Positions 1-64,000 of a stretch of 64,000 nt of DNA are shown in pieces. How positions within the stretch are numbered: the first letter of the stretch is position 1; each line of letters starts with the position of its first letter. The stretch comes from a virus. Lineage: Duplodnaviria > Caudoviricetes. The DNA lies in IMG/VR virus record IMGVR_UViG_3300011008_000002; one strand, 5' to 3'. The position numbers were made by a program, and so were the translations under genes. The notes under the pieces were generated by a model that saw only the letters and a program-made list of their open reading frames with translations, had not been told where the DNA came from and searched no databases.

Positions 1-1113
1 ATGAGTATTCGATATTTCAAAAGCGGATGAACTGTTGTTCTCTACGTAATCGGCTAACTGTTTAAGCCTAGTTGTTAGAGTGTTTAATTGTGCTAAATAA
101 CGAAGTTCTCCCTCAGAGAGAATTCGTTTACCCGGAGCATTGTACTTCGGGTTATTATATTTCAAACATTCAACCATATACGCCACTACTAACATCTGTG
201 AAAAGAATATTGTAGTAGGATAATGATTTTCAGATCTACGAATGATAGTATCCAAGTAATCATTCGTACTATTGAGTATATAGAATGCAGTTACAGTATC
301 TAGCTCGGATAATCCTCTGAGATATTCAATGGTCGCATTCACAACTCCCAAATTAGCTGAGTTTGAGAGAAATGATGATGGATGGAAAAACCGATTACCA
401 ATGTCATCCGGACTCTTGATGTTTATTTTCTTTAACAAATCACAATGGTTCTCGTCATCTGTTAATTGAATAAAACATCTGGTATCGTTCAAATGAGCGA
501 CATCTTTACAGAGTTTTGTGATTTCATCAATATTCGGAATCAAATCCTTTAATGTTAATGACGGGTAATTTGCACCACTGTTTTCTTTTTCAGGAGCACC
601 CAAGCGTTCAAGAATCATCTTTTCCGCTCCCATTAACTCAAGCATTTGTCCATCAAGTAGACCTTCCAACTGGTTCGACTCCAGTAGGTCATAGCGTTCC
701 ATTGTACTCAGAATGACTATCTCATCTGCACGAGATATGTCTATAACATTCTCACTCACATTAATTTCTCTGTTGTCTATAGTTTCATTTTTTGAAGAAC
801 CATAAACCCTTAATGAATTAGCAAGTACTGATAAGAACTCAGTGAATGTACTTTCATCTAATGCTGTACAAATCTCATCAACCATAGCGCAAAACTGGTT
901 TACATAATCTTCCAACTTTTCATTGGAAAAGTTAAACTTGTCAATGAATTTTGACTTTAATGTTGATGTAATTATAGGGATATACTCATCATGCTCACTA
1001 TCATCTATATTAGAAGTGAACTTATCCCAAATTGAAGATATGCGATCGGGCTCTGACAAAATGTCAGAGCTCAGTAACACGTCTCTTGTAGCTGTACTAT
1101 CGAATAACGACAT
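1..1113 (-). CDS. Hypothetical protein, partial (runs off the left edge; at least 371 aa, MSLFDSTATRDV...)
   Basis: ATG at 1113 preceded by GGAAGGAGGG. The frame is open to base 1 and overlaps the end of the upstream gene by 17 nt. Absent from the ORF track because it is truncated. Confidence 0.8.
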   Translation of the reverse strand, partial: MSLFDSTATRDVLLSSDILSEPDRISSIWDKFTSNIDDSEHDEYIPIITSTLKSKFIDKFNFSNEKLEDYVNQFCAMVDEICTALDESTFTEFLSVLANSLRVYGSSKNETIDNREINVSENVIDISRADEIVILSTMERYDLLESNQLEGLLDGQMLELMGAEKMILERLGAPEKENSGANYPSLTLKDLIPNIDEITKLCKDVAHLNDTRCFIQLTDDENHCDLLKKINIKSPDDIGNRFFHPSSFLSNSANLGVVNATIEYLRGLSELDTVTAFYILNSTNDYLDTIIRRSENHYPTTIFFSQMLVVAYMVECLKYNNPKYNAPGKRILSEGELRYLAQLNTLTTRLKQLADYVENNSSSAFEISNTH

Positions 1114-4100
1114 CTTTGAACCCTCCTTCCTCAATCTTCTCCTCTACGAGTTTATCAATCACTTTGACATCGTAATTTTTTAGTATTCCTGTTTTGATGA
1201 AAATGAAATTTTGGTTTTTCGCAAAATGATAAGGAGAAGTTAAATAGGGTTGAGTCTTGATAAGGTTACGATTACCTGCATTGATTGCAGAGGCAACAAA
1301 CTCAGAACAGAAGAACTTATCTTCTCTTTCGGAACCTCTTCCGAATATGAAGTTAGTTAATCCGAGTACATTGTATTTGTAATCTATACGTTTATCAAGC
1401 ATTGATCCAACAAAGTTCCTGATGGAATCGTACTCTTGTGCAGTAGCCATATACATATATAAAGAATATCTAACATTAGCTGCGTTCTTTTTGTATACGG
1501 ACTTATTGATATCCTCAACGACCATACCATCTCGATTAAACGATACCATATTATCAAGATTGGTATCAAACGATATACTCGAATGAGCATATGGGTCATG
1601 GGTAAATGCTTTAATAAGTTTCGCCATATTGGAACCTGTATAGGAGAGGAAGATGAATACTGGGAAATATCGCCCCTCATCTTTCATCGCTTCTATATAA
1701 GAAGCTTCCTGAACTGAACTAGTCAGCTCATATTCTCTATTACCAAGCCCAAGTTTATGAGCTGCTTCAATTGTATGAATACCTTTGCGACTTTCAATGC
1801 GCTCAATAAGTGCATATTTTCCGTTATCATTCGATTTATAAACAGCATCTATACAAGCTTGATCAACAGCAATCGGATCAGTTGATGCAAATATTCCGAT
1901 ATCCCCCATTTCAGGATCGTGGGGATGTGCATCACAATCACAATCTACACTTAGTTTATTCGCTACGTTAATATACACGATGTTCTCTGGACCCATAAAC
2001 TCCATAACGGACTTATCCGCATCTGCCATAGACTCTTGAAATTCAGAACGATCATGTGACATTAATTCATCAAACGTAGACCCAGTTCCTGCCGTATGGA
2101 TATTAGTTTTACCATGAGCCGAAGCGATGCCTATTGACATATTTTTCAATGCTCCACCGTACCCAGCCATAGCATGTCCCTTGAAATGAGATAATACAAT
2201 CATAGAATCAAATTCTTTCAAACCTTTTCCTACAAAGTTCTCTGTCAGATGAAAACCATCTTTCACGGGAATAGAAATCTCACCATATTCATCCATAAGT
2301 ATACATGGAGCTATATCTGCAAATCCATGATCTTTAATAGCTTTCCAATGATCTTCTGGAGTGTTTCGTTTCCCAGGATAAGCAGTATTACATTCTACGA
2401 TAGTACCATTAACTTCTTTGATAAGATCTTTAATTAACGATGGTTGTAAGAAATTATGCCCACCGGGTTCTCCTGTTGATATCTTAACAGCAACTTTACC
2501 AGGAAGATTAACACCAAGTACATGATACATTTGTACTAATGACTCTGGAGTGATTTCATTAGTATAATATACTTTTGATACATTCAGATTTGTAGACTCT
2601 GTAACAGATTGCTTAGAAAAATATTCTAACCATTTCTTAATCTTCTTTTCAGAATCTGCATATGCACTTGCGCGTCCTTTATGCGTCATGATCTGTAAGA
2701 ACGCAATAAATCTACCTATACGTCCTTTTGCATCAGCAGAATCTCTTATAGCACTACGTATCTGAGATAACAAAGATGAGGTGCCCTTAATATAGACTGC
2801 ATAATCTTTTAGTTCATTTGGTTCATATACCCAATAAAGTTCAACACCCTCAACAATAATTTTCTCATTCTTGTGAGATGATGCATACTTGATTGCATAA
2901 GATACGAAACCTCTAATAAGTTTTCGTTCTATTTCTTCAGTATATTCTTCCGCTGATTTAAGCTTTCGAAATTCTTTACCGGGTCCATTAAAGAACCCAC
3001 TGATTACTGGTCCGTATTCCTTCAAATTCTCATCAGAAAAATTCTGTTGAATCAATAGGTCATCTAACTGATAAAAGTCTTTTGTAATACCACCAGCCAT
3101 AGTTGTTTTACCTGAACCAGATAACCCAGTAATGAAACAAATGTTAATATCTCCATTATCGAACGCTTCTTTATTATAGTAGATATCTTTATCATTAAAA
3201 ATCTGGCTTTCCGTTATAGGAAGATGAATTCCTCTACCATTTGTCATAAAGAGCATATGTTCACTTTTATCAATTGATGTATCCTCTTTCCAACCATTCT
3301 TTTTGTAAAGATTGATTGCAACTTCATTGTTTTTGGCTACTGATAAATGAGTGGCGTTTAGTTCGTTCTCAGCAATTTTCAGTAGCTGTTTTGACAACCC
3401 GTATCCTCTATAATCGGGAGATACATAAAGAGCCTGGATCCATTTCTTAGAACCACCGAAATCAACGGCTACATAAGCAACCAATTCATTCTGTTCAAAC
3501 CAAAGATATCCGTTCGCACCGTCTACTCGAATATGCTTCAAATGAGGATAACGTACCTTATATTTGTCTATAGTAGTTTTATTGATAGCCATCTTTGTGA
3601 ACTCAGACAACTGTCTACTACCTTTCGCCTGAAAATCCTGTATCATTGTAGAAGATAATGATAACTCCATTATTACATCATTATCTGTAAGGTACATATA
3701 CTTCATTCCTGGCTTACCATCAGAAACCTTCTTTTCAACAAATCCATATTTCTTATACATACGAATTGCGATATCATTGTCTTGTCTTACCGTAAGAGCT
3801 TCTCCACCAAGTTCCTTTACTGCGTAATCTAAAACTTGATTTCCTAACCCATATCCTCGATAATCTTCGCCCACTACTAAATCATAAATCCAATAAGGAT
3901 GCTTTGATGTATCGAGTGCAACCATAGCAACAACTTTATTCTTCTTTCTATCTAACCAGACACTACCATCTTTAGACAAAGATACAAACTTTAATTCTTC
4001 AACTCCTGCTTCTACCAATTTCTTTACAACAGGAGAATCAGATGGTACCACAAGAAAATCTTTAAGATTCATACGACCTTTGGGTTTAAAACCTTCAGTC

Positions 4101-5812
4101 AAAACAGTTGCTGTCTCAGCCATCTGATTAGGTACGTTCCTGTAATCTAATTCTTCACCAGCTTCTGTTAAATCTGGTTTGTGAATTACTGGACGAACAG
4201 GGTCTTTAGCAGATTCTACAATCTGCTCCTCCCATTCATATAACCATTCATATAGTTTCGCAACTTTATCTTCACCGTATTCATATATAGTACCCTCATC
4301 ACGTTTTACACTAATAACATGAATAATACCGATTTTCATGAGTTTTACAGGTTCCTCAATCCACTTTTCATGAGTAATATGACAATCGGGAACATATCGT
4401 GGCTTTTGAGGATTCGTATTCTGCGTATCATGATAGATATGCTGACCTACAGGTTGATGTACATAATAGGTTTTTCCAGCACAGTTCTGAGATAACGCAG
4501 TAATACAATCATCCACAGTTGGACAAAAGCAAACACGTTTCGTTCGGTTATCTTCATATCCATTTTCTGTCATAAAATTTGATGGAACTGTGGGACGCAA
4601 CGTATGCCCATCTAAATTTTGTTCAGATATATGGAATAACTTCTGACCCTCAATTGTTGCTTCAAATGCAGGTTGTCCACCATTGTTCATATAATCTAAG
4701 AAACGATTTATTTCTTTTAAAGCTTTCTTAGCTTCGTATCTCATTCGACTATCTTCTTCATTATCTCTATTTATAACACCCTTTAGATAGTCGCTGACGT
4801 TATTCAGTTCATTTTCGAGCTGAATCCACTCTGCCTCATTGAGATTTTCATGAAATATCTTATTTCGATATGTATAAATCAAGTCATCGTAGTTAAGCAT
4901 TGGGTCTACCAGAGCACGATTTCTTCCGATTATATTCAATTTCTTTTTTGCATGGTCGACCCCTTCAAAGATTTGAACGTCTTTGGTAACTCCAACAGCT
5001 TCTAACGAGGGTTCTAACTTACTCTCCCATTTAGGTAAAGGACAATTATCTTCAGCTTTAAGCCTAGATAACATAGCAAAAAACTCACTGTAGTCTTTAT
5101 TACAGATTTTGATATAGTTTACCTGCCCCTTAAGAGAGTCCATAACCTGATCTTTGAGTCTCTCTTTCACCTTATCAACCGCTTGGATTTTAGGATGCTT
5201 ATTAGGATTATCTCCCCCATCCTTTAATTCAATCTCAAGGTTCAGCGAAGTCGAATATGCGTCAGGAATATAAAAGTGATCCTGACCTTCATAATTATAA
5301 TAGTAAGTATGAGGTGATGGAGCTATTATATCGGCACCATCCCAACTAAGAAATGTATCAATCATTTCAAAGAAGTCTTTACCATAACTACTATCATACA
5401 TAGCCTCATATTTCTTACCAGTCTCTTCATCGACAAATACATATTTGCCACTACTTTTCTTACCGTAAACCATCTTCTTCTGCTGTTCAGGATTGTTTAT
5501 GGAATACGGTTTTCCATGTAGTCCAATGTAATTCTTCTGAGCTAATTCATAAGCCTTCTTCTTGCAGGCTTCTTCACCGCACATCCTATTATACTTACCA
5601 GTCGCATTGTTCCATCCAGTAATTTTCTTACAATAGATACAATGACCTTCTGTCTTTCCAGTGCGGAGATAATTTTCAAATCTAGCAGCATTCCACCCAT
5701 CGGGTATAGAAGATGCATGTTCTTTCTCTATATGGTCAATCAAAGATTGCTTGTTCATAAACTTTTTCTCACAAAGTTTGCACTTTGTCGGTCTAGGCTT
5801 CTTAGTAGACAT
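1097..5812 (-). CDS. Multidomain (polyvalent) protein: Zn-finger + TnsA-N-like PD-(D/E)xK nuclease, helical domain, ART-like domain, two GNAT acetyltransferases, P-loop kinase, DUF362, permuted NlpC/P60 papain-like domain
   Basis: Motifs: CKLC..H..H; YIPDAY..EIELK; FHIS..RVCF..VPD..HEKW; DYRGYGL twice with N..AI..YKK.G; GLSGSGKTT; KISTGE, ECNTAY, HFKGH, GGALKN, DCDC, DPIAVD; PYAHSSIS..FFCSEFV. RBS GAAAGGAG and an ACA-N6-TAA site lie upstream. Confidence 0.85.
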   Translation of the reverse strand: MSTKKPRPTKCKLCEKKFMNKQSLIDHIEKEHASSIPDGWNAARFENYLRTGKTEGHCIYCKKITGWNNATGKYNRMCGEEACKKKAYELAQKNYIGLHGKPYSINNPEQQKKMVYGKKSSGKYVFVDEETGKKYEAMYDSSYGKDFFEMIDTFLSWDGADIIAPSPHTYYYNYEGQDHFYIPDAYSTSLNLEIELKDGGDNPNKHPKIQAVDKVKERLKDQVMDSLKGQVNYIKICNKDYSEFFAMLSRLKAEDNCPLPKWESKLEPSLEAVGVTKDVQIFEGVDHAKKKLNIIGRNRALVDPMLNYDDLIYTYRNKIFHENLNEAEWIQLENELNNVSDYLKGVINRDNEEDSRMRYEAKKALKEINRFLDYMNNGGQPAFEATIEGQKLFHISEQNLDGHTLRPTVPSNFMTENGYEDNRTKRVCFCPTVDDCITALSQNCAGKTYYVHQPVGQHIYHDTQNTNPQKPRYVPDCHITHEKWIEEPVKLMKIGIIHVISVKRDEGTIYEYGEDKVAKLYEWLYEWEEQIVESAKDPVRPVIHKPDLTEAGEELDYRNVPNQMAETATVLTEGFKPKGRMNLKDFLVVPSDSPVVKKLVEAGVEELKFVSLSKDGSVWLDRKKNKVVAMVALDTSKHPYWIYDLVVGEDYRGYGLGNQVLDYAVKELGGEALTVRQDNDIAIRMYKKYGFVEKKVSDGKPGMKYMYLTDNDVIMELSLSSTMIQDFQAKGSRQLSEFTKMAINKTTIDKYKVRYPHLKHIRVDGANGYLWFEQNELVAYVAVDFGGSKKWIQALYVSPDYRGYGLSKQLLKIAENELNATHLSVAKNNEVAINLYKKNGWKEDTSIDKSEHMLFMTNGRGIHLPITESQIFNDKDIYYNKEAFDNGDINICFITGLSGSGKTTMAGGITKDFYQLDDLLIQQNFSDENLKEYGPVISGFFNGPGKEFRKLKSAEEYTEEIERKLIRGFVSYAIKYASSHKNEKIIVEGVELYWVYEPNELKDYAVYIKGTSSLLSQIRSAIRDSADAKGRIGRFIAFLQIMTHKGRASAYADSEKKIKKWLEYFSKQSVTESTNLNVSKVYYTNEITPESLVQMYHVLGVNLPGKVAVKISTGEPGGHNFLQPSLIKDLIKEVNGTIVECNTAYPGKRNTPEDHWKAIKDHGFADIAPCILMDEYGEISIPVKDGFHLTENFVGKGLKEFDSMIVLSHFKGHAMAGYGGALKNMSIGIASAHGKTNIHTAGTGSTFDELMSHDRSEFQESMADADKSVMEFMGPENIVYINVANKLSVDCDCDAHPHDPEMGDIGIFASTDPIAVDQACIDAVYKSNDNGKYALIERIESRKGIHTIEAAHKLGLGNREYELTSSVQEASYIEAMKDEGRYFPVFIFLSYTGSNMAKLIKAFTHDPYAHSSISFDTNLDNMVSFNRDGMVVEDINKSVYKKNAANVRYSLYMYMATAQEYDSIRNFVGSMLDKRIDYKYNVLGLTNFIFGRGSEREDKFFCSEFVASAINAGNRNLIKTQPYLTSPYHFAKNQNFIFIKTGILKNYDVKVIDKLVEEKIEEGGFKDVVIR

Positions 5813-5870
5813 ATAAAGATATCTCCTTTCTATTTGAATTCACAAGTGGTTATATAGAAACCCTTGTGGC

Positions 5871-5945
5871 TTACTTTTTTGTGGACAATACCAGTAATAT
5901 GTAGATTAAGGCAATATAAGAAATGCACAGGTCACAATAAATTAA
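5871..5945. promoter_or_regulatory. Divergent pair of putative late promoters (ACA-N6-TAA)
   Basis: Minus 5871-5882 (ACAAAAAAGTAA) and plus 5934-5945 (ACAATAAATTAA); the same motif occurs at 11 other intergenic sites. Confidence 0.7.
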
Positions 5946-5965
5946 AGAAACGGGGTGTTTGACTT

Positions 5966-6388
5966 ATGACAGGTAGAGAAATTAACTTCAAAACGGATAA
6001 ATATAATAATCCGGTGTATCTTTCCAAAAGAGAATCAGTGGCTCAAGTAATCCAAAATGCTCTATTTATGAAACTCGGAAATAATCCGAGTCATCCAGAT
6101 AGAGGTGTTGATATAGAACAGTATCTGAATAAACCTGTCGATATGGTTGACAACATGAAAATACTGACTGATTTACGACACACCTGCGGTTCAGATATGG
6201 TTGGTAACGAAATTCAGTCTTTGAGTTTTGATGTTGTCAGATTAGAGACAGGCGATGAGGTAGCTTTGATACTTATTCGATTATCAATAGACAATACGGA
6301 AGACATGATGGCTATTGTCATTCAAAAGAGGAAAGATAACGTTGTCCGTTACAATTATAATTTCATTAACGAAGACGTACCCGTATAA
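5966..6388 (+). CDS. Baseplate wedge subunit, T4 gp25/GPW-like
   Basis: 140 aa; the pattern IQNALFMKLGNNPSHPDRGVDI matches the gp25-family I..LL.T..GE....P.FG..L signature; structural gene context. Confidence 0.65.
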   Translation: MTGREINFKTDKYNNPVYLSKRESVAQVIQNALFMKLGNNPSHPDRGVDIEQYLNKPVDMVDNMKILTDLRHTCGSDMVGNEIQSLSFDVVRLETGDEVALILIRLSIDNTEDMMAIVIQKRKDNVVRYNYNFINEDVPV

Positions 6389-6415
6389 AATCTTTTGAAA
6401 GGAGGGCGTTGGTGT

Positions 6416-8581
6416 ATGGCAAATATCCATGAACGTGGAAATTTTGACATGACTGAAATATTGCGGAAATCTCAGGAACAACAGAAAGCCAGAGAAGCCG
6501 CTAAGCAAAAAGCATCATCGACAAACAAGCAATCAGTTGCTGTACAAAAATCTACAGACATTGCATCTGCTCAACATGGTGATTATGTAGAAACCGCTGA
6601 CGGAACTGGCGGTATCTTAATTGATCACGAAGCTGAAATAGAGAAGATGCGGGAGAACGATAAGACAGGGAAAGCCTTAATGCAATTAGTGAAGTATGAC
6701 GGTTTGATATCTGAAGCCAACGCATACAGACCGGAGTATGGAGAAAATGCACCAGAAGGATATGACCCTGGGGTAGAATGGATAAAACAAAATCCATGGG
6801 ATCCAAAGACAAAAGAACTGAAGAAGATAAAAGAAGGATTTGCAGGACTTTCTTATGGTATTGAGGGATTGGTACCAATAGACTCAGAAGAAGCCCATAG
6901 AGTAGCTGAGGCTATGGAAAAAGTTCGTACCGGAGAAATTGTACTCCCTACACCTGAAGAATATGAAATGCAAAGACAAGCTGCTAAAGAACGTAAGAGG
7001 CAGCGAAGAGAAAAGTATTCTCACAACAATAATAAATCTCCTAAAAAACAGGAGACTGTAGTAAACCCAAAAGAAAGAAACTCTATACCTATTGAGGAAG
7101 AAAATCCAGAGCCTCAAATGGCAGAAATGCCAGAGAATGCATACATAACGAAAGGAGTAATGGAACAGATGGATGAAATGAACAATAGTACGCCTAAGCG
7201 TACAGTCAACGTATCTGTAAAACAGCCCGAACAACAGGTTGTGGCACCGCAGAACATCAACAACGCTGTGGATAATGATGTTATCGCACAGCAGATTATG
7301 AACGATCCAAGTTTGGATGTCGAACTTCCTATGGAAGATGATCAGGAAGTAGGTGGAATAGAGATTGAACAAAACGCACAACAACCAAAGCAACCAATCG
7401 ACCTTTTCCAGGTTCAGGAGAATCTTGATGAAGCCAGTAACGATGAAGTTTCTGAAGATGGTAATCAGAATAATACTTCTGATACTGCTTCTGAAAGCAA
7501 CGTCATGGTGATTAATGTACCGAAGGACGAGGTGGATAATTTCGTTAAGCAGATGCCTGTTGAAACGTTCAACAAAATGACAAGTGCAGACGTTATTCAG
7601 ATTAACGAGGTGGAGCTTAAGGATGTTCCTACAGCAACTCGTCGTATCGACAGTATCGCCGAATACAGGGCTATTCGGAACCGTCGTAAGGATAAGAACA
7701 AGCCGACTCAGCTCAGGGAAAGAGCTCTGCCGAACTCCGGTTATGTTGCAACAGTAAAACCGGCTACATCTATGGAGATGTCGACTATGTTCAAGTCTCC
7801 TACTCTCAACAGCGATATTGAATATCAGAAATTATACGATTTCTGCTATACCCATATGGTGGATTCCTCTATTGGAAGGATGTCCTTTGCAGAATTCGTA
7901 AATAACACCGATCCTGCTGAGTTGGAAGATCTCGCATATGACATCTATGCTATGTCTGAAACATCCGAGAGGAAAATCAGCATTCATTGCGGTGAAGGTG
8001 ATGGCGGTTGTGATCAATTCTTTGAGATCACTGTCGATGCTAATACTATTCCAGATATCTCTGGTTTGTCTGACGAGTATAAGAACCGTGTGAAGGAAAT
8101 CATTGAAGTCAGGAACGACCTGAACTCTGCAAAGGAGCTTCAGAAGAATTCTCCGATAATGAAGTATAAGGTTGTCCGGTTTGGTGATTCGTACTTCTAT
8201 GTACGTAAAACGACCGGTCCGATGATGACCAGTAGGGATGATAGGCTCGTTGAGATTGGTGAAAAGCATGGACAGTTTGTTGCACTTTTGATCCTCTTCG
8301 TCGATAAAGTGGTGGTTACTTATCAGGAGAGGGAAGATGTGGAACCTCGAACTGTTGAGTTCACCGATGTTGAAATGATATGTGAAGAACTCAAATCTTT
8401 GGATGACGATCAGCTTGATACGCTTAAGGATATTATTGGTAACAACATCGAAGACTTCCCGAAGATGACATATTCTCTTAAGGGCGATTTCGTTTGCCCT
8501 AATTGTGGAAAAAGGAGAACTCGCATTCCTTGTAGCGTGACTGACCTGATTTTTCAAAAAGTCCAGCGGATGTTCGGTTAA
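6416..8581 (+). CDS. Baseplate hub or tail assembly chaperone-like protein (T4 gp26-like C-terminal region) with a long low-complexity N-terminus
   Basis: ATG 6416 after GAAAGGAGG. The C-terminal region has DLAYDIYAMS...HCG..GGC and CPNCG zinc-binding motifs. Follows the gp25-like gene. Confidence 0.5.
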   Translation: MANIHERGNFDMTEILRKSQEQQKAREAAKQKASSTNKQSVAVQKSTDIASAQHGDYVETADGTGGILIDHEAEIEKMRENDKTGKALMQLVKYDGLISEANAYRPEYGENAPEGYDPGVEWIKQNPWDPKTKELKKIKEGFAGLSYGIEGLVPIDSEEAHRVAEAMEKVRTGEIVLPTPEEYEMQRQAAKERKRQRREKYSHNNNKSPKKQETVVNPKERNSIPIEEENPEPQMAEMPENAYITKGVMEQMDEMNNSTPKRTVNVSVKQPEQQVVAPQNINNAVDNDVIAQQIMNDPSLDVELPMEDDQEVGGIEIEQNAQQPKQPIDLFQVQENLDEASNDEVSEDGNQNNTSDTASESNVMVINVPKDEVDNFVKQMPVETFNKMTSADVIQINEVELKDVPTATRRIDSIAEYRAIRNRRKDKNKPTQLRERALPNSGYVATVKPATSMEMSTMFKSPTLNSDIEYQKLYDFCYTHMVDSSIGRMSFAEFVNNTDPAELEDLAYDIYAMSETSERKISIHCGEGDGGCDQFFEITVDANTIPDISGLSDEYKNRVKEIIEVRNDLNSAKELQKNSPIMKYKVVRFGDSYFYVRKTTGPMMTSRDDRLVEIGEKHGQFVALLILFVDKVVVTYQEREDVEPRTVEFTDVEMICEELKSLDDDQLDTLKDIIGNNIEDFPKMTYSLKGDFVCPNCGKRRTRIPCSVTDLIFQKVQRMFG

Positions 8582-8817
8582 ACCTAGAACAGCACGACAG
8601 AAACTGGGTTCACCTAGCAAAGGACTTGGGACTACCACTTCCGCTGTGGGAATACGATTCTATGACGAGGGAGCGCATAGATCGTTTTGTCAAAATCATG
8701 GAGGAGCGTCTCGAAGCAGAACATCGTCAACGACAAAAAATTCAGCATGAAGCTGAAGCTCGTGCAAAACAACAACAAAGGGCTGCGAATAAATCGCAGA
8801 GGATGCCTTTGGTGTGA
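8545..8817 (+). CDS. Small gp51/GT-like ORF, probably expressed as a -1 frameshift extension of the upstream gene
   Basis: The -1 frame is open from 8545, overlapping the end of 6416..8581 across ATTTTTCAAAAAG. The TTG at 8626 lacks a well-spaced RBS. Sequence LWEYDSMTRERIDRFVKIMEERLE. Confidence 0.5.
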   Translation, partial: PDFSKSPADVRLNLEQHDRNWVHLAKDLGLPLPLWEYDSMTRERIDRFVKIMEERLEAEHRQRQKIQHEAEARAKQQQRAANKSQRMPLV

Positions 8818-8825
8818 AACAAACT

Positions 8826-8858
8826 GAAAGACCACCAATTTTCGTGGTGGTCTTTCTT
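8826..8858 (+). terminator. Intrinsic terminator
   Basis: GAAAGACCACCA/TGGTGGTCTTTC 12-bp stem followed by T-rich sequence. Confidence 0.7.
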
Positions 8859-8891
8859 ATTAAGAATAAAAAGTATTGGAGGGAAACGAAA

Positions 8892-9209
8892 ATGACATTC
8901 AAGGATAGATTAGAGTATATCGATCAGTGTGTCGCCGGTGAAAAAGAACGTTTCCAGAAGATACTATCTATAAGAGCATTCAATAGCTTCGATAGAAGTT
9001 ATGAACTATTTAGGGATTATATAAAACAAAAGAATACGATAAAAGATGTTAGTTGTGATGTATCGGATGAGTCTATTACCATACATATAGCATCAGATTC
9101 TACTATGGAAGAATTGTTGTCAGACAGCTTTCCGAAAAAGGGTGTAGTTCCTGTAGAAACCGAAACAGGTATTGATTTGCACATCTCATTAATTGAATCT
9201 CTTCCGTAA
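8892..9209 (+). CDS. Hypothetical protein (105 aa)
   Basis: ATG 8892 after GGAGGG; in frame with track ORF 8814..9209. Confidence 0.75.
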   Translation: MTFKDRLEYIDQCVAGEKERFQKILSIRAFNSFDRSYELFRDYIKQKNTIKDVSCDVSDESITIHIASDSTMEELLSDSFPKKGVVPVETETGIDLHISLIESLP

Positions 9210-9235
9210 TACTTTCGAAAAGGAGATGATTTTCT

Positions 9236-10852
9236 ATGAAGATATGGATTACACCACAAGATAAATTTCAGCAACTAAATGGTCTACAGGAAGTCACAAA
9301 CCCAATATCTTTTGAAAAGGGAATGATTCCGACTTCCGATGGATTATTTTCTACTGAGATTTTCGGTATGAACACTTACGACAGACGACATACATGGGCA
9401 TACATAGATCTCAAAAAACATTATCTTACACCAAAAGCATATATATCTTTGAAGGCATTAAATCGAAATTTTGAGTCCGTTATATTTGGCACGAAAAGGT
9501 TTAAGATTGAAAATGGAGTTTTGGAAGCAGATGAGAACGGTGGAACAGGTATTGAATGGCTTTATAAGAATTGGGAAAAGTTAAACTTCCCTAAGAATAG
9601 TAGTAACAAGAGAAGTGCCCATATTGATATGTTAAATAACTACAAAAAAGACGTTTTGTTTATTACAAAGTTTGGAGTTTGTCCGGCTTTTTATCGTGAT
9701 TTCAATACAGCAAATAACGATGGAGGGAAACCAAAAGTTCCTGAAATCAACGATAAATATGCTGCGATTTTAAGAAATGTCAGTATGATAGAATCAGCCA
9801 CGAACTTCGACTTTATGATAAACTCAATAGTCGGTAAAACCCAAGTTCTATTGAACGAAATATATGACCTAATGAAAGAGAAGATTAACGGAAAGAATGG
9901 TTACCTCAGACGTTCTATTCTCGGAAAATCTATTGATTATTGTGGTCGTATAGTCATTACTGCAACACCGTATGATAACGAATCCGTATATGACCAACAC
10001 ATCAATTTCTACTATACTGGAGTCCCGTTGTCTCACTGTTGCGCTCAGCTTACTCCGTTCATTGTATGGTGGCTAAACGGATATTTCCGTACTCGTGTAA
10101 TCGCCAGCAAAGACCAGTTTCCTGTAATGAACGATAAGTTAGAAAAGGTTTATGTACATCTTGACAATCCTGAAACAGTATTCAATGACGATTACATTGA
10201 TAAGAATTTGACTAGATGGATTAATAACCCTTCTAGCAGATTTGATTATATCGAAATTCCTATTAGGGAAGATGACAGGAAAAAGTTTGGTATCAAAGGT
10301 CCTAGGTATTTGATGTTAAATGGGTATTCATATACATCAACATCAATGGCTAGAACAGCATACCAGACAAACGGTACAAATAATGGGGTTTTACTTGAAA
10401 GACCAATGACCTGGACTGATTTGTTATATATGGCGGCATTTGATGTATCAGAAGATAAACACGTTGAAATCACTAGATACCCTATGCTTGATTATTTGGG
10501 GACATTTTTCTCAAGGATTTATGTTATTTCAACAAGGCAAACCGTTCCAATGATTATCAATGACAAATTATATGAAACATATCCTTATATCCAAACTAAC
10601 ATTCCTAAGGGTAGAGTTGAAGCTCAATTCATTGATTCATATAAAATATGCCCGCTATATCTTCCTGGACTTGATGGAGACCATGATGGCGATCAGATAA
10701 CATCTAAAATGGTCTTTTCAAAAGAGGCAAACGAAGAGATTGAAAGAATTATGACCAGTAAATCGAATATACTTACGATTGATGGTGGGAGTATTCGTTC
10801 AATCGGTAATGAGGGTATTCAAACCCTTTATACACTAACGAAATTTCATTGA
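9236..10852 (+). CDS. Phage multisubunit RNA polymerase beta' subunit, N-terminal/catalytic part
   Basis: DGLFSTEIFG, GKNGYLRRSILGKSIDY.GRIVI, RYPML and catalytic GLDGDHDGDQ (DxDGD). Ends soon after the active site, as split beta' genes of jumbo phages do. Confidence 0.92.
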   Translation: MKIWITPQDKFQQLNGLQEVTNPISFEKGMIPTSDGLFSTEIFGMNTYDRRHTWAYIDLKKHYLTPKAYISLKALNRNFESVIFGTKRFKIENGVLEADENGGTGIEWLYKNWEKLNFPKNSSNKRSAHIDMLNNYKKDVLFITKFGVCPAFYRDFNTANNDGGKPKVPEINDKYAAILRNVSMIESATNFDFMINSIVGKTQVLLNEIYDLMKEKINGKNGYLRRSILGKSIDYCGRIVITATPYDNESVYDQHINFYYTGVPLSHCCAQLTPFIVWWLNGYFRTRVIASKDQFPVMNDKLEKVYVHLDNPETVFNDDYIDKNLTRWINNPSSRFDYIEIPIREDDRKKFGIKGPRYLMLNGYSYTSTSMARTAYQTNGTNNGVLLERPMTWTDLLYMAAFDVSEDKHVEITRYPMLDYLGTFFSRIYVISTRQTVPMIINDKLYETYPYIQTNIPKGRVEAQFIDSYKICPLYLPGLDGDHDGDQITSKMVFSKEANEEIERIMTSKSNILTIDGGSIRSIGNEGIQTLYTLTKFH

Positions 10853-10856
10853 TGCG

Positions 10857-10897
10857 AATGATAAGTGACATGACAAAATCTGGTCACTTATCATTTT
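10857..10897 (+). terminator. Intrinsic terminator
   Basis: AATGATAAGTGAC/GTCACTTATCATT 13-bp stem then TT. Confidence 0.7.
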
Positions 10898-10942
10898 GCT
10901 TTCTACAAAAACTTAAGAAAATAAGGATAGGAGAATAATTAT

Positions 10943-12634
10943 ATGAAAAATTATAGAGACTTTGATATAATGAGAGCTAGAATTATAGCTGGAATTATTT
11001 CAGACAGGGATTTTGATATTCCTGTCGAAATTTATGACGAACTCAATAGCGAAGTAGTTATCTTATTATTGGATGATAAAATGAAATACTTAGGTAATAA
11101 GCAACTACTTGATAATTATGTACAGAACGAAAACGAACAGGGATTTTTCAAATACGTAAGAGAATGCGTGAAACACACAGATGCGTTATTTCAGATACTT
11201 AGATTTTCCAAGCATTCAGCAGAACGGTTGTTGTTTTTCTCTGGTAAGGAATGGGCTAAATTAGCAAAAGTTGATATAAAAACAGTTATGAATGACCTAA
11301 ACTTAGCCCTAGAGATACCAGAACTTAACGATGTAGTTCTTCTGATAATCATTTCCGTGATTGGAGTTCGTGTGAAATCTATGGGTTATATTAACGAAAC
11401 CAAGCTTTATGATACTTATCTCAGAAGCATAGATACCGATAATTTTAATGTTAAAAGTGCAGTAAAACTGGCATATCTTCTTGGGTTCAACGAAGATTAC
11501 AACGAGACTTTGAATTGTCTCAATAATGGTATACCGGTTTTATATAAGAAATTTTCATTAGAAGACCCATTAACGATTGTTATGTATCTTCAAACAGTAT
11601 TAGCGTCCGGGTACAACGGTATACTTGACGATAATATAAGTGATCAGTTAATCGAATACTATACTGATTACGTAGATGATGACTTAGATTTTTCGTGTAT
11701 CAAAATGCTATACGAGATTGGCGTAACCTTAAATCATAACAACCTGAAATACTTCCATAAGGTTATAAATTTACCCATAAGTACGGATGAGTTTATTAAA
11801 GAACTCAATATGCCAACTCTCAAATATGGTAAGTTTGATTATAATTATACTTTAACCCCATATGGATATATAAAGAATTTCAAAGTCATCACTGAGATTC
11901 TCGGAAAATCCAATACTGGATACTCACCGGTCTTACAAACGTTATTCATTAAGCGTGGTGGGGACATCGAAACAATGTTTGATGAAAACGGTAAACTTCT
12001 ACCAGAGGCATCTATCATAAGAACTAGAGACTCATTGGGAGAACTATTACGAATTTTAAGTGTTGATCAAATCAGGTTTTTGTTATTAAATTCACCTGAA
12101 TTTGTAAGCAATATCATTACAGCAGATTGGCAAGAGATGACTGATTGTATAAATATTGCAAAAGCCCTTATGGTTATACCGTTAGATGAAAATCTCTGGT
12201 CAGTTATAAACAATGATAATTTAGATAAACCCTTAGATTACAGAATGATGCTCATCAGTAAAATAAGAAGTTTTGTACCATTGAATATTTTATATGAAAT
12301 GGTACCTGAGACTATGGCGTATATCGAACCAAGTGTTGTATATATCAGTAGATTTATGACACTTGATAAGATGACTTATCCTCCTGCTCATAGGTTAATC
12401 CCATACTTAAAGAGATACATCGGTAATAAAAGTAAGTATAAGAGAATAAATCTGTATGAGAAAGGGGATTATGCATCAATACTAAGTGCAGTTGGTGATG
12501 ATTATCAATTCATGATTAGTAATATAGTCAATGGTGGAAAATACGGTTATATCTGTGATATGAAAGTTGATAATATCAGTGAACTGATAGATGCTATCAC
12601 CAGACTAACTTTAGAAGGGATAGAAGGGAGATGA
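10943..12634 (+). CDS. Hypothetical protein (563 aa), late-promoter associated
   Basis: Long ORF with RBS (AGGAG); ACA-N6-TAA at 10905-10916; no recognisable motif. Confidence 0.8.
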   Translation: MKNYRDFDIMRARIIAGIISDRDFDIPVEIYDELNSEVVILLLDDKMKYLGNKQLLDNYVQNENEQGFFKYVRECVKHTDALFQILRFSKHSAERLLFFSGKEWAKLAKVDIKTVMNDLNLALEIPELNDVVLLIIISVIGVRVKSMGYINETKLYDTYLRSIDTDNFNVKSAVKLAYLLGFNEDYNETLNCLNNGIPVLYKKFSLEDPLTIVMYLQTVLASGYNGILDDNISDQLIEYYTDYVDDDLDFSCIKMLYEIGVTLNHNNLKYFHKVINLPISTDEFIKELNMPTLKYGKFDYNYTLTPYGYIKNFKVITEILGKSNTGYSPVLQTLFIKRGGDIETMFDENGKLLPEASIIRTRDSLGELLRILSVDQIRFLLLNSPEFVSNIITADWQEMTDCINIAKALMVIPLDENLWSVINNDNLDKPLDYRMMLISKIRSFVPLNILYEMVPETMAYIEPSVVYISRFMTLDKMTYPPAHRLIPYLKRYIGNKSKYKRINLYEKGDYASILSAVGDDYQFMISNIVNGGKYGYICDMKVDNISELIDAITRLTLEGIEGR

Positions 12635-12641
12635 GTTTCAT

Positions 12642-13895
12642 ATGACATCAATATTAGATAAAGTATCTGGTGGGGAAAAGTGGAAAGCCTGTAAATATTC
12701 CATAAATATTTCCCTCAAGTTTGAAGATGGTACTGTGAGAAAACTCCATACAACCCAAATTCTTAGCTTATATATTGAGAAAGACTTCGATACAGATCAT
12801 TTACCAATAATGATGGTTGATTTAGCACTTAGTACAATCGACCAAAATTTAGTAAACAGTAAGACGGAATTTCAGGTACAGATAAAGCAGTTTTATATAG
12901 AAGAAAGTGAGGGTGAAAAGAAATCCCAGAAATATTTTCTAAATGATACATTTGTGAAGATGGATTATGGGAAAAGCCCTGACTCAGCTGCCAAAATTAA
13001 CAAAGACATACGTAAAGAGGAATACTTATCAGACGACGATGTCGCTCCTGTTGATTTAACCAATAAGGTTTCTTATACCTTATATAAGAAATCTGATTTA
13101 GCATTGACAAAAACCATTGTAAATGGTAATCTGTCAAATGTCACACAGCTAAAAATATTGGCTTGGATGATACAAAAATCCGGATGTAGGAAAAGATTTC
13201 TTTTATCCAACTTTACAAATTCAAAGGAAGTAAAAGAAATCATGGTTCATCCTAAGGGATTTCTTGAAAGTATGATAGAGACCGAAAAAGAATATGGTTG
13301 GCATACTGAAGGAACTTACATATTTTTCGATTATGACTTACTATATATTATCAGAATGAATGGTAAGTGTACTGCATGGCAGCAAAATGAACCAAAAACA
13401 TTGTGCTTCTGCATAACCAGTTCAACATCATCCGATAATATACCAACTGGTGTACTCCCTAAAAATGACACGATTTATTACAATATAGGGGGAGACCAGT
13501 ACAAAACTTCAGTATCAACCGACATCAATGAACATATCGAAGGGAGCAACGTGATATTGGTAAATACATCTGATGGTAGTACGTCAAATGTATCTGGTGG
13601 TTCATCGGGTGGGTCATATCAGGCTAAATCATATCACGGTCATAATCCCTATGTGAGCGAGCAACATAAAAGAAGACAGTCTGAACTAGCAAATCAGGTA
13701 ACTCTTGTTTGTATGAATGGGGATATTGGATACCTGACTCCTAATAAGGCTGTAAAGATACTTACTGATATGACAGAGAATGTAAGTAAGTTCAACGGAG
13801 ATTTTAGATTAGCTGAAATTAAGGTGTCTTTCGGAAAGAATGGGGAGTTCTTTGATAACGCTGCGAGGATAGTGTTGAAAAAGGTATCCAATTAA
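12642..13895 (+). CDS. Probable baseplate hub or tail protein (gp27/late-control-D-like)
   Basis: 417 aa; the C-terminal GDIGYLTPNKAV...GDFRLAEIKVSF resembles the hub-protein end; co-transcribed with late genes. Confidence 0.45.
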   Translation: MTSILDKVSGGEKWKACKYSINISLKFEDGTVRKLHTTQILSLYIEKDFDTDHLPIMMVDLALSTIDQNLVNSKTEFQVQIKQFYIEESEGEKKSQKYFLNDTFVKMDYGKSPDSAAKINKDIRKEEYLSDDDVAPVDLTNKVSYTLYKKSDLALTKTIVNGNLSNVTQLKILAWMIQKSGCRKRFLLSNFTNSKEVKEIMVHPKGFLESMIETEKEYGWHTEGTYIFFDYDLLYIIRMNGKCTAWQQNEPKTLCFCITSSTSSDNIPTGVLPKNDTIYYNIGGDQYKTSVSTDINEHIEGSNVILVNTSDGSTSNVSGGSSGGSYQAKSYHGHNPYVSEQHKRRQSELANQVTLVCMNGDIGYLTPNKAVKILTDMTENVSKFNGDFRLAEIKVSFGKNGEFFDNAARIVLKKVSN

Positions 13896-13909
13896 TCCGT
13901 TTGGTCGTT

Positions 13910-13938
13910 ATTTTATTGCTATATTAAACCTCTGTAAC
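13910..13938 (+). promoter_or_regulatory. Putative early promoter (TATATTAA...TGTAAC)
   Basis: ATTTTATTGCTATATTAAA is almost identical to 46081-46099; TATATTAAACCTCTGTAAC is similar to 45177-45195. Confidence 0.6.
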
Positions 13939-13966
13939 TAGAGATCATTCATAAAGGAGGCATCAT

Positions 13967-14227
13967 ATGATAACCCCTAGGTCGTTCAGTGTCGATGGTA
14001 GAAAACATATATCCATTGATGAGGGATTTTCCCTGGACTTCGACGATGAATTCCGATCCGTCACGATAACCGATGACACACGTGATGAAAAGAGGGCTGT
14101 GTTGTTTGATACGTGGGGAGAGGTCAATAAGTTTCGTTGTAAATTAAAAGGAGAAACGCTAGAGATTGCATTTTACTCTAACATGATCACCGTACCAATG
14201 ATAAGTGTTGATCGTGGTATAGGGTGA
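13967..14227 (+). CDS. Hypothetical protein (86 aa), putative early gene
   Basis: RBS AAAGGAGG; TATATTAA site at 13920; terminator downstream. Confidence 0.75.
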   Translation: MITPRSFSVDGRKHISIDEGFSLDFDDEFRSVTITDDTRDEKRAVLFDTWGEVNKFRCKLKGETLEIAFYSNMITVPMISVDRGIG

Positions 14228-14235
14228 CGATTATG

Positions 14236-14273
14236 AGGACTGGGAACTTTTATTGTTCCCAGTCCTATTTTTT
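14236..14273 (+). terminator. Terminator between convergent genes
   Basis: AGGACTGGGAAC/GTTCCCAGTCCT stem followed by ATTTTTT. Confidence 0.8.
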
Positions 14274-14277
14274 GTAT

Positions 14278-16545
14278 TTAACCTGCTTTTACAACCTCTT
14301 CGTTTTCTTCTTTCTGCTCCTTAGCGGCATTCTTAGAGATGTACTTACCATTCTTGTCGAACTTTGGACGAGTACCATCTATCTCCGATAAGGCATTTAC
14401 ATAAGCAAGGAATTGCTCCTCTCTTGCTTTGATGTAGAGTGTAATGACATTCTTGAAGAACCTATCTGTATTCTTCTTATATTCAACAGCTGCATTATTG
14501 GTCTTCTTATTACCACCTTCAGCCTCTGTTTTATCTTCAGAAGATACTTGCGTAGCAGACTTCAGTTCATTATTCTGAGCATTAGAATCTTTCGCACCTT
14601 CATTTCCTGATGCAGTCTGATTAGCAGCATTACTCTTATTGGCATCTGACAGTCCTGCATTAGCTGTACCAACATTCGTTTCTCCAGCTTCTGTAACAAC
14701 TGTTCTCTTACTACCAGTAATAGGTCCGAATATTGAATTATAATTCTCACAAGCTATCACTTCACTTTCACAGATAGGTCTACTTATCAAATCCAAATAA
14801 GTACTACCAGTAACTGATTCCGTTACAGTGAACCCATCACTCAGATTCTTGAATGTACTACTGATGTTTTCTGAAGGTTTCGTTACAGACGTTCCATATT
14901 GGTCAATATACTTAACCATAGCAGATACTTTGTTTGAAAGATCTGCTCCATTTAATGTAACAGTATCAAGTTTACCATCAGTTGCACCAGTACGGAAATA
15001 GTTAATCAAGATATTCTTACTAGAATCATCATTGATTTTTTCTAAAGAATCTAAGTTACTGACAATGTCTTTAGCATACCCGTAGTTTGAAAAATCCCTA
15101 TTGGTATAAGCCTTACGGATTGCTCCTATAATGGAGTTAGCCATTCCTGCGTAATCTGCGTCAGCAAAATTAGCCATTTTGAAATCTTTTTTATTCTTGG
15201 CTTTATCAGCCAACCCATCTTTGATTTCAGCTAACCACGGCTTATATCTCTGAGCTTCCCCAATAGCTTTCTGACGGAATGCTTTTACAACTGTCTCAAT
15301 AATATCAGATATAACTTGTTTCACCTTTCCCATACGAGAGTCCATATCTGCTTCGAATAACCAAATAGTTTCATGACCCTTTATGGACTCAATGAGAAAT
15401 TCTGCCTCTGTAAGAAGTGAAATCTTTGAAAGTTCGTCGTAATACTTGTAACTCTGAATATCAGACTCAAGAGCATATGATGCATAGCTCCTTCCCATAT
15501 ATCCATAATCAGGGAATACCGTAAGACTCTCAGATGTACTGGTTTCTTTAGTCTCCCCAAATAAACATTTCCTGAGGATAATTCTCTCCTGTTTAATCTG
15601 ATCTTTCAGAGCATTTACACGTTCACAAGCAACAAGATTTATCATACCCGCAATCTTATTTACTTGCTTTGATTTCATAGATGCATACGCTGCGATAATA
15701 TCTGTATTGGAAGCGTCAATGTAGTTATTAGTAGAACTGAATTTTCTATCGGAAATATCTATCCTAGCTGCATTGACCTGAGTATTCTTTCCTCTATATA
15801 TCTTCGGTAACGTATCCGAGAAAAACGATTCCGTTTTAGATAATAGAGTAAGTAACTTATCTCTATCTCTTATGGCTTCCTTTTTTGTCTTCTCAATTTT
15901 TTCAGCGTGCGAAAGTATACCATTGACATAAGTTTTATCAACCTCAATTTCACTGGTACTCTCTTCATCGTTTCGATAATATTTCCTGATTGTGTCAGTG
16001 AACTCGTCATCAGGTATGGATTGCCCATATCCAAGCACTTCGCCTCTGAGTTTATCAAGATTGTCTTCTTTCAACCACTCAAATATTTGGTCTTTGAAAT
16101 CACCATTCTTGAGTTTTGACAACTTCTCAATATCAGAATTATAATCGGATACAATTTTTTCAAACTCTGATGTATTCGGACCAGACTTCTCAAGAACAGT
16201 GAATTTATACCCTCTGATTTTGAAATCTATATCCTTATCGCTGATATGAGGTTTCACCTGAGCAGCAAGTTTATCTAAGTCTTCAGAACCTGATGTAATA
16301 TAGAGAAGAATCTTTTTGAAAAAGGCTTTAATCTTTTCCATAATCTTCTTGATTCCATCAGCAATCTTCTTGAACATATCTAATGCACCCTCTACTACAA
16401 TATCAGGGTCTGCACCAGAACCTATCAAGTATCCTTCATATACGAAGGATTTGAAATTTTCCGAATCTGACCGTTTGATATCATACACTATAGAGAGAGC
16501 TTCAAGAGTTGCATCAAAAGAATCAAGTTCTAGTAATGTATTCAT
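14278..16545 (-). CDS. Virion inner-head protein containing two copies of the paralog domain
   Basis: Shares EG...IK..F.K...K.FFK.I and K..GYK blocks with the two upstream ORFs; many x-x-E-[SAG] sites (TLEA, VYEG, VVEG, ALES, LFEA, VTES, VTEA). Confidence 0.65.
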   Translation of the reverse strand: MNTLLELDSFDATLEALSIVYDIKRSDSENFKSFVYEGYLIGSGADPDIVVEGALDMFKKIADGIKKIMEKIKAFFKKILLYITSGSEDLDKLAAQVKPHISDKDIDFKIRGYKFTVLEKSGPNTSEFEKIVSDYNSDIEKLSKLKNGDFKDQIFEWLKEDNLDKLRGEVLGYGQSIPDDEFTDTIRKYYRNDEESTSEIEVDKTYVNGILSHAEKIEKTKKEAIRDRDKLLTLLSKTESFFSDTLPKIYRGKNTQVNAARIDISDRKFSSTNNYIDASNTDIIAAYASMKSKQVNKIAGMINLVACERVNALKDQIKQERIILRKCLFGETKETSTSESLTVFPDYGYMGRSYASYALESDIQSYKYYDELSKISLLTEAEFLIESIKGHETIWLFEADMDSRMGKVKQVISDIIETVVKAFRQKAIGEAQRYKPWLAEIKDGLADKAKNKKDFKMANFADADYAGMANSIIGAIRKAYTNRDFSNYGYAKDIVSNLDSLEKINDDSSKNILINYFRTGATDGKLDTVTLNGADLSNKVSAMVKYIDQYGTSVTKPSENISSTFKNLSDGFTVTESVTGSTYLDLISRPICESEVIACENYNSIFGPITGSKRTVVTEAGETNVGTANAGLSDANKSNAANQTASGNEGAKDSNAQNNELKSATQVSSEDKTEAEGGNKKTNNAAVEYKKNTDRFFKNVITLYIKAREEQFLAYVNALSEIDGTRPKFDKNGKYISKNAAKEQKEENEEVVKAG

Positions 16546-16586
16546 TGATTACTCTCCTTTCGTTATCTTTATTATTTTGTAGCCAT

Positions 16587-16626
16587 AAAATAAACAAGAA
16601 CAGAGGAACCAAATCCTCTGTTCTTG
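16587..16626 (-). terminator. Intra-operon terminator
   Basis: CAAGAACAGAGGA/TCCTCTGTTCTTG 13-bp stem with a T-rich tail on the minus strand. Confidence 0.7.
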
Positions 16627-16666
16627 CTTCTTATATCCTTTTGAGGATATGTAACCGTGTTCTTTA

Positions 16667-17965
16667 TCAGAACGAATACTTAGCTGCCATATCAAGGATG
16701 CTCTGCACAGCAGACTCAGCCGTAGCTTCCTCATCATCATCGCCACCCTTAGCAGCCTTCTTTCCGTCGTCTCCGCCCTTGCCGCCGTCGCAATCTTCAC
16801 AATCCTCTCCTTCGAGAACCAGGCTGGACTCAAGAGCTGCGAAAGCATCCACATCGAATACACCCATGGACTCCTGCTTCGGATTGTAATTGTAAAATCC
16901 CTTCAATGCACCAAGCCAACTGCTGGACATTTCCTTATAGATCTCAATACGGACATTGCAAGCATCCTTTACTGCATTGAGCAGTGCAGAAATCTTACCG
17001 GAAATGTTAGAGGCATGAGAAACCTTGTTGCTGGCTGCGGTACGAGCCGCGTCATCGGCATCACTAGCCGTCTCTTCTTTGAAATTGTTAAGCTTCTTAA
17101 CGACATCATTGACTTTAGTTTCAAAGCTGTTTAAATCCTTCTGAAGCTTATCAATCGTATCCTTAGACTTCTCAAGGAAATCAACCATATCTCCTACGTT
17201 GTTTCCAGAGAAATCAACAATCTCCCTCTTATCGGTATCACCGTTACGATACTTAAGAGTAAGTTCCTCCTTAAGCTGCGTCGTATCGGAAACATCAACC
17301 GCCGAAAGCTTTCTAAGGACATCTTCAAGATACTCATTGGCACTCTTAGCCTTTTCGCCGTCAAACGTATCGCTCAACTTAGACTTCATCATTTCATCGA
17401 ATTCAGCCTGAGACTTAGCATCATTGGCAATACTGAAACCATCACCAATAAGCGCATCCATCTTCTTCGTGAGCGCATCCTTGACACTCTGGACAGCAGA
17501 GTCACCTTCAGATTTCTTATAGACATATCCTTTATAGGAATATCCCTTGACCTTCGAAGCCTTATCTTTTACGGTCTTACCAAACTTCTTGACAAAATCT
17601 CCCGCATTGGAGAACATTGCCTTGAACCAGTCGATGACCTTCTTATAGAAAGCCTGAACCTTAGCAAGGAACTTCTGAAAAGCCGCCTTGATCTTTGCAA
17701 TACCATTTCCAATGATACCCTCAGATACCGCCACCATATCGAAGGACTCTCCTACACGCTGAGCCCGAATTGCCTGTGCCGCACCTATAACATCCGCCGC
17801 CATGTAAGCCTTCTCAGCTTCCATGATATCCGAAAACAGGTCTGCACACGCCGAAGTCATATAACTCGATTCTGCAACAGCAGAGGTACTGAAATCATAG
17901 CTGGGCATTCCATCATTACGAGATGCATTAGCACCTTCCATGATAACACTCGCAAGCATACTCAT
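16667..17965 (-). CDS. Virion inner-head protein (paralog family)
   Basis: MSMLASVIME|G start; VSE|G then an amphipathic helix; acidic C-terminal tail with further E-[SAG] sites; RBS AAAGGAGGT. Confidence 0.65.
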   Translation of the reverse strand: MSMLASVIMEGANASRNDGMPSYDFSTSAVAESSYMTSACADLFSDIMEAEKAYMAADVIGAAQAIRAQRVGESFDMVAVSEGIIGNGIAKIKAAFQKFLAKVQAFYKKVIDWFKAMFSNAGDFVKKFGKTVKDKASKVKGYSYKGYVYKKSEGDSAVQSVKDALTKKMDALIGDGFSIANDAKSQAEFDEMMKSKLSDTFDGEKAKSANEYLEDVLRKLSAVDVSDTTQLKEELTLKYRNGDTDKREIVDFSGNNVGDMVDFLEKSKDTIDKLQKDLNSFETKVNDVVKKLNNFKEETASDADDAARTAASNKVSHASNISGKISALLNAVKDACNVRIEIYKEMSSSWLGALKGFYNYNPKQESMGVFDVDAFAALESSLVLEGEDCEDCDGGKGGDDGKKAAKGGDDDEEATAESAVQSILDMAAKYSF

Positions 17966-17967
17966 GA

Positions 17968-19080
17968 TTACTTACCTCCTTTATTCTTTCTTGCATACGC
18001 AAACGCACCAGTAAGTGCCTTCTTGTACGCAGCATTCCGTTCAACAACAGCAGTCTTAACCGCGTTGTTCTTCTTATTCTCAAGAGACTGAATCTTGGTA
18101 ACAATTGCCGACAACGCATGATAGGTATTGGTGACATTACTAGCCCCAGCAGAGTTGTACTTATAGGTGACCGCACCATTTTTTCTTTCAATCATACCGT
18201 CGGAATTCTTTTCCAACTTGTTGAAACTGTTCTCAGCAGATTTGATCCCATCAAGAATCTTACCGTAGTTCCGATCAGCGTTCTTAATCGCGCTGTCAAT
18301 ATTTGAAATGACATCGTTGGAACTCTTAAGCGCCGTAATCGCATCATCAAAGAAACTAGATACTTCAACATCATCAGTATCGCTCTGACCCTTCGCGCCA
18401 GAACGCATATTTGACCAGAGTATATCATCATACTCGTCTTCGTTAGCATCCTTTCCAAGAATGGTCATTACAGCCTTCTTGTATTCTTTTTCAAACTCGT
18501 CTTTGATAAATCCTTCATCAAGTTCAGATACCTTGCTCACCTTAGTGTCATAATTGTTATTAAGAGCAGCGTCTATGGAACCCTCAGCCACCTTATTCAC
18601 ATTATCAAAAAGACTACTCAACTTTCCATCGTTCAAATACTTATCGAAAGAATACTTGAACATGGAAATCTTATAGCCCTTCAGATCGTTCCTAATAGCC
18701 TTCAGATCATCGGCATAAGTTTCGACCCACTTCCTGTCATTACCGAAGATACCAGTGAGATACCTCTTGATATTGTGAAGAAAATCCTTAACCTTGTCCC
18801 TCAAGTTAATGAAGAACTGCTTAATCTTTTCCCAAGCGCCCTTGATAGACGCTTCCATAACGGACGCCTGCGAAGACTCCTCAACGCATGTCGCACCCTC
18901 TAACGCAGCCTGGATTTCGCAAGAATTCGGTACATAGAAAATCGACTCATAGATATCCCTAAGTGCTTCCGCCGATTCCATCGCGATCATACCTGCGCCA
19001 TTCTCATGATCATAGTGGTGGTTGAGCTTTGCCGTCCCGTAGGACGCTCCCTCCATAATCATAGTCGCAAGATTAGACAT
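17968..19080 (-). CDS. Virion inner-head protein (paralog family)
   Basis: MSNLATMIME|G start; VME|A then IKGAWEKIKQFF; RBS AAAGGAGGT. Confidence 0.65.
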   Translation of the reverse strand: MSNLATMIMEGASYGTAKLNHHYDHENGAGMIAMESAEALRDIYESIFYVPNSCEIQAALEGATCVEESSQASVMEASIKGAWEKIKQFFINLRDKVKDFLHNIKRYLTGIFGNDRKWVETYADDLKAIRNDLKGYKISMFKYSFDKYLNDGKLSSLFDNVNKVAEGSIDAALNNNYDTKVSKVSELDEGFIKDEFEKEYKKAVMTILGKDANEDEYDDILWSNMRSGAKGQSDTDDVEVSSFFDDAITALKSSNDVISNIDSAIKNADRNYGKILDGIKSAENSFNKLEKNSDGMIERKNGAVTYKYNSAGASNVTNTYHALSAIVTKIQSLENKKNNAVKTAVVERNAAYKKALTGAFAYARKNKGGK

Positions 19081-19143
19081 GATTATTTACCTCCTTTTAC
19101 ATATTTTTCATTCTTTGTAGTTTGTACAAATTACAAAGCACTT

Positions 19144-20157
19144 CTAAACAATCGTAAAGCCTGCGCCTTCCGTCTTGTTCGAGTACATTGTCTTTTCGAT
19201 ATTTTGCAGAGAGAAACCTTTGTTGTCGTCAGCAACTTGTTTCTTCGCGAGGGCACCGATATCCTCATCATTGATTTTGAGCTTGTCGGCTGTACGCCGA
19301 AGTTTAAGAATTATTTTTTCCTGTTTCTTCAGTATCTCCTGCTTTTCTTTAGCAGACTTGCTTGATGCCTGTACACCAAGCTTATTGAGTTCGAGGAAAT
19401 ACGCCTGCATTTCCAAATAGTCAGACAGTTTCACCTTTGTACGGTAAAAGAAATAGATAAGTTGCCTTGTCACAGGGATAACGGATACCAATGCTGTAAT
19501 AACAACCCCAGTGATAACGATTCCAGTTCCAGTGAAATTTTTCCTCTGGGCATCCAGCAAATATGTACTCATTGTTTCGAAGTGACCGACCTTAACCTCG
19601 TCATTGAACCGCCTTAGGTTATCGAGAGATATTCTCCCTCTGCCTTTATCGTTCCTCGACCTACTATCATATTGTGACTGCTCAGGTCCCAAAAGATAGT
19701 TCATATAGTCGGCAATTATCATTGACGTTGCATCAATGATTGCCATTACGATTGTGTTATAAAACAGAATCAAATAATCCTGCTTCATTTGAAATGCGCT
19801 CTCAAATGTAGGGGTATATTTTTTCATGTTCACAATAGCTTGCCTAACAATATCAACCTCAGTGGTTGGAATATTGTTCTTAACCATGAGCTCTGATAAA
19901 ATATCTAAGCTCTCCTCTGTAGATTTCATATACTTGCACTTGGTAATGCTACCTTTAGAGTCAGGGATATCACCGAAGTCGCAATCCTTCCTCTCTAATA
20001 TGGTCTTATAAAGACCCTGAACCAAAGTGCCGTTAATCTGATGTACGTCATCCTTACTCATAGTTTGGATATATCTTTTATCGTCTGAGGAAGAAGCTTC
20101 CATGACGATAGGTGATACCTTGACTACATCAGGATACCATCCAAAATTCGAAGCCAT
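19144..20157 (-). CDS. Probable virion structural protein
   Basis: Late operon; VME|A site near the N-terminus; hydrophobic segment GIVITGVVITALVSVIP. Confidence 0.55.
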   Translation of the reverse strand: MASNFGWYPDVVKVSPIVMEASSSDDKRYIQTMSKDDVHQINGTLVQGLYKTILERKDCDFGDIPDSKGSITKCKYMKSTEESLDILSELMVKNNIPTTEVDIVRQAIVNMKKYTPTFESAFQMKQDYLILFYNTIVMAIIDATSMIIADYMNYLLGPEQSQYDSRSRNDKGRGRISLDNLRRFNDEVKVGHFETMSTYLLDAQRKNFTGTGIVITGVVITALVSVIPVTRQLIYFFYRTKVKLSDYLEMQAYFLELNKLGVQASSKSAKEKQEILKKQEKIILKLRRTADKLKINDEDIGALAKKQVADDNKGFSLQNIEKTMYSNKTEGAGFTIV

Positions 20158-20158
20158 A

Positions 20159-21556
20159 TCACATACTCCTTCCTAACATCTTCATCATGTTCTTGAACGC
20201 CTTGTCGTCATTTTGTCCTTCCCTACGAAGTGTATCATAGGTATACGTGTCCGTTGTATCAATACCATCAAAACGGAAAGTTGCTCTCTGAGTTACCGGA
20301 TTTACAATGACATATCCGAGCAGGAAATAGATATTCATCAAACGATTTATAACCATCTCGTTGCTCATATCGTATCCATAGTTCTCAAGGATATACTCGA
20401 TTGTAGATTGAGAAATGACCAGAGTTGCATTAGGCATAATGGACTTCTTTGTGAGTTGAAGCTTTGACTTAGAAGCCATCGCTCTGCGCTTTAATGCAGG
20501 TCTCCACCCTGTAACATCATTTCCACTGTCCTTCGCATCCATCTTGATTGCATCAAGTGCAAACATAAAATCCTTAAAAAACTTAATCTCTCCCGTTGTC
20601 CAACGAATGAAATTGAATATAACATCTTCGTTTCTCATCCCAGATACAACCATACGGGCAATTTCAGAAGCAGGTATCGGATGGAGAGTTGCTTTCACGC
20701 CCATGACAAAATCAATAGGAGTAAGCTCCTCTTTGGTGAATTTATCTACCGGATATACCCTTACATGAAGAAGTGTAGGAACCAAATCATTGGCTTTCTT
20801 ACAGTCATTGTCGGTAAGAGTCCTCCATTGACCACCCCTTCCACCGCCACCAGATGAAGGTATTTTGACATTTACATTGTTATGAACATCTACGTTACGA
20901 TTAGTAACATTAGCTTTATCACCAAAGCTTACATTACCACCACTTGTACTCAATTCAACGTTGTTTGTGTTATACGTATTGAACGTATCACCATCAGAAC
21001 GACGAGCTTCCATAGTAGGAAGTCTCCTCTCAAAACGTGCATTCAAGCTATCCGGAGCAGCCATTTCCCTAACGGTATAGTTAAATCTGGCATTGATATC
21101 CTGCGGAATGGATGCCTTTACTCCCTCATAGATAACAGAAGCCAACCTAAAAGCCTCACTCTCTAAGGTGGTATATTCCATATTGTTATTATCCGCAGAT
21201 TCTTTTACAAAATCCAACAAGCTGAGACGATACTTCTCTTTGTCACCAGATACTCTCATATTCTGATGGAATTGTTTCATATAAGCAGAGGCAGAGGGGG
21301 TTACTCCCTTCTCAACCTCAAGATATGGGTCCATCGTAAGCACAGTAAGCAAGAAGGAAGCAAATTTCTTCTCCGCTGCTCGTGCGATAAGACTACTGTC
21401 ATCCAAAGACATACTATCGTCTACAAGGACAGGGAAATTTGCTGTACCTTCCATAGCGGCTGACGAGATAGACCGTTTGGAACTGTATATGCCAGCTTCA
21501 GCAAACTGAGCTTTAATATCTTGCATAGTGCTGAGGGCATCTCTAATTTCACTCAC
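20159..21556 (-). CDS. Probable virion structural protein
   Basis: GTG start after AAAGGAGGT; ACA-N6-TAA at 21583-21594; internal VKE|S, TLE|S, IYE|G, TME|A sites. Confidence 0.6.
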   Translation of the reverse strand: MSEIRDALSTMQDIKAQFAEAGIYSSKRSISSAAMEGTANFPVLVDDSMSLDDSSLIARAAEKKFASFLLTVLTMDPYLEVEKGVTPSASAYMKQFHQNMRVSGDKEKYRLSLLDFVKESADNNNMEYTTLESEAFRLASVIYEGVKASIPQDINARFNYTVREMAAPDSLNARFERRLPTMEARRSDGDTFNTYNTNNVELSTSGGNVSFGDKANVTNRNVDVHNNVNVKIPSSGGGGRGGQWRTLTDNDCKKANDLVPTLLHVRVYPVDKFTKEELTPIDFVMGVKATLHPIPASEIARMVVSGMRNEDVIFNFIRWTTGEIKFFKDFMFALDAIKMDAKDSGNDVTGWRPALKRRAMASKSKLQLTKKSIMPNATLVISQSTIEYILENYGYDMSNEMVINRLMNIYFLLGYVIVNPVTQRATFRFDGIDTTDTYTYDTLRREGQNDDKAFKNMMKMLGRSM

Positions 21557-21659
21557 GTTAGTTACCTCCTTTATTTATAGATTTATTGTTTTGTTTCATA
21601 GGCAGAATACACGAATAACAGAGGAGACAGTACTATGACTACTCCTCTTTTATGTAGTT

Positions 21660-21953
21660 TCACTGACCGAACTTTATATTCATAAGTTCTTTCAAATAAG
21701 CTTGAGGGTCATTTTCATAAAGTTCTGCTGTATTTACCATCTTCTCTATAATACCGTATATGGCTTTGTATTTAGGAGAGTTCTTAACTTTACTTTTCCA
21801 CTCAGTTATTTCTTCTCTTGTCGCAATACCCTTTTCCATCATAATTTGGAGAGATGTCTGTGCATCAACAGCAGCTTGTACTATAAGACCCAATGTATAT
21901 GCTTCTTTCTTAAGCTCATCTGGTTTGTAAATATTAGCAGCCACTTTTATCAC
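21660..21953 (-). CDS. Hypothetical protein (97 aa)
   Basis: ORF bounded by hairpins on both sides; GTG start uncertain. Confidence 0.6.
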   Translation of the reverse strand: MIKVAANIYKPDELKKEAYTLGLIVQAAVDAQTSLQIMMEKGIATREEITEWKSKVKNSPKYKAIYGIIEKMVNTAELYENDPQAYLKELMNIKFGQ

Positions 21954-21994
21954 TTCCTTTCCAATAATTTTATTGAATTGTCAAAATGTATACA

Positions 21995-22032
21995 AAAAAT
22001 AATAGAGTGAGACAAAATCAATCGTCTCACTC
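21995..22032 (-). terminator. Intrinsic terminator
   Basis: GAGTGAGAC/GTCTCACTC stem with a T-rich tail on the minus strand. Confidence 0.65.
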
Positions 22033-22041
22033 CATCTTTAT

Positions 22042-22404
22042 TTAACTCACACCGAATACTTTTCCAACAGCAGCACCAATCGCATGAATGGCACTATCAC
22101 CTATACCTAAAGATGCTGAAGTTTTATGACTATCATTAACTTCAGAATTTATTTCAGTATAGGATTTCCGCTCCATGTTGATATTGAACTCAGGTGATAC
22201 AGTTACATTACTTTCTTTCTCCGCATGTACTTGTATCGTCGGGTTCATATTCACATAAGTAATCTCTTGCATTGGAGCGTCATCTTGTTGTTTCGGGCAT
22301 TTCACTTCTCTATCTGAGCCTCCAAGATCGTGGTAAACATTGTTCATCCCATTAAGAATAGAATCGACTGGGTCAGCTCCAAAAATATCACTAAATATTC
22401 CCAT
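22042..22404 (-). CDS. Hypothetical protein (120 aa) with a long structured leader
   Basis: RBS AAGGGAGGT; TATATTAA at 22534-22541 (minus); own terminator. Confidence 0.75.
   Translation of the reverse strand: MGIFSDIFGADPVDSILNGMNNVYHDLGGSDREVKCPKQQDDAPMQEITYVNMNPTIQVHAEKESNVTVSPEFNINMERKSYTEINSEVNDSHKTSASLGIGDSAIHAIGAAVGKVFGVS
22360..22383 (+). repeat. 24-nt exact direct repeat, copy 1 (inside the 5' coding region of 22042..22404)
   Basis: AGAATCGACTGGGTCAGCTCCAAA, identical to 45116..45139. Confidence 0.9.
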
Positions 22405-22627
22405 GGTACTAAATTAACCTCCCTTTCCCTTAGATGCTTTTTAACAAAACTACTATTTTGAGGGGGAGAGATGATGGTTTAGTACCGTCATTTCTTTATT
22501 CTATGGTTCCTTTCACTACCATATTTCATTTTCTTAATATATACACATCAAATTCTTTGAATTATGCCCATTTGCACAAACCTGTAATCATAAAGATTAT
22601 AATGGAAGAAAGGGGGTAATCTCACGG

Positions 22628-24136
22628 ATGAACTCTACAACTAAAGTAGTTGGACAAGTTGCATATAAAGACGCAGCTGGAAATACAACGTATCGTACAT
22701 ATACTCAGTACAAACAAACCGTTATAGCATCAGATGATAATGGTTATAATCAGGGACTAAAAAACACCGAATCTGTGTCTCTAACTGGATTGAAGGATAA
22801 TGAACTAAATAAATCGTATGATTATTTGAGGATGGAAGACTATACTGGAAGTATAAAATCAACTAATACTCAAGTTCCTACACTAATGACCGCAAATGGA
22901 CGAATAACAAGGTATCAGGCATACACATATACTCCCGGTAGAGATCCAAAATCAACAAAAGGTTCTGGAAATCCACATAGAGATAGTACTACTGGTTTAA
23001 TAACCAACTTCAAAGATGATAAGGGCAATCAAATATTGGAGCAAAATCCTAAATCTTTAGGAGTTGACAAAGAATATCCTAAAGTATTAGTTGACCCCAA
23101 TAAAAGTGATGACCCACTTGTCGGTGCGTATAAGTATGATTATACATTGGAGATACAAGATAACCTAAAGGCAGAGATAAAAAAGATAAAGGATAATCTT
23201 AATATCCCTTCTGCATATAACAGGTTGGAATTGAACAAAAAGTTCCACCAAGAATTCAATAGATTTCATGTCCAATATCCAGATTACTTCATGAATAATA
23301 CAATCGGGTATGTATTTTTCACACGACCCGATTTGAATTTGTTTGAACCGAATTCGGATGTAATCTTAAGTCAGATTGCGAATGATCCGCAGTTATATTA
23401 TGTAATAAAAGCTAATCCCGAGACGGCAAAGCTTTTAACTGCGGGATATTCATCAGACCATCATTTCAATACATTATTGTCAAATACAGTAATGTCTCTT
23501 GATATTTCTGATATGGCAATTGATACTTTGGAAACTGGTGAAACAATGACTGGGTTTAAGACTCAATATGCAAAAAGCAATGTTCGTTCGTTGACAGCAG
23601 GTACATTGAGTATCACATTCCCAGAAATATATAACATGGCAATCACTCAGATGCATCAATTATGGTGCGGATATGAAAGTGGAGTATATCGTGGTTCATT
23701 GAAACCGAAGGATGAGTATATTTGGTACAAAGAACTTGATTATGCCTGTGACATATACTATTTTTTAGTAGATGCCGAAGATATGATTATACGATATTGG
23801 GCAAAATACATAGGATGCTTTCCTTTGAATGTAAATCACAGTGTATTTTCACATAATGGTGAAAATCAAATCAACCATCCAAGCCTAAATATCTCTTATG
23901 CTTATTTTGGAAGAGAAGATATGAGCTTACAAACATTCTATGAATTTAACAAAAATTCTGGGGGGATTGACAAAAATAACTATATCTACAGAGCTAATTA
24001 CATACCACAACTCGGAAGCAGTGGAAGTACGTGGTCTGGTGCTCCATTTATAGAACCAATATCTCGACCAGCAGCTAAAGGTTGGTCAGTACAATCAGAA
24101 TTATATGCTTTAAGGTTTAAGCCTTCATACGCATAA
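22628..24136 (+). CDS. Virion structural protein, tail-tube/baseplate-like
   Basis: YVFFTRPDLNL; GTLSITF..E, DYACDIYYF and YIGCFP resemble tube-fold proteins of jumbo phages; ACA-N6-TAA at 22576. Confidence 0.6.
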   Translation: MNSTTKVVGQVAYKDAAGNTTYRTYTQYKQTVIASDDNGYNQGLKNTESVSLTGLKDNELNKSYDYLRMEDYTGSIKSTNTQVPTLMTANGRITRYQAYTYTPGRDPKSTKGSGNPHRDSTTGLITNFKDDKGNQILEQNPKSLGVDKEYPKVLVDPNKSDDPLVGAYKYDYTLEIQDNLKAEIKKIKDNLNIPSAYNRLELNKKFHQEFNRFHVQYPDYFMNNTIGYVFFTRPDLNLFEPNSDVILSQIANDPQLYYVIKANPETAKLLTAGYSSDHHFNTLLSNTVMSLDISDMAIDTLETGETMTGFKTQYAKSNVRSLTAGTLSITFPEIYNMAITQMHQLWCGYESGVYRGSLKPKDEYIWYKELDYACDIYYFLVDAEDMIIRYWAKYIGCFPLNVNHSVFSHNGENQINHPSLNISYAYFGREDMSLQTFYEFNKNSGGIDKNNYIYRANYIPQLGSSGSTWSGAPFIEPISRPAAKGWSVQSELYALRFKPSYA

Positions 24137-24153
24137 GAAAGGAGAAGTAAAGT

Positions 24154-26859
24154 ATGCCTACAACTACAGATTACAGTTCTATATATACAGTAAAGGACTT
24201 CTATCAAACTCACATCCTTCCTTTATTTTTTGACAAAGATAAACTTGCACTAGCAACATCAGGAACTTTAGGTTTATTTCTGGATATAACCGGTACAACG
24301 ACCGAAGATATGATTAATATCATGGGTCGTTATATTAATGAAATTATGCCCGGAAGAGCCGAACTCCCTGATTTCATTTATGCTAATGCAGCTAACTACG
24401 GTATTACTGATATACTTGCGAAACCTGCAAAAGCTTCAATGCTTTTATTGGTAAAGGAAGATGATGTGAATACTTACGGGAAAACAGTGGGTGGTCATAA
24501 AGAGTTCGTAATTGACTCGGATATGAGTATTCTCATTGATGATTTATACTATAGTATTCCATTCAATATCAAAATTCGTTCTAGTCAATATAATGGGGAA
24601 TATAACCATATGGCATTCTATGATATGGATTATATCAACTCTATATCAGAAGAAAAAATCCCATTCATAAAGACTATGAAAACTCTCATAAACGGTGACG
24701 TCTGGCTCGTATTAAGGGTAACCGTATATCAATACGTACGTCAGGAATACAATATTCCTATCAACACTAATAGCATACTGAATATTCCATATTCGGATGT
24801 GGAATTTTCTGACCAGTTGTGTAATTTTGAAGTATTTTATACTCCAAATAATTCTACAAAAGAAATTCAACTGATAAAGAGGATGGATAACACTATTCCC
24901 CTCACTGACCCGTTTGTATTCTATAAGTTTACAAGTGATACATCATTAAGGTTATCATTCGCAAACGATGACCGTTATTTCCTTCCAGACTACGGTTCTA
25001 ATATACGAGTATTAACGTATGAAACTAAGGGCTCCGCAGGTATATTCGGAAAGTTCAAGGAGGGGCTTGATGTAAATATTCGAGCGGATACAAAGAATGA
25101 AGATATTGCTTACAATAGAAATATCTTTCCTATGGGACTCACTCAAGGTGATTCAAAAGGTGGGAGAGATCAGTTACAATTAGGGGAAATAAAAACTCTT
25201 ACCTCAGAAGCTCAAGTAACCGTCAAATCTTATACAACTGATAACGACCTTGATAAATTCTTTAACAGTTTCGCGTCCATCTATAAACACGATGCGAAAT
25301 TTGTAAGGCAGAGAGATGACATCGCGGGAAGAGATTTTGGTTGTTTTACCAGAGTTGGGGATGGGGTTAATATTTTTCCTACTAATACTCTGGACATGAG
25401 ATTAGATGTTACTGACATAGATAAGCATTTCTCTTCATTAAGACAATACATTGTTAAGGCAGGAACTAGGTTCCAATACGAAAATAGTCGTACCGCAAGT
25501 ATTGTTAAAAAGAAGCAAGCTGATGCTGAGACGGAAGAGATAGAGTATGCAATAGCCCCGCTTATGGTTATTACTACAAAACCAAATAAAGTAAGCTATT
25601 ATATGAATACCATAGATCATGATGTACAAGTTGATTATAAGTATTTCAATGCTGATGTTCCGTTCAATTTTGTAGTGAAAAACTTGAATGTATACCGAAA
25701 TGCGGTGCAAGGTGAAGAAGAATATACTATCACACTTCAGTTAGCTCGTGTTGATGGAGTATTTAATGATGTACAAGCTACAGATTTTGAACTTCAATCA
25801 ACCAATGGTGAAATCGAAATTGATAAGTTCAAGGTTATTATGACATTTGATACAAACGTTGGTAATTACGTTGAACTTCAGTTTGACCATCAGGAAGAAT
25901 TCGACACTACAGAAGAAACAGAGGAAGAGTCCGAAGAGGATGAAGAAGAACCCACAAGCGAAGATTATATCTACACATTTGTTGCTAAACTCAAAACTAC
26001 GGATGTAATTGACAATAAACGGATACTTCTTACTAACCTTCTAAAACGAGAAAATAGTGAAGAAGATGAACGATTGGTAGACATCATAGATCCAAAAGTT
26101 CAGGTTGGGGTTTTCTACGATTATGATGATATCATTGGTGGAAATCACGAGTTTACGGATATTGGCTTAGTAAAAAGTTTAACGCTATGTAATATATATG
26201 AGCCACAGGACGATGAATTCTACTTTGCATTCCCGTTGAACTTTATGAGGTCTCATGTCATTTTCGAAGATAAACCTGAAACTCCTGATGGGTTTGGATT
26301 TTATATCAAACAAGTACCGTTATTTGGAGCAGATTTCTTGTTAGATAAAGACTGTGATATTGATAGAATTCTCACAGATATCGCTTCAGAACATGAGTAT
26401 CTATCAGAGTTACCAAGCAAGCTTCACGCTCTTTTTACTATCAACATGAAGTTCTATTGTACTTATGGAAGGAGCAGAAGTTTCTATATCGGATATGGTA
26501 ATAAAGAAGAAATACTAAATCATGTGAACTGTTCGATTGAGCTTGGTATCAAATTCTATGATGGTATTATAGTAGAAGATTACTTGGAACAGATACGTAT
26601 CTTTGTCAAAGATTATTTTGAAAAGATTAATAAGTTGGCTTCCGGTGCCAATCAGGTCTTCATATCATCGTTAAATCAGCAGTTGCACAACAACTTCAAA
26701 GACCAGATAGAATACTTGATATTCTATTCTGTAAACGGGTATGATTCCAAGTATCAGGTAATCAAAATGACTACTCCTATGGATGAAAGTCCTTTACCAG
26801 ATTTCGTACCCGAATATCTCACACTAAAAGCGAGTGATGTGATAATCACGACACTCTAA
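24154..26859 (+). CDS. Baseplate wedge protein (gp6/baseplate-J-like)
   Basis: 901 aa; A..P..IY..A, YETKGSAG and GGRDQL...EIK patterns typical of wedge subunits. Confidence 0.65.
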   Translation: MPTTTDYSSIYTVKDFYQTHILPLFFDKDKLALATSGTLGLFLDITGTTTEDMINIMGRYINEIMPGRAELPDFIYANAANYGITDILAKPAKASMLLLVKEDDVNTYGKTVGGHKEFVIDSDMSILIDDLYYSIPFNIKIRSSQYNGEYNHMAFYDMDYINSISEEKIPFIKTMKTLINGDVWLVLRVTVYQYVRQEYNIPINTNSILNIPYSDVEFSDQLCNFEVFYTPNNSTKEIQLIKRMDNTIPLTDPFVFYKFTSDTSLRLSFANDDRYFLPDYGSNIRVLTYETKGSAGIFGKFKEGLDVNIRADTKNEDIAYNRNIFPMGLTQGDSKGGRDQLQLGEIKTLTSEAQVTVKSYTTDNDLDKFFNSFASIYKHDAKFVRQRDDIAGRDFGCFTRVGDGVNIFPTNTLDMRLDVTDIDKHFSSLRQYIVKAGTRFQYENSRTASIVKKKQADAETEEIEYAIAPLMVITTKPNKVSYYMNTIDHDVQVDYKYFNADVPFNFVVKNLNVYRNAVQGEEEYTITLQLARVDGVFNDVQATDFELQSTNGEIEIDKFKVIMTFDTNVGNYVELQFDHQEEFDTTEETEEESEEDEEEPTSEDYIYTFVAKLKTTDVIDNKRILLTNLLKRENSEEDERLVDIIDPKVQVGVFYDYDDIIGGNHEFTDIGLVKSLTLCNIYEPQDDEFYFAFPLNFMRSHVIFEDKPETPDGFGFYIKQVPLFGADFLLDKDCDIDRILTDIASEHEYLSELPSKLHALFTINMKFYCTYGRSRSFYIGYGNKEEILNHVNCSIELGIKFYDGIIVEDYLEQIRIFVKDYFEKINKLASGANQVFISSLNQQLHNNFKDQIEYLIFYSVNGYDSKYQVIKMTTPMDESPLPDFVPEYLTLKASDVIITTL

Positions 26860-26910
26860 GAAGCACGAAAAACAAGGTTATAATCAAATTTATGAAAGGA
26901 GAGAAAAACG

Positions 26911-28746
26911 ATGGCTAAGGAAAGTGTTTTCTCTACACCAAGAACTGAAAACCTGACAGCTAGTCAGATGTTAGAGAACTTTATCAATAAGAGAAACAAT
27001 CAGCGAAATAACTTAAAGGCTATCGCAGAGGCGCAAAAAGCATCTGAAATCGACCCTGATTTCACAGCTACATTGGAAGCTGCTTCAGTTGAAGCTGATA
27101 AGAAGGCTAGAGCTGAAACCGCCATGGAAAATGCGGAATATAAACAGGGTGCAAAGAATATCGCCCTGAATAAATTCGGGCTTCGTTCTCAGATGATACA
27201 GGAGGCTACAGATTACATCACCGGAAAGGTCTTAGGAGAACTTATTTACGAGTGCTACTGGCTTGACGATGAACTTAAGGAAACCACTGCCGATCAAATT
27301 ACTGATAACATCGAGAATGTGCTTGGATACGTTGAAGAGAATTTCCCCTCAGCAAAAGTATCTGAACGTAACATGAACCCGATGACAAAAAATATCTTCA
27401 ATGCAATAAAAGAAACTGCGGATGCAGCAGTAAACCGCATTGTGAAAGAATGTGACGAGGATTGTACAGTTTATCCTGAATTCAATCTCACTGATGCGGA
27501 AGAAGATGAACTTGATAACAAGCTTGTCGATCTTGGGAAAGATGACATCATTGACCTTGTTAAAGAAAAGGTTGCTGCCGTTGTTCAGGATGAAAAGAGG
27601 CGTGGTGAGGAAAAATCCAACCTCTTTAAGGAAATTGATGAACTCTCTTCCGAAGGAGAAGAAGGAGAAACTGAGGAAGGTGAAACCGAGGATGGAGAAG
27701 AAACTGATGAATCACTTTTAGCATCCATCAAAAACACTACGCCAACGACGGAGGCAGTTGAAGTTCCTGTAACCAAGTATAGGTACAACGTAAATTCTTC
27801 TTCGTATACTGCAAACGAAAGGTACATGGCAAGCGTGATAGAGTCTGACCAACACGTACAGCTCTTCAATGACCCTACATGGGGTGAGTTCAAGGCATAT
27901 GTATCCTTACAGTGCAAACAGATAAGAGATGTACTTGATAGAGCCGGTGTATCAAAGAATGCAGCGGATTATAAAAACTCTATTTGCCTAATTGAAGATT
28001 TGGAAAAGAGACTGGTTGGTGTTCCTGAGACAGTTACATCGGAAGTAAAGCAGTATATCATGGCTATGGTGAACATCATATACGCCTCTGTATCTACCGA
28101 TGACGTTGTAATATGTCGATTTGGAAATCCTATGGGTGCTCCTGATATACAGTCATCTAGTCCTTCAATTGACTATACTACAATCAGTTGGATGGACTTG
28201 TTTGCCAATATAAAGACCAACCTTGCTTCTATCAAGAACTACTGCAATGATAAAGCTAATGCAGAGGTCATTGACGATGACACCCTGAATGATTCTGATT
28301 GTCCTGTAACGGGAAAGGATTCTCTTGCTCAAAAGGTAGCACAGGCTCAGACACGTATCCTTACGAAAAATTTGGGTGGTAGTCTGTTTGAAGCTATGAT
28401 GATAGGAGCAATTAAAACTATCTCGTCGGCAACTATGGAATCCAGTTCCAAATATAACGATGAAGATGTTGACAATGCAGCTTTGGTAGAATCTCTCCTG
28501 AACTATACTATACTTGAGACACTTGATACCATTGGTATGTATAAGTTCAGGGCTAACGATATCAATGCAATGATGCGGAACTTTATGTATCCCACCCTCG
28601 AAAATCTTGGTGATAGTAACAATAGTATCCTTGGTCATGGGAAGGATAAGAAAGGTCTTAAGAAAATCCGTATCAACACCAAAAAGTTGAAACAGAAGAA
28701 AAACATCATGGCTAGTTCCATATCTACATTCAAGAAAGACAAATAA
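26911..28746 (+). CDS. Probable virion head protein
   Basis: ACA-N6-TAA at 26872; TLE|A, IQE|A, TTE|A, VIE|S, TME|S sites; acidic linker. Confidence 0.55.
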   Translation: MAKESVFSTPRTENLTASQMLENFINKRNNQRNNLKAIAEAQKASEIDPDFTATLEAASVEADKKARAETAMENAEYKQGAKNIALNKFGLRSQMIQEATDYITGKVLGELIYECYWLDDELKETTADQITDNIENVLGYVEENFPSAKVSERNMNPMTKNIFNAIKETADAAVNRIVKECDEDCTVYPEFNLTDAEEDELDNKLVDLGKDDIIDLVKEKVAAVVQDEKRRGEEKSNLFKEIDELSSEGEEGETEEGETEDGEETDESLLASIKNTTPTTEAVEVPVTKYRYNVNSSSYTANERYMASVIESDQHVQLFNDPTWGEFKAYVSLQCKQIRDVLDRAGVSKNAADYKNSICLIEDLEKRLVGVPETVTSEVKQYIMAMVNIIYASVSTDDVVICRFGNPMGAPDIQSSSPSIDYTTISWMDLFANIKTNLASIKNYCNDKANAEVIDDDTLNDSDCPVTGKDSLAQKVAQAQTRILTKNLGGSLFEAMMIGAIKTISSATMESSSKYNDEDVDNAALVESLLNYTILETLDTIGMYKFRANDINAMMRNFMYPTLENLGDSNNSILGHGKDKKGLKKIRINTKKLKQKKNIMASSISTFKKDK

Positions 28747-28749
28747 TAG

Positions 28750-28789
28750 AATTGCCCATATTTCGTTCAAATGAGATATGGGCAATTTG
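28750..28789 (+). terminator. Intrinsic terminator
   Basis: AATTGCCCATAT/ATATGGGCAATT stem. Confidence 0.7.
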
Positions 28790-28814
28790 TATTAAAATAA
28801 AGGAGGTGATATAA

Positions 28815-29963
28815 ATGTCATTAATGAGTTCCGTAATGGAAACTTATGTAGGTAAGCCAAAAGAATTGGTAAAATGTGAAGGTTATTTTAGGGAAATAAT
28901 TGATATAATCAATAATAGTCAGACCGCTGATTTATCTGTTAATAGAGTGAACCGACTAAGCAAGCCCCATAAACAACTTGAACAAACTTTGGAAGACTTC
29001 TTAAAAGTCGGTGATATTGCTATTTATTGGTTAAATGGTAATGTCAATGCATTCACAATCCCAGCATCAAGTCTAACAATAGCTCAACGTAGGGCAAATG
29101 GTGATTTCAGTAAAGCAAAATTCCACATCGCACTATATGAAAATTTAGTATACGATGCGGGATTAAACGAAGGTGAATTGATGGCTGTTCTTCTACATGA
29201 ATTGGGTCATTGTTTCTATACAAGTTCTTGTATGGTTAGTGGAGAAATATTAGCGACCATACTAGATCCGATTAGTGTATTACTTGCATTCGTTGGTCAA
29301 GGAGTATTAAAAATCAGCAACAATATCGTTGACCAAATGAAACGGAGTGTACCAGGTCTGTATAATATAATAACTAAGATTAATCATATTAGTCTTCAGT
29401 TCAATTATATTCTGAACTACTTGGTTTTCATACCGGATTTGAAAAGTACAATTAAGGGTTTTATACAGAATATACGTAACCCTTATTTCTTATTTGGTAA
29501 GTATGGTAATGAGCGTGGAGCCGATTCATTCGCAACAAAATATGGTTATGGTGGAGAATTGATAAGTGCTCTAAAGAAGCTAAGCAGACCTGAAAATGTT
29601 GCTGCTGTACAGACATTGAATAAGATGGGTGGATTTGGTGACTTCATGTTAGATTACCATGAGCTATTGGTTGAACTATATGGAATGATAACTATAGACC
29701 CACATCCGAATAGTGATGTACGTGCACGATCAATGATACAGAAACTGAAGAGAGATCTTAACACGGGGGATTATCCACCAGAGCTTAAGAAAGACCTAGA
29801 AAAAGAAATAGCGAGACTTGAGCAGATATACTCAACTATCAATGACAACAAGAGTAATATTGAAATTAAGAAGGGTTGGTATAATATGGTGAATTGTCTG
29901 CTAAACGGTCACAGTAATCTTCAGGAAATATTCAATGCTTATTATGAGCAAAATGAATTTTGA
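28815..29963 (+). CDS. Zinc metallopeptidase (M48-like)
   Basis: NAF motif, AVLLHELGH (HExxH), ERGADSFA, ALKKL and HP..R: the M48/HtpX motif order. Confidence 0.8.
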   Translation: MSLMSSVMETYVGKPKELVKCEGYFREIIDIINNSQTADLSVNRVNRLSKPHKQLEQTLEDFLKVGDIAIYWLNGNVNAFTIPASSLTIAQRRANGDFSKAKFHIALYENLVYDAGLNEGELMAVLLHELGHCFYTSSCMVSGEILATILDPISVLLAFVGQGVLKISNNIVDQMKRSVPGLYNIITKINHISLQFNYILNYLVFIPDLKSTIKGFIQNIRNPYFLFGKYGNERGADSFATKYGYGGELISALKKLSRPENVAAVQTLNKMGGFGDFMLDYHELLVELYGMITIDPHPNSDVRARSMIQKLKRDLNTGDYPPELKKDLEKEIARLEQIYSTINDNKSNIEIKKGWYNMVNCLLNGHSNLQEIFNAYYEQNEF

Positions 29964-29986
29964 TTTAAGCACCAACAAAAAAGTAA

Positions 29987-30154
29987 TTGGGAGGGTCACC
30001 AATTATAATGATACAAAATCGTAATTCAAAACAACGGAAGAAGAACAAGCGCGTTGCTCAATTCCCGTACATATTGAATATGGATTTTGTATCATCTATT
30101 TTTGCGATAAGTGAATAAGAACTTGTAGACATTAAAATCTACAAGTTCTTATTC
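29987..30154 (+). ncRNA. Candidate late small RNA (alternatively a 36-aa ORF at 30008..30118)
   Basis: ACA-N6-TAA at 29975-29986; long hairpin ATGATACAAAATC/GATTTTGTATCAT; terminator at 30113-30154. Confidence 0.4.
30113..30154. terminator. Bidirectional terminator
   Basis: GAATAAGAACTTGTAGA/TCTACAAGTTCTTATTC 17-bp stem between convergent units. Confidence 0.8.
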
Positions 30155-30159
30155 TTGTC

Positions 30160-30411
30160 TCATGAGAAAATAAGCATATCCGCTTTGCATATACATTTAA
30201 CCTCGTATTTGCCCTTAATAGACGCGGCAATCCTTTTCGCAAGATATTCATCACGGTTTTTCCGTACGATGACTGTATTCGGGGTCTCGGCAATGTTGGT
30301 GATATCAACACCTAACGGCTCACCCATCAGATCATCAATAATCTGACTTGCATTAAAAGGTAATTTGCTCGCAGTGTTAGCGTTATCATACGCTGTACAA
30401 AGGTTGTTCAT
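30160..30411 (-). CDS. Hypothetical protein (83 aa)
   Basis: RBS GAAGGGAG; last gene of the minus-strand operon. Confidence 0.65.
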   Translation of the reverse strand: MNNLCTAYDNANTASKLPFNASQIIDDLMGEPLGVDITNIAETPNTVIVRKNRDEYLAKRIAASIKGKYEVKCICKADMLIFS

Positions 30412-30430
30412 CGGACGTTTTCTCCCTTCA

Positions 30431-31105
30431 TTAAATAATATAATCTAAACCCTCTACTACTTTAGGGTTTTCCTTGAATGATTTGCGACCTTCCACCGTA
30501 CGTTTATTGTATTTACAATCGTAAACAGTCATGAACTTTACACTTACCTCAATCCTAGGTAATACTGAGTAAAACTTCTCAACTTCCCCTTTGAAAACGA
30601 CGCTGTCATTACTCACTAATACTTTCTGTACCATATCGCTATAGGTTTTTCCAAGATTATCCCAGTCAGGAGCATTGATATTATGGATTACACCGAGCTC
30701 AGCAGCAACCTTTTCTTCAACACTCATATTCGCTGGCGTTTTTATATATGCTTTGGTACTAAAAATACATGGAGTTGAAATAACAGCATTCATTTCAGAA
30801 TGTTGATTTACAAAGTTCTCAAATATTTGAGCGTTCATTTTTGCACCACTTACATAGAATACAAACGTATTACGTGATAATTTTGGTCGCGGTGTTGGTT
30901 TTGGAGTCATATAAAAAATATAATTGACTTCATTCCATTGTACTTTTGTTAGCTCTTGTATTTTATTTAATAAATCTATCAGATGTTCTTCTTTGAAACC
31001 GACTTCTTGGTATAACCAAGCAAGACGTTCCTTGTAATCTTTTGGTATATGTCCATAGCTTGCATGATAGTCCAATGCAGCCTGTATACCATTCGATTTT
31101 GACAT
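30431..31105 (-). CDS. rusA: RusA-like Holliday junction resolvase
   Basis: PKPTPRPK, PDWDNLGKTYSDM, NDSVV and EKFYS..PRIEV motifs; ATG 31105 after AGAGGTG. Confidence 0.8.
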   Translation of the reverse strand: MSKSNGIQAALDYHASYGHIPKDYKERLAWLYQEVGFKEEHLIDLLNKIQELTKVQWNEVNYIFYMTPKPTPRPKLSRNTFVFYVSGAKMNAQIFENFVNQHSEMNAVISTPCIFSTKAYIKTPANMSVEEKVAAELGVIHNINAPDWDNLGKTYSDMVQKVLVSNDSVVFKGEVEKFYSVLPRIEVSVKFMTVYDCKYNKRTVEGRKSFKENPKVVEGLDYII

Positions 31106-31121
31106 ATAATCACCTCTCTTA

Positions 31122-32771
31122 TTAGAAAATATCAAAGAGACCTTGTATTTTATTCTTTACCCATTGCTGCCATTCATATGGCTTTGAAGTGAAACGATCA
31201 GTGATGTTATTTGCTATAATGGTGGCCCAAATTTCTATCTTTTGAGTAAGTTCCTGATTGGTGAGGTCAACTCCGCAGTTTACCATAAGGTATTCCAACA
31301 TTCCAGAACTTAAAAATACCTCAGGCTTCTCGTAAGGCTTAGCAGGTATTGCTAATGTAGAGTATAGATCCTTCACGGAGAGATTTACTTTAACTTCGTT
31401 AGGAAGCCCACCAACGTTCCAAGAACTATCTGCTCCTTTATCCATAGAAAGGCTATCAATAATACCCATTTCACAGTTAAACCATCCCGGAGCATGACAC
31501 CTTATCAAATACGGAGAACGATATGTATTAGCTGATACCTGTTGAGGTAACGCTAATCCTAATAGGTGCATCATCGGCACCCCTACATTGAGAAACCATG
31601 ATTCAGGGCACCCATATGGAGTTGATAATGTAATACTAAACGAATAATTCTTACTATATTCTGAATTAGACCATATCTCTGGTATCATAAAGTTACCACC
31701 AGATATAATCTGCTTTGCTCCACTAGATATACGACTTAATACTGTACCGAGGGGACCCGCATAATCTGAAACCGTCTTTTGTATAAATTCATCTGCTGAA
31801 GAACTCATACTATTGGTAAGTTCATTTATATTCACTCCTGCCATACCTGAGACAAACTCAAGTTCTTTAGCCATACCTTCAAGAGAATCTGTGAATTGAT
31901 TTAGTACCGATGTAGTAGTGGAATTACTAACTGATTCACTAAACGATACATTACTATCAACAAAAAATCGTATCCATTCTGTGTCATCCATTGCCGCTTT
32001 CGCAGCATTTGCTAGAGCATTTTCAACAAATGCTCCAATAGAACCTGATTTATTCTCTCCTTCTTTATTCACATCTACATTCATATATGTAGCGTTTGCT
32101 GTATAGTAACGCCAATCATAATTTCCAAAGGTATAACCAGGAGCCCACGGAACTCGTTTATCAGCAATACCAATAAAAACAGCCATAAGCTTACATAATA
32201 CATTCACCTTTGCCATAAGCTCACTGTAAATACTTCTTCCGTTATCTGCTATCGTCTTTAGTTGGTAATAACGTAAGACATCATCACCAACTTTATCGGC
32301 ATCAAGATTTCCAAAAATTTTGTTTAACGCAGTATCTATACTGGATGAATCAATAACAGCATTGAAGAACCCTTTCCTTTGTTCATCCGTCATACCAGGT
32401 AAAAATTCCGGAACACCAGGTTGAAAAGCAACAATCGGTGCTTCGCCGATAATTCTTTCAGCGAAAGATCTACCCAACCTAGTATCTGAACCTAGTCTCG
32501 GGTCAGTTATATCTGTAAATTGATGAGGAATACCAAATATCCTCATCGAATTTCTTAGTTTCTTATCAAACTGACCGTTCATGGAAAAACTGTCTTCCAT
32601 TCTTCGTTGGTTTTCCTGTTTGCGTTTTTCGGCTTCTCTCATCTTCTGAGCGGCAGCCGCATTTATATAATTTGCTCTTTGTAGTTCGTCAATACTCATT
32701 GTATTGGCAACTTCTCGTGTAATTACTTTCTTCTTTTTATTAGTGCTTGTCTTAGTTTTCGTTTCTGGCAT
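31122..32771 (-). CDS. Baseplate/tail-tube initiator-like protein (gp48/gp54 fold)
   Basis: C-terminal YSFSITL..P, SPYLIR, GIIDSLS and GLPNEVKVNLSVKDL; directly downstream of the tape measure gene. Confidence 0.6.
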   Translation of the reverse strand: MPETKTKTSTNKKKKVITREVANTMSIDELQRANYINAAAAQKMREAEKRKQENQRRMEDSFSMNGQFDKKLRNSMRIFGIPHQFTDITDPRLGSDTRLGRSFAERIIGEAPIVAFQPGVPEFLPGMTDEQRKGFFNAVIDSSSIDTALNKIFGNLDADKVGDDVLRYYQLKTIADNGRSIYSELMAKVNVLCKLMAVFIGIADKRVPWAPGYTFGNYDWRYYTANATYMNVDVNKEGENKSGSIGAFVENALANAAKAAMDDTEWIRFFVDSNVSFSESVSNSTTTSVLNQFTDSLEGMAKELEFVSGMAGVNINELTNSMSSSADEFIQKTVSDYAGPLGTVLSRISSGAKQIISGGNFMIPEIWSNSEYSKNYSFSITLSTPYGCPESWFLNVGVPMMHLLGLALPQQVSANTYRSPYLIRCHAPGWFNCEMGIIDSLSMDKGADSSWNVGGLPNEVKVNLSVKDLYSTLAIPAKPYEKPEVFLSSGMLEYLMVNCGVDLTNQELTQKIEIWATIIANNITDRFTSKPYEWQQWVKNKIQGLFDIF

Positions 32772-32796
32772 TTATATCACCGTCCTTTTTATAGGT

Positions 32797-32838
32797 TAAA
32801 AGACAGAGTGATGAGGCATAATACCTTATCACTCTGTC
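32797..32838 (-). terminator. Intrinsic terminator after the tape measure gene
   Basis: GACAGAGTGAT/ATCACTCTGTC stem with TTTT on the minus strand. Confidence 0.7.
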
Positions 32839-32855
32839 CAAAATGGTTTAAAATC

Positions 32856-35800
32856 TCAATCGTTCAGCATACCACTAGCAAGTCTCTTTGCAACAGCATA
32901 TCCAGAACGGTCTGATGTACCTGGGTTACTCGACGACCCATTGATAGTTGGAGTATTGAAAGTGTTAGAGGTATTTGTCTGATTGATAACACCACTTCCA
33001 AAGTCCTTTTTGTTAAGCGCATCAAGTTCTGTATTCGTCGTACCAGTGTTGCTGTCGATATTAGACAGATAACCGACCATCACTTTAAGTAACTGTGTTA
33101 TTTCAGAGGAATTCATCGAATTGATGGTGACGTCTCTAGTCATTATCTCCCTAGTTCTAGGATTCATATCTCTTGCATAATCCTGACGTACAGGAGATAC
33201 ATCAAATGCACCATACCCACCTCTTGCAGTTACATCTTCAAGTACCGGTTTTATCTTTGTAGGAGTAGATTTACGACGAGAACCAATGGATGTTTTAGAG
33301 CCTTTACCACCCTTTCCACCCATAGCGGAAATCATCACGTTGTTCTTCTTATCGACAACTTTCTTACCAACTGTACTGTTAGTTCCATTATCAACAAGTT
33401 GAGCCGTAGGTGCCTGAACATTCTTTAGTTCATCATATATACTCCTTGCATATCCACGCCTAGCGGCGTTGAAATCTGGCTTCTTATTATGATAATCAGC
33501 ACTAGAATTCTCATACCAATCTAATGCAACAGTTGCAGCATCTTCAGGAGTAGAAGCATTATTAAGCCTATCCATAAGTTGGAATTGTTTGTTCCTGTAA
33601 TTGAACTCACTAGGACCTTCAAATGCAAACTGAAGTTGCGTACTAAGTGTACCCCAGTTACTACCACCAAACTTCTTAAGCTGTTCACCACGAGGACCAG
33701 TCCATTGTGCCAATCCAAGACCCGGATATAAGTTTCCATCAGAACCTTTATATGCATCCTGATTTATCGTCAATCCGTTATTAGCATATCTCTGGAACAA
33801 TCGTTGTGTCCAGTTATTCATAGTAGCTCGGTCATTATACATCTTATCATAACCTGGGAAATCACCTAAATAATCACCTTCCATACGGTTCGGTGAATTC
33901 GATGATTCAGCTTGCCAAGCACCCATAAGACCCGCAGCCGCAATCGGTGAGAAATTCTTTGTAAATCTCAGGTAGTTCCAAATCTGTTCCCTGTTAGATT
34001 TACCGCTAAGGGGTATTTCTTTAGCAGTACCAACAGAACCACTATCAGAGCTATAAGAGTCACTTACAACATCAGCAGCAGTTGCTGCCGGAGATTTAAG
34101 TCCAAGTTTTTCATAAATCGGGTTCATGATGGCTCCAGCAAGACCAGACAACAGTCCTGCAATACCCGTTCCTGTACTTGTACTTGTTGAAGATGACGAG
34201 TATGATGAACCGCTATCATATGCAGCACTAGCAGTCGTACTTCCATCTACACCGAACTCACTAAGAGCATCTTCACCTGCTTTACCAAGACGCCATACTG
34301 TTTCATGTGCTCCACCAGCAGAAGTAGGTATAGCACTATTCGTTGATGCATCATCACCGCAGTTGTAAACGTAAGTCTTACCGTCTCTGATGTAAGCAAA
34401 TATCTCAGTATGACCACTTCTACCAAGGATATCACCTTCCCTAAGCTTATCATAACCCGGGAATGCAAATGGTGTAAATCCTGTAGCTTTCATCGTGGCA
34501 TCATTAGGATTCCTTACATTCGCTGAAGAGATATTGGTATTCTCCTTCATCACGCCGTAATACTTAAGACACGATTGTACATATCCAGAGCAGTCTGTAC
34601 GTGCGCTAATTGTCCTACCACCGACTGTAATCTTGATATAACGTGTCTGGCTATATCCAGGCTTCTGAGCTGCGATAGCTTCCTTAACAGCTCTGACGAT
34701 AGATAACCACTTCTCGTAATCTTCAGCTTCTTTCTGAGCTTCAGTCTTAACGCTATTCTTCGCTTCTGTAATTTTGTTGACTTTGGTTTTAGAAACACTT
34801 CCACCGTCATTAACAACAGTAGCTGTGGATACAGGTCCCTTACCACCGAATATTGCTCTAAAACCATGTCTCCTAGGAGAACCATAACCACCGTTACTAC
34901 CAAATGCCCACATACCAGTTGTGTCATTAAGGACATCATCCATACGGTATGCACCAGAGTATTCTCTACCCCTCGGATCATTGATAATAACATTATTATT
35001 TGCATCTATTCCAGTAGCAGTTACATAATGTCCCTCTGATGTATACGGACTATTTGTAGCTCCACCTCTTGCTCCCTGTAGTATTACAGAATTACCATTC
35101 TCCAAAGAACCTACAAGAGACTCTTGAGACGGATTTAATTGAGCATTGGGAATACCAAGAGCATTTCCTGCTGCACTGAAATATCCTGGAGTTGTTCCAG
35201 CAGATGTACTATATCCACCGGCTTCACTCATTTTAGCCATAGTAATGGGGTCATACGGTTTCCCAGTAGCTTGAGATGCAACCATAGCCATAGCAGTAGG
35301 TCCACATCCCGCGTCACCGATTGTAGCACCATCTCCACCAAAACCACCTGTAATTCTATAAGGTTTATTTTTGTATCTCGGGTCATTCTGAGAATAATAA
35401 GGCATACCATTAAGATATCCCTCTTCACCCTTACCACCGTTTACTGGACGTCCACCGTCATTACCACCACGACCAATGTTCATAATCGCAGTGCCTAGGC
35501 TATTAACGCCATTAGCAAACCACTTTCCAATACCAGATAAACCATCTTTGACCGTATCAACAGCATTAGAAGCAAATTCTCCAACATCATCAACAACGCC
35601 AGAAATAGCTTCGCCAATTCCATCAACGGTATCACCTAACCAACTAAACGCTCCTTTAACAGCTCTAACAATTCCAACATAGATACCCATGACTCTCTTA
35701 ATAATAGCAGAAAGTACACCGCCAACTACATCGGACTCATTCTCAGCCATTGATTCATTATCCCAAGTTTTCATATCTTTCTTAGGATCAGTATATTCGT

Positions 35801-38800
35801 TGAGCGTCTTTATGAAATCAAGTGATTTTCCACCATAATCAACAACGGCACCGATTGACTTCGTTACAAAACCACCTATTGCTTTACCAGTTGACACTAT
35901 TGCTCCAATAGGAGCTAACAAGAACTTCTCAGCACCATATATAGCATTGACAAATCCACCAATAGGATTACCTTCTTCATCAACTCCCTCATAATCATGA
36001 AGTTTTTCAACGTCGCCGTTTAATGCAAGAGTACCAAGTATAACTGATGTTTGACCAATCTGACTAACTGTATTGGCAACCGCAGCGACACCTTTCTTGA
36101 TACCATCTGCTACAAAACGTCCACCCTTCATCACCAATGCAGGTAGATAATAGAATATCTTAGCACCTGACAAAATACCAGTGAGGAATCCACCAATGGG
36201 ATTATCTTCGGATGCTTTGAACGTAAAGTCATTCAAAGAGTCTATATCACCATTGAACGCATAACTACTTAGCGTAGCAACATTGGTTCCGATATCAATG
36301 GCTGATTGTTTTACAGTATCAAATACCTTCAAGATACCACTACCAATTGCTCTAGCAACCTTCGATACAAGTGCAACCGGATACAAAGGTATTCTCTCTA
36401 TACCAACTATACCATTGATAAATCCACCAATGGGATTATCCTTAGACGTTGTTATTGTATAATCAGAAAGACCATCGAAGTCACCCCTTAGTGCAGTTCC
36501 GAGAAGATCTTTCTTATTATTGATATAATCACCAACTGCTGTCTTAATACCATCAAAGACTTTTGATATAGCACCACCTACAGCAGTTCCAACTTTCTTC
36601 AGTATTCCACCAACTAAAAGTTTTGGGAACATTATGAATTTGGATACATTGAGTACAGCTCCGACTGCACCGTGGAACATGTTGTCTTCTTTAAGAGGGT
36701 TGACATCAGCTTTGAAGTAATCCATGAAGCTGTTTTCTTTGTTATAGAAATTATCAGAGATTTTCTTGAATCCACTCATGATTCCCGCAGCGGCAACAAC
36801 ACCATCCTTGCCAACATTAGCAAGTGCAGAACCAACGTTTCCAAGTACCTCTTTCCCCTTATTGAATACTGAGGATGCACCGCTAGCAATCCCAGATCCG
36901 ACTCCTTTAACGCCGTTCCATACAGCAGTAGCTCCAGAAGCGATACCACTACCGATACCTTTAACTCCATTGACGATTCCGGAACCAATTCCTTTAACGC
37001 CATTAACAATACCTGAGCCAATACCTTTAGCACCGTTTACAACAGCAGCACCAACTCCCTTTATACCACCACCGACGCCTGTGATAAGGTCATAACCTCT
37101 TCTAATGAGTGATTTATTGGTTTTCGAATTATATTCTGAGCGAGTAGTTGACAAACTAGAAGCCTTAAATTCCTCATAGGACATTGCTTCCCGTCCACCT
37201 CCTTCTTCGCCTTTCTTATAGGCTTCATATTCCTCAGCAACATAATCCTCATAACCTTTGGTGAAATCATCCTGAGCGTTCTTAAGAGCTTCTTTTTCTT
37301 CTTCACTAGACATAAGGTCATATGCCCAAGAAGCAACACTCTTAAGGAAATTTATCCCAAGGATTTCATAAGCCAAACTATTGATAAAATCAATTACCGA
37401 GCCCGCAGTTGTATTAAGCAATCCCTTAAAGACAGCGGCGATAGCACGCATCTTCATATCAACATCACTGGGATTTACCTCAAATAAAGCACCTGCATTT
37501 GACAATCCATCAAGGACTCCATATACAATAAACCCTGCGGTTAATATTCCTGCTGTACCAACTTCGGCAGTAGCTTTCGCTGTAATCTTACCAAAGAATG
37601 TCTTAATCTTAGTTACAAACTTGCCGAGTATATTACCGTTTAATAATTTATCTGTAATTGGCTTTATGAAGCTTTTTAATTTAGCAATTGGTAACTTAGT
37701 ACCAATCTTCTCACCGGCAGCTACAAGCTTTTCCATAAGAAACGTTATAGCTTCACCCGCTTTTGTGATAAACTTCTGAACTATTTCTGTATTACCAACA
37801 GCTCTTACGGCATCATCGGCAACTCCCTTAACAGAAGAAGCTACTTTACCAACATTTCTAGCAGCATCATCAGCAAATGCACCTGCCTTTGAAGCAACCG
37901 CAGAACCAAACTGACCAACCTTAGAGGATGCAATCTTTGTTCCTACGTTCTTTGCAGTATTAGCAACACCCGCAGCAACATTGTCAGCCGCACCAACGAT
38001 ACCACTAGCAATTTTCTGTCTAAATGATGCTTGACTAGCCAGTTCTGTATATCCCGCATTCTTAAGAGCATTTAACTCTCTACCAGAAGCAAAGAACCTA
38101 CCAGTAGCAGCACCAATCTTCTTAGCGGTAGGAGCAACCTTGTCAAATACCTTAAGTGCAGGAATTACAACCTTATGACCAACCAAATTGGCTTTAGACT
38201 CTGACATAGTAGTCCAGTCGTTCCTATAACCCCATTCACCATTTCTAATGTCAACCCTAGTTCTAGTAGGAGTAAAGAACTCTTTAACAGGATTACTATC
38301 CCTCGGAGTTGTTACAAGATTTCCGTCTTCATCATATACAAGATTACCATTCTCATCAACCATCGGAGAAGTTGCGGTACCGTTTATAACATTTTTAGCA
38401 TCCTCAACTTGCTCTCCAGCATTATTAACAAGCCCAAGTAATCCACCAATTTCCCCAAATGCAGTCTTAATATCCTTAAGTATCTTTCCAATGAGATCCT
38501 GTATGTTGAAGTTCTTAATGAAATCAATAACTTTTGGTAGAAGTTTTATGACGAACGGTAACGCTAACATAATACCTGCTGTAATAAGACCCTTCTTACC
38601 AAACATACTGCTGAATATAGACTTATGTTCAACAGTTGCTTCTTTTGTCTTACCGAGCATATCAAGGAGCTTTGTTCTAAACTTACTCTCCTCTTTGGCT
38701 TTGTCAGACGCAGCAAATCTTTCAAACAAAGATGCACGAGCACCCTTATCGACCTGAGCCTGACGATTAGCAATCTTTTCGTTAAACTTCTCTCTTAATG

Positions 38801-41800
38801 CATCAAATTTAGAAGAAGCTGACGACTTAATTGCACTAAATTTATTTTTGATAGATGTAGCTACAGACGTTCTATTGTCGTCATCTGCAAGGCTTGCATC
38901 TGTTCCTGCGGCATCATCTCCTGCTCCTCCACCAGACATAGAGGTATCAACAGAAGTATCACCTACATTCATGTCAAGATGTTTTAAAGCTTCTTTATCT
39001 TCGTCACTAGACTTTCCAAATCCAATGATTTTCTTAAGAAAATTACCAAACGGAGAAGACTTACTCGTATCCGAATTTGCATCTCCACCTATAAAGATGG
39101 ATGCAAGATTACTTATTGCACGATTATTGAAACCAGATACAACTACGTATACAGGGTCAGATTTTTTCTTCTTAGGTCCAATACCAAATCCGCCCAAAAT
39201 AGGTTTCACAGGAAGTGGCTTAGGCTTAACATCATCTCCACCCATACCATCAGAATGAACTTGTTCAATGTTTCTTATACGTTTCACGAGGTCAAGTGTA
39301 CCGCTATCCACGATAACATGAACAGGACCTCTTCCACCAAGAGCATTCTTTCCAAGATTAAATAATCCTTTGGCGGCTTTGAACGGAGCAGTTGCTACAG
39401 CAGCAACACCTCTTCCAATTCCTTTACCTACGAATTTAAGCGCACCCCAAGCACCTCTTAAAATATCACCACCGATAACGCCTGCCGCAGACAAGAGACT
39501 GCCTAATCCAGACAACGCTCCACCGAGTAATTGTCCAAATCCTCTTGCTGCTCCGGCTATTGTATTACCAATAGCTGCTACACTATCGACAACAAGATAC
39601 CCGGCAGCTTTAATTCCACTACCAATTACAGAGACAGTTGCGCTTAATGCCTCTCCAAGAGCAGGAAGCATAGCTCTAACCGCTGAAAGACCGGTATGTA
39701 TAATGTCAAACGGAAGCTTTATAACTTCAAGAACGACATTACCTAATGCTTTACCAATTTCTGCAACTGTACTAACAACTAGACCAACTCCGTTTTTGAG
39801 AGCAGTTCCTGCACCCTTGATGAGATTTCCAATGTTAAGAAATCTATCTTTAATACCACCAAGAACTTCACCAATTTTGACAAATGGTGTAGTTATGATG
39901 TTTTTGATAGCCTCAACAGGACGATTGAACATTGTACGAAGTTTACCAAAGAACCCAACATAAGACTTATTATTATCACCCTTAATGTCATCATCCTTGA
40001 TATTATTGATTTTCAACATCATCCGATAAATCTTATTGACGTTGCTACCAACACCATTCAACTGTCCATATACAGAGTCAGCTATCTGATGTACATCTTT
40101 CTGTATATTAGTATAGAAATTACCCTTCTTAGGTTTCTTTGGTCTATTTGTCGTATCTGTAGTAGAACCAACTGTTTCAGGATTGTATCCTTCTTCAGTT
40201 CCTTCTGTGGAACTTTGTTCTGTTACGCTTCTCGTATCAACAGAACCAGTGTTCCGCTGATTTCTATTGCGATTTCTTCTGTTTCTCCTACGCCTTCTAT
40301 TCCCTGACGTTGAAGTATCGCTTGTCCTTTCTCCTCTGAAAGAACCAGTTAATGTACTTACCCTTTCTAGTATAGTAGAAAGAATATTATTCGTTTCTCT
40401 TGTCTCTGTGGTTTGTTCAGTTACCGCAGTTCTAACAGTCTCTGATGCATCAGTAACTGTTGCAACCGTTGGTGCAGCCTCGCTAGAAGTAGATGGAGTT
40501 ACAGTAGGATTGGTATTAACTTCAGTGGTCTTTTTTCTAGGACTAAGTAACCTAGCAAAGAAACCTCTATCATCCTTCGGTACGTCAGTACCATTTTCAA
40601 TAGCGGCTATCTTAGCTTCAGTCTCAGCACGAACTGCTGCTTTCCTAGCTTCTTCACTTTCAAACCATTTACCATGAGATGTATCATACCACGCACCGTT
40701 TTCTCCAAATTGGGCAGCGGTACGAGCTTTACCGTATTCAGTATCCTTCTTGAAGAAAGCCTTGAACTTCTCCCATCCTGATGCAAGAAATCCATGGTCT
40801 TCACGATACTGGTCTTCAAATGATTTCGCTCCACGTTTCTTTTGATTTTCATATGCACCTCTACCCATTGCACTGAAAATCTTAAATGGAGCTGATATAA
40901 TCCCACCTACAATATTACCCAATCCACTAAATATAGAGTGAAGTAAGTTCTTCATGGGTTTGATAAGATGCTCATCAACAACCTTTCCGATAGGATCAAC
41001 AACTTTGTCGAAGAATTTTTCTTTTATCTTATCAAAGAATTTATTGAAGCCTTCCTTTACTTTTCCAGCAACATACTTAGCTTCTTCCGTAATCGGCTTT
41101 AACGCAGTTTCAAACGGAATTACCATATTCTCTTTAACGAAACCGAGAATTTTTACTTGAGCAATTTTAACACTCTTTCCCAAAGGATCAAATATCTTAT
41201 CCTTCATATAAGTACTAAACTTGCTAAATACTCCGCCACTACGTTTTCCATTCTCGTCTTTTTCTCCAAAGAACCAAGTCTGGAATTTATCTGATGCTAA
41301 ACCAATTGATGCAGCTGACCCAAGTAATGCTCCGAGAATTGGACCACCCGGTAAGAAGAATGAACCTATAATTCCTACTCCGGCTCCAATACCACCATCA
41401 ACTGTTAATCCTTTGAGGTTTTTATCCTTACCAAAAACTTCTTTTAATTTCTTTGATAGACCACCAGTTGGATCATCTTTAGTACCACCCTCACCATACA
41501 AAAGGGTATTAAATGCTTCTGATTTAGTAGCTAGACTAATAGCTCCACCTATTAATGCACCACCAATAGGACCACCAGGTACAAAGAATGAAGGAAGTAA
41601 ACCAAACGAAGCGGCTAAACCAGTGCCAAGTCCGATACCTATACCAGTTTTATTATCCTTAAAGAAGTCTTGGAATTCTTTTGTTATAAGACCACCCTGA
41701 CGTTCACCAGTAGTTTCATCTTCAGGACCAAATAAGAAGTTCTGTAATCCTCTTGATTTGGAAACAATTCCAATACCTGCTCCAAGAAGAGCACCACCAA

Positions 41801-44800
41801 TAGGACCACCAGGAAGAAACATCGAACCAAGAAGACCCATATGTCCATTAAGTACCATAGTTCCAACAGAACCAAGTACCGCAGAAGCTCCTATGAATCC
41901 TTTCTGTCCCTGCATATCTTCTTTGAACTGATCAAAGAATTCAGAACTACCGGGCATATCCCCGAATACGTTATTTGAGAAATTATCAGCGCGTTCTTTA
42001 ATACGGTTCCAAACCGTATCCATACCTCGTGCTATCTTGGTGCCAATAGTTTCATCTGGATTGGAGTCATCAAGTCCAATAGCTTTACCAATACTACTGG
42101 TAACATTACCAAACATCCTCTTCATATTGCCTAATACGCTATTATCAGGCTCTATGATTTGTCCGTCAGAACCTCTTTCACCAAGTATTGCATTCTTAAC
42201 CTGCTTACCCATATCCTTGAGGGAATTAGCAGTTTCACTAAATAGCCCACCAGTATAATCACCATTCTTATCTTTGGTACCCATAAAGAATTCAGATGTC
42301 TTGGTAACTACAGTGTCGAATTTGGCTTTGAAATCATTGAAAAGATCAGTTTGTTTGAATTTTGTCCAAATACCGTCGTCGCCGAACATGGCTTCATCCA
42401 ACGGTTTCAATATTTTATCGTCAATGAAAAAAGCGAATTTAGAAAATCCGGCTTTTAATGTATCAATACCTTTATCAAACAAGGCATGAAATCCTTTGTG
42501 TCCGTTCGGATTACCAAATACAATCTGAAAAAGAATATCATCCGCTTTCTTGGCAACATCTGCCATCTTTGATGTACCACTGGTAATCTTATTATTTGCA
42601 CGAGTAAGTATCTTCTCAAGTCCTGTACCACTAGGAACGAACTTAAGTATTTTACCTATCACAGTTTCCTTATTAGCCTGAGCTTGGGCTTCCATTGTAC
42701 TATGATAAGCTTCACTTGCAGCATCAATTACATCACCACTAAGATTACTATCAGTAGGGTCAAGTCTACCCTGTGCTATATCTCTTGCACGTCTCTCATC
42801 AGTATAACTGCTACGTGGTGCACTTGGTTCTGCTCCTCTACTCTTATCAACATCTTCCTTAAAAGATTTGGTTACTCCAGAAACACGATCCCTAATCTTA
42901 CTCAGTTGGTCATTACGATTACCACCTCTACGCCTACCAGTTTCTCCAACAGGAACGACATAGATACCTGTATTGAGAGTTGTTAATATCTCTCTGAGGT
43001 AATAAGTCTGGTTATGACCATATTTATCAACTACTCCAGCAAGTAAACCTGATACAGAAGCAATCTTTGTTTTATCATCCTTGAAATAGTTAAGGTGGGA
43101 ATCTGTCCCGCCGATAGCAGATGCTTTAGCTTTACCAGAATCACCATGAGTTTTAGCAGATGTATCTAATCCAGTACTTTCATAAAGAGTATTGTATCGA
43201 GTTGGGTCTTGCTGTCTTTCCCTATTCTGTCTGTCAATAAGGGCTCTCTGTTCCTGAACCTTACTTCCAAACATCCTAGTTATTCCAGCATTATCATGAC
43301 CTTCCTTACCATTGAAGTAAGAACGGATAAGTTGAACAGCAAAACTATTAGAATTGTAATTTCCTCCAGTTTTTCTATTCAGAAGTTCAACTATGTCATC
43401 CTGATTACCCTGACCGTTACGTCCACCTTTACGATAAGTACGTCCACCGTATTCATCAGTAACAAGCCCGCTTATAAAGCTACGGAAAAGATCTTTATTC
43501 TTATCAATCTCTTCCCTGCTCATTGCAAAGGTCTTCTGTAGATACTCACCAAAATCAGAAATATCATCACTGTATAGAGAGGTTTCTCTTTGAAGCTTAT
43601 CTTTGGCAGCCCTCTCTTCCATAGTTCTGATTTTTTCAAACTGTCCAGTTTCGTAATTGAAACCTAATTCCTCTGTACCTGATACGGTAGCATAAATTTT
43701 ACGAAGTAATGTGGGAATAACATTTACAAGAGCCTGATGGTCTGTACCAGTCCAAGCGGTTACTCCCTTATTGTAAGCTCCCTTATCAAGATCTTTTATT
43801 GTAATCTTATTCTGTAGACCAAATATCTGACCTATTGCTCGTAGTATAGCATTGTCTGAACGCTGTAAACCAGATACTTGATTTAGTACAGCAACTCCCG
43901 TCTCTTTTAACTGCTCATCGAATGCAGTTAATGCATCTTTCACAATGCCAGGAATAAGTGTTTTTACAACAGTCTTAGGGATAAATGATAATGGATTTTG
44001 AGCCATCATTTGCAATGTCTCTTTATTATCCATCATAAATTTGAATTGAGAAAGAAGCATATTACTATCAGTAAAATTACCAAATTGCTTCTTGACTTGT
44101 CCTAAATATCCCTGAAAATCAAGTCCACCACCTGCTGTAAACATATCCATGACGTTATTGTAATCTCTAAACGTCCTTGTATTTACAGTTGCCGATGGTG
44201 TAGAAAGTTTTATAGCTTCAAGAATTTGAGTTTGAAGAGATATGCTATCCTCGTAATACTTGGCAGCTAATGCTGAATGTTTAGATAGACTCTCTAACCC
44301 ACTAGATGATATTATCGCAACGTTTTCATTGATTGCAGTAAGAGATGCATTGAATTCGTTACGCATTCCGCCGAGCATATTTAACATTGCTCTAGCGTTT
44401 GTATTATTGTAATCAACGACTGCCTTACCGACATTTGTCATCACTTCGGTCTGATAGTTGGTAGACCTTACTAATGAGCTATCGGGTCCAAGGTCAGTAT
44501 TCACAATAATGCTAGTTACATCAACTTCACCGTTTTTCTTTCGATTGAACGATGCGACTGATGAACCATCTGATGACTCTACAGAACTAGAAAAATCATC
44601 CGAGCCTTCTCCGACATCGAAATCTTCCATTCCGAAATCACCCATGTCCATCATGTCATTATATTGGTCTTCAAAGAATTTATCAGCTCGTTCTTTATTA
44701 TAGAACTTACCAGATTTTAAGTCATCTAATGAATTCTTGAAGACTTCTCTACCGAGATTGATATAATAGTTTTTGTCTATCGCATTTCTCAAAGTTCGAT

Positions 44801-45029
44801 CACTCGATCGGGCTTTCTTCATAGTCTCTGCGATATCTTTTCCTGTTGCAGCCGTAGTTTTGGCTACATCAATCGTAGATGGTAAGAGTTCCGATAATAA
44901 GTCTATAGAAGAATAACCAACGGATTTTATTGCATTACTTAACCAAGAACCGGCTTTCTTAACCGAATTGGTCGATTTAACCGATGGTTTCTTCACGTAT
45001 TTACTAAGACTATCCTTAGGCATCGACAT
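32856..45029 (-). CDS. Tape-measure-like protein (4057 aa) with C-terminal C39-like peptidase, NlpC/P60-like and phage tail lysozyme domains
   Basis: Long G/A-rich amphipathic repeats; YYSQND..GCGPTAMAM..GHYV..INDP (about 34900-35400); DCSGYV..GHTEI (about 34280-34720); AAGLMG..QAES..GLAQWT (about 33420-34000); ACA-N6-TAA at 45052-45063. Confidence 0.85.
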   Translation of the reverse strand: MSMPKDSLSKYVKKPSVKSTNSVKKAGSWLSNAIKSVGYSSIDLLSELLPSTIDVAKTTAATGKDIAETMKKARSSDRTLRNAIDKNYYINLGREVFKNSLDDLKSGKFYNKERADKFFEDQYNDMMDMGDFGMEDFDVGEGSDDFSSSVESSDGSSVASFNRKKNGEVDVTSIIVNTDLGPDSSLVRSTNYQTEVMTNVGKAVVDYNNTNARAMLNMLGGMRNEFNASLTAINENVAIISSSGLESLSKHSALAAKYYEDSISLQTQILEAIKLSTPSATVNTRTFRDYNNVMDMFTAGGGLDFQGYLGQVKKQFGNFTDSNMLLSQFKFMMDNKETLQMMAQNPLSFIPKTVVKTLIPGIVKDALTAFDEQLKETGVAVLNQVSGLQRSDNAILRAIGQIFGLQNKITIKDLDKGAYNKGVTAWTGTDHQALVNVIPTLLRKIYATVSGTEELGFNYETGQFEKIRTMEERAAKDKLQRETSLYSDDISDFGEYLQKTFAMSREEIDKNKDLFRSFISGLVTDEYGGRTYRKGGRNGQGNQDDIVELLNRKTGGNYNSNSFAVQLIRSYFNGKEGHDNAGITRMFGSKVQEQRALIDRQNRERQQDPTRYNTLYESTGLDTSAKTHGDSGKAKASAIGGTDSHLNYFKDDKTKIASVSGLLAGVVDKYGHNQTYYLREILTTLNTGIYVVPVGETGRRRGGNRNDQLSKIRDRVSGVTKSFKEDVDKSRGAEPSAPRSSYTDERRARDIAQGRLDPTDSNLSGDVIDAASEAYHSTMEAQAQANKETVIGKILKFVPSGTGLEKILTRANNKITSGTSKMADVAKKADDILFQIVFGNPNGHKGFHALFDKGIDTLKAGFSKFAFFIDDKILKPLDEAMFGDDGIWTKFKQTDLFNDFKAKFDTVVTKTSEFFMGTKDKNGDYTGGLFSETANSLKDMGKQVKNAILGERGSDGQIIEPDNSVLGNMKRMFGNVTSSIGKAIGLDDSNPDETIGTKIARGMDTVWNRIKERADNFSNNVFGDMPGSSEFFDQFKEDMQGQKGFIGASAVLGSVGTMVLNGHMGLLGSMFLPGGPIGGALLGAGIGIVSKSRGLQNFLFGPEDETTGERQGGLITKEFQDFFKDNKTGIGIGLGTGLAASFGLLPSFFVPGGPIGGALIGGAISLATKSEAFNTLLYGEGGTKDDPTGGLSKKLKEVFGKDKNLKGLTVDGGIGAGVGIIGSFFLPGGPILGALLGSAASIGLASDKFQTWFFGEKDENGKRSGGVFSKFSTYMKDKIFDPLGKSVKIAQVKILGFVKENMVIPFETALKPITEEAKYVAGKVKEGFNKFFDKIKEKFFDKVVDPIGKVVDEHLIKPMKNLLHSIFSGLGNIVGGIISAPFKIFSAMGRGAYENQKKRGAKSFEDQYREDHGFLASGWEKFKAFFKKDTEYGKARTAAQFGENGAWYDTSHGKWFESEEARKAAVRAETEAKIAAIENGTDVPKDDRGFFARLLSPRKKTTEVNTNPTVTPSTSSEAAPTVATVTDASETVRTAVTEQTTETRETNNILSTILERVSTLTGSFRGERTSDTSTSGNRRRRRNRRNRNRNQRNTGSVDTRSVTEQSSTEGTEEGYNPETVGSTTDTTNRPKKPKKGNFYTNIQKDVHQIADSVYGQLNGVGSNVNKIYRMMLKINNIKDDDIKGDNNKSYVGFFGKLRTMFNRPVEAIKNIITTPFVKIGEVLGGIKDRFLNIGNLIKGAGTALKNGVGLVVSTVAEIGKALGNVVLEVIKLPFDIIHTGLSAVRAMLPALGEALSATVSVIGSGIKAAGYLVVDSVAAIGNTIAGAARGFGQLLGGALSGLGSLLSAAGVIGGDILRGAWGALKFVGKGIGRGVAAVATAPFKAAKGLFNLGKNALGGRGPVHVIVDSGTLDLVKRIRNIEQVHSDGMGGDDVKPKPLPVKPILGGFGIGPKKKKSDPVYVVVSGFNNRAISNLASIFIGGDANSDTSKSSPFGNFLKKIIGFGKSSDEDKEALKHLDMNVGDTSVDTSMSGGGAGDDAAGTDASLADDDNRTSVATSIKNKFSAIKSSASSKFDALREKFNEKIANRQAQVDKGARASLFERFAASDKAKEESKFRTKLLDMLGKTKEATVEHKSIFSSMFGKKGLITAGIMLALPFVIKLLPKVIDFIKNFNIQDLIGKILKDIKTAFGEIGGLLGLVNNAGEQVEDAKNVINGTATSPMVDENGNLVYDEDGNLVTTPRDSNPVKEFFTPTRTRVDIRNGEWGYRNDWTTMSESKANLVGHKVVIPALKVFDKVAPTAKKIGAATGRFFASGRELNALKNAGYTELASQASFRQKIASGIVGAADNVAAGVANTAKNVGTKIASSKVGQFGSAVASKAGAFADDAARNVGKVASSVKGVADDAVRAVGNTEIVQKFITKAGEAITFLMEKLVAAGEKIGTKLPIAKLKSFIKPITDKLLNGNILGKFVTKIKTFFGKITAKATAEVGTAGILTAGFIVYGVLDGLSNAGALFEVNPSDVDMKMRAIAAVFKGLLNTTAGSVIDFINSLAYEILGINFLKSVASWAYDLMSSEEEKEALKNAQDDFTKGYEDYVAEEYEAYKKGEEGGGREAMSYEEFKASSLSTTRSEYNSKTNKSLIRRGYDLITGVGGGIKGVGAAVVNGAKGIGSGIVNGVKGIGSGIVNGVKGIGSGIASGATAVWNGVKGVGSGIASGASSVFNKGKEVLGNVGSALANVGKDGVVAAAGIMSGFKKISDNFYNKENSFMDYFKADVNPLKEDNMFHGAVGAVLNVSKFIMFPKLLVGGILKKVGTAVGGAISKVFDGIKTAVGDYINNKKDLLGTALRGDFDGLSDYTITTSKDNPIGGFINGIVGIERIPLYPVALVSKVARAIGSGILKVFDTVKQSAIDIGTNVATLSSYAFNGDIDSLNDFTFKASEDNPIGGFLTGILSGAKIFYYLPALVMKGGRFVADGIKKGVAAVANTVSQIGQTSVILGTLALNGDVEKLHDYEGVDEEGNPIGGFVNAIYGAEKFLLAPIGAIVSTGKAIGGFVTKSIGAVVDYGGKSLDFIKTLNEYTDPKKDMKTWDNESMAENESDVVGGVLSAIIKRVMGIYVGIVRAVKGAFSWLGDTVDGIGEAISGVVDDVGEFASNAVDTVKDGLSGIGKWFANGVNSLGTAIMNIGRGGNDGGRPVNGGKGEEGYLNGMPYYSQNDPRYKNKPYRITGGFGGDGATIGDAGCGPTAMAMVASQATGKPYDPITMAKMSEAGGYSTSAGTTPGYFSAAGNALGIPNAQLNPSQESLVGSLENGNSVILQGARGGATNSPYTSEGHYVTATGIDANNNVIINDPRGREYSGAYRMDDVLNDTTGMWAFGSNGGYGSPRRHGFRAIFGGKGPVSTATVVNDGGSVSKTKVNKITEAKNSVKTEAQKEAEDYEKWLSIVRAVKEAIAAQKPGYSQTRYIKITVGGRTISARTDCSGYVQSCLKYYGVMKENTNISSANVRNPNDATMKATGFTPFAFPGYDKLREGDILGRSGHTEIFAYIRDGKTYVYNCGDDASTNSAIPTSAGGAHETVWRLGKAGEDALSEFGVDGSTTASAAYDSGSSYSSSSTSTSTGTGIAGLLSGLAGAIMNPIYEKLGLKSPAATAADVVSDSYSSDSGSVGTAKEIPLSGKSNREQIWNYLRFTKNFSPIAAAGLMGAWQAESSNSPNRMEGDYLGDFPGYDKMYNDRATMNNWTQRLFQRYANNGLTINQDAYKGSDGNLYPGLGLAQWTGPRGEQLKKFGGSNWGTLSTQLQFAFEGPSEFNYRNKQFQLMDRLNNASTPEDAATVALDWYENSSADYHNKKPDFNAARRGYARSIYDELKNVQAPTAQLVDNGTNSTVGKKVVDKKNNVMISAMGGKGGKGSKTSIGSRRKSTPTKIKPVLEDVTARGGYGAFDVSPVRQDYARDMNPRTREIMTRDVTINSMNSSEITQLLKVMVGYLSNIDSNTGTTNTELDALNKKDFGSGVINQTNTSNTFNTPTINGSSSNPGTSDRSGYAVAKRLASGMLND
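36890..37080 (-). repeat. 11-codon tandem repeat (GIGSGIVNGVK-like) within the tape measure gene
   Basis: Translation KGIGSGIVNGV KGIGSGIVNGV KGIGSGIASGA...; 33-nt periodicity visible in the DNA. Confidence 0.8.
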
Positions 45030-45115
45030 CCACTCTCCTTTCTTCGTTAATTTAATTTATTGTGAAAATCTACGAACCGTATAACATCAAGCAAATCCAT
45101 ATTTATTACTATTTA

Positions 45116-45139
45116 AGAATCGACTGGGTCAGCTCCAAA
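45116..45139 (+). repeat. 24-nt exact direct repeat, copy 2 (intergenic, in the loop of an AT-rich stem)
   Basis: Identical to 22360..22383; flanked by TATTTAA/TTAAATA. Confidence 0.9.
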
Positions 45140-45251
45140 TTAAATAATGAAATCCGTTTCGCGGGAAGTTTGGAACTATATTAACCCCTTGTAACGATGA
45201 AACGCGGCATCGCGGATGATGCCGCACGAAAACCTGAAAGGGGGTTTTGAC

Positions 45252-46004
45252 ATGAACGCTGTTGAAACGATGTTTTACACTACCCAAAGGAGAAGCAAAA
45301 TGGAATACTGGGATTTTATCAGTCAAATAAAACCGCTGACGGATGAAACATTTAACAGGGATGAACTTGTTGATTTACTAAGCGAGGTGTCTCGACATGA
45401 TATAGGAACATTTACTACCATCTTAAACGGCGCAATACTTGAAACGTTGGATTCCGAAAAACATTACGGATGCATCGTTCAGAAGGTAAACCCAACCAAT
45501 GGTGTATGCGAGACTTACTTCATGGAAAAGTCATACAAGCAATTTGGTAGTACAAAGTATGAAGTGATGGCTAAACCAATATATCATAAATTAATACTAC
45601 TGAACCGCCACAAAATCTCAATCACGGGAGAACAAGGAACAGTGGAAGAGTTTACTCAGCATATTGTCAAAATAGGTAAACCATTTGAGGGAGAACATAG
45701 ATACATTCGTACAATCTATGATGCAGAAGTGATTGTAATGTTCAATCAACCAATCAGTGTTACCCGCAAAATCAGAAACGATAAAATATCGTCATTTGAT
45801 GATTTGATAAAAGGCAATGTACCAGCAGGTGATAAAAAATGGGATGACCTTTTATTTGAAGACGTTGATGTTATGCAGGGCGTATTTAACAAGTTAATTG
45901 ATAAAGGGCATAAAATTCATCTGACTGGAGAAAGGGACACCTTTGGGTATGTGACCTGTGGTATTATCATGGACGGCAAACTAATGACTTCTCAGTACTT
46001 CTAA
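45252..46004 (+). CDS. Hypothetical protein (250 aa), putative early gene
   Basis: ATG 45252 after GAAAGGGGG; TATATTAA at 45177; terminator at 46013-46049. Confidence 0.75.
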   Translation: MNAVETMFYTTQRRSKMEYWDFISQIKPLTDETFNRDELVDLLSEVSRHDIGTFTTILNGAILETLDSEKHYGCIVQKVNPTNGVCETYFMEKSYKQFGSTKYEVMAKPIYHKLILLNRHKISITGEQGTVEEFTQHIVKIGKPFEGEHRYIRTIYDAEVIVMFNQPISVTRKIRNDKISSFDDLIKGNVPAGDKKWDDLLFEDVDVMQGVFNKLIDKGHKIHLTGERDTFGYVTCGIIMDGKLMTSQYF

Positions 46005-46012
46005 AAATGGTG

Positions 46013-46049
46013 AAGATAGGTATGAACATTCATACCTATCTTATTTTTT
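46013..46049 (+). terminator. Intrinsic terminator
   Basis: AAGATAGGTATGAA/TTCATACCTATCTT stem followed by ATTTTTT. Confidence 0.8.
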
Positions 46050-46168
46050 ACCCTATATAATAAAATTCAGGTTCATAGTAATTTTATTACTATATTAAAT
46101 GTTTAGATAGATAGAAAGTGTACTTTACTTTCTATCTATACTTTACCCAAGAAGGGAGGTGAAATAAT

Positions 46169-46336
46169 ATGGATTTTCGTTCAAGAGTATATTGGTTCGG
46201 AAAATTCCTTAAAGGAAGCTATCCGTCCAAAGATGCCACGGAGCCGTGTAGTTTTTATGATGAATTCAATCACGACTTCGTGGCTAAGGCTGTTGATAAA
46301 ATCCTTGCAACTGCTGCTACTAAACTAACAGCATAG
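46169..46336 (+). CDS. Small protein (55 aa, MDFRSRVYWFGK...) not in the ORF track
   Basis: Strong RBS AAGGGAGGTG; TATATTAA at 46091; downstream hairpin plus T-tract. Confidence 0.7.
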   Translation: MDFRSRVYWFGKFLKGSYPSKDATEPCSFYDEFNHDFVAKAVDKILATAATKLTA

Positions 46337-46439
46337 CGGAACCATTAATGGTCTTGGGATGGGATACTGACTACCATCAGTTGAACCTCCCATTACTTTT
46401 TTGTATATCCTTACTCTATTTTTTATCAGTGGAACATAC

Positions 46440-46478
46440 AAAAAATGAAACCAAGAGCATAATCACTCTTGGTTTCAT
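46440..46478 (-). terminator. Intrinsic terminator
   Basis: ATGAAACCAAGAG/CTCTTGGTTTCAT stem with a T-tract on the minus strand. Confidence 0.8.
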
Positions 46479-46519
46479 AGCCGAGTTATTTAATCATATG
46501 GAACTTGGTGCTGCCGGTA

Positions 46520-47041
46520 TCAGATATTGCTCTTCAGGTTCGACGGGCAAGTGCTCTTTGCCTTAAGCTTGATATGAGCACCCTGCCTCTGCTTACTCTT
46601 TTCGCCGCTTCCGGGCTTCCTTACATCCTTAACCGTAGCTTCGACATTCTGCATTTCGATAGACGCCTGGAAATTCTCCTGACGCTTGAACGGGAACTTC
46701 TTCCCAATGCCGAGATACTCGCTGAGAACACCCTCAACGAAATCATATACAGGCAATAGAGGGAACTGATGCTCCTGAACGAGCTTCTCCTGCTCCGCCG
46801 TATCGCATCCTGCTGCCTTTGCAACAGACCCGATAATACCCTTACGGAACTCCACCATCGGGGTGGTCTTTTCCTCAACCAGCTTGTCGCCCTTTACCTT
46901 CTGCTCAACGCGCTCATACGTAGGATCATTAGCCATCGCTGTGCCCAACGTATCAAAATAGGAGCGGTTGAAAGTCTTCTTGTTGTTAGAAGCCTTGACT
47001 TCCTCTTCGATCTTTTTCTTTGCTTCCGCAAACTTACCCAT
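46520..47041 (-). CDS. Basic protein with an HU/IHF-like C-terminal arm, probably DNA-binding
   Basis: ATG 47041 after AAGGAGG; C-terminal VRKPGSGEK...AHIKLKAK resembles the HU R.P.TGE arm; GC-richer codon usage suggests high expression. Confidence 0.45.
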   Translation of the reverse strand: MGKFAEAKKKIEEEVKASNNKKTFNRSYFDTLGTAMANDPTYERVEQKVKGDKLVEEKTTPMVEFRKGIIGSVAKAAGCDTAEQEKLVQEHQFPLLPVYDFVEGVLSEYLGIGKKFPFKRQENFQASIEMQNVEATVKDVRKPGSGEKSKQRQGAHIKLKAKSTCPSNLKSNI

Positions 47042-47217
47042 TTTTAGATCCTCCTTTTGAAAATGATTTTTATTCACGGCTTATGCCGCAAATTTACTAC
47101 TTCGGGGTTATTACGATGTGATATACTAGAAATTTATACACCGTATTTTCGCCTCAATTTATTAAATAGTTACTGTAATCCTCAAAATATAGTCGAAAAT
47201 TACAGCAACTGATTTAA

Positions 47218-47808
47218 TCAAAACTTCATAACACTGAAACCACCACTTGGATAGTGTATCATTGAATCATTCTGTTCCAGTTCATCAAGTAATCTCTGTC
47301 TCTCATTGATACTATCTGTATCTACGTCTGAGTCATCTAATGAACCATATGGTTGCCCATTATATAACACAGAATAACCACAACCATCACATTCTCCGTG
47401 TATATAGTCATTACATGCTTCACACTCCTCACACATGTCGCATTCTTCTGGACGATACTTACCATCAAATCCGATATTCGTACAGAATTCACAGATATAT
47501 CTGGAGTCATCATCGTCATCAATTAGGTCATCCTCTCCATAGACGAACACCCCCCTTTCTATATTAGATTTCTTTGAATCACACTTATTGCATTTAGAAC
47601 AATCTGAACCTTTATATCGAGACAAATCAACACCTTTCTCTTCCAACCTCTTACGTTGAAATTTATTGATTCTCTGTCCGGAATTAGGGTCAAATAAGAC
47701 TTTGGTCATATTACTATGAATTCCGTTCTCTTCTTGCGTTTTTACAAGAGTATCAATCACAAGGTCAATATTTCTTTGTCTCAAATCTAACTGCTTGACA
47801 AAAGACAT
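47218..47808 (-). CDS. Cysteine-rich acidic protein (multiple CxxC)
   Basis: CSKCNKC, CEFC, CDMCEECEAC, CDGC; RBS AAAGGAGGT; TATATTAA at 47854-47861. Confidence 0.75.
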   Translation of the reverse strand: MSFVKQLDLRQRNIDLVIDTLVKTQEENGIHSNMTKVLFDPNSGQRINKFQRKRLEEKGVDLSRYKGSDCSKCNKCDSKKSNIERGVFVYGEDDLIDDDDDSRYICEFCTNIGFDGKYRPEECDMCEECEACNDYIHGECDGCGYSVLYNGQPYGSLDDSDVDTDSINERQRLLDELEQNDSMIHYPSGGFSVMKF

Positions 47809-47868
47809 TGTATACTACCTCCTTTCCAATCTATGTCGTATGTTTACTTGCTTTTAATATATAGATAA

Positions 47869-47902
47869 AAAGAGGAACGATTATGGATATCTCGTTCCTC
47901 TT
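47869..47902 (-). terminator. Intrinsic terminator
   Basis: AAAGAGGAACGA/TCGTTCCTCTTT stem. Confidence 0.7.
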
Positions 47903-47907
47903 TGTTA

Positions 47908-48804
47908 TCACAACGGCATTATCGGTGCATCTGGTTCATCATCTTCTTCATCTGAAAGGTTGGCTTCCTGTCCATAAGAATTAACAGTCTGCATTTCTTC
48001 CAAAAGATTTTTCATATCTGTCAGTACAAGATGATGAATGTCTTTAATACCTGCAACGCATTCCTTATTCTTATCGGAAGCGTTCTCATCTGTCATTTCT
48101 TCAGTTATAGAGAGCTTATTCTGAGCAGCACATAACTGATTGTAAAGTTCTTTGAATTTGAAAGTTGTAGTGAGAAGGTTCTGACGTAATCCATTGATAG
48201 TATCATCATATGAAGTAATAATTCTATCCAGAACTATCGGGAATGATGCTATAAGATGGATTATATCAACCTGACCCTTTGAAAACGCCTCTTTATAATC
48301 ACCATCTAAGAGGTTCTCGTACATCTCAGATATCGCCGGTGTTGATGACGCATACTTAGCTAAAGCTACTACATTCTTCTTTAGATTATCCTCTGCCTCA
48401 ACCTGCTTAGGATCTGTTGACGCATCTATAGCTGCCAACTGAGCAATTGTGTTGTTAATAACAAAACCAAAGTTGGCAATAATATCTCTGTCGGTAATAT
48501 CTTCTTCTAACGTTCCCTTCAATATTTTATTGAAGTATTCGTATGAAAGTTTGTTGCTTGTTATATTATTAGCTTCCCGCATTGCATCATCTCTGATAGA
48601 TGCTGATGGGGTATGAATAACTGACTCATTGCGACTTTTCTCATCTCTTTCTACGAGATACACTGTACTCTTTGAAGCATCCCCATCAGATAAAACAATA
48701 TCACAATTAGAATTAAGTAATAAGTCCATCATCTCGCTTATGGAATGAACATCCTGTCCCATACTAAGTTCTGCAAAGAACTCACCTATAGTATTCTTTA
48801 TCAT
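47908..48804 (-). CDS. Hypothetical protein (298 aa)
   Basis: RBS GGAGGG; helical/coiled-coil-like composition. Confidence 0.75.
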   Translation of the reverse strand: MIKNTIGEFFAELSMGQDVHSISEMMDLLLNSNCDIVLSDGDASKSTVYLVERDEKSRNESVIHTPSASIRDDAMREANNITSNKLSYEYFNKILKGTLEEDITDRDIIANFGFVINNTIAQLAAIDASTDPKQVEAEDNLKKNVVALAKYASSTPAISEMYENLLDGDYKEAFSKGQVDIIHLIASFPIVLDRIITSYDDTINGLRQNLLTTTFKFKELYNQLCAAQNKLSITEEMTDENASDKNKECVAGIKDIHHLVLTDMKNLLEEMQTVNSYGQEANLSDEEDDEPDAPIMPL

Positions 48805-48938
48805 ATAAATCCCTCCGTTTTAATAAAGATTTTTAGTTACCTGTAAATAATATCTCAATAAATAATTTTATATCATTTGGGACTAACAATTAAATAAATG
48901 CTAAATAGTTACTTGAACCTGTTCGCTGCGGGTCCATA

Positions 48939-48972
48939 AATGAGTCAGTAGGAAGCTTCCTACTGACTCATT
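48939..48972 (-). terminator. Perfect 34-bp palindrome, terminator after the RNAP beta gene
   Basis: AATGAGTCAGTAGGAAG|CTTCCTACTGACTCATT. Confidence 0.75.
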
Positions 48973-48981
48973 GTTTTGTAC

Positions 48982-51900
48982 TTAATGAACAATCAGACGT
49001 TCACCATAATAGATGATATCTTTTGCAACGTAAGCATTGACTATTTCGTCATATTCAATATTGGGTTGATACCCTTCTATTGAAGTAGACAATTTCGACT
49101 CGAATACCAAACGATTAATTTCATCTCTGAAGTCCAATCCTGCAAATACAATATCCCCTTTAGAATATTCTTGAGATGCTTCATATTTATCATCTGAACT
49201 TACAATGATATCAAACGTTTCACGAAGAATTTCAAGCTTACCAGTTGCTAATTCAATTTTCTCTTTATTGTTGTCCCACACTTCCATCATAGTAGATTCA
49301 TTGGTGGGAACATCTGGTTTCTTTGTATGAACGTCCATATATGGATTATCCTTACGCTGTTTTTCATTCCAATCAATACCAGTGAGAATTTCAAAACAAG
49401 CTCTTTTTAACTCAATAAGAACTTTGTATCCAATTTCAACGGTAATTACAGAAGGAGTACCACGTTGTAGAATAGCTGATGGGGCAAGAGGAATGTCAAT
49501 TTCCTCATATGGACGAAATGCTGTATACGGTTCCAAACCACGAGGTACCATATATCCGTTAGTTGCTTTATTTGCAGACATATGAGCAAATTTATCACCA
49601 TCTGATACTTCATCGTGATAAGTAACGTATATTTCTACAAGAACTCCATCATGGACATCAACACCTGCAATCTTACCATATTGGTCTGGTTTTACCATAC
49701 CAACTGAGTCTGTAAAGAATATTCCTTTCCTATATACGGAGTTTTTATTTTTATCGTACTTGTCCATATAGGAACGTCTTTGCCTATCGTGTTTCTGGAC
49801 ATTATCGACCATCTTCTTAAGCGATGGTGACAGTTGATCAAGTTCAACCGCAGGATAAACCCTAATGTCTGCAACTACGCCATCGTGCTTTGATGTATAC
49901 TTAGAACGCCCAAGATTTACAATATCCTCTTGCAAATCCTGCCTTATAGATTTCATAAGTTCATTCATCTCAGCATCAGAATATGCAGTATCGAACCTAA
50001 TAAGGTCGTCACCATTCTTTATATGGTCTCCAATCTTTGCGATATAATCAACATTGGAATTCTTTCCAATAACTATGGAAACTTCTTTCATTGTTATATC
50101 TGCTGACATTGCACGACTTAGCCTGTATGTAGACCACATAGAGTCTTCATAGGTTGCCATATTTGATAAGCAGGCAGTCTTTACTCTAGTACCATATGTG
50201 AGTTTGTTACCAAGGACACCAGTATCCTTGTAATAGTGCTTATCAAAAGCCAATATTGTATCTTTCTTAAACTTGTCTCCTTTCTTAAAAGAAGAATCAA
50301 GCTTATTATCGAGATAGAAACCACCACCGCCATTTTGAACAATCTTCTTATCCAAATCAATAGCATGAATAGAACCATCTTTATACTTAATCACCATGAT
50401 ATTGACATTATCATCTCTATCAATAACTTCACCATCCTGCTTCGCTACATATGAAAAATCATTAGATGTACGATACTGGATAGTTGAGTCAAAACCATTT
50501 GTGATAAGAAGTGGACTTTGTTCCATTACAGGAATAGCATGACAAGATTGTTTACTCGTCATAGCTGTACGGTTCGGGTCATCATGAGCAACACCCATTG
50601 GATATGTCATTTCCTCTGTAGTCATGAGTTTCGTAACATCAAGGTTCTCTGCATTCTCACGACCAACAATATCAAGCATACCATAGGCGTTAATAACATT
50701 GGGTTCTACAACCAAATGCCTCTCTTTACCGCAGTTTCCTGATATATCCGTAGAAACTCCAATGAGACCAACCATATTGTCATGATAATTACGTTTTTCC
50801 TCGCTGTAACTCCTATCCTTATTCATACCAACGTAACCCTTCATAGAAGTTACTCCGAACTGTTTTACTTCAACGATAGGTGAAAGGGTACTATAAGAAT
50901 CAACAGTAGGAAGAGCATTCAATTCCTTAATAACACAATCCGGATCCAACGTAAGTTTCTTCGGATTAGCATTATTCGCTGTCTTACGATAGCTCTGGTA
51001 AGCTTTGGTCATATTCTTATAAAGAATTGCAGGTATGATTTCTACACTTCTTAACCTATACAAACGAGGATCAGTATCAATTGAGAATGAACTATCTGCA
51101 AGCATATTACTCGCAAATATCATAAGAGATACTACATCTTCAGGATAACCAAGAAGTTTTAGAATATCCAGAGTTTTGAAGTCAATCATAAACTCATAGA
51201 AATTAATAAAACCGCCTGCATAATACCCACTCCCAAGTAGCTGTTCAAATATGGTAATGTAGGTTTCTCTCTCATCAAGTTCCGCTATAGTAAAATCTTT
51301 CATAACAAGTTCTGTATATCCATTGAATAAAAGACAAGATTCCAAATCATTCATAGCATATTTCAGATAGCCATCCTTAAATTCGATATACATATAATTG
51401 TCTGAGCTATCTTTCTTGTCAACAAATTCAACCCTGTCCTCGCCAGTCAAGTTATTGAACTTTTGAACCACCGTAGTGAGACCCTCAAAAAACGTAACCG
51501 CAAATATGAGAGGAAAATCCTTCTCCATCATAGTAACGTTGTTATGGACATACTTTCGTCCAGACGATAGCCTCTTGAATGTATCATAATACACTGGCAT
51601 TGACTCATTAACAATAAGAGATACCATATCTTGATGATCAGCGTTCTTTGTATTGTATACGATTGGAGTTTTATTTTTCCCTTTATATCCAATCATAATC
51701 TCCTCTAACGTGGAATCCTTATATTTATCACCAAGTTCTTCTTTCAGCATATCTACTGAAAATACGAATGTACAATCATTAATGATGATTTTATTGTACC
51801 TTGAAGCTAAATCATCATATTCAAGACAAGTCAGATATGGTTGATTGATAACTGAGTTATCGCCTTTATATACTCGAATATTGACATTATCAGGTCTTTT

Positions 51901-53688
51901 GCTAGGGTCGACTAAGATTTTCTTAAATCTCTCCATATTCGGGTTAAACCTTGTGCCATGACGAGTCATCCAAACTTTATTATAGTTGGTAACTATCTGA
52001 AGTTCATCAGGACCAGTCTTTATAATAGGAAGACCAAAAAGTTGTTTCTCAATAACACGTTTCTTCCCATTTATGATGAGGAATTTATCATCAACGAGTT
52101 TAGGAATATTAACCTTCATAGTATGACGTTTCCTATTCTCATCCTCAAATTCCACCGTATAAGTGTCCTGATACACAAGCTCTGTTGAAGTATCTTCAAC
52201 TGTCACGTTAATGATATTGACGTTAATACTTTTATCATTGAATGATGTGAGGGCTCTTGCGATATCCCTATCCATCATCTCATTGATGTATACTGACTCA
52301 AAGTTATAAAATCTAACATTCTTTAATTCATCATTATCCGTAACAGCATTATCAATCTTGTACTCAGGAATTACAGGGGGTTCAGGTATTTCTGCAACAA
52401 GTTCACCAATGGTCTTATCCTTGATTTTTAGTTGCATCTGTCTTTCACGTAACATTTGATCGCGTTTTAGTGAAGCCGCCGTTTTTGTACCTGCCCTCTT
52501 ACCGGTAACTGAATTGAGATAAGAAGATTTAAGAGTATCATCGTTTTCAATTTCCTCAATAGTATCATCAATGGCTTCTTCTGCATCTCTATCCATATTG
52601 GAAACATCTTCATCTTCGATACCAAGAGTTTGAGCCTCTGCCTTAAGACGTTTCTTTTCTTCCTTTAACTCTTCCTCTTTATCAGCTTCTGTATCCTTTG
52701 TCTTTTCAATTTTCTTCTCTAACTTTTGAGCCGCTATATCAGCTGCAATTGTATGAGCATCCTCACCGGTCTCAAATGAAACAGGTACAGGACCAGTAGC
52801 ATTCTTCTTCAATCTTTCAGCGATAGTTTCATCCAAATCAGTCTTGATGATATTGTCAACCTTCTCATCAATCTTATTGAATTTAGGACTAATACGTTTA
52901 GTGAAGTTTACTAACTTCGTATAATTCTCTCTCTTGAAATCTTCCAGTGAGTTGACAAGAATGTATCCCTTTGTAGTATAAAAAAGAATGCTTATCTCAG
53001 GGACATCCATCATGATCTTATAGATTACATTATTGGATTTCTTAAGCATAATCATCATGTAATCGTAAAATGAATAATCTGTAAGCTCACAATTCGGATT
53101 ATATTCATCCAAATCAATGAATATTGGGGACTTCTCATATCCCTGAAATTGTAACCCATTATAGAAATTACCTATTGTCTTAAAATATGTCTTCAATCTT
53201 TCAATCAAAGGCATTTTCTTTAATCTAACTTGATAAGAAAGTAATCTCGTAACGGGTTCCATGTCGTAAACGACATTCTTTTGAGCTAACGTGTTAAGAT
53301 TTAATGGAGTAATAACATTCGGACAAAGTTCCTGTATTACCCCATAATCTTTAAGTCTCTCCTTCTTGAGAACCAGTTTGGTTTTCCCTGGGTTTTTGAC
53401 ACGAGGAGATTTGATACTTCCTCTAACCCTAAGAAAATCATAATAATATCCTCTATAAGAGGAACCTATGTTCATAATTCTCGGATGCTTATTGTTAAGA
53501 ATTGTAGCAATACTCTGGGGAGATGTATTGAGAAATGGTACCATCATTCCCTTATTACTACCTTCCTTTTTAGGCATTTGCATCTTATCCTTCGTAACTG
53601 AAAAATCATTGACATTCTCCAGTTTCTTCATTTCCATTATAGCTGAAGGTATCATAGCATCTAACCCTTCAAAAACTACTAATTCCAT
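48982..53688 (-). CDS. Phage RNA polymerase beta subunit (probably virion RNAP), N and C parts in one ORF
   Basis: FLIINGKKRV, RNYHDNMVGLI...GNCG, HDDPNRTAMTSKQ, TYEDS and GDKFAHMSANK correspond to conserved beta regions; ACA-N6-TAA at 53724-53735; terminal VFE|G and TNE|S sites. Confidence 0.92.
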   Translation of the reverse strand: MELVVFEGLDAMIPSAIMEMKKLENVNDFSVTKDKMQMPKKEGSNKGMMVPFLNTSPQSIATILNNKHPRIMNIGSSYRGYYYDFLRVRGSIKSPRVKNPGKTKLVLKKERLKDYGVIQELCPNVITPLNLNTLAQKNVVYDMEPVTRLLSYQVRLKKMPLIERLKTYFKTIGNFYNGLQFQGYEKSPIFIDLDEYNPNCELTDYSFYDYMMIMLKKSNNVIYKIMMDVPEISILFYTTKGYILVNSLEDFKRENYTKLVNFTKRISPKFNKIDEKVDNIIKTDLDETIAERLKKNATGPVPVSFETGEDAHTIAADIAAQKLEKKIEKTKDTEADKEEELKEEKKRLKAEAQTLGIEDEDVSNMDRDAEEAIDDTIEEIENDDTLKSSYLNSVTGKRAGTKTAASLKRDQMLRERQMQLKIKDKTIGELVAEIPEPPVIPEYKIDNAVTDNDELKNVRFYNFESVYINEMMDRDIARALTSFNDKSINVNIINVTVEDTSTELVYQDTYTVEFEDENRKRHTMKVNIPKLVDDKFLIINGKKRVIEKQLFGLPIIKTGPDELQIVTNYNKVWMTRHGTRFNPNMERFKKILVDPSKRPDNVNIRVYKGDNSVINQPYLTCLEYDDLASRYNKIIINDCTFVFSVDMLKEELGDKYKDSTLEEIMIGYKGKNKTPIVYNTKNADHQDMVSLIVNESMPVYYDTFKRLSSGRKYVHNNVTMMEKDFPLIFAVTFFEGLTTVVQKFNNLTGEDRVEFVDKKDSSDNYMYIEFKDGYLKYAMNDLESCLLFNGYTELVMKDFTIAELDERETYITIFEQLLGSGYYAGGFINFYEFMIDFKTLDILKLLGYPEDVVSLMIFASNMLADSSFSIDTDPRLYRLRSVEIIPAILYKNMTKAYQSYRKTANNANPKKLTLDPDCVIKELNALPTVDSYSTLSPIVEVKQFGVTSMKGYVGMNKDRSYSEEKRNYHDNMVGLIGVSTDISGNCGKERHLVVEPNVINAYGMLDIVGRENAENLDVTKLMTTEEMTYPMGVAHDDPNRTAMTSKQSCHAIPVMEQSPLLITNGFDSTIQYRTSNDFSYVAKQDGEVIDRDDNVNIMVIKYKDGSIHAIDLDKKIVQNGGGGFYLDNKLDSSFKKGDKFKKDTILAFDKHYYKDTGVLGNKLTYGTRVKTACLSNMATYEDSMWSTYRLSRAMSADITMKEVSIVIGKNSNVDYIAKIGDHIKNGDDLIRFDTAYSDAEMNELMKSIRQDLQEDIVNLGRSKYTSKHDGVVADIRVYPAVELDQLSPSLKKMVDNVQKHDRQRRSYMDKYDKNKNSVYRKGIFFTDSVGMVKPDQYGKIAGVDVHDGVLVEIYVTYHDEVSDGDKFAHMSANKATNGYMVPRGLEPYTAFRPYEEIDIPLAPSAILQRGTPSVITVEIGYKVLIELKRACFEILTGIDWNEKQRKDNPYMDVHTKKPDVPTNESTMMEVWDNNKEKIELATGKLEILRETFDIIVSSDDKYEASQEYSKGDIVFAGLDFRDEINRLVFESKLSTSIEGYQPNIEYDEIVNAYVAKDIIYYGERLIVH

Positions 53689-53852
53689 AAGGGAGTTCCC
53701 TCCTTTCTTTTCACTTGAAATACTTACAGAATTGTTAAAACGAGCAGTTTGAATATAAAAAATAATAAGCCGAGAGCCTGCACCAACGCGAAGCCCTCAG
53801 CCTATACATTTAATCTGGTATGGTAGAAGTTTACCATTAAATGGATTGTTTG

Positions 53853-54557
53853 TTATCTAACATCAAAATCTGTACGTTCTGGGTAATAATCAAGGAATGG
53901 ATTACTAGCATAGGTGAACTTAATGACCATAGTCGCAATAAATTTTTCAATAAGGTCTAATTCATCTAGTACATTCCATATACGACAATTACCATTATCG
54001 TCAATTCTCCATAGTTCATTAAAGTCAAACTTCGCCTCCGTACCAAATACATTATTTGCATTCCATATATCGTATATTCTAGCTATAATTTGAATAACTA
54101 ATCTGATATTTGGATTATCAAGTCTCAAATATTTATAGAGATGAGACACTGACCATTTACCAGATATACGATATAATTCTGAAAATGAACGAGCTATTTC
54201 ATTAACATCATAGCTCATCTCACCAAATCGTTCATATATAGCGTCATTAATAACCAAATATCTATCATCACACACCCCATCGCTATACTTACTAAACAAC
54301 TGAAGTTGACTTGCCATAATAATACTTGGTTCTTCATATTGTATCATATGTCCCAATTTGTACTCTATAGCAAGCAAACATTCTTCAACATTTTCAAATT
54401 TTGAAGAGTTAAAATCATTTTTAACGCCAAAGCGGTTCATCATTTCTTCATACTTTTTGAACAAAAACGCATTGGTAGTATATCCAGAAAACAAATCCCG
54501 TAGATTTGCATTATCTGGTACAAAACCATAGCATTTAATGTTGTCCTTGGTTTTCAT
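53853..54557 (-). CDS. Hypothetical protein (234 aa)
   Basis: RBS AGGAGGT; operon with the two upstream ORFs. Confidence 0.75.
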   Translation of the reverse strand: MKTKDNIKCYGFVPDNANLRDLFSGYTTNAFLFKKYEEMMNRFGVKNDFNSSKFENVEECLLAIEYKLGHMIQYEEPSIIMASQLQLFSKYSDGVCDDRYLVINDAIYERFGEMSYDVNEIARSFSELYRISGKWSVSHLYKYLRLDNPNIRLVIQIIARIYDIWNANNVFGTEAKFDFNELWRIDDNGNCRIWNVLDELDLIEKFIATMVIKFTYASNPFLDYYPERTDFDVR

Positions 54558-54570
54558 CTGTAATAACCTC

Positions 54571-55230
54571 CTAGAAAATTTTGTTCAACCCGCAGAAACG
54601 TAAACGGTAAAGATAATTTATTTCTAACTCAATTGCATCAACGTAATACTTATGATTTATACTATCATAGAAATCATTCATAACGGTTGGTGCGTATTTT
54701 ATTATAGAAGTTAATATATCTACAATGAACTTATTATTTTTATTACTTGGATTGAGATAACGAGCCAATGTAAGTAAACCCGCTATAGATTGAAAAATAT
54801 CATATTCATTGTAACCATTGGTAGCATCTTCAGAGAATGTACTTTCTAGTATTTCGGTTGTGATATATGATCTGTCCATCAACTCAGTAGAATAAGAGAT
54901 AAGAGTCGTCAAAGTTGATATCTCATATAAACGATTTTGTCTCCTCGACATGTTATAGAGGGTCTTACTTACAGCTGATATAAACTCTGGGTCGACTTCT
55001 CCAAGAGGTTGATCATCATATGAGGTTTCTCTTTGAAATTCATATACCTCTATCTCTACATATTTTCCAATCAAATTCTCAATTTGGTCATGGTACATTC
55101 TCATGGTACAAATATTATTTGTACATCCACGAAATAAATCTTTATTTAGGAATACAAGTTCTGCTATAACGTTATCCTCAGGTAATTCCGTTTCCTTTTT
55201 CTCTACTATATCCAATACATAGAATGTCAT
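54571..55230 (-). CDS. Hypothetical protein (219 aa)
   Basis: RBS GGAGGTG. Confidence 0.75.
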   Translation of the reverse strand: MTFYVLDIVEKKETELPEDNVIAELVFLNKDLFRGCTNNICTMRMYHDQIENLIGKYVEIEVYEFQRETSYDDQPLGEVDPEFISAVSKTLYNMSRRQNRLYEISTLTTLISYSTELMDRSYITTEILESTFSEDATNGYNEYDIFQSIAGLLTLARYLNPSNKNNKFIVDILTSIIKYAPTVMNDFYDSINHKYYVDAIELEINYLYRLRFCGLNKIF

Positions 55231-55248
55231 TCAAACTCACCTCCAATA

Positions 55249-55884
55249 TTACGCTTCTTTTATTTCAGCTAATATAAATTGTAATGTCTGATAGTAAATA
55301 GTATAATTCGGTTCAATAAACTTATTACCATAGATAGTACTATAGAAACTACAGATTTCTTCAATAATATCATCGTACTTCATTAGCATTTTACAAAATG
55401 GACTAAGTATATCTCTATATTCTGAATTCAAATACGCTACTGGTATTAGAATAAGTTGAGATACTGGTAATCCATCAAAAACGCCAATTTCTGATTCAGC
55501 TAGTTGCTCTAAAATCATATGATTGCACATTGACTCAAATTGACCATAGAACCAATTTGGTCCACAATCAATTTCCACCATATAATCGTATGATAAAAAG
55601 AAATCATCATCTAAATTATATCTATTATTTATATACTCTATCATAGCATACGAACCATATTCTATATCATCTGGATATTCATAATCTATGATTTCATAAC
55701 CTAACTTATTAAATGCATTATAAAACCATTTGTTGATATAAGCCATATAAATTTCCACTATGGTTTTATTCCTGTGAATTATATTAAAGAAAAAGAAGTA
55801 TTTAGAAATGTAGAAAGCCACATCTGTCTTGTCAGGTAATGAAGCAGCTCTTATAAATGGAGAAATTGTATATATTTTTTGCAT
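55249..55884 (-). CDS. Hypothetical protein (211 aa)
   Basis: ATG 55884 after GGGAGGTG; TATATTAA at 55911-55918 (minus). Confidence 0.75.
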   Translation of the reverse strand: MQKIYTISPFIRAASLPDKTDVAFYISKYFFFFNIIHRNKTIVEIYMAYINKWFYNAFNKLGYEIIDYEYPDDIEYGSYAMIEYINNRYNLDDDFFLSYDYMVEIDCGPNWFYGQFESMCNHMILEQLAESEIGVFDGLPVSQLILIPVAYLNSEYRDILSPFCKMLMKYDDIIEEICSFYSTIYGNKFIEPNYTIYYQTLQFILAEIKEA

Positions 55885-55926
55885 TTTATCACCTCCCTTT
55901 ATCTTACCATTTAATATATTTATATA

Positions 55927-55979
55927 AAAGTTAAGAAGACCATCAGGTTTCATCCATACCCAATGGTCTTCTTAACTTT
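55927..55979. terminator. Strong hairpin, probable terminator
   Basis: AAAGTTAAGAAGACCAT/ATGGTCTTCTTAACTTT 17-bp stem. Confidence 0.7.
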
Positions 55980-56104
55980 ATCTGTACTCATACATGAAAA
56001 AGAATTAGGAAACTGGCAACATTTTCCTACTGGAAGGTTTATTTTCCAATTTATTTCTATGTATATATGACAATAAAAAATTATAATAAAAATAATATTT
56101 AATA

Positions 56105-57147
56105 GAAGGGCATACATAAACTTAATGTAGAACGCGGGCATGTCACGTTGTTTAGTTTAAAGTAACAACCAATAATCGAACGTTTATCTCCTAGAGACAA
56201 GCGTATTGGTCACAAGAGATGCGAAACGAATTAGATGACAATATGTGTACGAGTCTGTTAATATGCAGGACGTGGAGTCGCCAGTAGCAATACTGGTAAC
56301 GAATGCTGTAAGAACTGCCACTTATTCATTAAAAATGCTCTCGCGACTATTGGTATGTATGCTGTAGTAATCTACATACTAGGTCATGATCGAAGAAAAC
56401 ATCCTACGAGAGCGGGGATTTAGTAGAGGTAGCACCCCTTATTTTGTAAGGCAGAACCACTATAAACATTATGAAATAGAGAATGAAAGAGACGTTTATA
56501 GGGGAGGCCGTGAGCTCGAATCACCTTATGGGATAAGAAGACCTATCGTATTAAATTGCTGGATGTAGGCCCTTTAGGAGCAGGTGCATTAAAAGACTGA
56601 GTGAGAAGGTCGAGTGGGTGGTCACTAGCTCGGTATGCAACCCCACAACTATGGACGCGAGGGTTGGGACCCGTACCAAACTTAATCGTGGGTTTCACAG
56701 GATGGAGCAGACGGTCGCCTAGGTAGCGACGAATTAAGTACAACCTCATACACCTAGATTCGGTTGGTTACAATAGAATCTCATCGTATTTATAGAATAA
56801 AAGAGCTATCGCAAGATAGATACTACAAGTCGGGGGCACTCGACGTCTCAATGTAAAACGGTTGCAAACGGTTTGCCATGTTTGCGATACGATGGAAAAT
56901 AAGAATTGTGGTAGGAGCATCATAGTCCATCCCTAATCATGATTATCTTATTATATCGCGAGATATGTGATATCACAGGTAACGTACAGTTCTTCTTGTG
57001 GTGCTGTACGTTATTCCTATATAAGACGATAATTCGATGTCGTCGAATGCTTTCGAGGTAAGTAGCATGATATCTTTTCGATGGATATTAAAAACTTTAG
57101 TATCTGATAATTTTGCCTCCAGATACGCCTTCGCGTGGGGGTATTTT
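56105..57147 (+). ncRNA. Candidate large structured non-coding RNA (about 1 kb), family unassigned
   Basis: No credible ORF, GC-richer than its flanks, GNRA-capped hairpins (56281-96, 56806-19, 56953-66) and many nested helices. Ends are approximate. Confidence 0.65.
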
Positions 57148-57229
57148 GTAGTTCAAAAATAACTTTTTAGGATTGCTGACACAAATTTTAACAAGCAGAA
57201 AGAGGTGAAAAATGACAGAAACATTGTAA

Positions 57230-57860
57230 ATACGGGTAACCAGGCTTATTTTAGCTGGTTACCCGTATCGTTTCAGTCCTAAAAATCCCAAAATTTTCAC
57301 TTTTCTCGTAGCCGTAATTTACAGTAAAAGAAAGAAAGAACCAAAGAAAGAAAATCAACACAAAATAACCCCGTGGGTCCCCCCACCCCACGGGGTTATT
57401 TTGGTGTTGTTGATTTTTCATTTTATAAAAAACCAAAATTTTTTTCTTATCCGAAAAAGAAAATTTTTCGAAAAAAGAGAAAAAGAAAGAACCAAAGAAA
57501 AAGAGAAAAATCTAAACGAGAATTTTATATATTTCGTAGCCTTATTTAAGAAAAAATCCGCCTGTACAGGCGGATTTTTAAAACAAAGAAGTCGCTTACG
57601 CTCCTATTGTTTTCTACACGAGATATTCATAATATTGATTTTATCCAATTTTCGTAGATTAAAATCCGAAATTTGAATTTATAAGAGAAAATTTAATAAA
57701 ATATTAAAAATTGGATTTTAGGAAATTGGATTTATGAAAACCAAAATTTAAAATGCGAAATTTCCGAAAATCTTGTACGTACAAACAAAATCAAATTTTG
57801 AGCGAAAATAACGGATTACAATACGGAAAAATTCAATTTCCGAGAAAAATATTTGCGTAC
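57230..57860. other. Origin- or terminus-like non-coding region with large inverted repeats and A-tracts
   Basis: 14-bp stem at 57230-57268; 17-bp stem at 57361-57403; 28-bp palindrome at 57552-57579; 19-nt direct repeat at 57331 and 57482. Confidence 0.4.
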
Positions 57861-57918
57861 CTGTTATATATTATAATATATAACAATTTTACATGAAAGA
57901 ATAATTGGGGGGTGAAAT

Positions 57919-58377
57919 ATGAAAACACGAGAAGAAATTGTATACATTGCATACAGAAATAAACAAGTATTTGTATACTCATATGATATAAATGCGTTCT
58001 TTACTTACTTGAAATCTTTATATGAGAGAAATTCCAATATTTACTTGGAACTAGAAAAGAAAACTATTGAAAAATGCGAGTTTTCATATCAGTCCTTGTA
58101 TCCAGAGGAGGAGTTGGTAGAATTTGTTGAAAATGAATATATGCCCATCTGGGAATACCGTATTTGGCGGCGTTACTGGGACAGTATCAGACTAAAAACT
58201 TTAGACTTAACCTCTGAAGAAAACAAAAATAATCCTGCTTTGAAAAATGTCGATAATTTTCTCTATTACGTTGGATATGATAAAGTAAAAGAGAAAATCA
58301 AATTGGATAATATTGTTTTCGAACCAGAAAGTTATTTAATGGATTTGGAATTCAGCCAAATAATCGAGGACAAATAA
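57919..58377 (+). CDS. Hypothetical protein (152 aa)
   Basis: RBS GGGGGTG; TATATTAT at 57867. Confidence 0.75.
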   Translation: MKTREEIVYIAYRNKQVFVYSYDINAFFTYLKSLYERNSNIYLELEKKTIEKCEFSYQSLYPEEELVEFVENEYMPIWEYRIWRRYWDSIRLKTLDLTSEENKNNPALKNVDNFLYYVGYDKVKEKIKLDNIVFEPESYLMDLEFSQIIEDK

Positions 58378-58407
58378 TTAAAATCCAATGAGAAAGGAGT
58401 GAAAATA

Positions 58408-60135
58408 ATGGTAGGATTTGATTTATCAGAAGTTCTTGTTAAATCAGGATTATCTTCTTTAAGTCATAAAATACAAGAACTTCAATACGAATTATCAATT
58501 CAAACTGTAGGTTACTTAGGAAACATTCAAAATATGAAAAGCGGAACTAGACCTGAGAAAGGACAATACATTACAAGTTTACCTGGTGTAAATGATGTAT
58601 GCACTTTCATGAATGAAGCAATCATGAGAGAGAATAATGATGCTTCGATGTATTTGTCAAAAATCTATTCCGACCATGCTTTTCAAATTTTAGTCGCATC
58701 GGGATATATCCCGATTGCTTGGCTTGAAAAGACCTATCCAGAAGACGCTCCAGTAAGGTTTAATACAATCAAAAACCTCTGGGATGCTATGCTTACTGAT
58801 TATGCAGGTATCAGTATAAGGAGAGACTTCATTTACACCCGATTTAGAACAATCGGTATGCTTACTTGTCGTACAGAAGGCTATGAAAAAGAAAAGCTTC
58901 TCTATTTCCTGATACCTAATAATCAGCCTGACTTGGAATTCTTGAAAAGTTGGATTTCTCAGAATTCCATCCATGAAGTTTTGGTTTTAACCGAAGCTGA
59001 ATATGCTGCTAAGGTAGTTGACCAAAACTATGATTTTTTGTTCAAATTTGATAAGATTGTAGACCCTTACAAGGGTATTACATTCCGAATTTCTACTGAG
59101 ATTAAAGCGACTATTCCAACATATCTTGCTGAAATTGGATGTGATACGATGTGCTGTTTCCCTGAAAAGGAATCTTCGGATAAATACATGGTTGATAGTA
59201 ATCGTCTCATTATCAAGGAATTCCAGAAAGGTGATTCCATTCAATTTGCGGTTAGTGCACCTGCTAACTATACTATTGACTACATATGCTTGAATGGAAT
59301 TCCTCATTTCTTTGGTACTGCTGATCTTGATGCAGCAGGTATTATGATTACGAAATCCGATAACGGCATTATCACAAACTACAATAAATTCATCGTCACG
59401 GTTTCTGGTATTAGAGAGTCTACGAAGATATATGTAGATGCTTGTGAAGATTTGACTGGAAAGACTTCTGTAAGGAATATGATTTCTAAAGATAAGTCCA
59501 GCGTTGAATTTGATGGTGATATTACGAAGGTAAGAATTCAATTCAATCATCCGTTCATATTCTTCAATAAAGAGAAAGTGAAGATATATGCAAGAAAGGA
59601 TGAAACTGCATTTGAAGAATTGGTTGGTGCAGTTGAAGTTCTTGTTGATGGATATCATATGGTTGAGAAGAGGGCGGTATTTGGGAATGTATATTTCAAT
59701 ATGTCTTCTGATGCTACATATAACAACCGCGTAACTCCGGAACGTCCTATGGATGGTCCTGATAATCCTGATCCGATGAAGAGGAGAGATAACCCGTATG
59801 TAGTTCATTATCTCCCGAGATATATGTCTCCATTTGCTCAGAATGTTGCTACTGAGGTTGGTCCTGAATCTAGGGCTATTCTGTTCAATGTATCTGAATC
59901 TGGAGCCATTGTTTTGGTATTTGAAGGATACACTGATTACAAGTATTTCAGAGTTACGTTTGAAGATAGGGCAATGGTAGCCGTGTACAGAATTACTGGT
60001 AGTAGTTCAAATGACCTTGATGTTATTCCTGTTATTGAGGATTATGTATTCGAGAGACCGATTACTGAGGAAGATAACGGTATAGATACAACCGATGACC
60101 TTGATGATGGTGAAAATATTACAGATGATTTCTAA
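58408..60135 (+). CDS. Hypothetical protein (575 aa), probably virion-associated
   Basis: ATG 58408 after GAAAGGAG; ACA-N6-TAA at 58370-58381; beta-rich C-terminal half. Confidence 0.7.
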   Translation: MVGFDLSEVLVKSGLSSLSHKIQELQYELSIQTVGYLGNIQNMKSGTRPEKGQYITSLPGVNDVCTFMNEAIMRENNDASMYLSKIYSDHAFQILVASGYIPIAWLEKTYPEDAPVRFNTIKNLWDAMLTDYAGISIRRDFIYTRFRTIGMLTCRTEGYEKEKLLYFLIPNNQPDLEFLKSWISQNSIHEVLVLTEAEYAAKVVDQNYDFLFKFDKIVDPYKGITFRISTEIKATIPTYLAEIGCDTMCCFPEKESSDKYMVDSNRLIIKEFQKGDSIQFAVSAPANYTIDYICLNGIPHFFGTADLDAAGIMITKSDNGIITNYNKFIVTVSGIRESTKIYVDACEDLTGKTSVRNMISKDKSSVEFDGDITKVRIQFNHPFIFFNKEKVKIYARKDETAFEELVGAVEVLVDGYHMVEKRAVFGNVYFNMSSDATYNNRVTPERPMDGPDNPDPMKRRDNPYVVHYLPRYMSPFAQNVATEVGPESRAILFNVSESGAIVLVFEGYTDYKYFRVTFEDRAMVAVYRITGSSSNDLDVIPVIEDYVFERPITEEDNGIDTTDDLDDGENITDDF

Positions 60136-60144
60136 TATAACAAA

Positions 60145-60184
60145 AGAGGATTGGAGAGTAGATTTTTCTACTCTCCAATCCTCT
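60145..60184. terminator. Bidirectional terminator
   Basis: AGAGGATTGGAGAGTAGA/TCTACTCTCCAATCCTCT 18-bp stem between convergent genes. Confidence 0.8.
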
Positions 60185-60214
60185 GTCATAGAAAGGTTTT
60201 GGTATGGCAAACCA

Positions 60215-60802
60215 TTAGGCTTCCTCTACGGGAACTTCCAATCCTTCAGATGTTTCCTTCTTTTCCTCAGGAGTAGGCTCAGTAGATACTTCGAGAACTG
60301 GTGCCTTCAGCTCTTCAACTTTCTCCGCAACTTCCTCAACCTTTTCAGGCTCCTTGGATACAGCCTCAACTGGCTTGGAATCATCAACCTTCACAAAAGT
60401 TCCCTGATTATTCTTATTGTTCTGCTCGTTGTATTTATTCTTCTTTTCCTTCTTCTTTTCCCACTTCGAAGGATGGTTGTTGATCTGATTGTTTCCCTGC
60501 TGCGTATTAGGTATATTAGCCGCAGGTGCAGGCGTAGTAGGAGTTTTAACCTTCTCCTCAGCCTTCTTAACCACAGGATTTGTATTATCCTTGTCGTAGT
60601 TCTGAACATCGAGCTTTACTTCAGTCTTGTTAGAAAGAACTTCCCAGACATCAGCCCTGTTTTGAGTGATCATCCTCCAGATAGTATCAACAGACTCACG
60701 ATACGGAGTACGAATAGGAGTCATAATCTGACCCCTACTGGTCATCACCAAACCGCGACTCTTTACTACTATCATCTTGGAATTATTACGATTAAGTCCC
60801 AT
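60215..60802 (-). CDS. Hypothetical protein with a small N-terminal domain and a low-complexity N/K/E tail
   Basis: RBS AAGGAGG; follows 60818..61126. Confidence 0.75.
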   Translation of the reverse strand: MGLNRNNSKMIVVKSRGLVMTSRGQIMTPIRTPYRESVDTIWRMITQNRADVWEVLSNKTEVKLDVQNYDKDNTNPVVKKAEEKVKTPTTPAPAANIPNTQQGNNQINNHPSKWEKKKEKKNKYNEQNNKNNQGTFVKVDDSKPVEAVSKEPEKVEEVAEKVEELKAPVLEVSTEPTPEEKKETSEGLEVPVEEA

Positions 60803-60817
60803 TTCTTAGTTTCCTCC

Positions 60818-61126
60818 TTAATTCATTCCCGGAAGGAATGCTTCGCAAGCCTCTTCCAAGTCTTCGAGTATCTCTTCATCCATCTCATCAGAAGGCGGAA
60901 TCTTCGCAAGCAGACGCTCCATTTCCTCGTCTTCCTCTCCAATGCCGTCTCCATCCATGTCATCTTCTACTTCGTCATCATCGTCTCCGGTGACATATTT
61001 GATGATATCATCATCAATTGCTTCTTCAAACGTAGCAGCTAACTGATCACTAGAGTCTTCAGCCCGCTGACTATGATTGATTGCTTCCATAAGGGTTGAT
61101 AACCCATAAGACATCAAACTTGCCAT
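60818..61126 (-). CDS. Small very acidic protein, possible head or scaffold component
   Basis: RBS AAAGGAG; ACA-N6-TAA at 61164-61175; LME|A site; D/E-rich. Confidence 0.7.
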   Translation of the reverse strand: MASLMSYGLSTLMEAINHSQRAEDSSDQLAATFEEAIDDDIIKYVTGDDDDEVEDDMDGDGIGEEDEEMERLLAKIPPSDEMDEEILEDLEEACEAFLPGMN

Positions 61127-61176
61127 TTTATTTCTCCTTTCGCTAAGATTGTATTCTATTGAATTACTTGCGTGTT

Positions 61177-62424
61177 TTAGGAATAGCTATTGATAAGATG
61201 GTTCATATACTGTGTTAGAATATATAATACGATAGGAACCAAATAGAAAAATGTCTCTGAGTATTCTGGCTCTTGTATCACTTTCCTAAGTTCTTCTATA
61301 TCAGTCTCTGATAAGAATTTCTCGAAGTCATTTTTCTTGAAATATCTGATGATTGTATTTTCTATCATAGATACCACAGGAGATTCTTCTACAGTTCTCA
61401 TATTATAGAGCCAGTTAAAATCCATATAATTATTTTTTGGATAACGGACATCTTTGTCTTCATATGTCTTTATCTGATATACAACCTCTTCACCCCAATA
61501 GTAGAATGGATTAGTTCTTTTTTGATCGAATGTTGCGACCTCATAAAGCAACGGTTTAATTCTATTCAAATCCCTCATTTCAAGAGCTCTGAAAACTGTT
61601 TTGTTATAATCTGCCCTGAAAGTCTCTCTTTGTTCAATTACGATCGGTTGGAGTATCTCCGAGTAATAATTTAACAAATCATGATTGATTATAAACTTTG
61701 TTAAATATGGGTCATAGATAATAAACTTCCCATCATTAAATCCCCTGAATATAAATGAATTATATTTTCTATCAAAGAATGTATCTACATAATCCGACAT
61801 AGTTTGAATTATGATTTTTTCAAGAGATTTAATTTCACCAAATGTAGATGTTTTGATAATACATCTCTCATTGGTGCCGACCCTATCAAGATCAACGATC
61901 AATTCATCAACGACTTGTTTTTCTATCTTAGTTTCATACTCAGATGAATCTATATCAACCAGATGCATTGGTACTTTATAGAACCCATTTGACCGTGCTG
62001 TAGAAATTTGTACGTTATTTACCCGAAATACGACACTTCTCCCAGAGTCGAATTTGTAAATCATATAGTCATATGTATTGGGAATTACCGTATTCGGAGG
62101 AATAACAGGTTCAATTTCCCAATTCATATCTGCTATATCAAAATCATCCAACTGCATCTCAAGACTTTGAATTTCTTTTGTAACTCCATAAACAGGGAGA
62201 TTTTCCACCCGATTATATCTAAATGGTGAATTCTCTCCAAGAAGTTCATCAACTGACTCAAGTCCAGATGTTGCAGTACTTTTTCTGTCATTGACATTAA
62301 TCCAAGTTACTAAAACGGGTTCCCCAAGACCAGTAATACTAATAGAAGAACCACTCTGAAGAATTTTGTCTAACTCATTCATTGAGTTTTTGACAAGGGT
62401 GTTAGAATTTTGAAGATATCCCAT
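61177..62424 (-). CDS. Probable virion structural protein (415 aa)
   Basis: Coupled (TGATG overlap) to the upstream gene in a late-promoter unit; RBS GGAAGGAGG. Confidence 0.55.
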   Translation of the reverse strand: MGYLQNSNTLVKNSMNELDKILQSGSSISITGLGEPVLVTWINVNDRKSTATSGLESVDELLGENSPFRYNRVENLPVYGVTKEIQSLEMQLDDFDIADMNWEIEPVIPPNTVIPNTYDYMIYKFDSGRSVVFRVNNVQISTARSNGFYKVPMHLVDIDSSEYETKIEKQVVDELIVDLDRVGTNERCIIKTSTFGEIKSLEKIIIQTMSDYVDTFFDRKYNSFIFRGFNDGKFIIYDPYLTKFIINHDLLNYYSEILQPIVIEQRETFRADYNKTVFRALEMRDLNRIKPLLYEVATFDQKRTNPFYYWGEEVVYQIKTYEDKDVRYPKNNYMDFNWLYNMRTVEESPVVSMIENTIIRYFKKNDFEKFLSETDIEELRKVIQEPEYSETFFYLVPIVLYILTQYMNHLINSYS

Positions 62425-62975
62425 CAGTATCCTCCTTCCCTTGCATCAATGGAGTCAGGGTTTTGACTTAAAAACCAATCAATGAAACCCCAAAGGACTT
62501 CATATGATTGTCTCAACCCTGCTCTATCATCCAAGAATACATTATAAAAAATTTTAGTTGCGTGTTCAAATGTCTTATTCTTCTTAACACTATCACAATC
62601 TTCATTGATGTAATCACACCTGATATGTAGTTCTTCACAAGTCTGCTTTACCATCTCGATATCTTTCTCAAGAGTTCTTGCTGTAAAACAAATCATAGTG
62701 AAACCAAGCTTACTACATACTTGAAGAAGTTCGATTACTAAATCACAGGGTTTTCCTTTATCTGACGGCTTTATAGTATCATCAAAATCAAAAGCCACGA
62801 TTAAAGTACCCCATTCCTTATAATCATTGATAAGAACATCAATAAACCTCTGATTGGAAAAAACCTCATCGTATTCAGCCTGTGATACGGCTTTACGACG
62901 AGCAATAATTTCTTTAATGTCAGAGAGATTGTCCTTTTTTGATAGATAATTCATTACTGTATGTAAATTGTTCAT
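62424..62975 (-). CDS. HAD-superfamily phosphatase
   Basis: VAFDFDDT (DxDxT), FTAR, K and FLDDR motifs; ATG 62975 after AAGGAGGG. Confidence 0.8.
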   Translation of the reverse strand: MNNLHTVMNYLSKKDNLSDIKEIIARRKAVSQAEYDEVFSNQRFIDVLINDYKEWGTLIVAFDFDDTIKPSDKGKPCDLVIELLQVCSKLGFTMICFTARTLEKDIEMVKQTCEELHIRCDYINEDCDSVKKNKTFEHATKIFYNVFLDDRAGLRQSYEVLWGFIDWFLSQNPDSIDAREGGY

Positions 62976-63014
62976 ACACAAATCCCTCCTTTTAAATTTT
63001 TGTGGAAAACAGAC

Positions 63015-63056
63015 AAAAAAGAAGATGTCGGTATGGACGGACCGACATCTTCTTCC
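63015..63056 (-). terminator. Intrinsic terminator
   Basis: AAGAAGATGTCGGT/ACCGACATCTTCTT stem with a T-tract on the minus strand. Confidence 0.8.
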
Positions 63057-63152
63057 CAAACTAGCTTCTAATCAGAACCGAGCAAGTAACTCATAACCAC
63101 ATGAGGATTTTATAAGGAGGCGATTAGAAGCCACACTCGTAATCTATTTTAA
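63015..63152 (-). ncRNA. Candidate late small RNA containing an anti-Shine-Dalgarno sequence
   Basis: ACA-N6-TAA at 63153-63164; 10-bp helix 63064-73/63122-31; CCTCCTTA inside it; terminator at 63015-63056. Confidence 0.45.
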
Positions 63153-63180
63153 TTACCTAATTGTAGAATAGGTCTTTACT

Positions 63181-64000
63181 TCAAATATAATAGTCGGTTA
63201 CTTCATAAGCCGAATCAGCTGGTACCCAACCAAATTCATAGCTATATAAAGTATACAGTATGACTGGATTATCACCAGTGCCAAGTTTCTGTTCGTGCAT
63301 TAATGCAACATATCCAGAACTATCGCATATATATGCAGATGAGAATAACAAATCATCCCCAGTCAAATCGAGGATATAATGTCTCATGTCATCGAAATTT
63401 GTTATATTACCATCTCTAGCTCCCATGATGAGTTTGGTATTAACTTCAAACGGAAGTTTGCATTCTACCTCTAATGATATCTCCACTGCTTTTATGACAT
63501 GCTGTATCAAAGACTGGTAGAATAAATTTAGGGCTTCTTCTTTTGTACCACATATCTCCGCATTATGTAAATCCTCATCCAAAACCACTGTAGATGGGAT
63601 ATTTGTTGATACGTTTTCCCTAACATACCAAACAGTTTCCTCGTCTTCTTCCTCATCATCTAGTTGATCGTTATTGCTAACCTTGTATTTATCAAGTATA
63701 GCTTCAACTTCATCCCTACTAACTCCGTGATTATAATGGTATGATTCTTTATCTATTGAATCATCTTTGTCTTCAGTTTCATCTTTGCCGAAGTCCTCTT
63801 CAAACATTTTCAGCAGTTGTTCTACTCCCTCTAACAATTCTTCAGGAATTGTCTTTGTTTTAACCGATGATGTTTCGAGTTCTTGCTCAGCGTGTTCATC
63901 GTCATATTTATGCATAACTACCCCCATTCTGTCAAGTTCTCCCTTTGAATATCTAGCACTCTTTATATAGTAATCTGTCTCTTTCTTCAACGGGTTCAGT
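63181..64000 (-). CDS. Acidic hypothetical protein, partial (start probably beyond the right edge)
   Basis: The frame of track ORF 63181..63990 stays open to the window end. Confidence 0.75.
   Translation of the reverse strand, partial: LNPLKKETDYYIKSARYSKGELDRMGVVMHKYDDEHAEQELETSSVKTKTIPEELLEGVEQLLKMFEEDFGKDETEDKDDSIDKESYHYNHGVSRDEVEAILDKYKVSNNDQLDDEEEDEETVWYVRENVSTNIPSTVVLDEDLHNAEICGTKEEALNLFYQSLIQHVIKAVEISLEVECKLPFEVNTKLIMGARDGNITNFDDMRHYILDLTGDDLLFSSAYICDSSGYVALMHEQKLGTGDNPVILYTLYSYEFGWVPADSAYEVTDYYI

Follow-up and report, generated by a model that had tools for sequence, protein, structure and literature searches.

A modular polyprotein of an AR9-like jumbo phage with prohead-protease-type motifs at its module junctions is a candidate packaged effector array

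The polyproteins of RNA viruses are cut by 3C-like proteases at Q/E|G/S/A. Polyvalent proteins, described by Iyer, Burroughs, Anand, de Souza and Aravind in 2017, are single polypeptides of phages or conjugative elements that combine 2–15 unrelated domains, most of them enzymatic, frequently but not obligatorily with an embedded zincin, and some of them, such as plasmid TraC1 and Sog, are transferred at full length (PMC5512222). The injected head cargo of phage T4, which includes an ADP-ribosyltransferase (ART), is cut after Glu by a Peptidase_S77 protease within the prohead (PMC5694885). Proteases of this gp21 family cut after Glu in x-x-E motifs, AXE in SPN3US and SXE in phiKZ; in T4 their substrates include the internal proteins and the injected ART Alt (PMC10052503, PMC5694885). 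In phiKZ and SPN3US, propeptides contain several sites and the protease also cuts itself at the C-terminus (PMC10052503, PMC5694885), and all known SPN3US cuts other than protease self-cleavage remove N-terminal propeptides (PMC10052503).

Here we describe a polyprotein from an uncultured AR9/PBS1-like, RNA polymerase-encoding jumbo phage for which polyvalent proteins are the closest known concept. Both their multi-domain composition and their conflict-type repertoire (ART, GNAT, kinase, nuclease and peptidase domains) are found in it; like them it is phage-encoded, apparently beside virion genes, and it would, as predicted for them, reach the host along with the DNA and be split into individual units. 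However, whereas an embedded zincin metallopeptidase is the processing enzyme in the polyvalent-protein model, searches with Pfam and PHROGs detected no metallopeptidase family in the polyprotein, which instead carries a papain-like Cys peptidase. A further difference is that its module joints carry the motif of gp21-type head proteases, and PMC5512222 makes no mention of head proteases, linkers, phiKZ or AR9. The head-protease sites at each junction represent a new variant of the concept, and we found no paper in the literature describing such junction-by-junction sites.

The polyprotein gene (P0001) lies on the minus strand at 1097..5812 of a 64,000-nt stretch of the viral sequence IMGVR_UViG_3300011008_000002 (henceforth referred to as the window), encodes 1571 aa plus a stop, as initially annotated, and is single-copy in the 229-kb genome. 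A Shine-Dalgarno sequence (AAGGAG, 5823..5828, minus strand) precedes the ATG at 5812 by 10 nt, and AAAGGAGG is the top-enriched upstream 8-mer by genome-wide count. Although the database gene call P0002 begins at M19 of this ORF, we consider M1 to be the real start because a start at M19 would remove the invariant zinc-finger residues C11 and C14. The divergent neighbour (140 aa; 5966..6388, plus strand) is a homologue of AR9 g232 (‘base plate wedge subunit’; tblastn E 1e-5), the gene at 6395-8581 matches AR9 g231 (E 3e-9), and the locus is syntenic with AR9 g231-g233. Both flanks of the polyprotein are kept at two orthologous loci (L003 and L004).

Profile searches (Pfam, PHROG and PDB) and structure comparison resolved eight modules of six different folds in the one polypeptide. 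The initial annotation had proposed about eight unrelated domains; the number holds, but ‘unrelated’ is inexact because one GNAT is related to the other. Its nuclease, ART, two GNAT, DUF362 and papain-like calls are largely upheld, and the P-loop kinase call is weak. All modules are given below from the N-terminus, with minus-strand coordinates. Module 1 (henceforth the N block; residues 1-271, 5000..5812) is the orthologue of the stand-alone proteins AR9 g233 and phiR1-37 g237 and contains a C2H2 zinc finger, a second Cys cluster and a PD-(D/E)XK nuclease core (P183-D184 ... E195-x-K197) that varies little or not at all across 45 sequences, C11, C14, H27, H32, D184 and K197 being invariant. 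It matches phrog_15137 ‘endonuclease’ (E 4e-44), its AlphaFold model has a pLDDT of 76.5, and its Foldseek matches are weak (Bax1, Cas4 (SSO0001) and RecE at E 0.01-0.06, and PA endonucleases); the catalytic motif together with these weak fold matches places it in the PD-(D/E)XK nuclease superfamily. The module ends ...PKWESKLEPSLE271|A, a junction kept in ~45 homologues, and a 12-residue spacer with a pLDDT below 50 (272-283, 4964..4999) separates SLE271|A from IFE283|G. Module 2 (284-384, 4661..4963) is a conserved stretch of ~100 aa that ends with AFE384|A, followed by TIE388|G; its conserved block (281-397 of the query) lies at a varying distance from the N block among homologues, and a search of module 2 against the Atlas gave no match.

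Module 3 (385-533, 4214..4660), which ends with IVE533|S, is predicted from its model (AlphaFold pLDDT 85.3) to have an ART fold. In VIA-align, where a Z below 8 is moderate evidence, it scored 7.0 against the TreX ART toxin, 6.3 against Scabin, 5.5 against Arr and 5.3 against Tpt1, and ARTs accounted for ~25 of the first 40 rows; Foldseek matched it to Arr with a probability of 0.98, and a sequence search of the PDB with this module gave no match. With regard to a catalytic triad of the ART type (H-Y-E or R-S-E), invariant residues of the module include R431, E425 and E487. A disordered linker or mini-module (534-573, 4094..4213; pLDDT ~40) carrying LTE550|A, MAE566|T and LTE573|G leads to two GNAT acetyltransferases, module 4 (574-716, 3665..4093; Pfam Acetyltransf_1 and related families), which ends with IME716|L, and module 5 (717-868, 3209..3664; Pfam Acetyltransf_7 and Acetyltransf_10), which ends with ITE868|S. 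Module 6 (869-1072, 2597..3208; ending VTE1072|S) is P-loop kinase-like, with the Walker A sequence GLSGSGKTT; AAA_18 scores 21 bits, under the curated cut-off, shikimate and APS kinases are matched only weakly in the PDB, and its homologues in relatives match AAA_33 and APS-kinase. Module 7 (1073-1369, 1706..2596) is a DUF362 domain (PF04015, E 1.7e-45) ending with VQE1369|A. A five-residue spacer (1370-1374, 1691..1705) then provides a second tandem site, ASYIE1374|A, which opens the C block and resembles the ESYIEE|S linkers of a second homologue clade. Module 8 (the C block; 1375-1571, 1100..1690) is predicted to have a permuted papain-like cysteine peptidase fold of YiiX/C92 type: it matches the profile of PDB 3kw0 ‘cysteine peptidase’ (E 1.4e-5 over 155 positions) and phrog_1128, and H1410 precedes C1502 in the sequence, both being invariant in 39 sequences, which by sequence criteria assigns it to the permuted papain-like C92/YiiX peptidases.

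The initial annotation had listed 11 x-x-E sites as domain boundaries, and all 11 are present at the residues and with the tripeptides given there. As module boundaries they agree with the clusters of homology breakpoints against 120 homologues (272, 281, 375-392, 530-575, 702-721, 862-867, 1067-1081 and 1360-1374) and with the collapse of AlphaFold pLDDT at 265-283, 380-388 and 536-555. One of them, E573, is kept in only 4/49 contexts and is not a conserved junction; the conserved junction Glu ahead of the first GNAT is E566 (MAE|T), which had not been listed. The E716 junction is kept in 56/76 contexts, with Leu at P1' in the present protein. Across junctions, P3 is V, I or L, P2 is any residue but often Thr, P1 is E, and P1' is S > A > N, G; tandem sites lie 5-23 disordered residues apart.

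We assessed the enrichment of the motif [AVILST]-x-E-[SAG] at these positions. In this polyprotein 10 of the 16 matches fall in the 13.8% of its length outside domain cores (binomial p 9e-6). Among 58 non-redundant homologues, the motif was 4.5x enriched in breakpoint zones, whereas replacing Glu by control residues gave 0.82x (Asp), 1.0x (Gln) and 0.73x (Lys); it was present in 53% of 464 zones compared to 15% of random windows, and none of 200 randomisations reached as high a value. A replicate with 138 independent cluster representatives gave 3.06x for Glu and 0.86x for Asp, with 3.07x beyond residue 300. Homologous sequences such as these lack statistical independence, and truncation may affect some of the metagenomic proteins. 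The expectation that the motif would be denser in linkers than in domains is borne out, in a Glu-specific manner, and the sequences show the junction motif to be under selection.

The comparison of homologues, which occur in phage contigs of 220-280 kb, revealed fixed ends and a variable middle, as had been predicted. The N block is kept and the C block mostly so, and homology stops exactly at E271|A and E1369|A. The N block of ~45 homologues terminates in ...KLE-x-x-[TS]-E|[SAG], with homology lost directly past the Glu, and the C block always starts directly after x-x-E|[SA][TS]YIEA with unrelated cargo upstream; the kinase and DUF362 modules have the same kind of start in many differing contexts. 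The 32 non-redundant orthologues have lengths of 969-2002 aa with a middle of 498-1531 aa; N-block identity is 48-81%, and the alignable share of the middle has a median of 53%. Module order and content are shuffled between phages, other cargo in relatives comprises a Gln-deamidase toxin fold, WDGH, HAD, SNF2 helicase and metallophosphoesterase domains, and minimal forms consist of the N block and the C92 domain only (for example P0237 and P0243). In total, the N block was found in 769 clusters at 50% identity (E <= 1e-30); in the best 150 of these it is N-terminal, in proteins of 260-2002 aa, and in 127 of 138 new representatives the motif lies within residues 246-300. PMC5512222 does not describe a layout of this kind, in which an AR9 g233-type nuclease heads a chain with fixed ends and a swappable middle.

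The genome encodes a prohead protease of T4 gp21 type (G000:C1:13920-14822; PF03420 Peptidase_S77, 41.6 bits, above cut-off), which also matches phrog_207 ‘head maturation protease’. Its sequence contains TFE214|S and VCE255|S directly past the catalytic domain, and relatives of this protease auto-cleave just past theirs (PMC5694885). In the major capsid protein (phrog_20655), four of seven motif matches fall in the first 95 aa, and conservation across 97 homologues, down to 43% identity, reaches at least 80% for E26, E60 and E84. Judged by sequence, the capsid protein and the polyprotein share a motif class and not an identical site, P2 being preferentially Met or Leu in the capsid sites and Thr at the polyprotein junctions.

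Because the joints carry the motif of the capsid leader, we consider it probable that the head-maturation protease cuts the chain into separate enzymes and that these are delivered together with the DNA. The mechanism we envisage is that an ancestral stand-alone virion-associated nuclease (of the AR9 g233 / phiR1-37 g237 type) was extended by a swappable array, here an ART fold, two GNATs, a P-loop kinase-like module and DUF362, and closed by the fixed papain-like peptidase. The precursor would be incorporated into the prohead, where the Peptidase_S77 maturation protease would cut behind each junction Glu, with the double sites releasing short spacer peptides, and ~eight separate proteins would then be ejected with the DNA and modify host targets. 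To this reading as a whole, in which it is inferred that the chain is packaged, that it is cut, that this protease does so and that the pieces are ejected, we give somewhat better than even credence, and the initial annotation, which had proposed a protein packaged once, cut and ejected with the genome, is partly supported. A link of the N block to the virion is favoured by the record of its phiR1-37 orthologue g237 as ‘phage structural protein’, head or tail unstated. Counting against the reading are the leaderless N-terminus described below and the neighbouring gene, a baseplate-wedge homologue and not a head gene, so that the N block could be a tail or baseplate protein beyond the reach of the prohead protease.

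The proposed pathway has parallels in better-known systems. As in T4 IPI-III and Alt, hydrophobic-x-E motifs occur together with a Peptidase_S77 gene; however, T4 cargo is single-domain and loses a leader of ~10 residues, whereas the polyprotein is leaderless (no T4-like or phiKZ-like N-terminal capsid-targeting leader or propeptide was found, and its first motif occurs only at residue 271) and would be cut at about a dozen internal sites into ~eight enzymes. With phiKZ and SPN3US it shares the jumbo-phage setting, with a virion RNA polymerase, many packaged proteins and an x-x-E protease (gp175/gp245; PMC10052503, PMC5694885), although the cuts in SPN3US separate no functional enzymes of a polyprotein and P3 is V/I/L/S/T here, not Ala. 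RNA-virus polyproteins are likewise single translation products with P1-Glu/small-P1' sites at each domain boundary, but lineage, protease fold and place of processing are all unrelated, and the likeness is functional only.

The main rival explanation is self-cleavage, whereby the C-terminal permuted papain-like Cys peptidase would itself cut x-x-E|S/A/G, acting in cis or trans either within the capsid or once injected. Among the orthologues the C block is the other fixed element, with its catalytic His and Cys invariant and intact, the minimal forms retain it alongside the N block, and the two tandem sites VQE|ASYIE|A are located at the peptidase's own N-terminus. Self-processing also parallels the 3C-like proteases and has a precedent in the embedded metallopeptidases proposed for polyvalent proteins (PMC5512222). 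However, 9 of the 58 non-redundant homologues are devoid of the C92 domain yet show 3.2-4.7x motif enrichment, and about half of the 138 N-block representatives are without it and retain the junction motif where tested; no second C92 copy was found in the genome. The motif class also occurs in the capsid leader and at the N-termini of other head proteins lacking a C92 domain, and the YiiX/NlpC-P60-type fold is more familiar from amidase and acyl-transfer reactions than from Glu-specific endoproteolysis. Overall, we regard self-cleavage as unlikely.

We think it similarly improbable that the chain functions as an uncut multi-enzyme polyvalent protein, packaged or not, in which the motif is a linker feature involved in docking, marking folding boundaries or hitch-hiking. 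Full-length transfer of TraC1 and Sog offers a precedent, and the motif could travel along with module termini during shuffling. On the other hand, the junctions call for Glu at P1, with Asp not accepted, together with a hydrophobic P3 and a small P1'; the pattern fits even though P3 and P2 are supplied by unrelated upstream cargo; the tandem sites with their disordered gaps look like excisable spacers; and the genome itself encodes a member of the protease family to which this motif class belongs. A third possibility, that the junctions are DNA-level recombination sites promoting the evident shuffling of modules between phages, is highly improbable, as the Glu codon, itself mixed (GAA and GAG), is the only nucleotide motif common to the 12 junctions of the gene, the P1' codons differ (for example TCT and AGC for Ser), and conservation is at the amino-acid level.

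Returning to cleavage by the head protease, a broader and more tentative proposal, to which we give somewhat less than even weight, is that AR9-like gut jumbo phages use plug-and-play capsid cargo, in which any enzyme placed between the nuclease anchor and the peptidase, with V/I/L-x-E|S sites on either side, is packaged within a single precursor, excised by the head protease and injected. If true, hundreds of phage lineages would swap effector cassettes as polymorphic toxin loci swap tips, and this would be a genuine polyprotein strategy of a DNA virus for delivering a pre-made enzyme kit.

The motif had also been described as dense in the head proteins of the window. This applies in the form of N-terminal clusters, and only to few proteins: at least four matches in the first 100 aa occur in only 5 of the 187 ORFs of the genome, namely the major capsid protein, three ORFs in the window (17968-19080, 16667-17965 and 26911-28746), which adjoin virion-protein genes, and one other. 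Two of these, encoding 432 and 370 aa on the minus strand (16667..19080), have 5 and 7 matches, respectively, in their first 100 residues, both begin with IME|G at residue 10, and they adjoin PHROG ‘virion structural protein’ genes (19144-21556); they are probable substrates of the protease with N-terminal propeptides. The third, a 611-aa ORF on the plus strand (26911..28746), has 5 matches among residues 1-100, and its overall motif density exceeds that of every other ORF in the genome.

The ORF that the initial annotation read as a packaged effector polyprotein encodes 1571 residues on the minus strand (window 1097-5812), has AAGGAG 10 nt 5' of its start codon and is single-copy in the 229,126-bp IMG/VR virus record to which the window belongs (completeness estimate 97%). 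The database call of the same protein (P0002, 1553 aa) begins at Met19, which places window 5758-5812 (minus strand) in dispute; since a start at Met19 would drop the invariant zinc-finger residues Cys11 and Cys14, we regard Met1, together with its Shine-Dalgarno (SD) sequence, as the true start. Megablast returned no close relatives of the gene among phage isolate records. At the protein level, residues 1-250 match a stand-alone ‘endonuclease fused to N-terminal Zn finger domain’ of jumbo-phage isolates (Bacillus phages AR9 and PBS1, Staphylococcus and Listeria jumbo phages and Yersinia phage phiR1-37), and the AR9 g231-g232-g233 synteny is kept at the polyprotein locus. The stand-alone proteins of the isolates stop short of the junction tail, and searches with C92 peptidase and ADP-ribosyltransferase (ART) profiles beside their genes in AR9, DC4 and phiR1-37 gave no match. 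The window also holds two multisubunit RNA polymerase (RNAP) beta-type genes (window 9236-10852, plus strand, and a 1568-aa ORF at window 48982-53688, minus strand; phrog_3148 and phrog_2986), of a type typical for AR9/phiKZ-like phages, and several genes matching PHROG ‘virion structural protein’. The RNAP and virion genes, the AR9-type endonuclease match and the conserved synteny therefore identify an uncultured AR9-like jumbo phage, and its SD consensus, AAAGGAGG, suggests a host of the Firmicutes type.

The polyprotein consists of eight modules. Module 1 (residues 1-271, henceforth referred to as the N block) contains a C2H2 finger (invariant C11, C14, H27 and H32) plus another Cys cluster, and its PD-(D/E)XK signature (P183-D184 ... 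E195-x-K197) is kept across 45 sequences; its AlphaFold model (pLDDT 76.5) gave weak Foldseek matches to the PD-(D/E)XK nucleases Bax1, Cas4, RecE and PA endonuclease. Module 2 (284-384) is a conserved block of unassigned function, for which an Atlas feature search gave no usable match. The structural neighbours of module 3 (385-533, model pLDDT 85) are nearly all ADP-ribosyltransferases (TreX, Z 7.0; Scabin, 6.3; Arr, 5.5; Tpt1, 5.3; further pertussis, LT, pierisin, DarT and ParT); a PDB profile search with this module gave no match, and Foldseek against the PDB returned nothing at E <= 0.001 for module 1 or module 3. The structural neighbours moderately support an ART fold, and we consider module 3 a putative ART with its catalytic residues unassigned. 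Modules 4 and 5 are both GNATs, module 6 has a Walker A loop and below-threshold similarity to AAA_18 and kinases, and module 7 is DUF362 (E 1.7e-45). Module 8 (1375-1571, the C block) matches PDB 3kw0, a ‘cysteine peptidase’, by profile (E 1.4e-5), and its invariant His1410 and Cys1502 stand in the permuted order of YiiX/C92-type papain-like enzymes.

When 5.8 billion proteins were searched, 288 relatives of the polyprotein (864-2750 aa) were returned, most of them from contigs of 220-280 kb. Mapped on the polyprotein, they share two fixed blocks, residues 1-272 (58-81% identity) and 1365/1369-1571 (49-79% identity), and vary in the length, content and order of the middle, where they carry cargo such as a papain-fold glutamine-deamidase toxin domain, WDGH, a HAD hydrolase, a SNF2 helicase and a metallophosphoesterase. 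As predicted by the initial annotation, which had proposed a modular cassette, the ends are thus fixed and the internal cargo variable, both in this mapping and in two homologous loci that are positional orthologues because their flanking genes are identical in kind. The N block closes with ...PKWESKLE-x-x-[TS]-E, behind which comes Ser, Ala or Gly, and in some 45 proteins this last Glu is where homology ends; the C block begins right behind x-x-E|[SA][TS]YIEA (the bar marks the putative cut) regardless of unrelated upstream sequence, and the kinase and DUF362 modules have constant starts across many differing neighbourhoods. An N-block profile matched 769 clusters (50% identity) at E <= 1e-30, and the block was N-terminal in the best 150 of these 769 cluster representatives (proteins of 260-2002 aa). 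In P0237 (523 aa) and P0243 (632 aa), which come from other metagenomic phages, the N-block nuclease is followed by a V-x-E|A/S site and then directly by the C92 peptidase; these minimal forms suggest that the two fixed ends represent an ancestral fusion that took up cargo between them. A second clade of homologues (P0047-P0057 and P0070-P0078; 250-280 kb contigs) is without the N block, and its longer, almost invariant inter-module linker, ...ESYIEE|S, resembles the ASYIE|A spacer that opens the C block of this polyprotein.

All 11 x-x-E sites that the initial annotation had placed at the domain boundaries (E271, E283, E384, E533, E550, E573, E716, E868, E1072, E1369 and E1374) were found at these residues. 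One of them, E573, is particular to this protein (4 of 49 contexts) and not a conserved junction; the conserved junction Glu before the first GNAT is E566 (MAE|T), which had not been listed. The E716 junction is conserved, yet its P1' residue is Leu in this polyprotein. The expected enrichment in linkers over domains was confirmed: 10 of 16 [AVILST]-x-E-[SAG] matches lie in the 13.8% of the polyprotein outside domain cores (p 9e-6), where Glu residues as a whole are slightly enriched. Since the Glu-frequency profile around HSP ends was too blurred, we used in its place a zone test with residue controls, in which the pattern [LIVMFYASTP]-x-E-[SAG] was counted in the breakpoint zones (around the points where homology to relatives stops; 6.8% of length) of 58 non-redundant homologues. 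The zones contained 291 of 939 motif matches, a 4.5-fold enrichment, and the same pattern with Asp, Gln or Lys gave 0.82, 1.02 and 0.73, respectively; in this and the other enrichment tests the homologues are non-independent samples. The motif was present in 53% of 464 zones vs 15% of random windows, a share of motif-bearing junctions that is a lower bound because BLAST ends are fuzzy; none of 200 randomisations came near, and the Asp control stayed at its random level. In a replicate with 138 previously unused cluster representatives, enrichment was 3.06-fold overall and 3.07-fold past residue 300 (Asp, 0.86 and 0.61). A logo of 375 distinct junction sites reads S/P/T at P4, V/I/L at P3, T/N/E at P2, E at P1 and S > A > N, G at P1'.

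Outside the window, at G000:C1:13920-14822, the same virus genome has a gene for a head maturation protease of the Peptidase_S77 (T4 gp21) type, and this protease carries TFE|S and VCE|S directly behind its catalytic domain. Proteases of the gp21 family cleave after Glu in x-x-E motifs, and T4 gp21-family substrates include the capsid protein, injected internal proteins and the ART Alt; the SPN3US and phiKZ enzymes, whose motifs are AXE and SXE, frequently cut one propeptide in several places and undergo C-terminal auto-cleavage (PMC5694885, PMC10052503). The major capsid protein (G000:C1:22261-24192, outside the window; database call P0122, 619 aa) was identified by PHROGs (phrog_20655), a Pfam Gp23 (PF07068) search giving no match, and has four motif matches within its first 95 residues. 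Three Glu of this leader are at least 80% conserved over 97 homologues (identity down to 43%) and the sequence in between drifts; the homologues align from an upstream ATG, the database start being 24 codons late, and the extended N-terminus gains a conserved ...ME|S site. Only 5 of 187 ORFs have at least four motif matches in their first 100 residues, namely the capsid protein, one 189-aa ORF and three window ORFs. Two of these three, adjoining ORFs with no PHROG match (window 16667-17965 and 17968-19080, both minus strand) have 5 and 7 hydrophobic-x-E|small sites, respectively, in their first 100 residues, and both leaders end in IME|G at residue 10, resembling the T4 targeting leader. They resemble a paralogous pair of head or ejection proteins whose propeptides would be cut several times and which start with a capsid-targeting leader of the T4 kind. 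Overall, the site patterns support, without proving, the view that hydrophobic-x-E|small is the recognition site of this clade's protease and also the code of the polyprotein joints.

The observation of the initial annotation holds, and its interpretation is supported in part: the analyses show the polyprotein anatomy, selection on the motif and the cassette behaviour. We infer that the polyprotein would be packaged in the prohead, cut after the junction Glu by the S77 protease and ejected in pieces with the DNA, and we consider this full mechanism slightly more likely than not. Against it, the polyprotein is without an N-terminal targeting leader, and the adjoining gene is a baseplate-wedge homologue, not a head gene. 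For the N block, virion evidence comes solely from a GenBank note on its phiR1-37 homologue. In the proteome paper on Staphylococcus phage DC4, the N-block homologue appears as an annotation and not among the detected virion proteins, and g237 goes unmentioned in the RNA-seq paper on phiR1-37. Alternatively, the C-terminal Cys peptidase could itself cut the junctions, which parallels the proposal of Iyer et al. that metallopeptidases embedded in polyvalent proteins process them, although here a Cys peptidase at the C-terminus would be responsible. As a general mechanism, however, self-cleavage is disfavoured: the peptidase is missing from 9 of 58 homologues and from roughly half of the 138 representatives with an N block, those without it retain the junction signal where checked, and this genome has no second copy. 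It is also possible that the polyprotein remains uncut. A reading of the junctions as DNA recombination sites was rejected as very unlikely, no nucleotide word being common to the junctions of this gene.

Polyvalent proteins are an already known kind (PMC5512222), mentioned only in passing in the Aravind laboratory jumbo-phage survey, and polyproteins with a head-protease site at every joint are not described in the papers that our searches returned, in a jumbo-phage review of 2026 or in the proteomics papers on SPN3US. What appears new here is that every joint is written as a candidate head-protease site: in SPN3US every cut save protease self-cleavage removes an N-terminal propeptide, whereas the sites proposed here are module joints. 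If packaged and cut as proposed, the polyprotein would enable tailed phages to deliver a customisable, ready-made enzyme set at infection, here a nuclease, an ART, acetyltransferases, a kinase-like module, DUF362 and a peptidase. From sequence only, the junction motif can also be used to predict, in uncultured jumbo phages, where mature proteins begin and end and which proteins are protease substrates, and the large family (769 clusters) is a collection of candidate effectors for host takeover or anti-defence, among them DUF362 and several unannotated modules. The fixed ends and swappable middle also suggest a way of loading phage heads with foreign proteins in laboratory phage-bacterium systems.

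Elsewhere in the window, a 4057-aa ORF (window 32856-45029, minus strand) has two domains toward its C-terminus, one Peptidase_C39-like (3209-3352) and one of the phage tail lysozyme type (3679-3868). It is probably a giant protein of the tail or for cell-wall penetration, and its x-x-E motifs are as dense as in the genome on average. A RusA-like Holliday junction resolvase gene lies at window 30431-31135 (minus strand), and, outside the window, a tyrosine recombinase gene (G000:C1:12395-13402) is immediately 5' of the prohead protease gene. The late promoter motif that the initial annotation ascribed to the polyprotein gene could not be confirmed: the AR9 late promoter consensus is AACA-N6-T-A/G (PMC7598289), and upstream of the gene no exact match was found, the nearest being CACA-N6-TA about 70 nt before the start codon. 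The most frequent upstream word of the genome is CTATATTAA, often with TTTTATT in front, which looks like a promoter of the early type and is only approximated at the polyprotein gene, by CTATATAA at -44. The word TTTTATT-N-(C)TATATTAAAA, a candidate early (virion RNAP) promoter, recurs genome-wide 40-70 nt ahead of many small genes, for example those at window 13967-14227 and 47218-47808.

Follow-up and report, generated by a model that had tools for sequence, protein, structure and literature searches.

A gap in a gut phage genome very probably encodes a new family of large structured non-coding RNA

Introduction

What, if anything, is encoded in the biggest gap between the open reading frames (ORFs) of an uncultured phage genome? 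The genome in question is a 229,126-bp IMG/VR virus record rated 97% complete, of which we analyzed a 64,000-nt stretch of the minus strand (hereafter, the window). An ORF-free gap of 1,447 nt, the biggest in the 229-kb genome, lies within it, and an earlier note had proposed that ~1 kb of this gap (56105-57147) is densely base-paired and may specify a large, ornate, possibly new plus-strand non-coding RNA (ncRNA) of a jumbo phage. To our knowledge, only a handful of bacterial and phage ncRNA classes exceed 500 nt and are of unknown function (OLE, GOLLD, ROOL, HEARO and raiA), and each such large class has led to unexpected biology, the latest being RNA-only nanocages. The motifs reported by an IMG/VR-wide screen for structured RNAs average 67 nt (PMC10690425), and the literature that we searched held no description of a large RNA in phages of this kind.

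Results

The gap lies in the genome of a predicted PBS1/AR9-like jumbo phage

On its minus strand, the window encodes a multisubunit-type split RNA polymerase beta subunit (48982-53688; phrog_3148, E = 2e-133), while other products of the phage genome include a protein of 4,057 aa and one for head-tail joining. Among cultured phages, the closest by polymerase beta are Listeria phage LPJP1, the Staphylococcus jumbo phages S6 and PALS_2, and Bacillus phage PBS1, at ~30% identity. Because these are its nearest cultured polymerase relatives, we assign the source to the PBS1/AR9-like lineage, as an uncultured jumbo phage of a gut metagenome. The stretch was found in three gut-metagenome runs from one sample, and all sequencing runs found to contain it were of DNA.

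The gap is bounded by a gene on the minus strand (gene A, listed as ORF 55249-55953, the true start of which is probably the ATG at 55884, giving 211 aa) and by a plus-strand gene of 152 aa (57919-58377). Within the region of interest no ORF exceeds 68 aa, and even when any single stop codon is read through, the longest frame reaches 129 codons, such that the claim of an ORF-free stretch holds under every single stop reassignment. Moreover, variability among the homologues described below displays no 3-base periodicity (0.277/0.268/0.272). The stretch is thus non-coding. Its G+C content rises to 0.40-0.48 over 56200-56950, compared with 0.26-0.33 in the flanks, with a positive GC skew. No repeats or iteron-like features were seen in the stretch, and no paralogues of the RNA were found in the genome, where it is present in a single copy. 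The folding energy was only modestly lower than that of shuffled sequences and did not separate the strands (z = -2.35 and -2.58 for the plus and minus strands, respectively); the case for an RNA therefore rests on covariation.

The locus is conserved in one clade of gut jumbo phages

Relatives of the polymerase beta subunit in public assemblies comprised 27 clusters at 62-78% identity and a second tier at 42-46%. Contigs were retrieved for eleven polymerase-beta relatives, and an RNA homologue was present in the corresponding position and orientation in every first-tier contig that extended sufficiently far upstream. One additional homologue was obtained from an IMG/VR relative via the polymerase, and two more via a degenerate motif scan. 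Altogether, 13 distinct homologues were assembled, 50-72% identical to the window, from gut phage contigs of ~220-245 kb. Conservation spans ~56113-57017 and decays on both sides, the flanks not being alignable between relatives. In all 13 sequences the distance from CAGGACGU to CAUAG is 648-679 nt, while peripheral hairpins vary.

The gene order around the RNA is constant among the relatives: polymerase beta, three small ORFs, the RNA, an ORF of 150-200 aa and one of 580-800 aa. In every phage the RNA lies on the same strand as the downstream genes, which in the window encode 152 and 578 aa. The flanking proteins are orthologous between phages yet merely 22-46% identical; the RNA, with its long invariant blocks, is more strongly conserved than the proteins beside it. 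No recognizable RNA-binding or other domain was found in the flanking proteins, and ESM Atlas look-ups of the 152-aa and 578-aa neighbors were uninformative. A homologue search with the adjacent 234-aa ORF returned only the query itself, and a related-locus search with this ORF returned none. The interval between the RNA and the downstream genes contains a hairpin and a mini-ORF that is preceded by a strong ribosome-binding site; in the window, the downstream gene starts ~900 nt beyond the core, with at least one terminator-like hairpin in between. In three relatives only, an IscB-like gene (RRXRR, E = 7e-33) is inserted 3' of the RNA, which is retained there.

Searches beyond these loci delimited the distribution. 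Five IMG/VR contigs, all of them true homologues, matched a 24-base pattern derived from the most conserved block. The pattern gave no matches in JGI metagenome contigs or in 185,579 GTDB prokaryote genomes, negatives that exclude close copies in these two sets without implying absence elsewhere. Exact 16-18-mers retrieved one relative only from IMG/VR, and a looser hairpin pattern gave 57 chance matches and three true ones. A blastn search of 50,697 GenBank phages found no match, and a locus search with a two-sequence RNA polymerase alignment yielded nothing further. With a covariance model of the 56710-56798 part (R1), two more complete jumbo phage genomes scored 90-97 bits, and the cultured relatives LPJP1, S6 and PBS1 gave nothing significant. 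Likewise, neither a profile HMM nor a motif scan found a homologue within 10 kb of the polymerase in the second-tier phages L038-L040 (42-46% polymerase identity). So far, then, the putative RNA family appears confined to one clade of gut jumbo phages, which by polymerase comparison is distantly related to Bacillus phage PBS1/AR9, Staphylococcus phage S6 and Listeria phage LPJP1.

Covariation supports a folded plus-strand transcript

With only two sequences, RNAalifold already returned 22 compensatory pairs, and at the stage of 11 sequences double changes were seen in 97 of 167 pairs. The final count is based on an alignment of 13 sequences (A6), the model being the RNAalifold consensus of A6 plus four long-range pairings taken from an all-against-all helix search. 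This model comprises 216 pairs in 35 helices, with 91.8% of cells paired, compared with 39-42% when the partners are slid by 1-3 columns. Both sides change in 126 pairs, against a shuffled mean of 75, and in 407 cells, against a mean of 142; the covariation score is 0.460, versus 0.226 for shuffled alignments; none of 500 shuffles reached the observed value on any of these measures. The check that the earlier note had proposed, covariation among homologues from related jumbo phages, thus came out in favor of an RNA. As for its strand, paired cells contain G-U 354 times and A-C 53 times, an excess from which we conclude that the folded molecule is the plus-strand transcript, as had been proposed. 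The parts of the RNA are as follows:

56113..57017, plus strand: conserved structured core of ~905 nt (nhmmer, alignments and covariation).
56059..56119, plus strand: candidate basal 5' hairpin, UAUGUAU 56059-65 with AUACAUA 56113-19 (read from the sequence).
56126..56267, plus strand: 5' domain, stems 56126-29/56264-67, 56134-39/56253-58 and 56142-50/56237-50 (helices 1-4).
56268..56335, plus strand: most conserved block, CAGGACGUGG..GCC-hairpin-GGUAACGA..UGUAAGA..CCACUUA..AAUGC (helices 8-10).
56336..56414, plus strand: helix UGCUCUCG/CGAGAGCG (helix 11; 99% paired, double changes in 5 of 8 pairs).
56415..56560, plus strand: long arm of three segments, 56415-32/56543-60, 56438-55/56521-37 and 56457-66/56495-504 (helices 16-19; double changes in 29 of 41 pairs).
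56578..56677, plus strand: two hairpin arms, 56578-86/56623-31 and 56632-44/56659-77 (helices 20-23; double changes in 16 of 21 pairs).
56687..56781, plus strand: three conserved hairpins, 56687-713, 56714-30 (GUCGC-CUAGGUA-GCGAC) and 56756-81 (AGAUUCGGUUG..CAAUAGAAUCU) (helices 25-28).
56782..56894, plus strand: domain closed by CAUCGUAUU/GAUACGAUG and GAAUAA/UGUUU (helices 29-32; double changes in 25 of 29 pairs).
56898..56952, plus strand: arm AAUAAGAAUUGU/AUGAUUAUCUUAUU, the inner loop of which carries CAUAGU 56921-26, the 3' strand of PK2 (helices 33, 34 and 24).
56979..57014, plus strand: 3' terminal hairpin, whose conserved loop UUCUUGUGG supplies the 3' strand of PK1 (helix 35).

The basal 5' stem encloses a variable loop, which measures 47 nt in the window. 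Eleven of 12 relatives retain the stem, with compensatory forms in three of them: UUGUAU/AUACAA in L042, CUUGUAUA/UAUACAAG in L052 and UAUGUAAU/AUUACAUA in L032. Inside the stems of the 5' domain, which show double changes in 13 of 19 pairs, lie a variable insertion and the PK1 strand CACAAG. The most conserved block contains a helix (56272-79/56312-21) and a hairpin (56280-97), and in L041 its GUGG/CCAC is replaced by GUCG/CGAC. The small hairpin at 56506-16 retains a GNRA loop (GUGA, GAGA, GAAA or GUAA) in 9 of the 13 sequences. The 56782..56894 domain holds two hairpins (56829-43 and 56853-76), and the 3' terminal hairpin is 94% paired, with double changes in 9 of its 14 pairs.

These parts are connected by four long-range pairings:

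56211-16 with 56995-57000, plus strand: PK1, CACAAG/CUUGUG, the latter in the loop of the 3' terminal hairpin (helices 5-6; 96-100% paired).
56648-53 with 56921-26, plus strand: PK2, ACUAUG/CAUAGU (98.7% paired, invariant).
56400-04 with 56561-65, plus strand: PK3, CAUCC/GGAUG (helix 15; 100% paired).
56363-67 with 56823-27, plus strand: PK4, UGUAG/CUACA (helix 13; G-C to A-U in L025 and L034).

PK1 is compensated in L092 (CACGAG/CUCGUG), while the divergent L041 has neither motif in recognizable form. PK3, which spans the 3' strand of the preceding helix and the long arm, was compensated twice independently, as CACCC/GGGUG in L002 and AAUCC/GGAUU in L041. Its 5' strand and that of PK4 both lie in the loop of the UGCUCUCG/CGAGAGCG helix, the PK4 3' strand lying in the 56782..56894 domain. 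PK2, whose 5' strand is carried by the loop of the second hairpin arm (56632-44/56659-77), is invariant, so it lacks covariation evidence and could be due to chance. Taken together, the comparative data show an architecture of ~35 helices tied by long-range pairings, three of which (PK1, PK3 and PK4) have compensatory support.

All of the stems that the earlier note had singled out are present in the window at the positions it gave, and the alignment A6 discriminates among them. Both-side changes are found in 5 of 8 pairs of GCTCTCG/CGAGAGC (56337/56407), 6 of 9 of TATAAAC/GTTTATA, 8 of 9 of CATCGTAT/ATACGATG and 9 of 14 of GTAACGTACAG/CTGTACGTTAT, in support of these helices. For CCAGTA-GCAA-TACTGG the stem covaries (4 of 7 pairs), but the GNRA loop is not conserved, and GTCGC/GCGAC is conserved but shows no double changes. 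ACCAATA/TATTGGT exists in the window but lies inside the variable 5' insertion, which is absent from five relatives; similarly, CTATC-GCAA-GATAG and ATATC-GCGA-GATAT are real in the window, yet their sequences and loops differ among relatives. The pairing CTGCC/GGCAG lacks covariation support, and part of CTGCC (GCCAC) pairs instead with GUGG(AG) at 56272-79.

Signals at the transcript ends

Two signals were considered as possible ends of the transcript:

57127..57150, plus strand: terminator-like hairpin (57127-57142) followed by a U tract, where the transcript of this phage is likely to end, in the absence of RNA data.
56067..56096, plus strand: sigma-70-like promoter match, ATGACA-18 nt-AATAAT (10/12), doubtful.

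In the relative L052, a 16-bp terminator lies directly 3' of the terminal hairpin on the RNA strand. Similar hairpins with U runs occur in L042, L027, L032 and L041, and U runs directly follow the 3' hairpin in L025, L034 and L036. These terminators fit a discrete transcription unit, again with no RNA data at hand. At the other end, the covarying basal stem implies that the RNA probably starts upstream of 56059. The boundaries originally proposed, 56105 and 57147, are plausible as ends of the transcript, the terminator-like hairpin lying close to the latter; conservation covers 56113-57017, and the 5' stem suggests a start before 56059. The transcript is probably ~1.05-1.2 kb long, though we have no expression data.

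The sigma-70-like match is doubtful because it sits in the loop of the covarying 5' hairpin, and it is probably spurious; promoter-like sites in the region are as numerous as in shuffled sequence (10 versus 9.7). Another candidate phage promoter, TGTATATA, occurs 27 times in the genome where ~26 are expected; it is not over-represented and so is unlikely to be a general promoter.

No known RNA family accounts for the locus

A cmscan search with all 4,227 Rfam 15 families found no match at gathering scores in the window or in the loci of six relatives, leaving the proposed novelty intact, and none at gathering thresholds in the loci of three more distant phages. In a permissive search inside 56100-57150 the best match was RAGATH-6, at E = 1.5 and 24.5 bits (gathering score, 170), and the divergent homologue L025 gave nothing at E up to 1. 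With no Rfam match, the RNA cannot be recognized as GOLLD, ROOL, OLE, HEARO, RNase P or an intron of group I or II. Specifically, the GOLLD model (RF01998) had no match at its gathering score, at E up to 10 (55700-57700) or at E up to 1 (L025), and the ROOL model (RF03087) none in the window, the relatives' loci or L025. Models of RNase P RNA, tmRNA, 6S, SRP and rRNA did not match in the window, nor did those of group I (RF00028) and group II introns (RF00029, RF02001 and related, including domain V/VI) at E up to 10. ARAGORN found no tRNA genes and no tmRNA in the window or the whole 229-kb genome.

We also considered whether the RNA could be an IscB omega-RNA (HEARO, RF02033) and rejected it: HEARO did not match even at the IscB-like loci, and 10 phages carry the RNA without such a gene nearby. 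Since an IscB-like gene occurs in three relatives only and a PF14239 search found none in this genome (a weak negative, given that control genomes were equally silent), the RNA is not its guide RNA.

Several known RNAs nevertheless offer partial parallels. Like GOLLD, the new RNA is phage-borne, longer than 800 nt and apparently a stand-alone ncRNA of unknown function with an ornate, pseudoknotted, multi-helix fold (PMC12286853). GOLLD, however, is conserved mainly in its 3' half, whereas conservation here extends along the whole core, and the new RNA is known so far in one gut jumbo phage clade only. With ROOL it shares a large, ornate phage or prophage RNA, Firmicutes-rich gut or rumen habitats and several covarying long-range pairings, but it is ~1.5 times longer, matches no model and has no tRNA neighborhood. 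Proximity to tRNA genes is usual for both GOLLD and ROOL, if not strictly defining, whereas this genome has no tRNA genes at all. OLE (RF01071) is likewise large (~600 nt), and the unpaired nucleotides that lie between its covarying helices are highly conserved; however, it is chromosomal in extremophilic or anaerobic Firmicutes, beside its partners oapA, oapB and oapC, and here neither such partners nor a match was found. The conserved complementary loops of the phi29 pRNA (RF00044), also a phage-encoded structured RNA, pair between copies. That RNA, though, is of only ~120-174 nt, is found in small podoviruses and is known to function in packaging; no match to it was found here, and inter-copy pairing of the new RNA is conjecture only.

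Discussion

We are highly confident that the locus represents a real, new family of structured ncRNA, as the covariation and the lack of any Rfam match support. Our confidence in its overall interpretation is more modest. We lean towards the locus being the gene for an undescribed, very large ncRNA family of gut jumbo phages, the product of which we infer to be a compact, trans-acting particle. A discrete transcript, ending at the intrinsic terminator, would fold into this particle, locked by PK1, PK3 and PK4, and would act in trans during infection as a stand-alone RNA, as GOLLD and ROOL do. Furthermore, ACUAUG/CAUAGU and CACAAG/CUUGUG may join separate RNA copies, giving a homo-oligomeric assembly. 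Self-assembly is favored by analogy with the cages of GOLLD and ROOL; the data themselves do not tell intramolecular from intermolecular pairing. Both of these RNAs are phage-borne, RNA-only cages, and a ROOL pairing that covariation had predicted as a tertiary contact proved to be a kissing loop between chains (PMC12286853). That an architectural or self-assembling role is the right mechanism, being an argument by analogy, remains tentative. Of note, the RNA does not lie near tRNA genes, unlike GOLLD and ROOL, and its conserved unpaired junctions would equally fit a catalytic core, both of which count against a particle.

Two other functions for a stand-alone RNA fit the data almost as well as a particle does, even if we consider each of them less likely. 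In one, the main rival, the RNA would be a new class of large ribozyme, its junctions and pseudoknots forming an active site for RNA cleavage or ligation, or for some other reaction of use to the phage. Between the covarying helices there are indeed invariant, mostly unpaired runs (CAGGACGUGG, GGUAACGA, UGUAAGA, GGCAGAAC and UGAAA, and further GAAUCAC, GGUCCUUUA, CGGUCG, GGAUUCGG and GGAAAAUAAGA); the core is rigid in length (648-679 nt) while the peripheral hairpins vary; and the fold contains multiple pseudoknots, like those of RNase P and group I introns. Yet no known ribozyme model is similar at E up to 10, neither conserved flanking exons nor a processing site is visible, and ROOL, GOLLD and OLE are similarly conserved with no reported catalytic activity. 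Less likely again is a ribonucleoprotein subunit or regulator that binds a phage or host protein (the phage RNA polymerase, the ribosome, or a part of the virion or packaging machinery), modeled on 6S RNA, OLE or the phi29 pRNA, the last of which shows the intermolecular loop pairing that the complementary loops here bring to mind. Such a role would suit the fixed site between the RNA polymerase beta gene and a block with the head-tail joining protein, and the three small ORFs of conserved position and the 150-200 aa ORF that always flank the RNA. The flanking proteins, however, have no recognizable RNA-binding domain and evolve fast, and synteny by itself offers only weak support.

A cis-acting leader, an intron remnant or an element that is not an RNA are all unlikely, the three being progressively harder to defend. 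A very long structured leader controlling the downstream 152-aa and 578-aa genes, which we regard as very improbable, would explain why the RNA shares their strand in every phage and why the intervening sequence carries a hairpin and a mini-ORF equipped with a strong ribosome-binding site, but ~900 nt with at least one terminator-like hairpin precede the gene start, a strong terminator immediately follows the RNA in L052, the IscB-like insertion separates RNA from genes in three relatives while the RNA is kept, and no known leader has such a size or number of pseudoknots. A group I or II intron, whether free-standing or decayed, is more improbable still. PBS1 and similar relatives carry polymerase-gene introns with homing endonucleases, group I introns being frequent in this lineage; these too have a pseudoknotted core, and AUAGUCC at 56923-29 resembles the group I S element. 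Against this, no group I or group II model matches at E up to 10, its partner ACUAUG forms the loop of a hairpin (helix 23) with covariation in 7 of 7 stem pairs, a topology that is wrong for P7 and misfits the P7/P3/P8 order, and the R-like GGAUGGA belongs to a covarying local hairpin. Moreover, the upstream gene lies on the other strand and no gene is interrupted; exons are lacking, because the flanks are unconserved and the neighboring genes diverge from the RNA. The group I reading was rejected on these grounds. Finally, we give almost no credence to a DNA-level element (an origin or packaging site) or a cryptic coding region. Only the size of the gap, the biggest without ORFs in the genome, speaks for it, as against the strand-specific preponderance of G-U over A-C, compensatory change helix by helix, the absence of repeats or iteron-like features and the lack of an open frame under any single stop reassignment.

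Returning to the particle-forming or otherwise self-standing RNA that we prefer, it is possible, though we would not presume it, that this is the founding member of a new class of RNA machine, be it a large ribozyme or an RNA-only multimer larger per chain than GOLLD. This reading, to be taken jointly and no less tentatively, includes at least one more unrelated large structured RNA in the same phage genome. The conserved core of ~905 nt would rank among the largest ncRNAs of this kind, with a comparative signal that is unusually clean for 13 sequences only, and the RNA lends itself readily to cryo-EM and ribozyme assays. Its carriers are jumbo phages of the human gut that bring their own transcription machinery, and the finding broadens the view that large phages depend on elaborate RNAs.

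Elements flanking the RNA

The interval between the large structured RNA and the minus-strand gene upstream of it (gene A) contains one prominent element:

Window 55927-55981: strong 16-bp hairpin, between gene A and the RNA

Hairpins of differing sequence occupy the equivalent position in four related gut jumbo phages (L031, L034, L025 and L092), and the one seen here may serve as an insulating terminator or else form the 5' end of the transcribed RNA. It also produced the miRNA-family matches returned by a permissive Rfam cmscan, which we rejected as spurious. As listed, the gene A ORF (55249-55953) encodes 234 aa; an alternative start, the ATG at 55884, preceded by GGAGGTGAT, gives 211 aa, which is the length of the sole database entry for this protein, and the true product is probably this 211-aa form. 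A word-based protein search called gene A an orphan, despite orthologues in the relatives at 26-47% identity.

On the 3' side, a second element lies ahead of the plus-strand gene encoding 152 aa:

Window 57200-57268: mini-ORF, its strong ribosome-binding site (AAGAGGTG) and a hairpin

The mini-ORF starts after AAGAGGTG, with an ATG at 57213, and encodes MTETL-stop; a long hairpin (57229-57268) begins right where it stops. Comparable short peptides are found at the same position in the relatives (MKETRI-stop, MKETRY.., MTIKMKYG..), and the arrangement resembles that of a leader peptide or an attenuator preceding the 152-aa gene.

In three relatives only, an inserted gene separates the RNA from the gene that follows it:

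L025:3752-5086, L034:3880-5211 and L036:2684-4006, minus strand: IscB-like protein gene (Pfam RRXRR, E = 7e-33)

The encoded proteins are 440-444 aa long, and the sequence upstream of the gene gave no match to HEARO or omega-RNA.

In the phage's own genome, a profile HMM of the RNA found no second copy, and ARAGORN predicted 0 tRNA and 0 tmRNA genes across the whole 229 kb, an absence that is unusual among jumbo phages.

ORF-free elements in distant phages

Two more distant phages carry ORF-free elements:

L038:6300-6700, minus strand: ORF-free, G+C-richer element of ~400 nt, at the syntenic site
L104:5795-6849 (MZ422438.1 75617-76671): ORF-free, unannotated 1-kb gap in Listeria phage LPJP1

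The first belongs to a second-tier relative (polymerase identity 46%); it lies on the same strand as the RNA studied here, has a folding z-score of -3.1 and is followed by a strong terminator, and the only sequence it has in common with our RNA is AUAGUCCAU. The second lies directly upstream of the polymerase beta gene of LPJP1, a cultured distant relative. This gap matched neither Rfam nor R1, a covariance model built from part of our RNA (56710-56798). Its G+C content rises from 0.20 to 0.33 and its folding z-score is -2.46. A structured RNA unrelated to ours may lie in this gap, and the phage is a tractable one.
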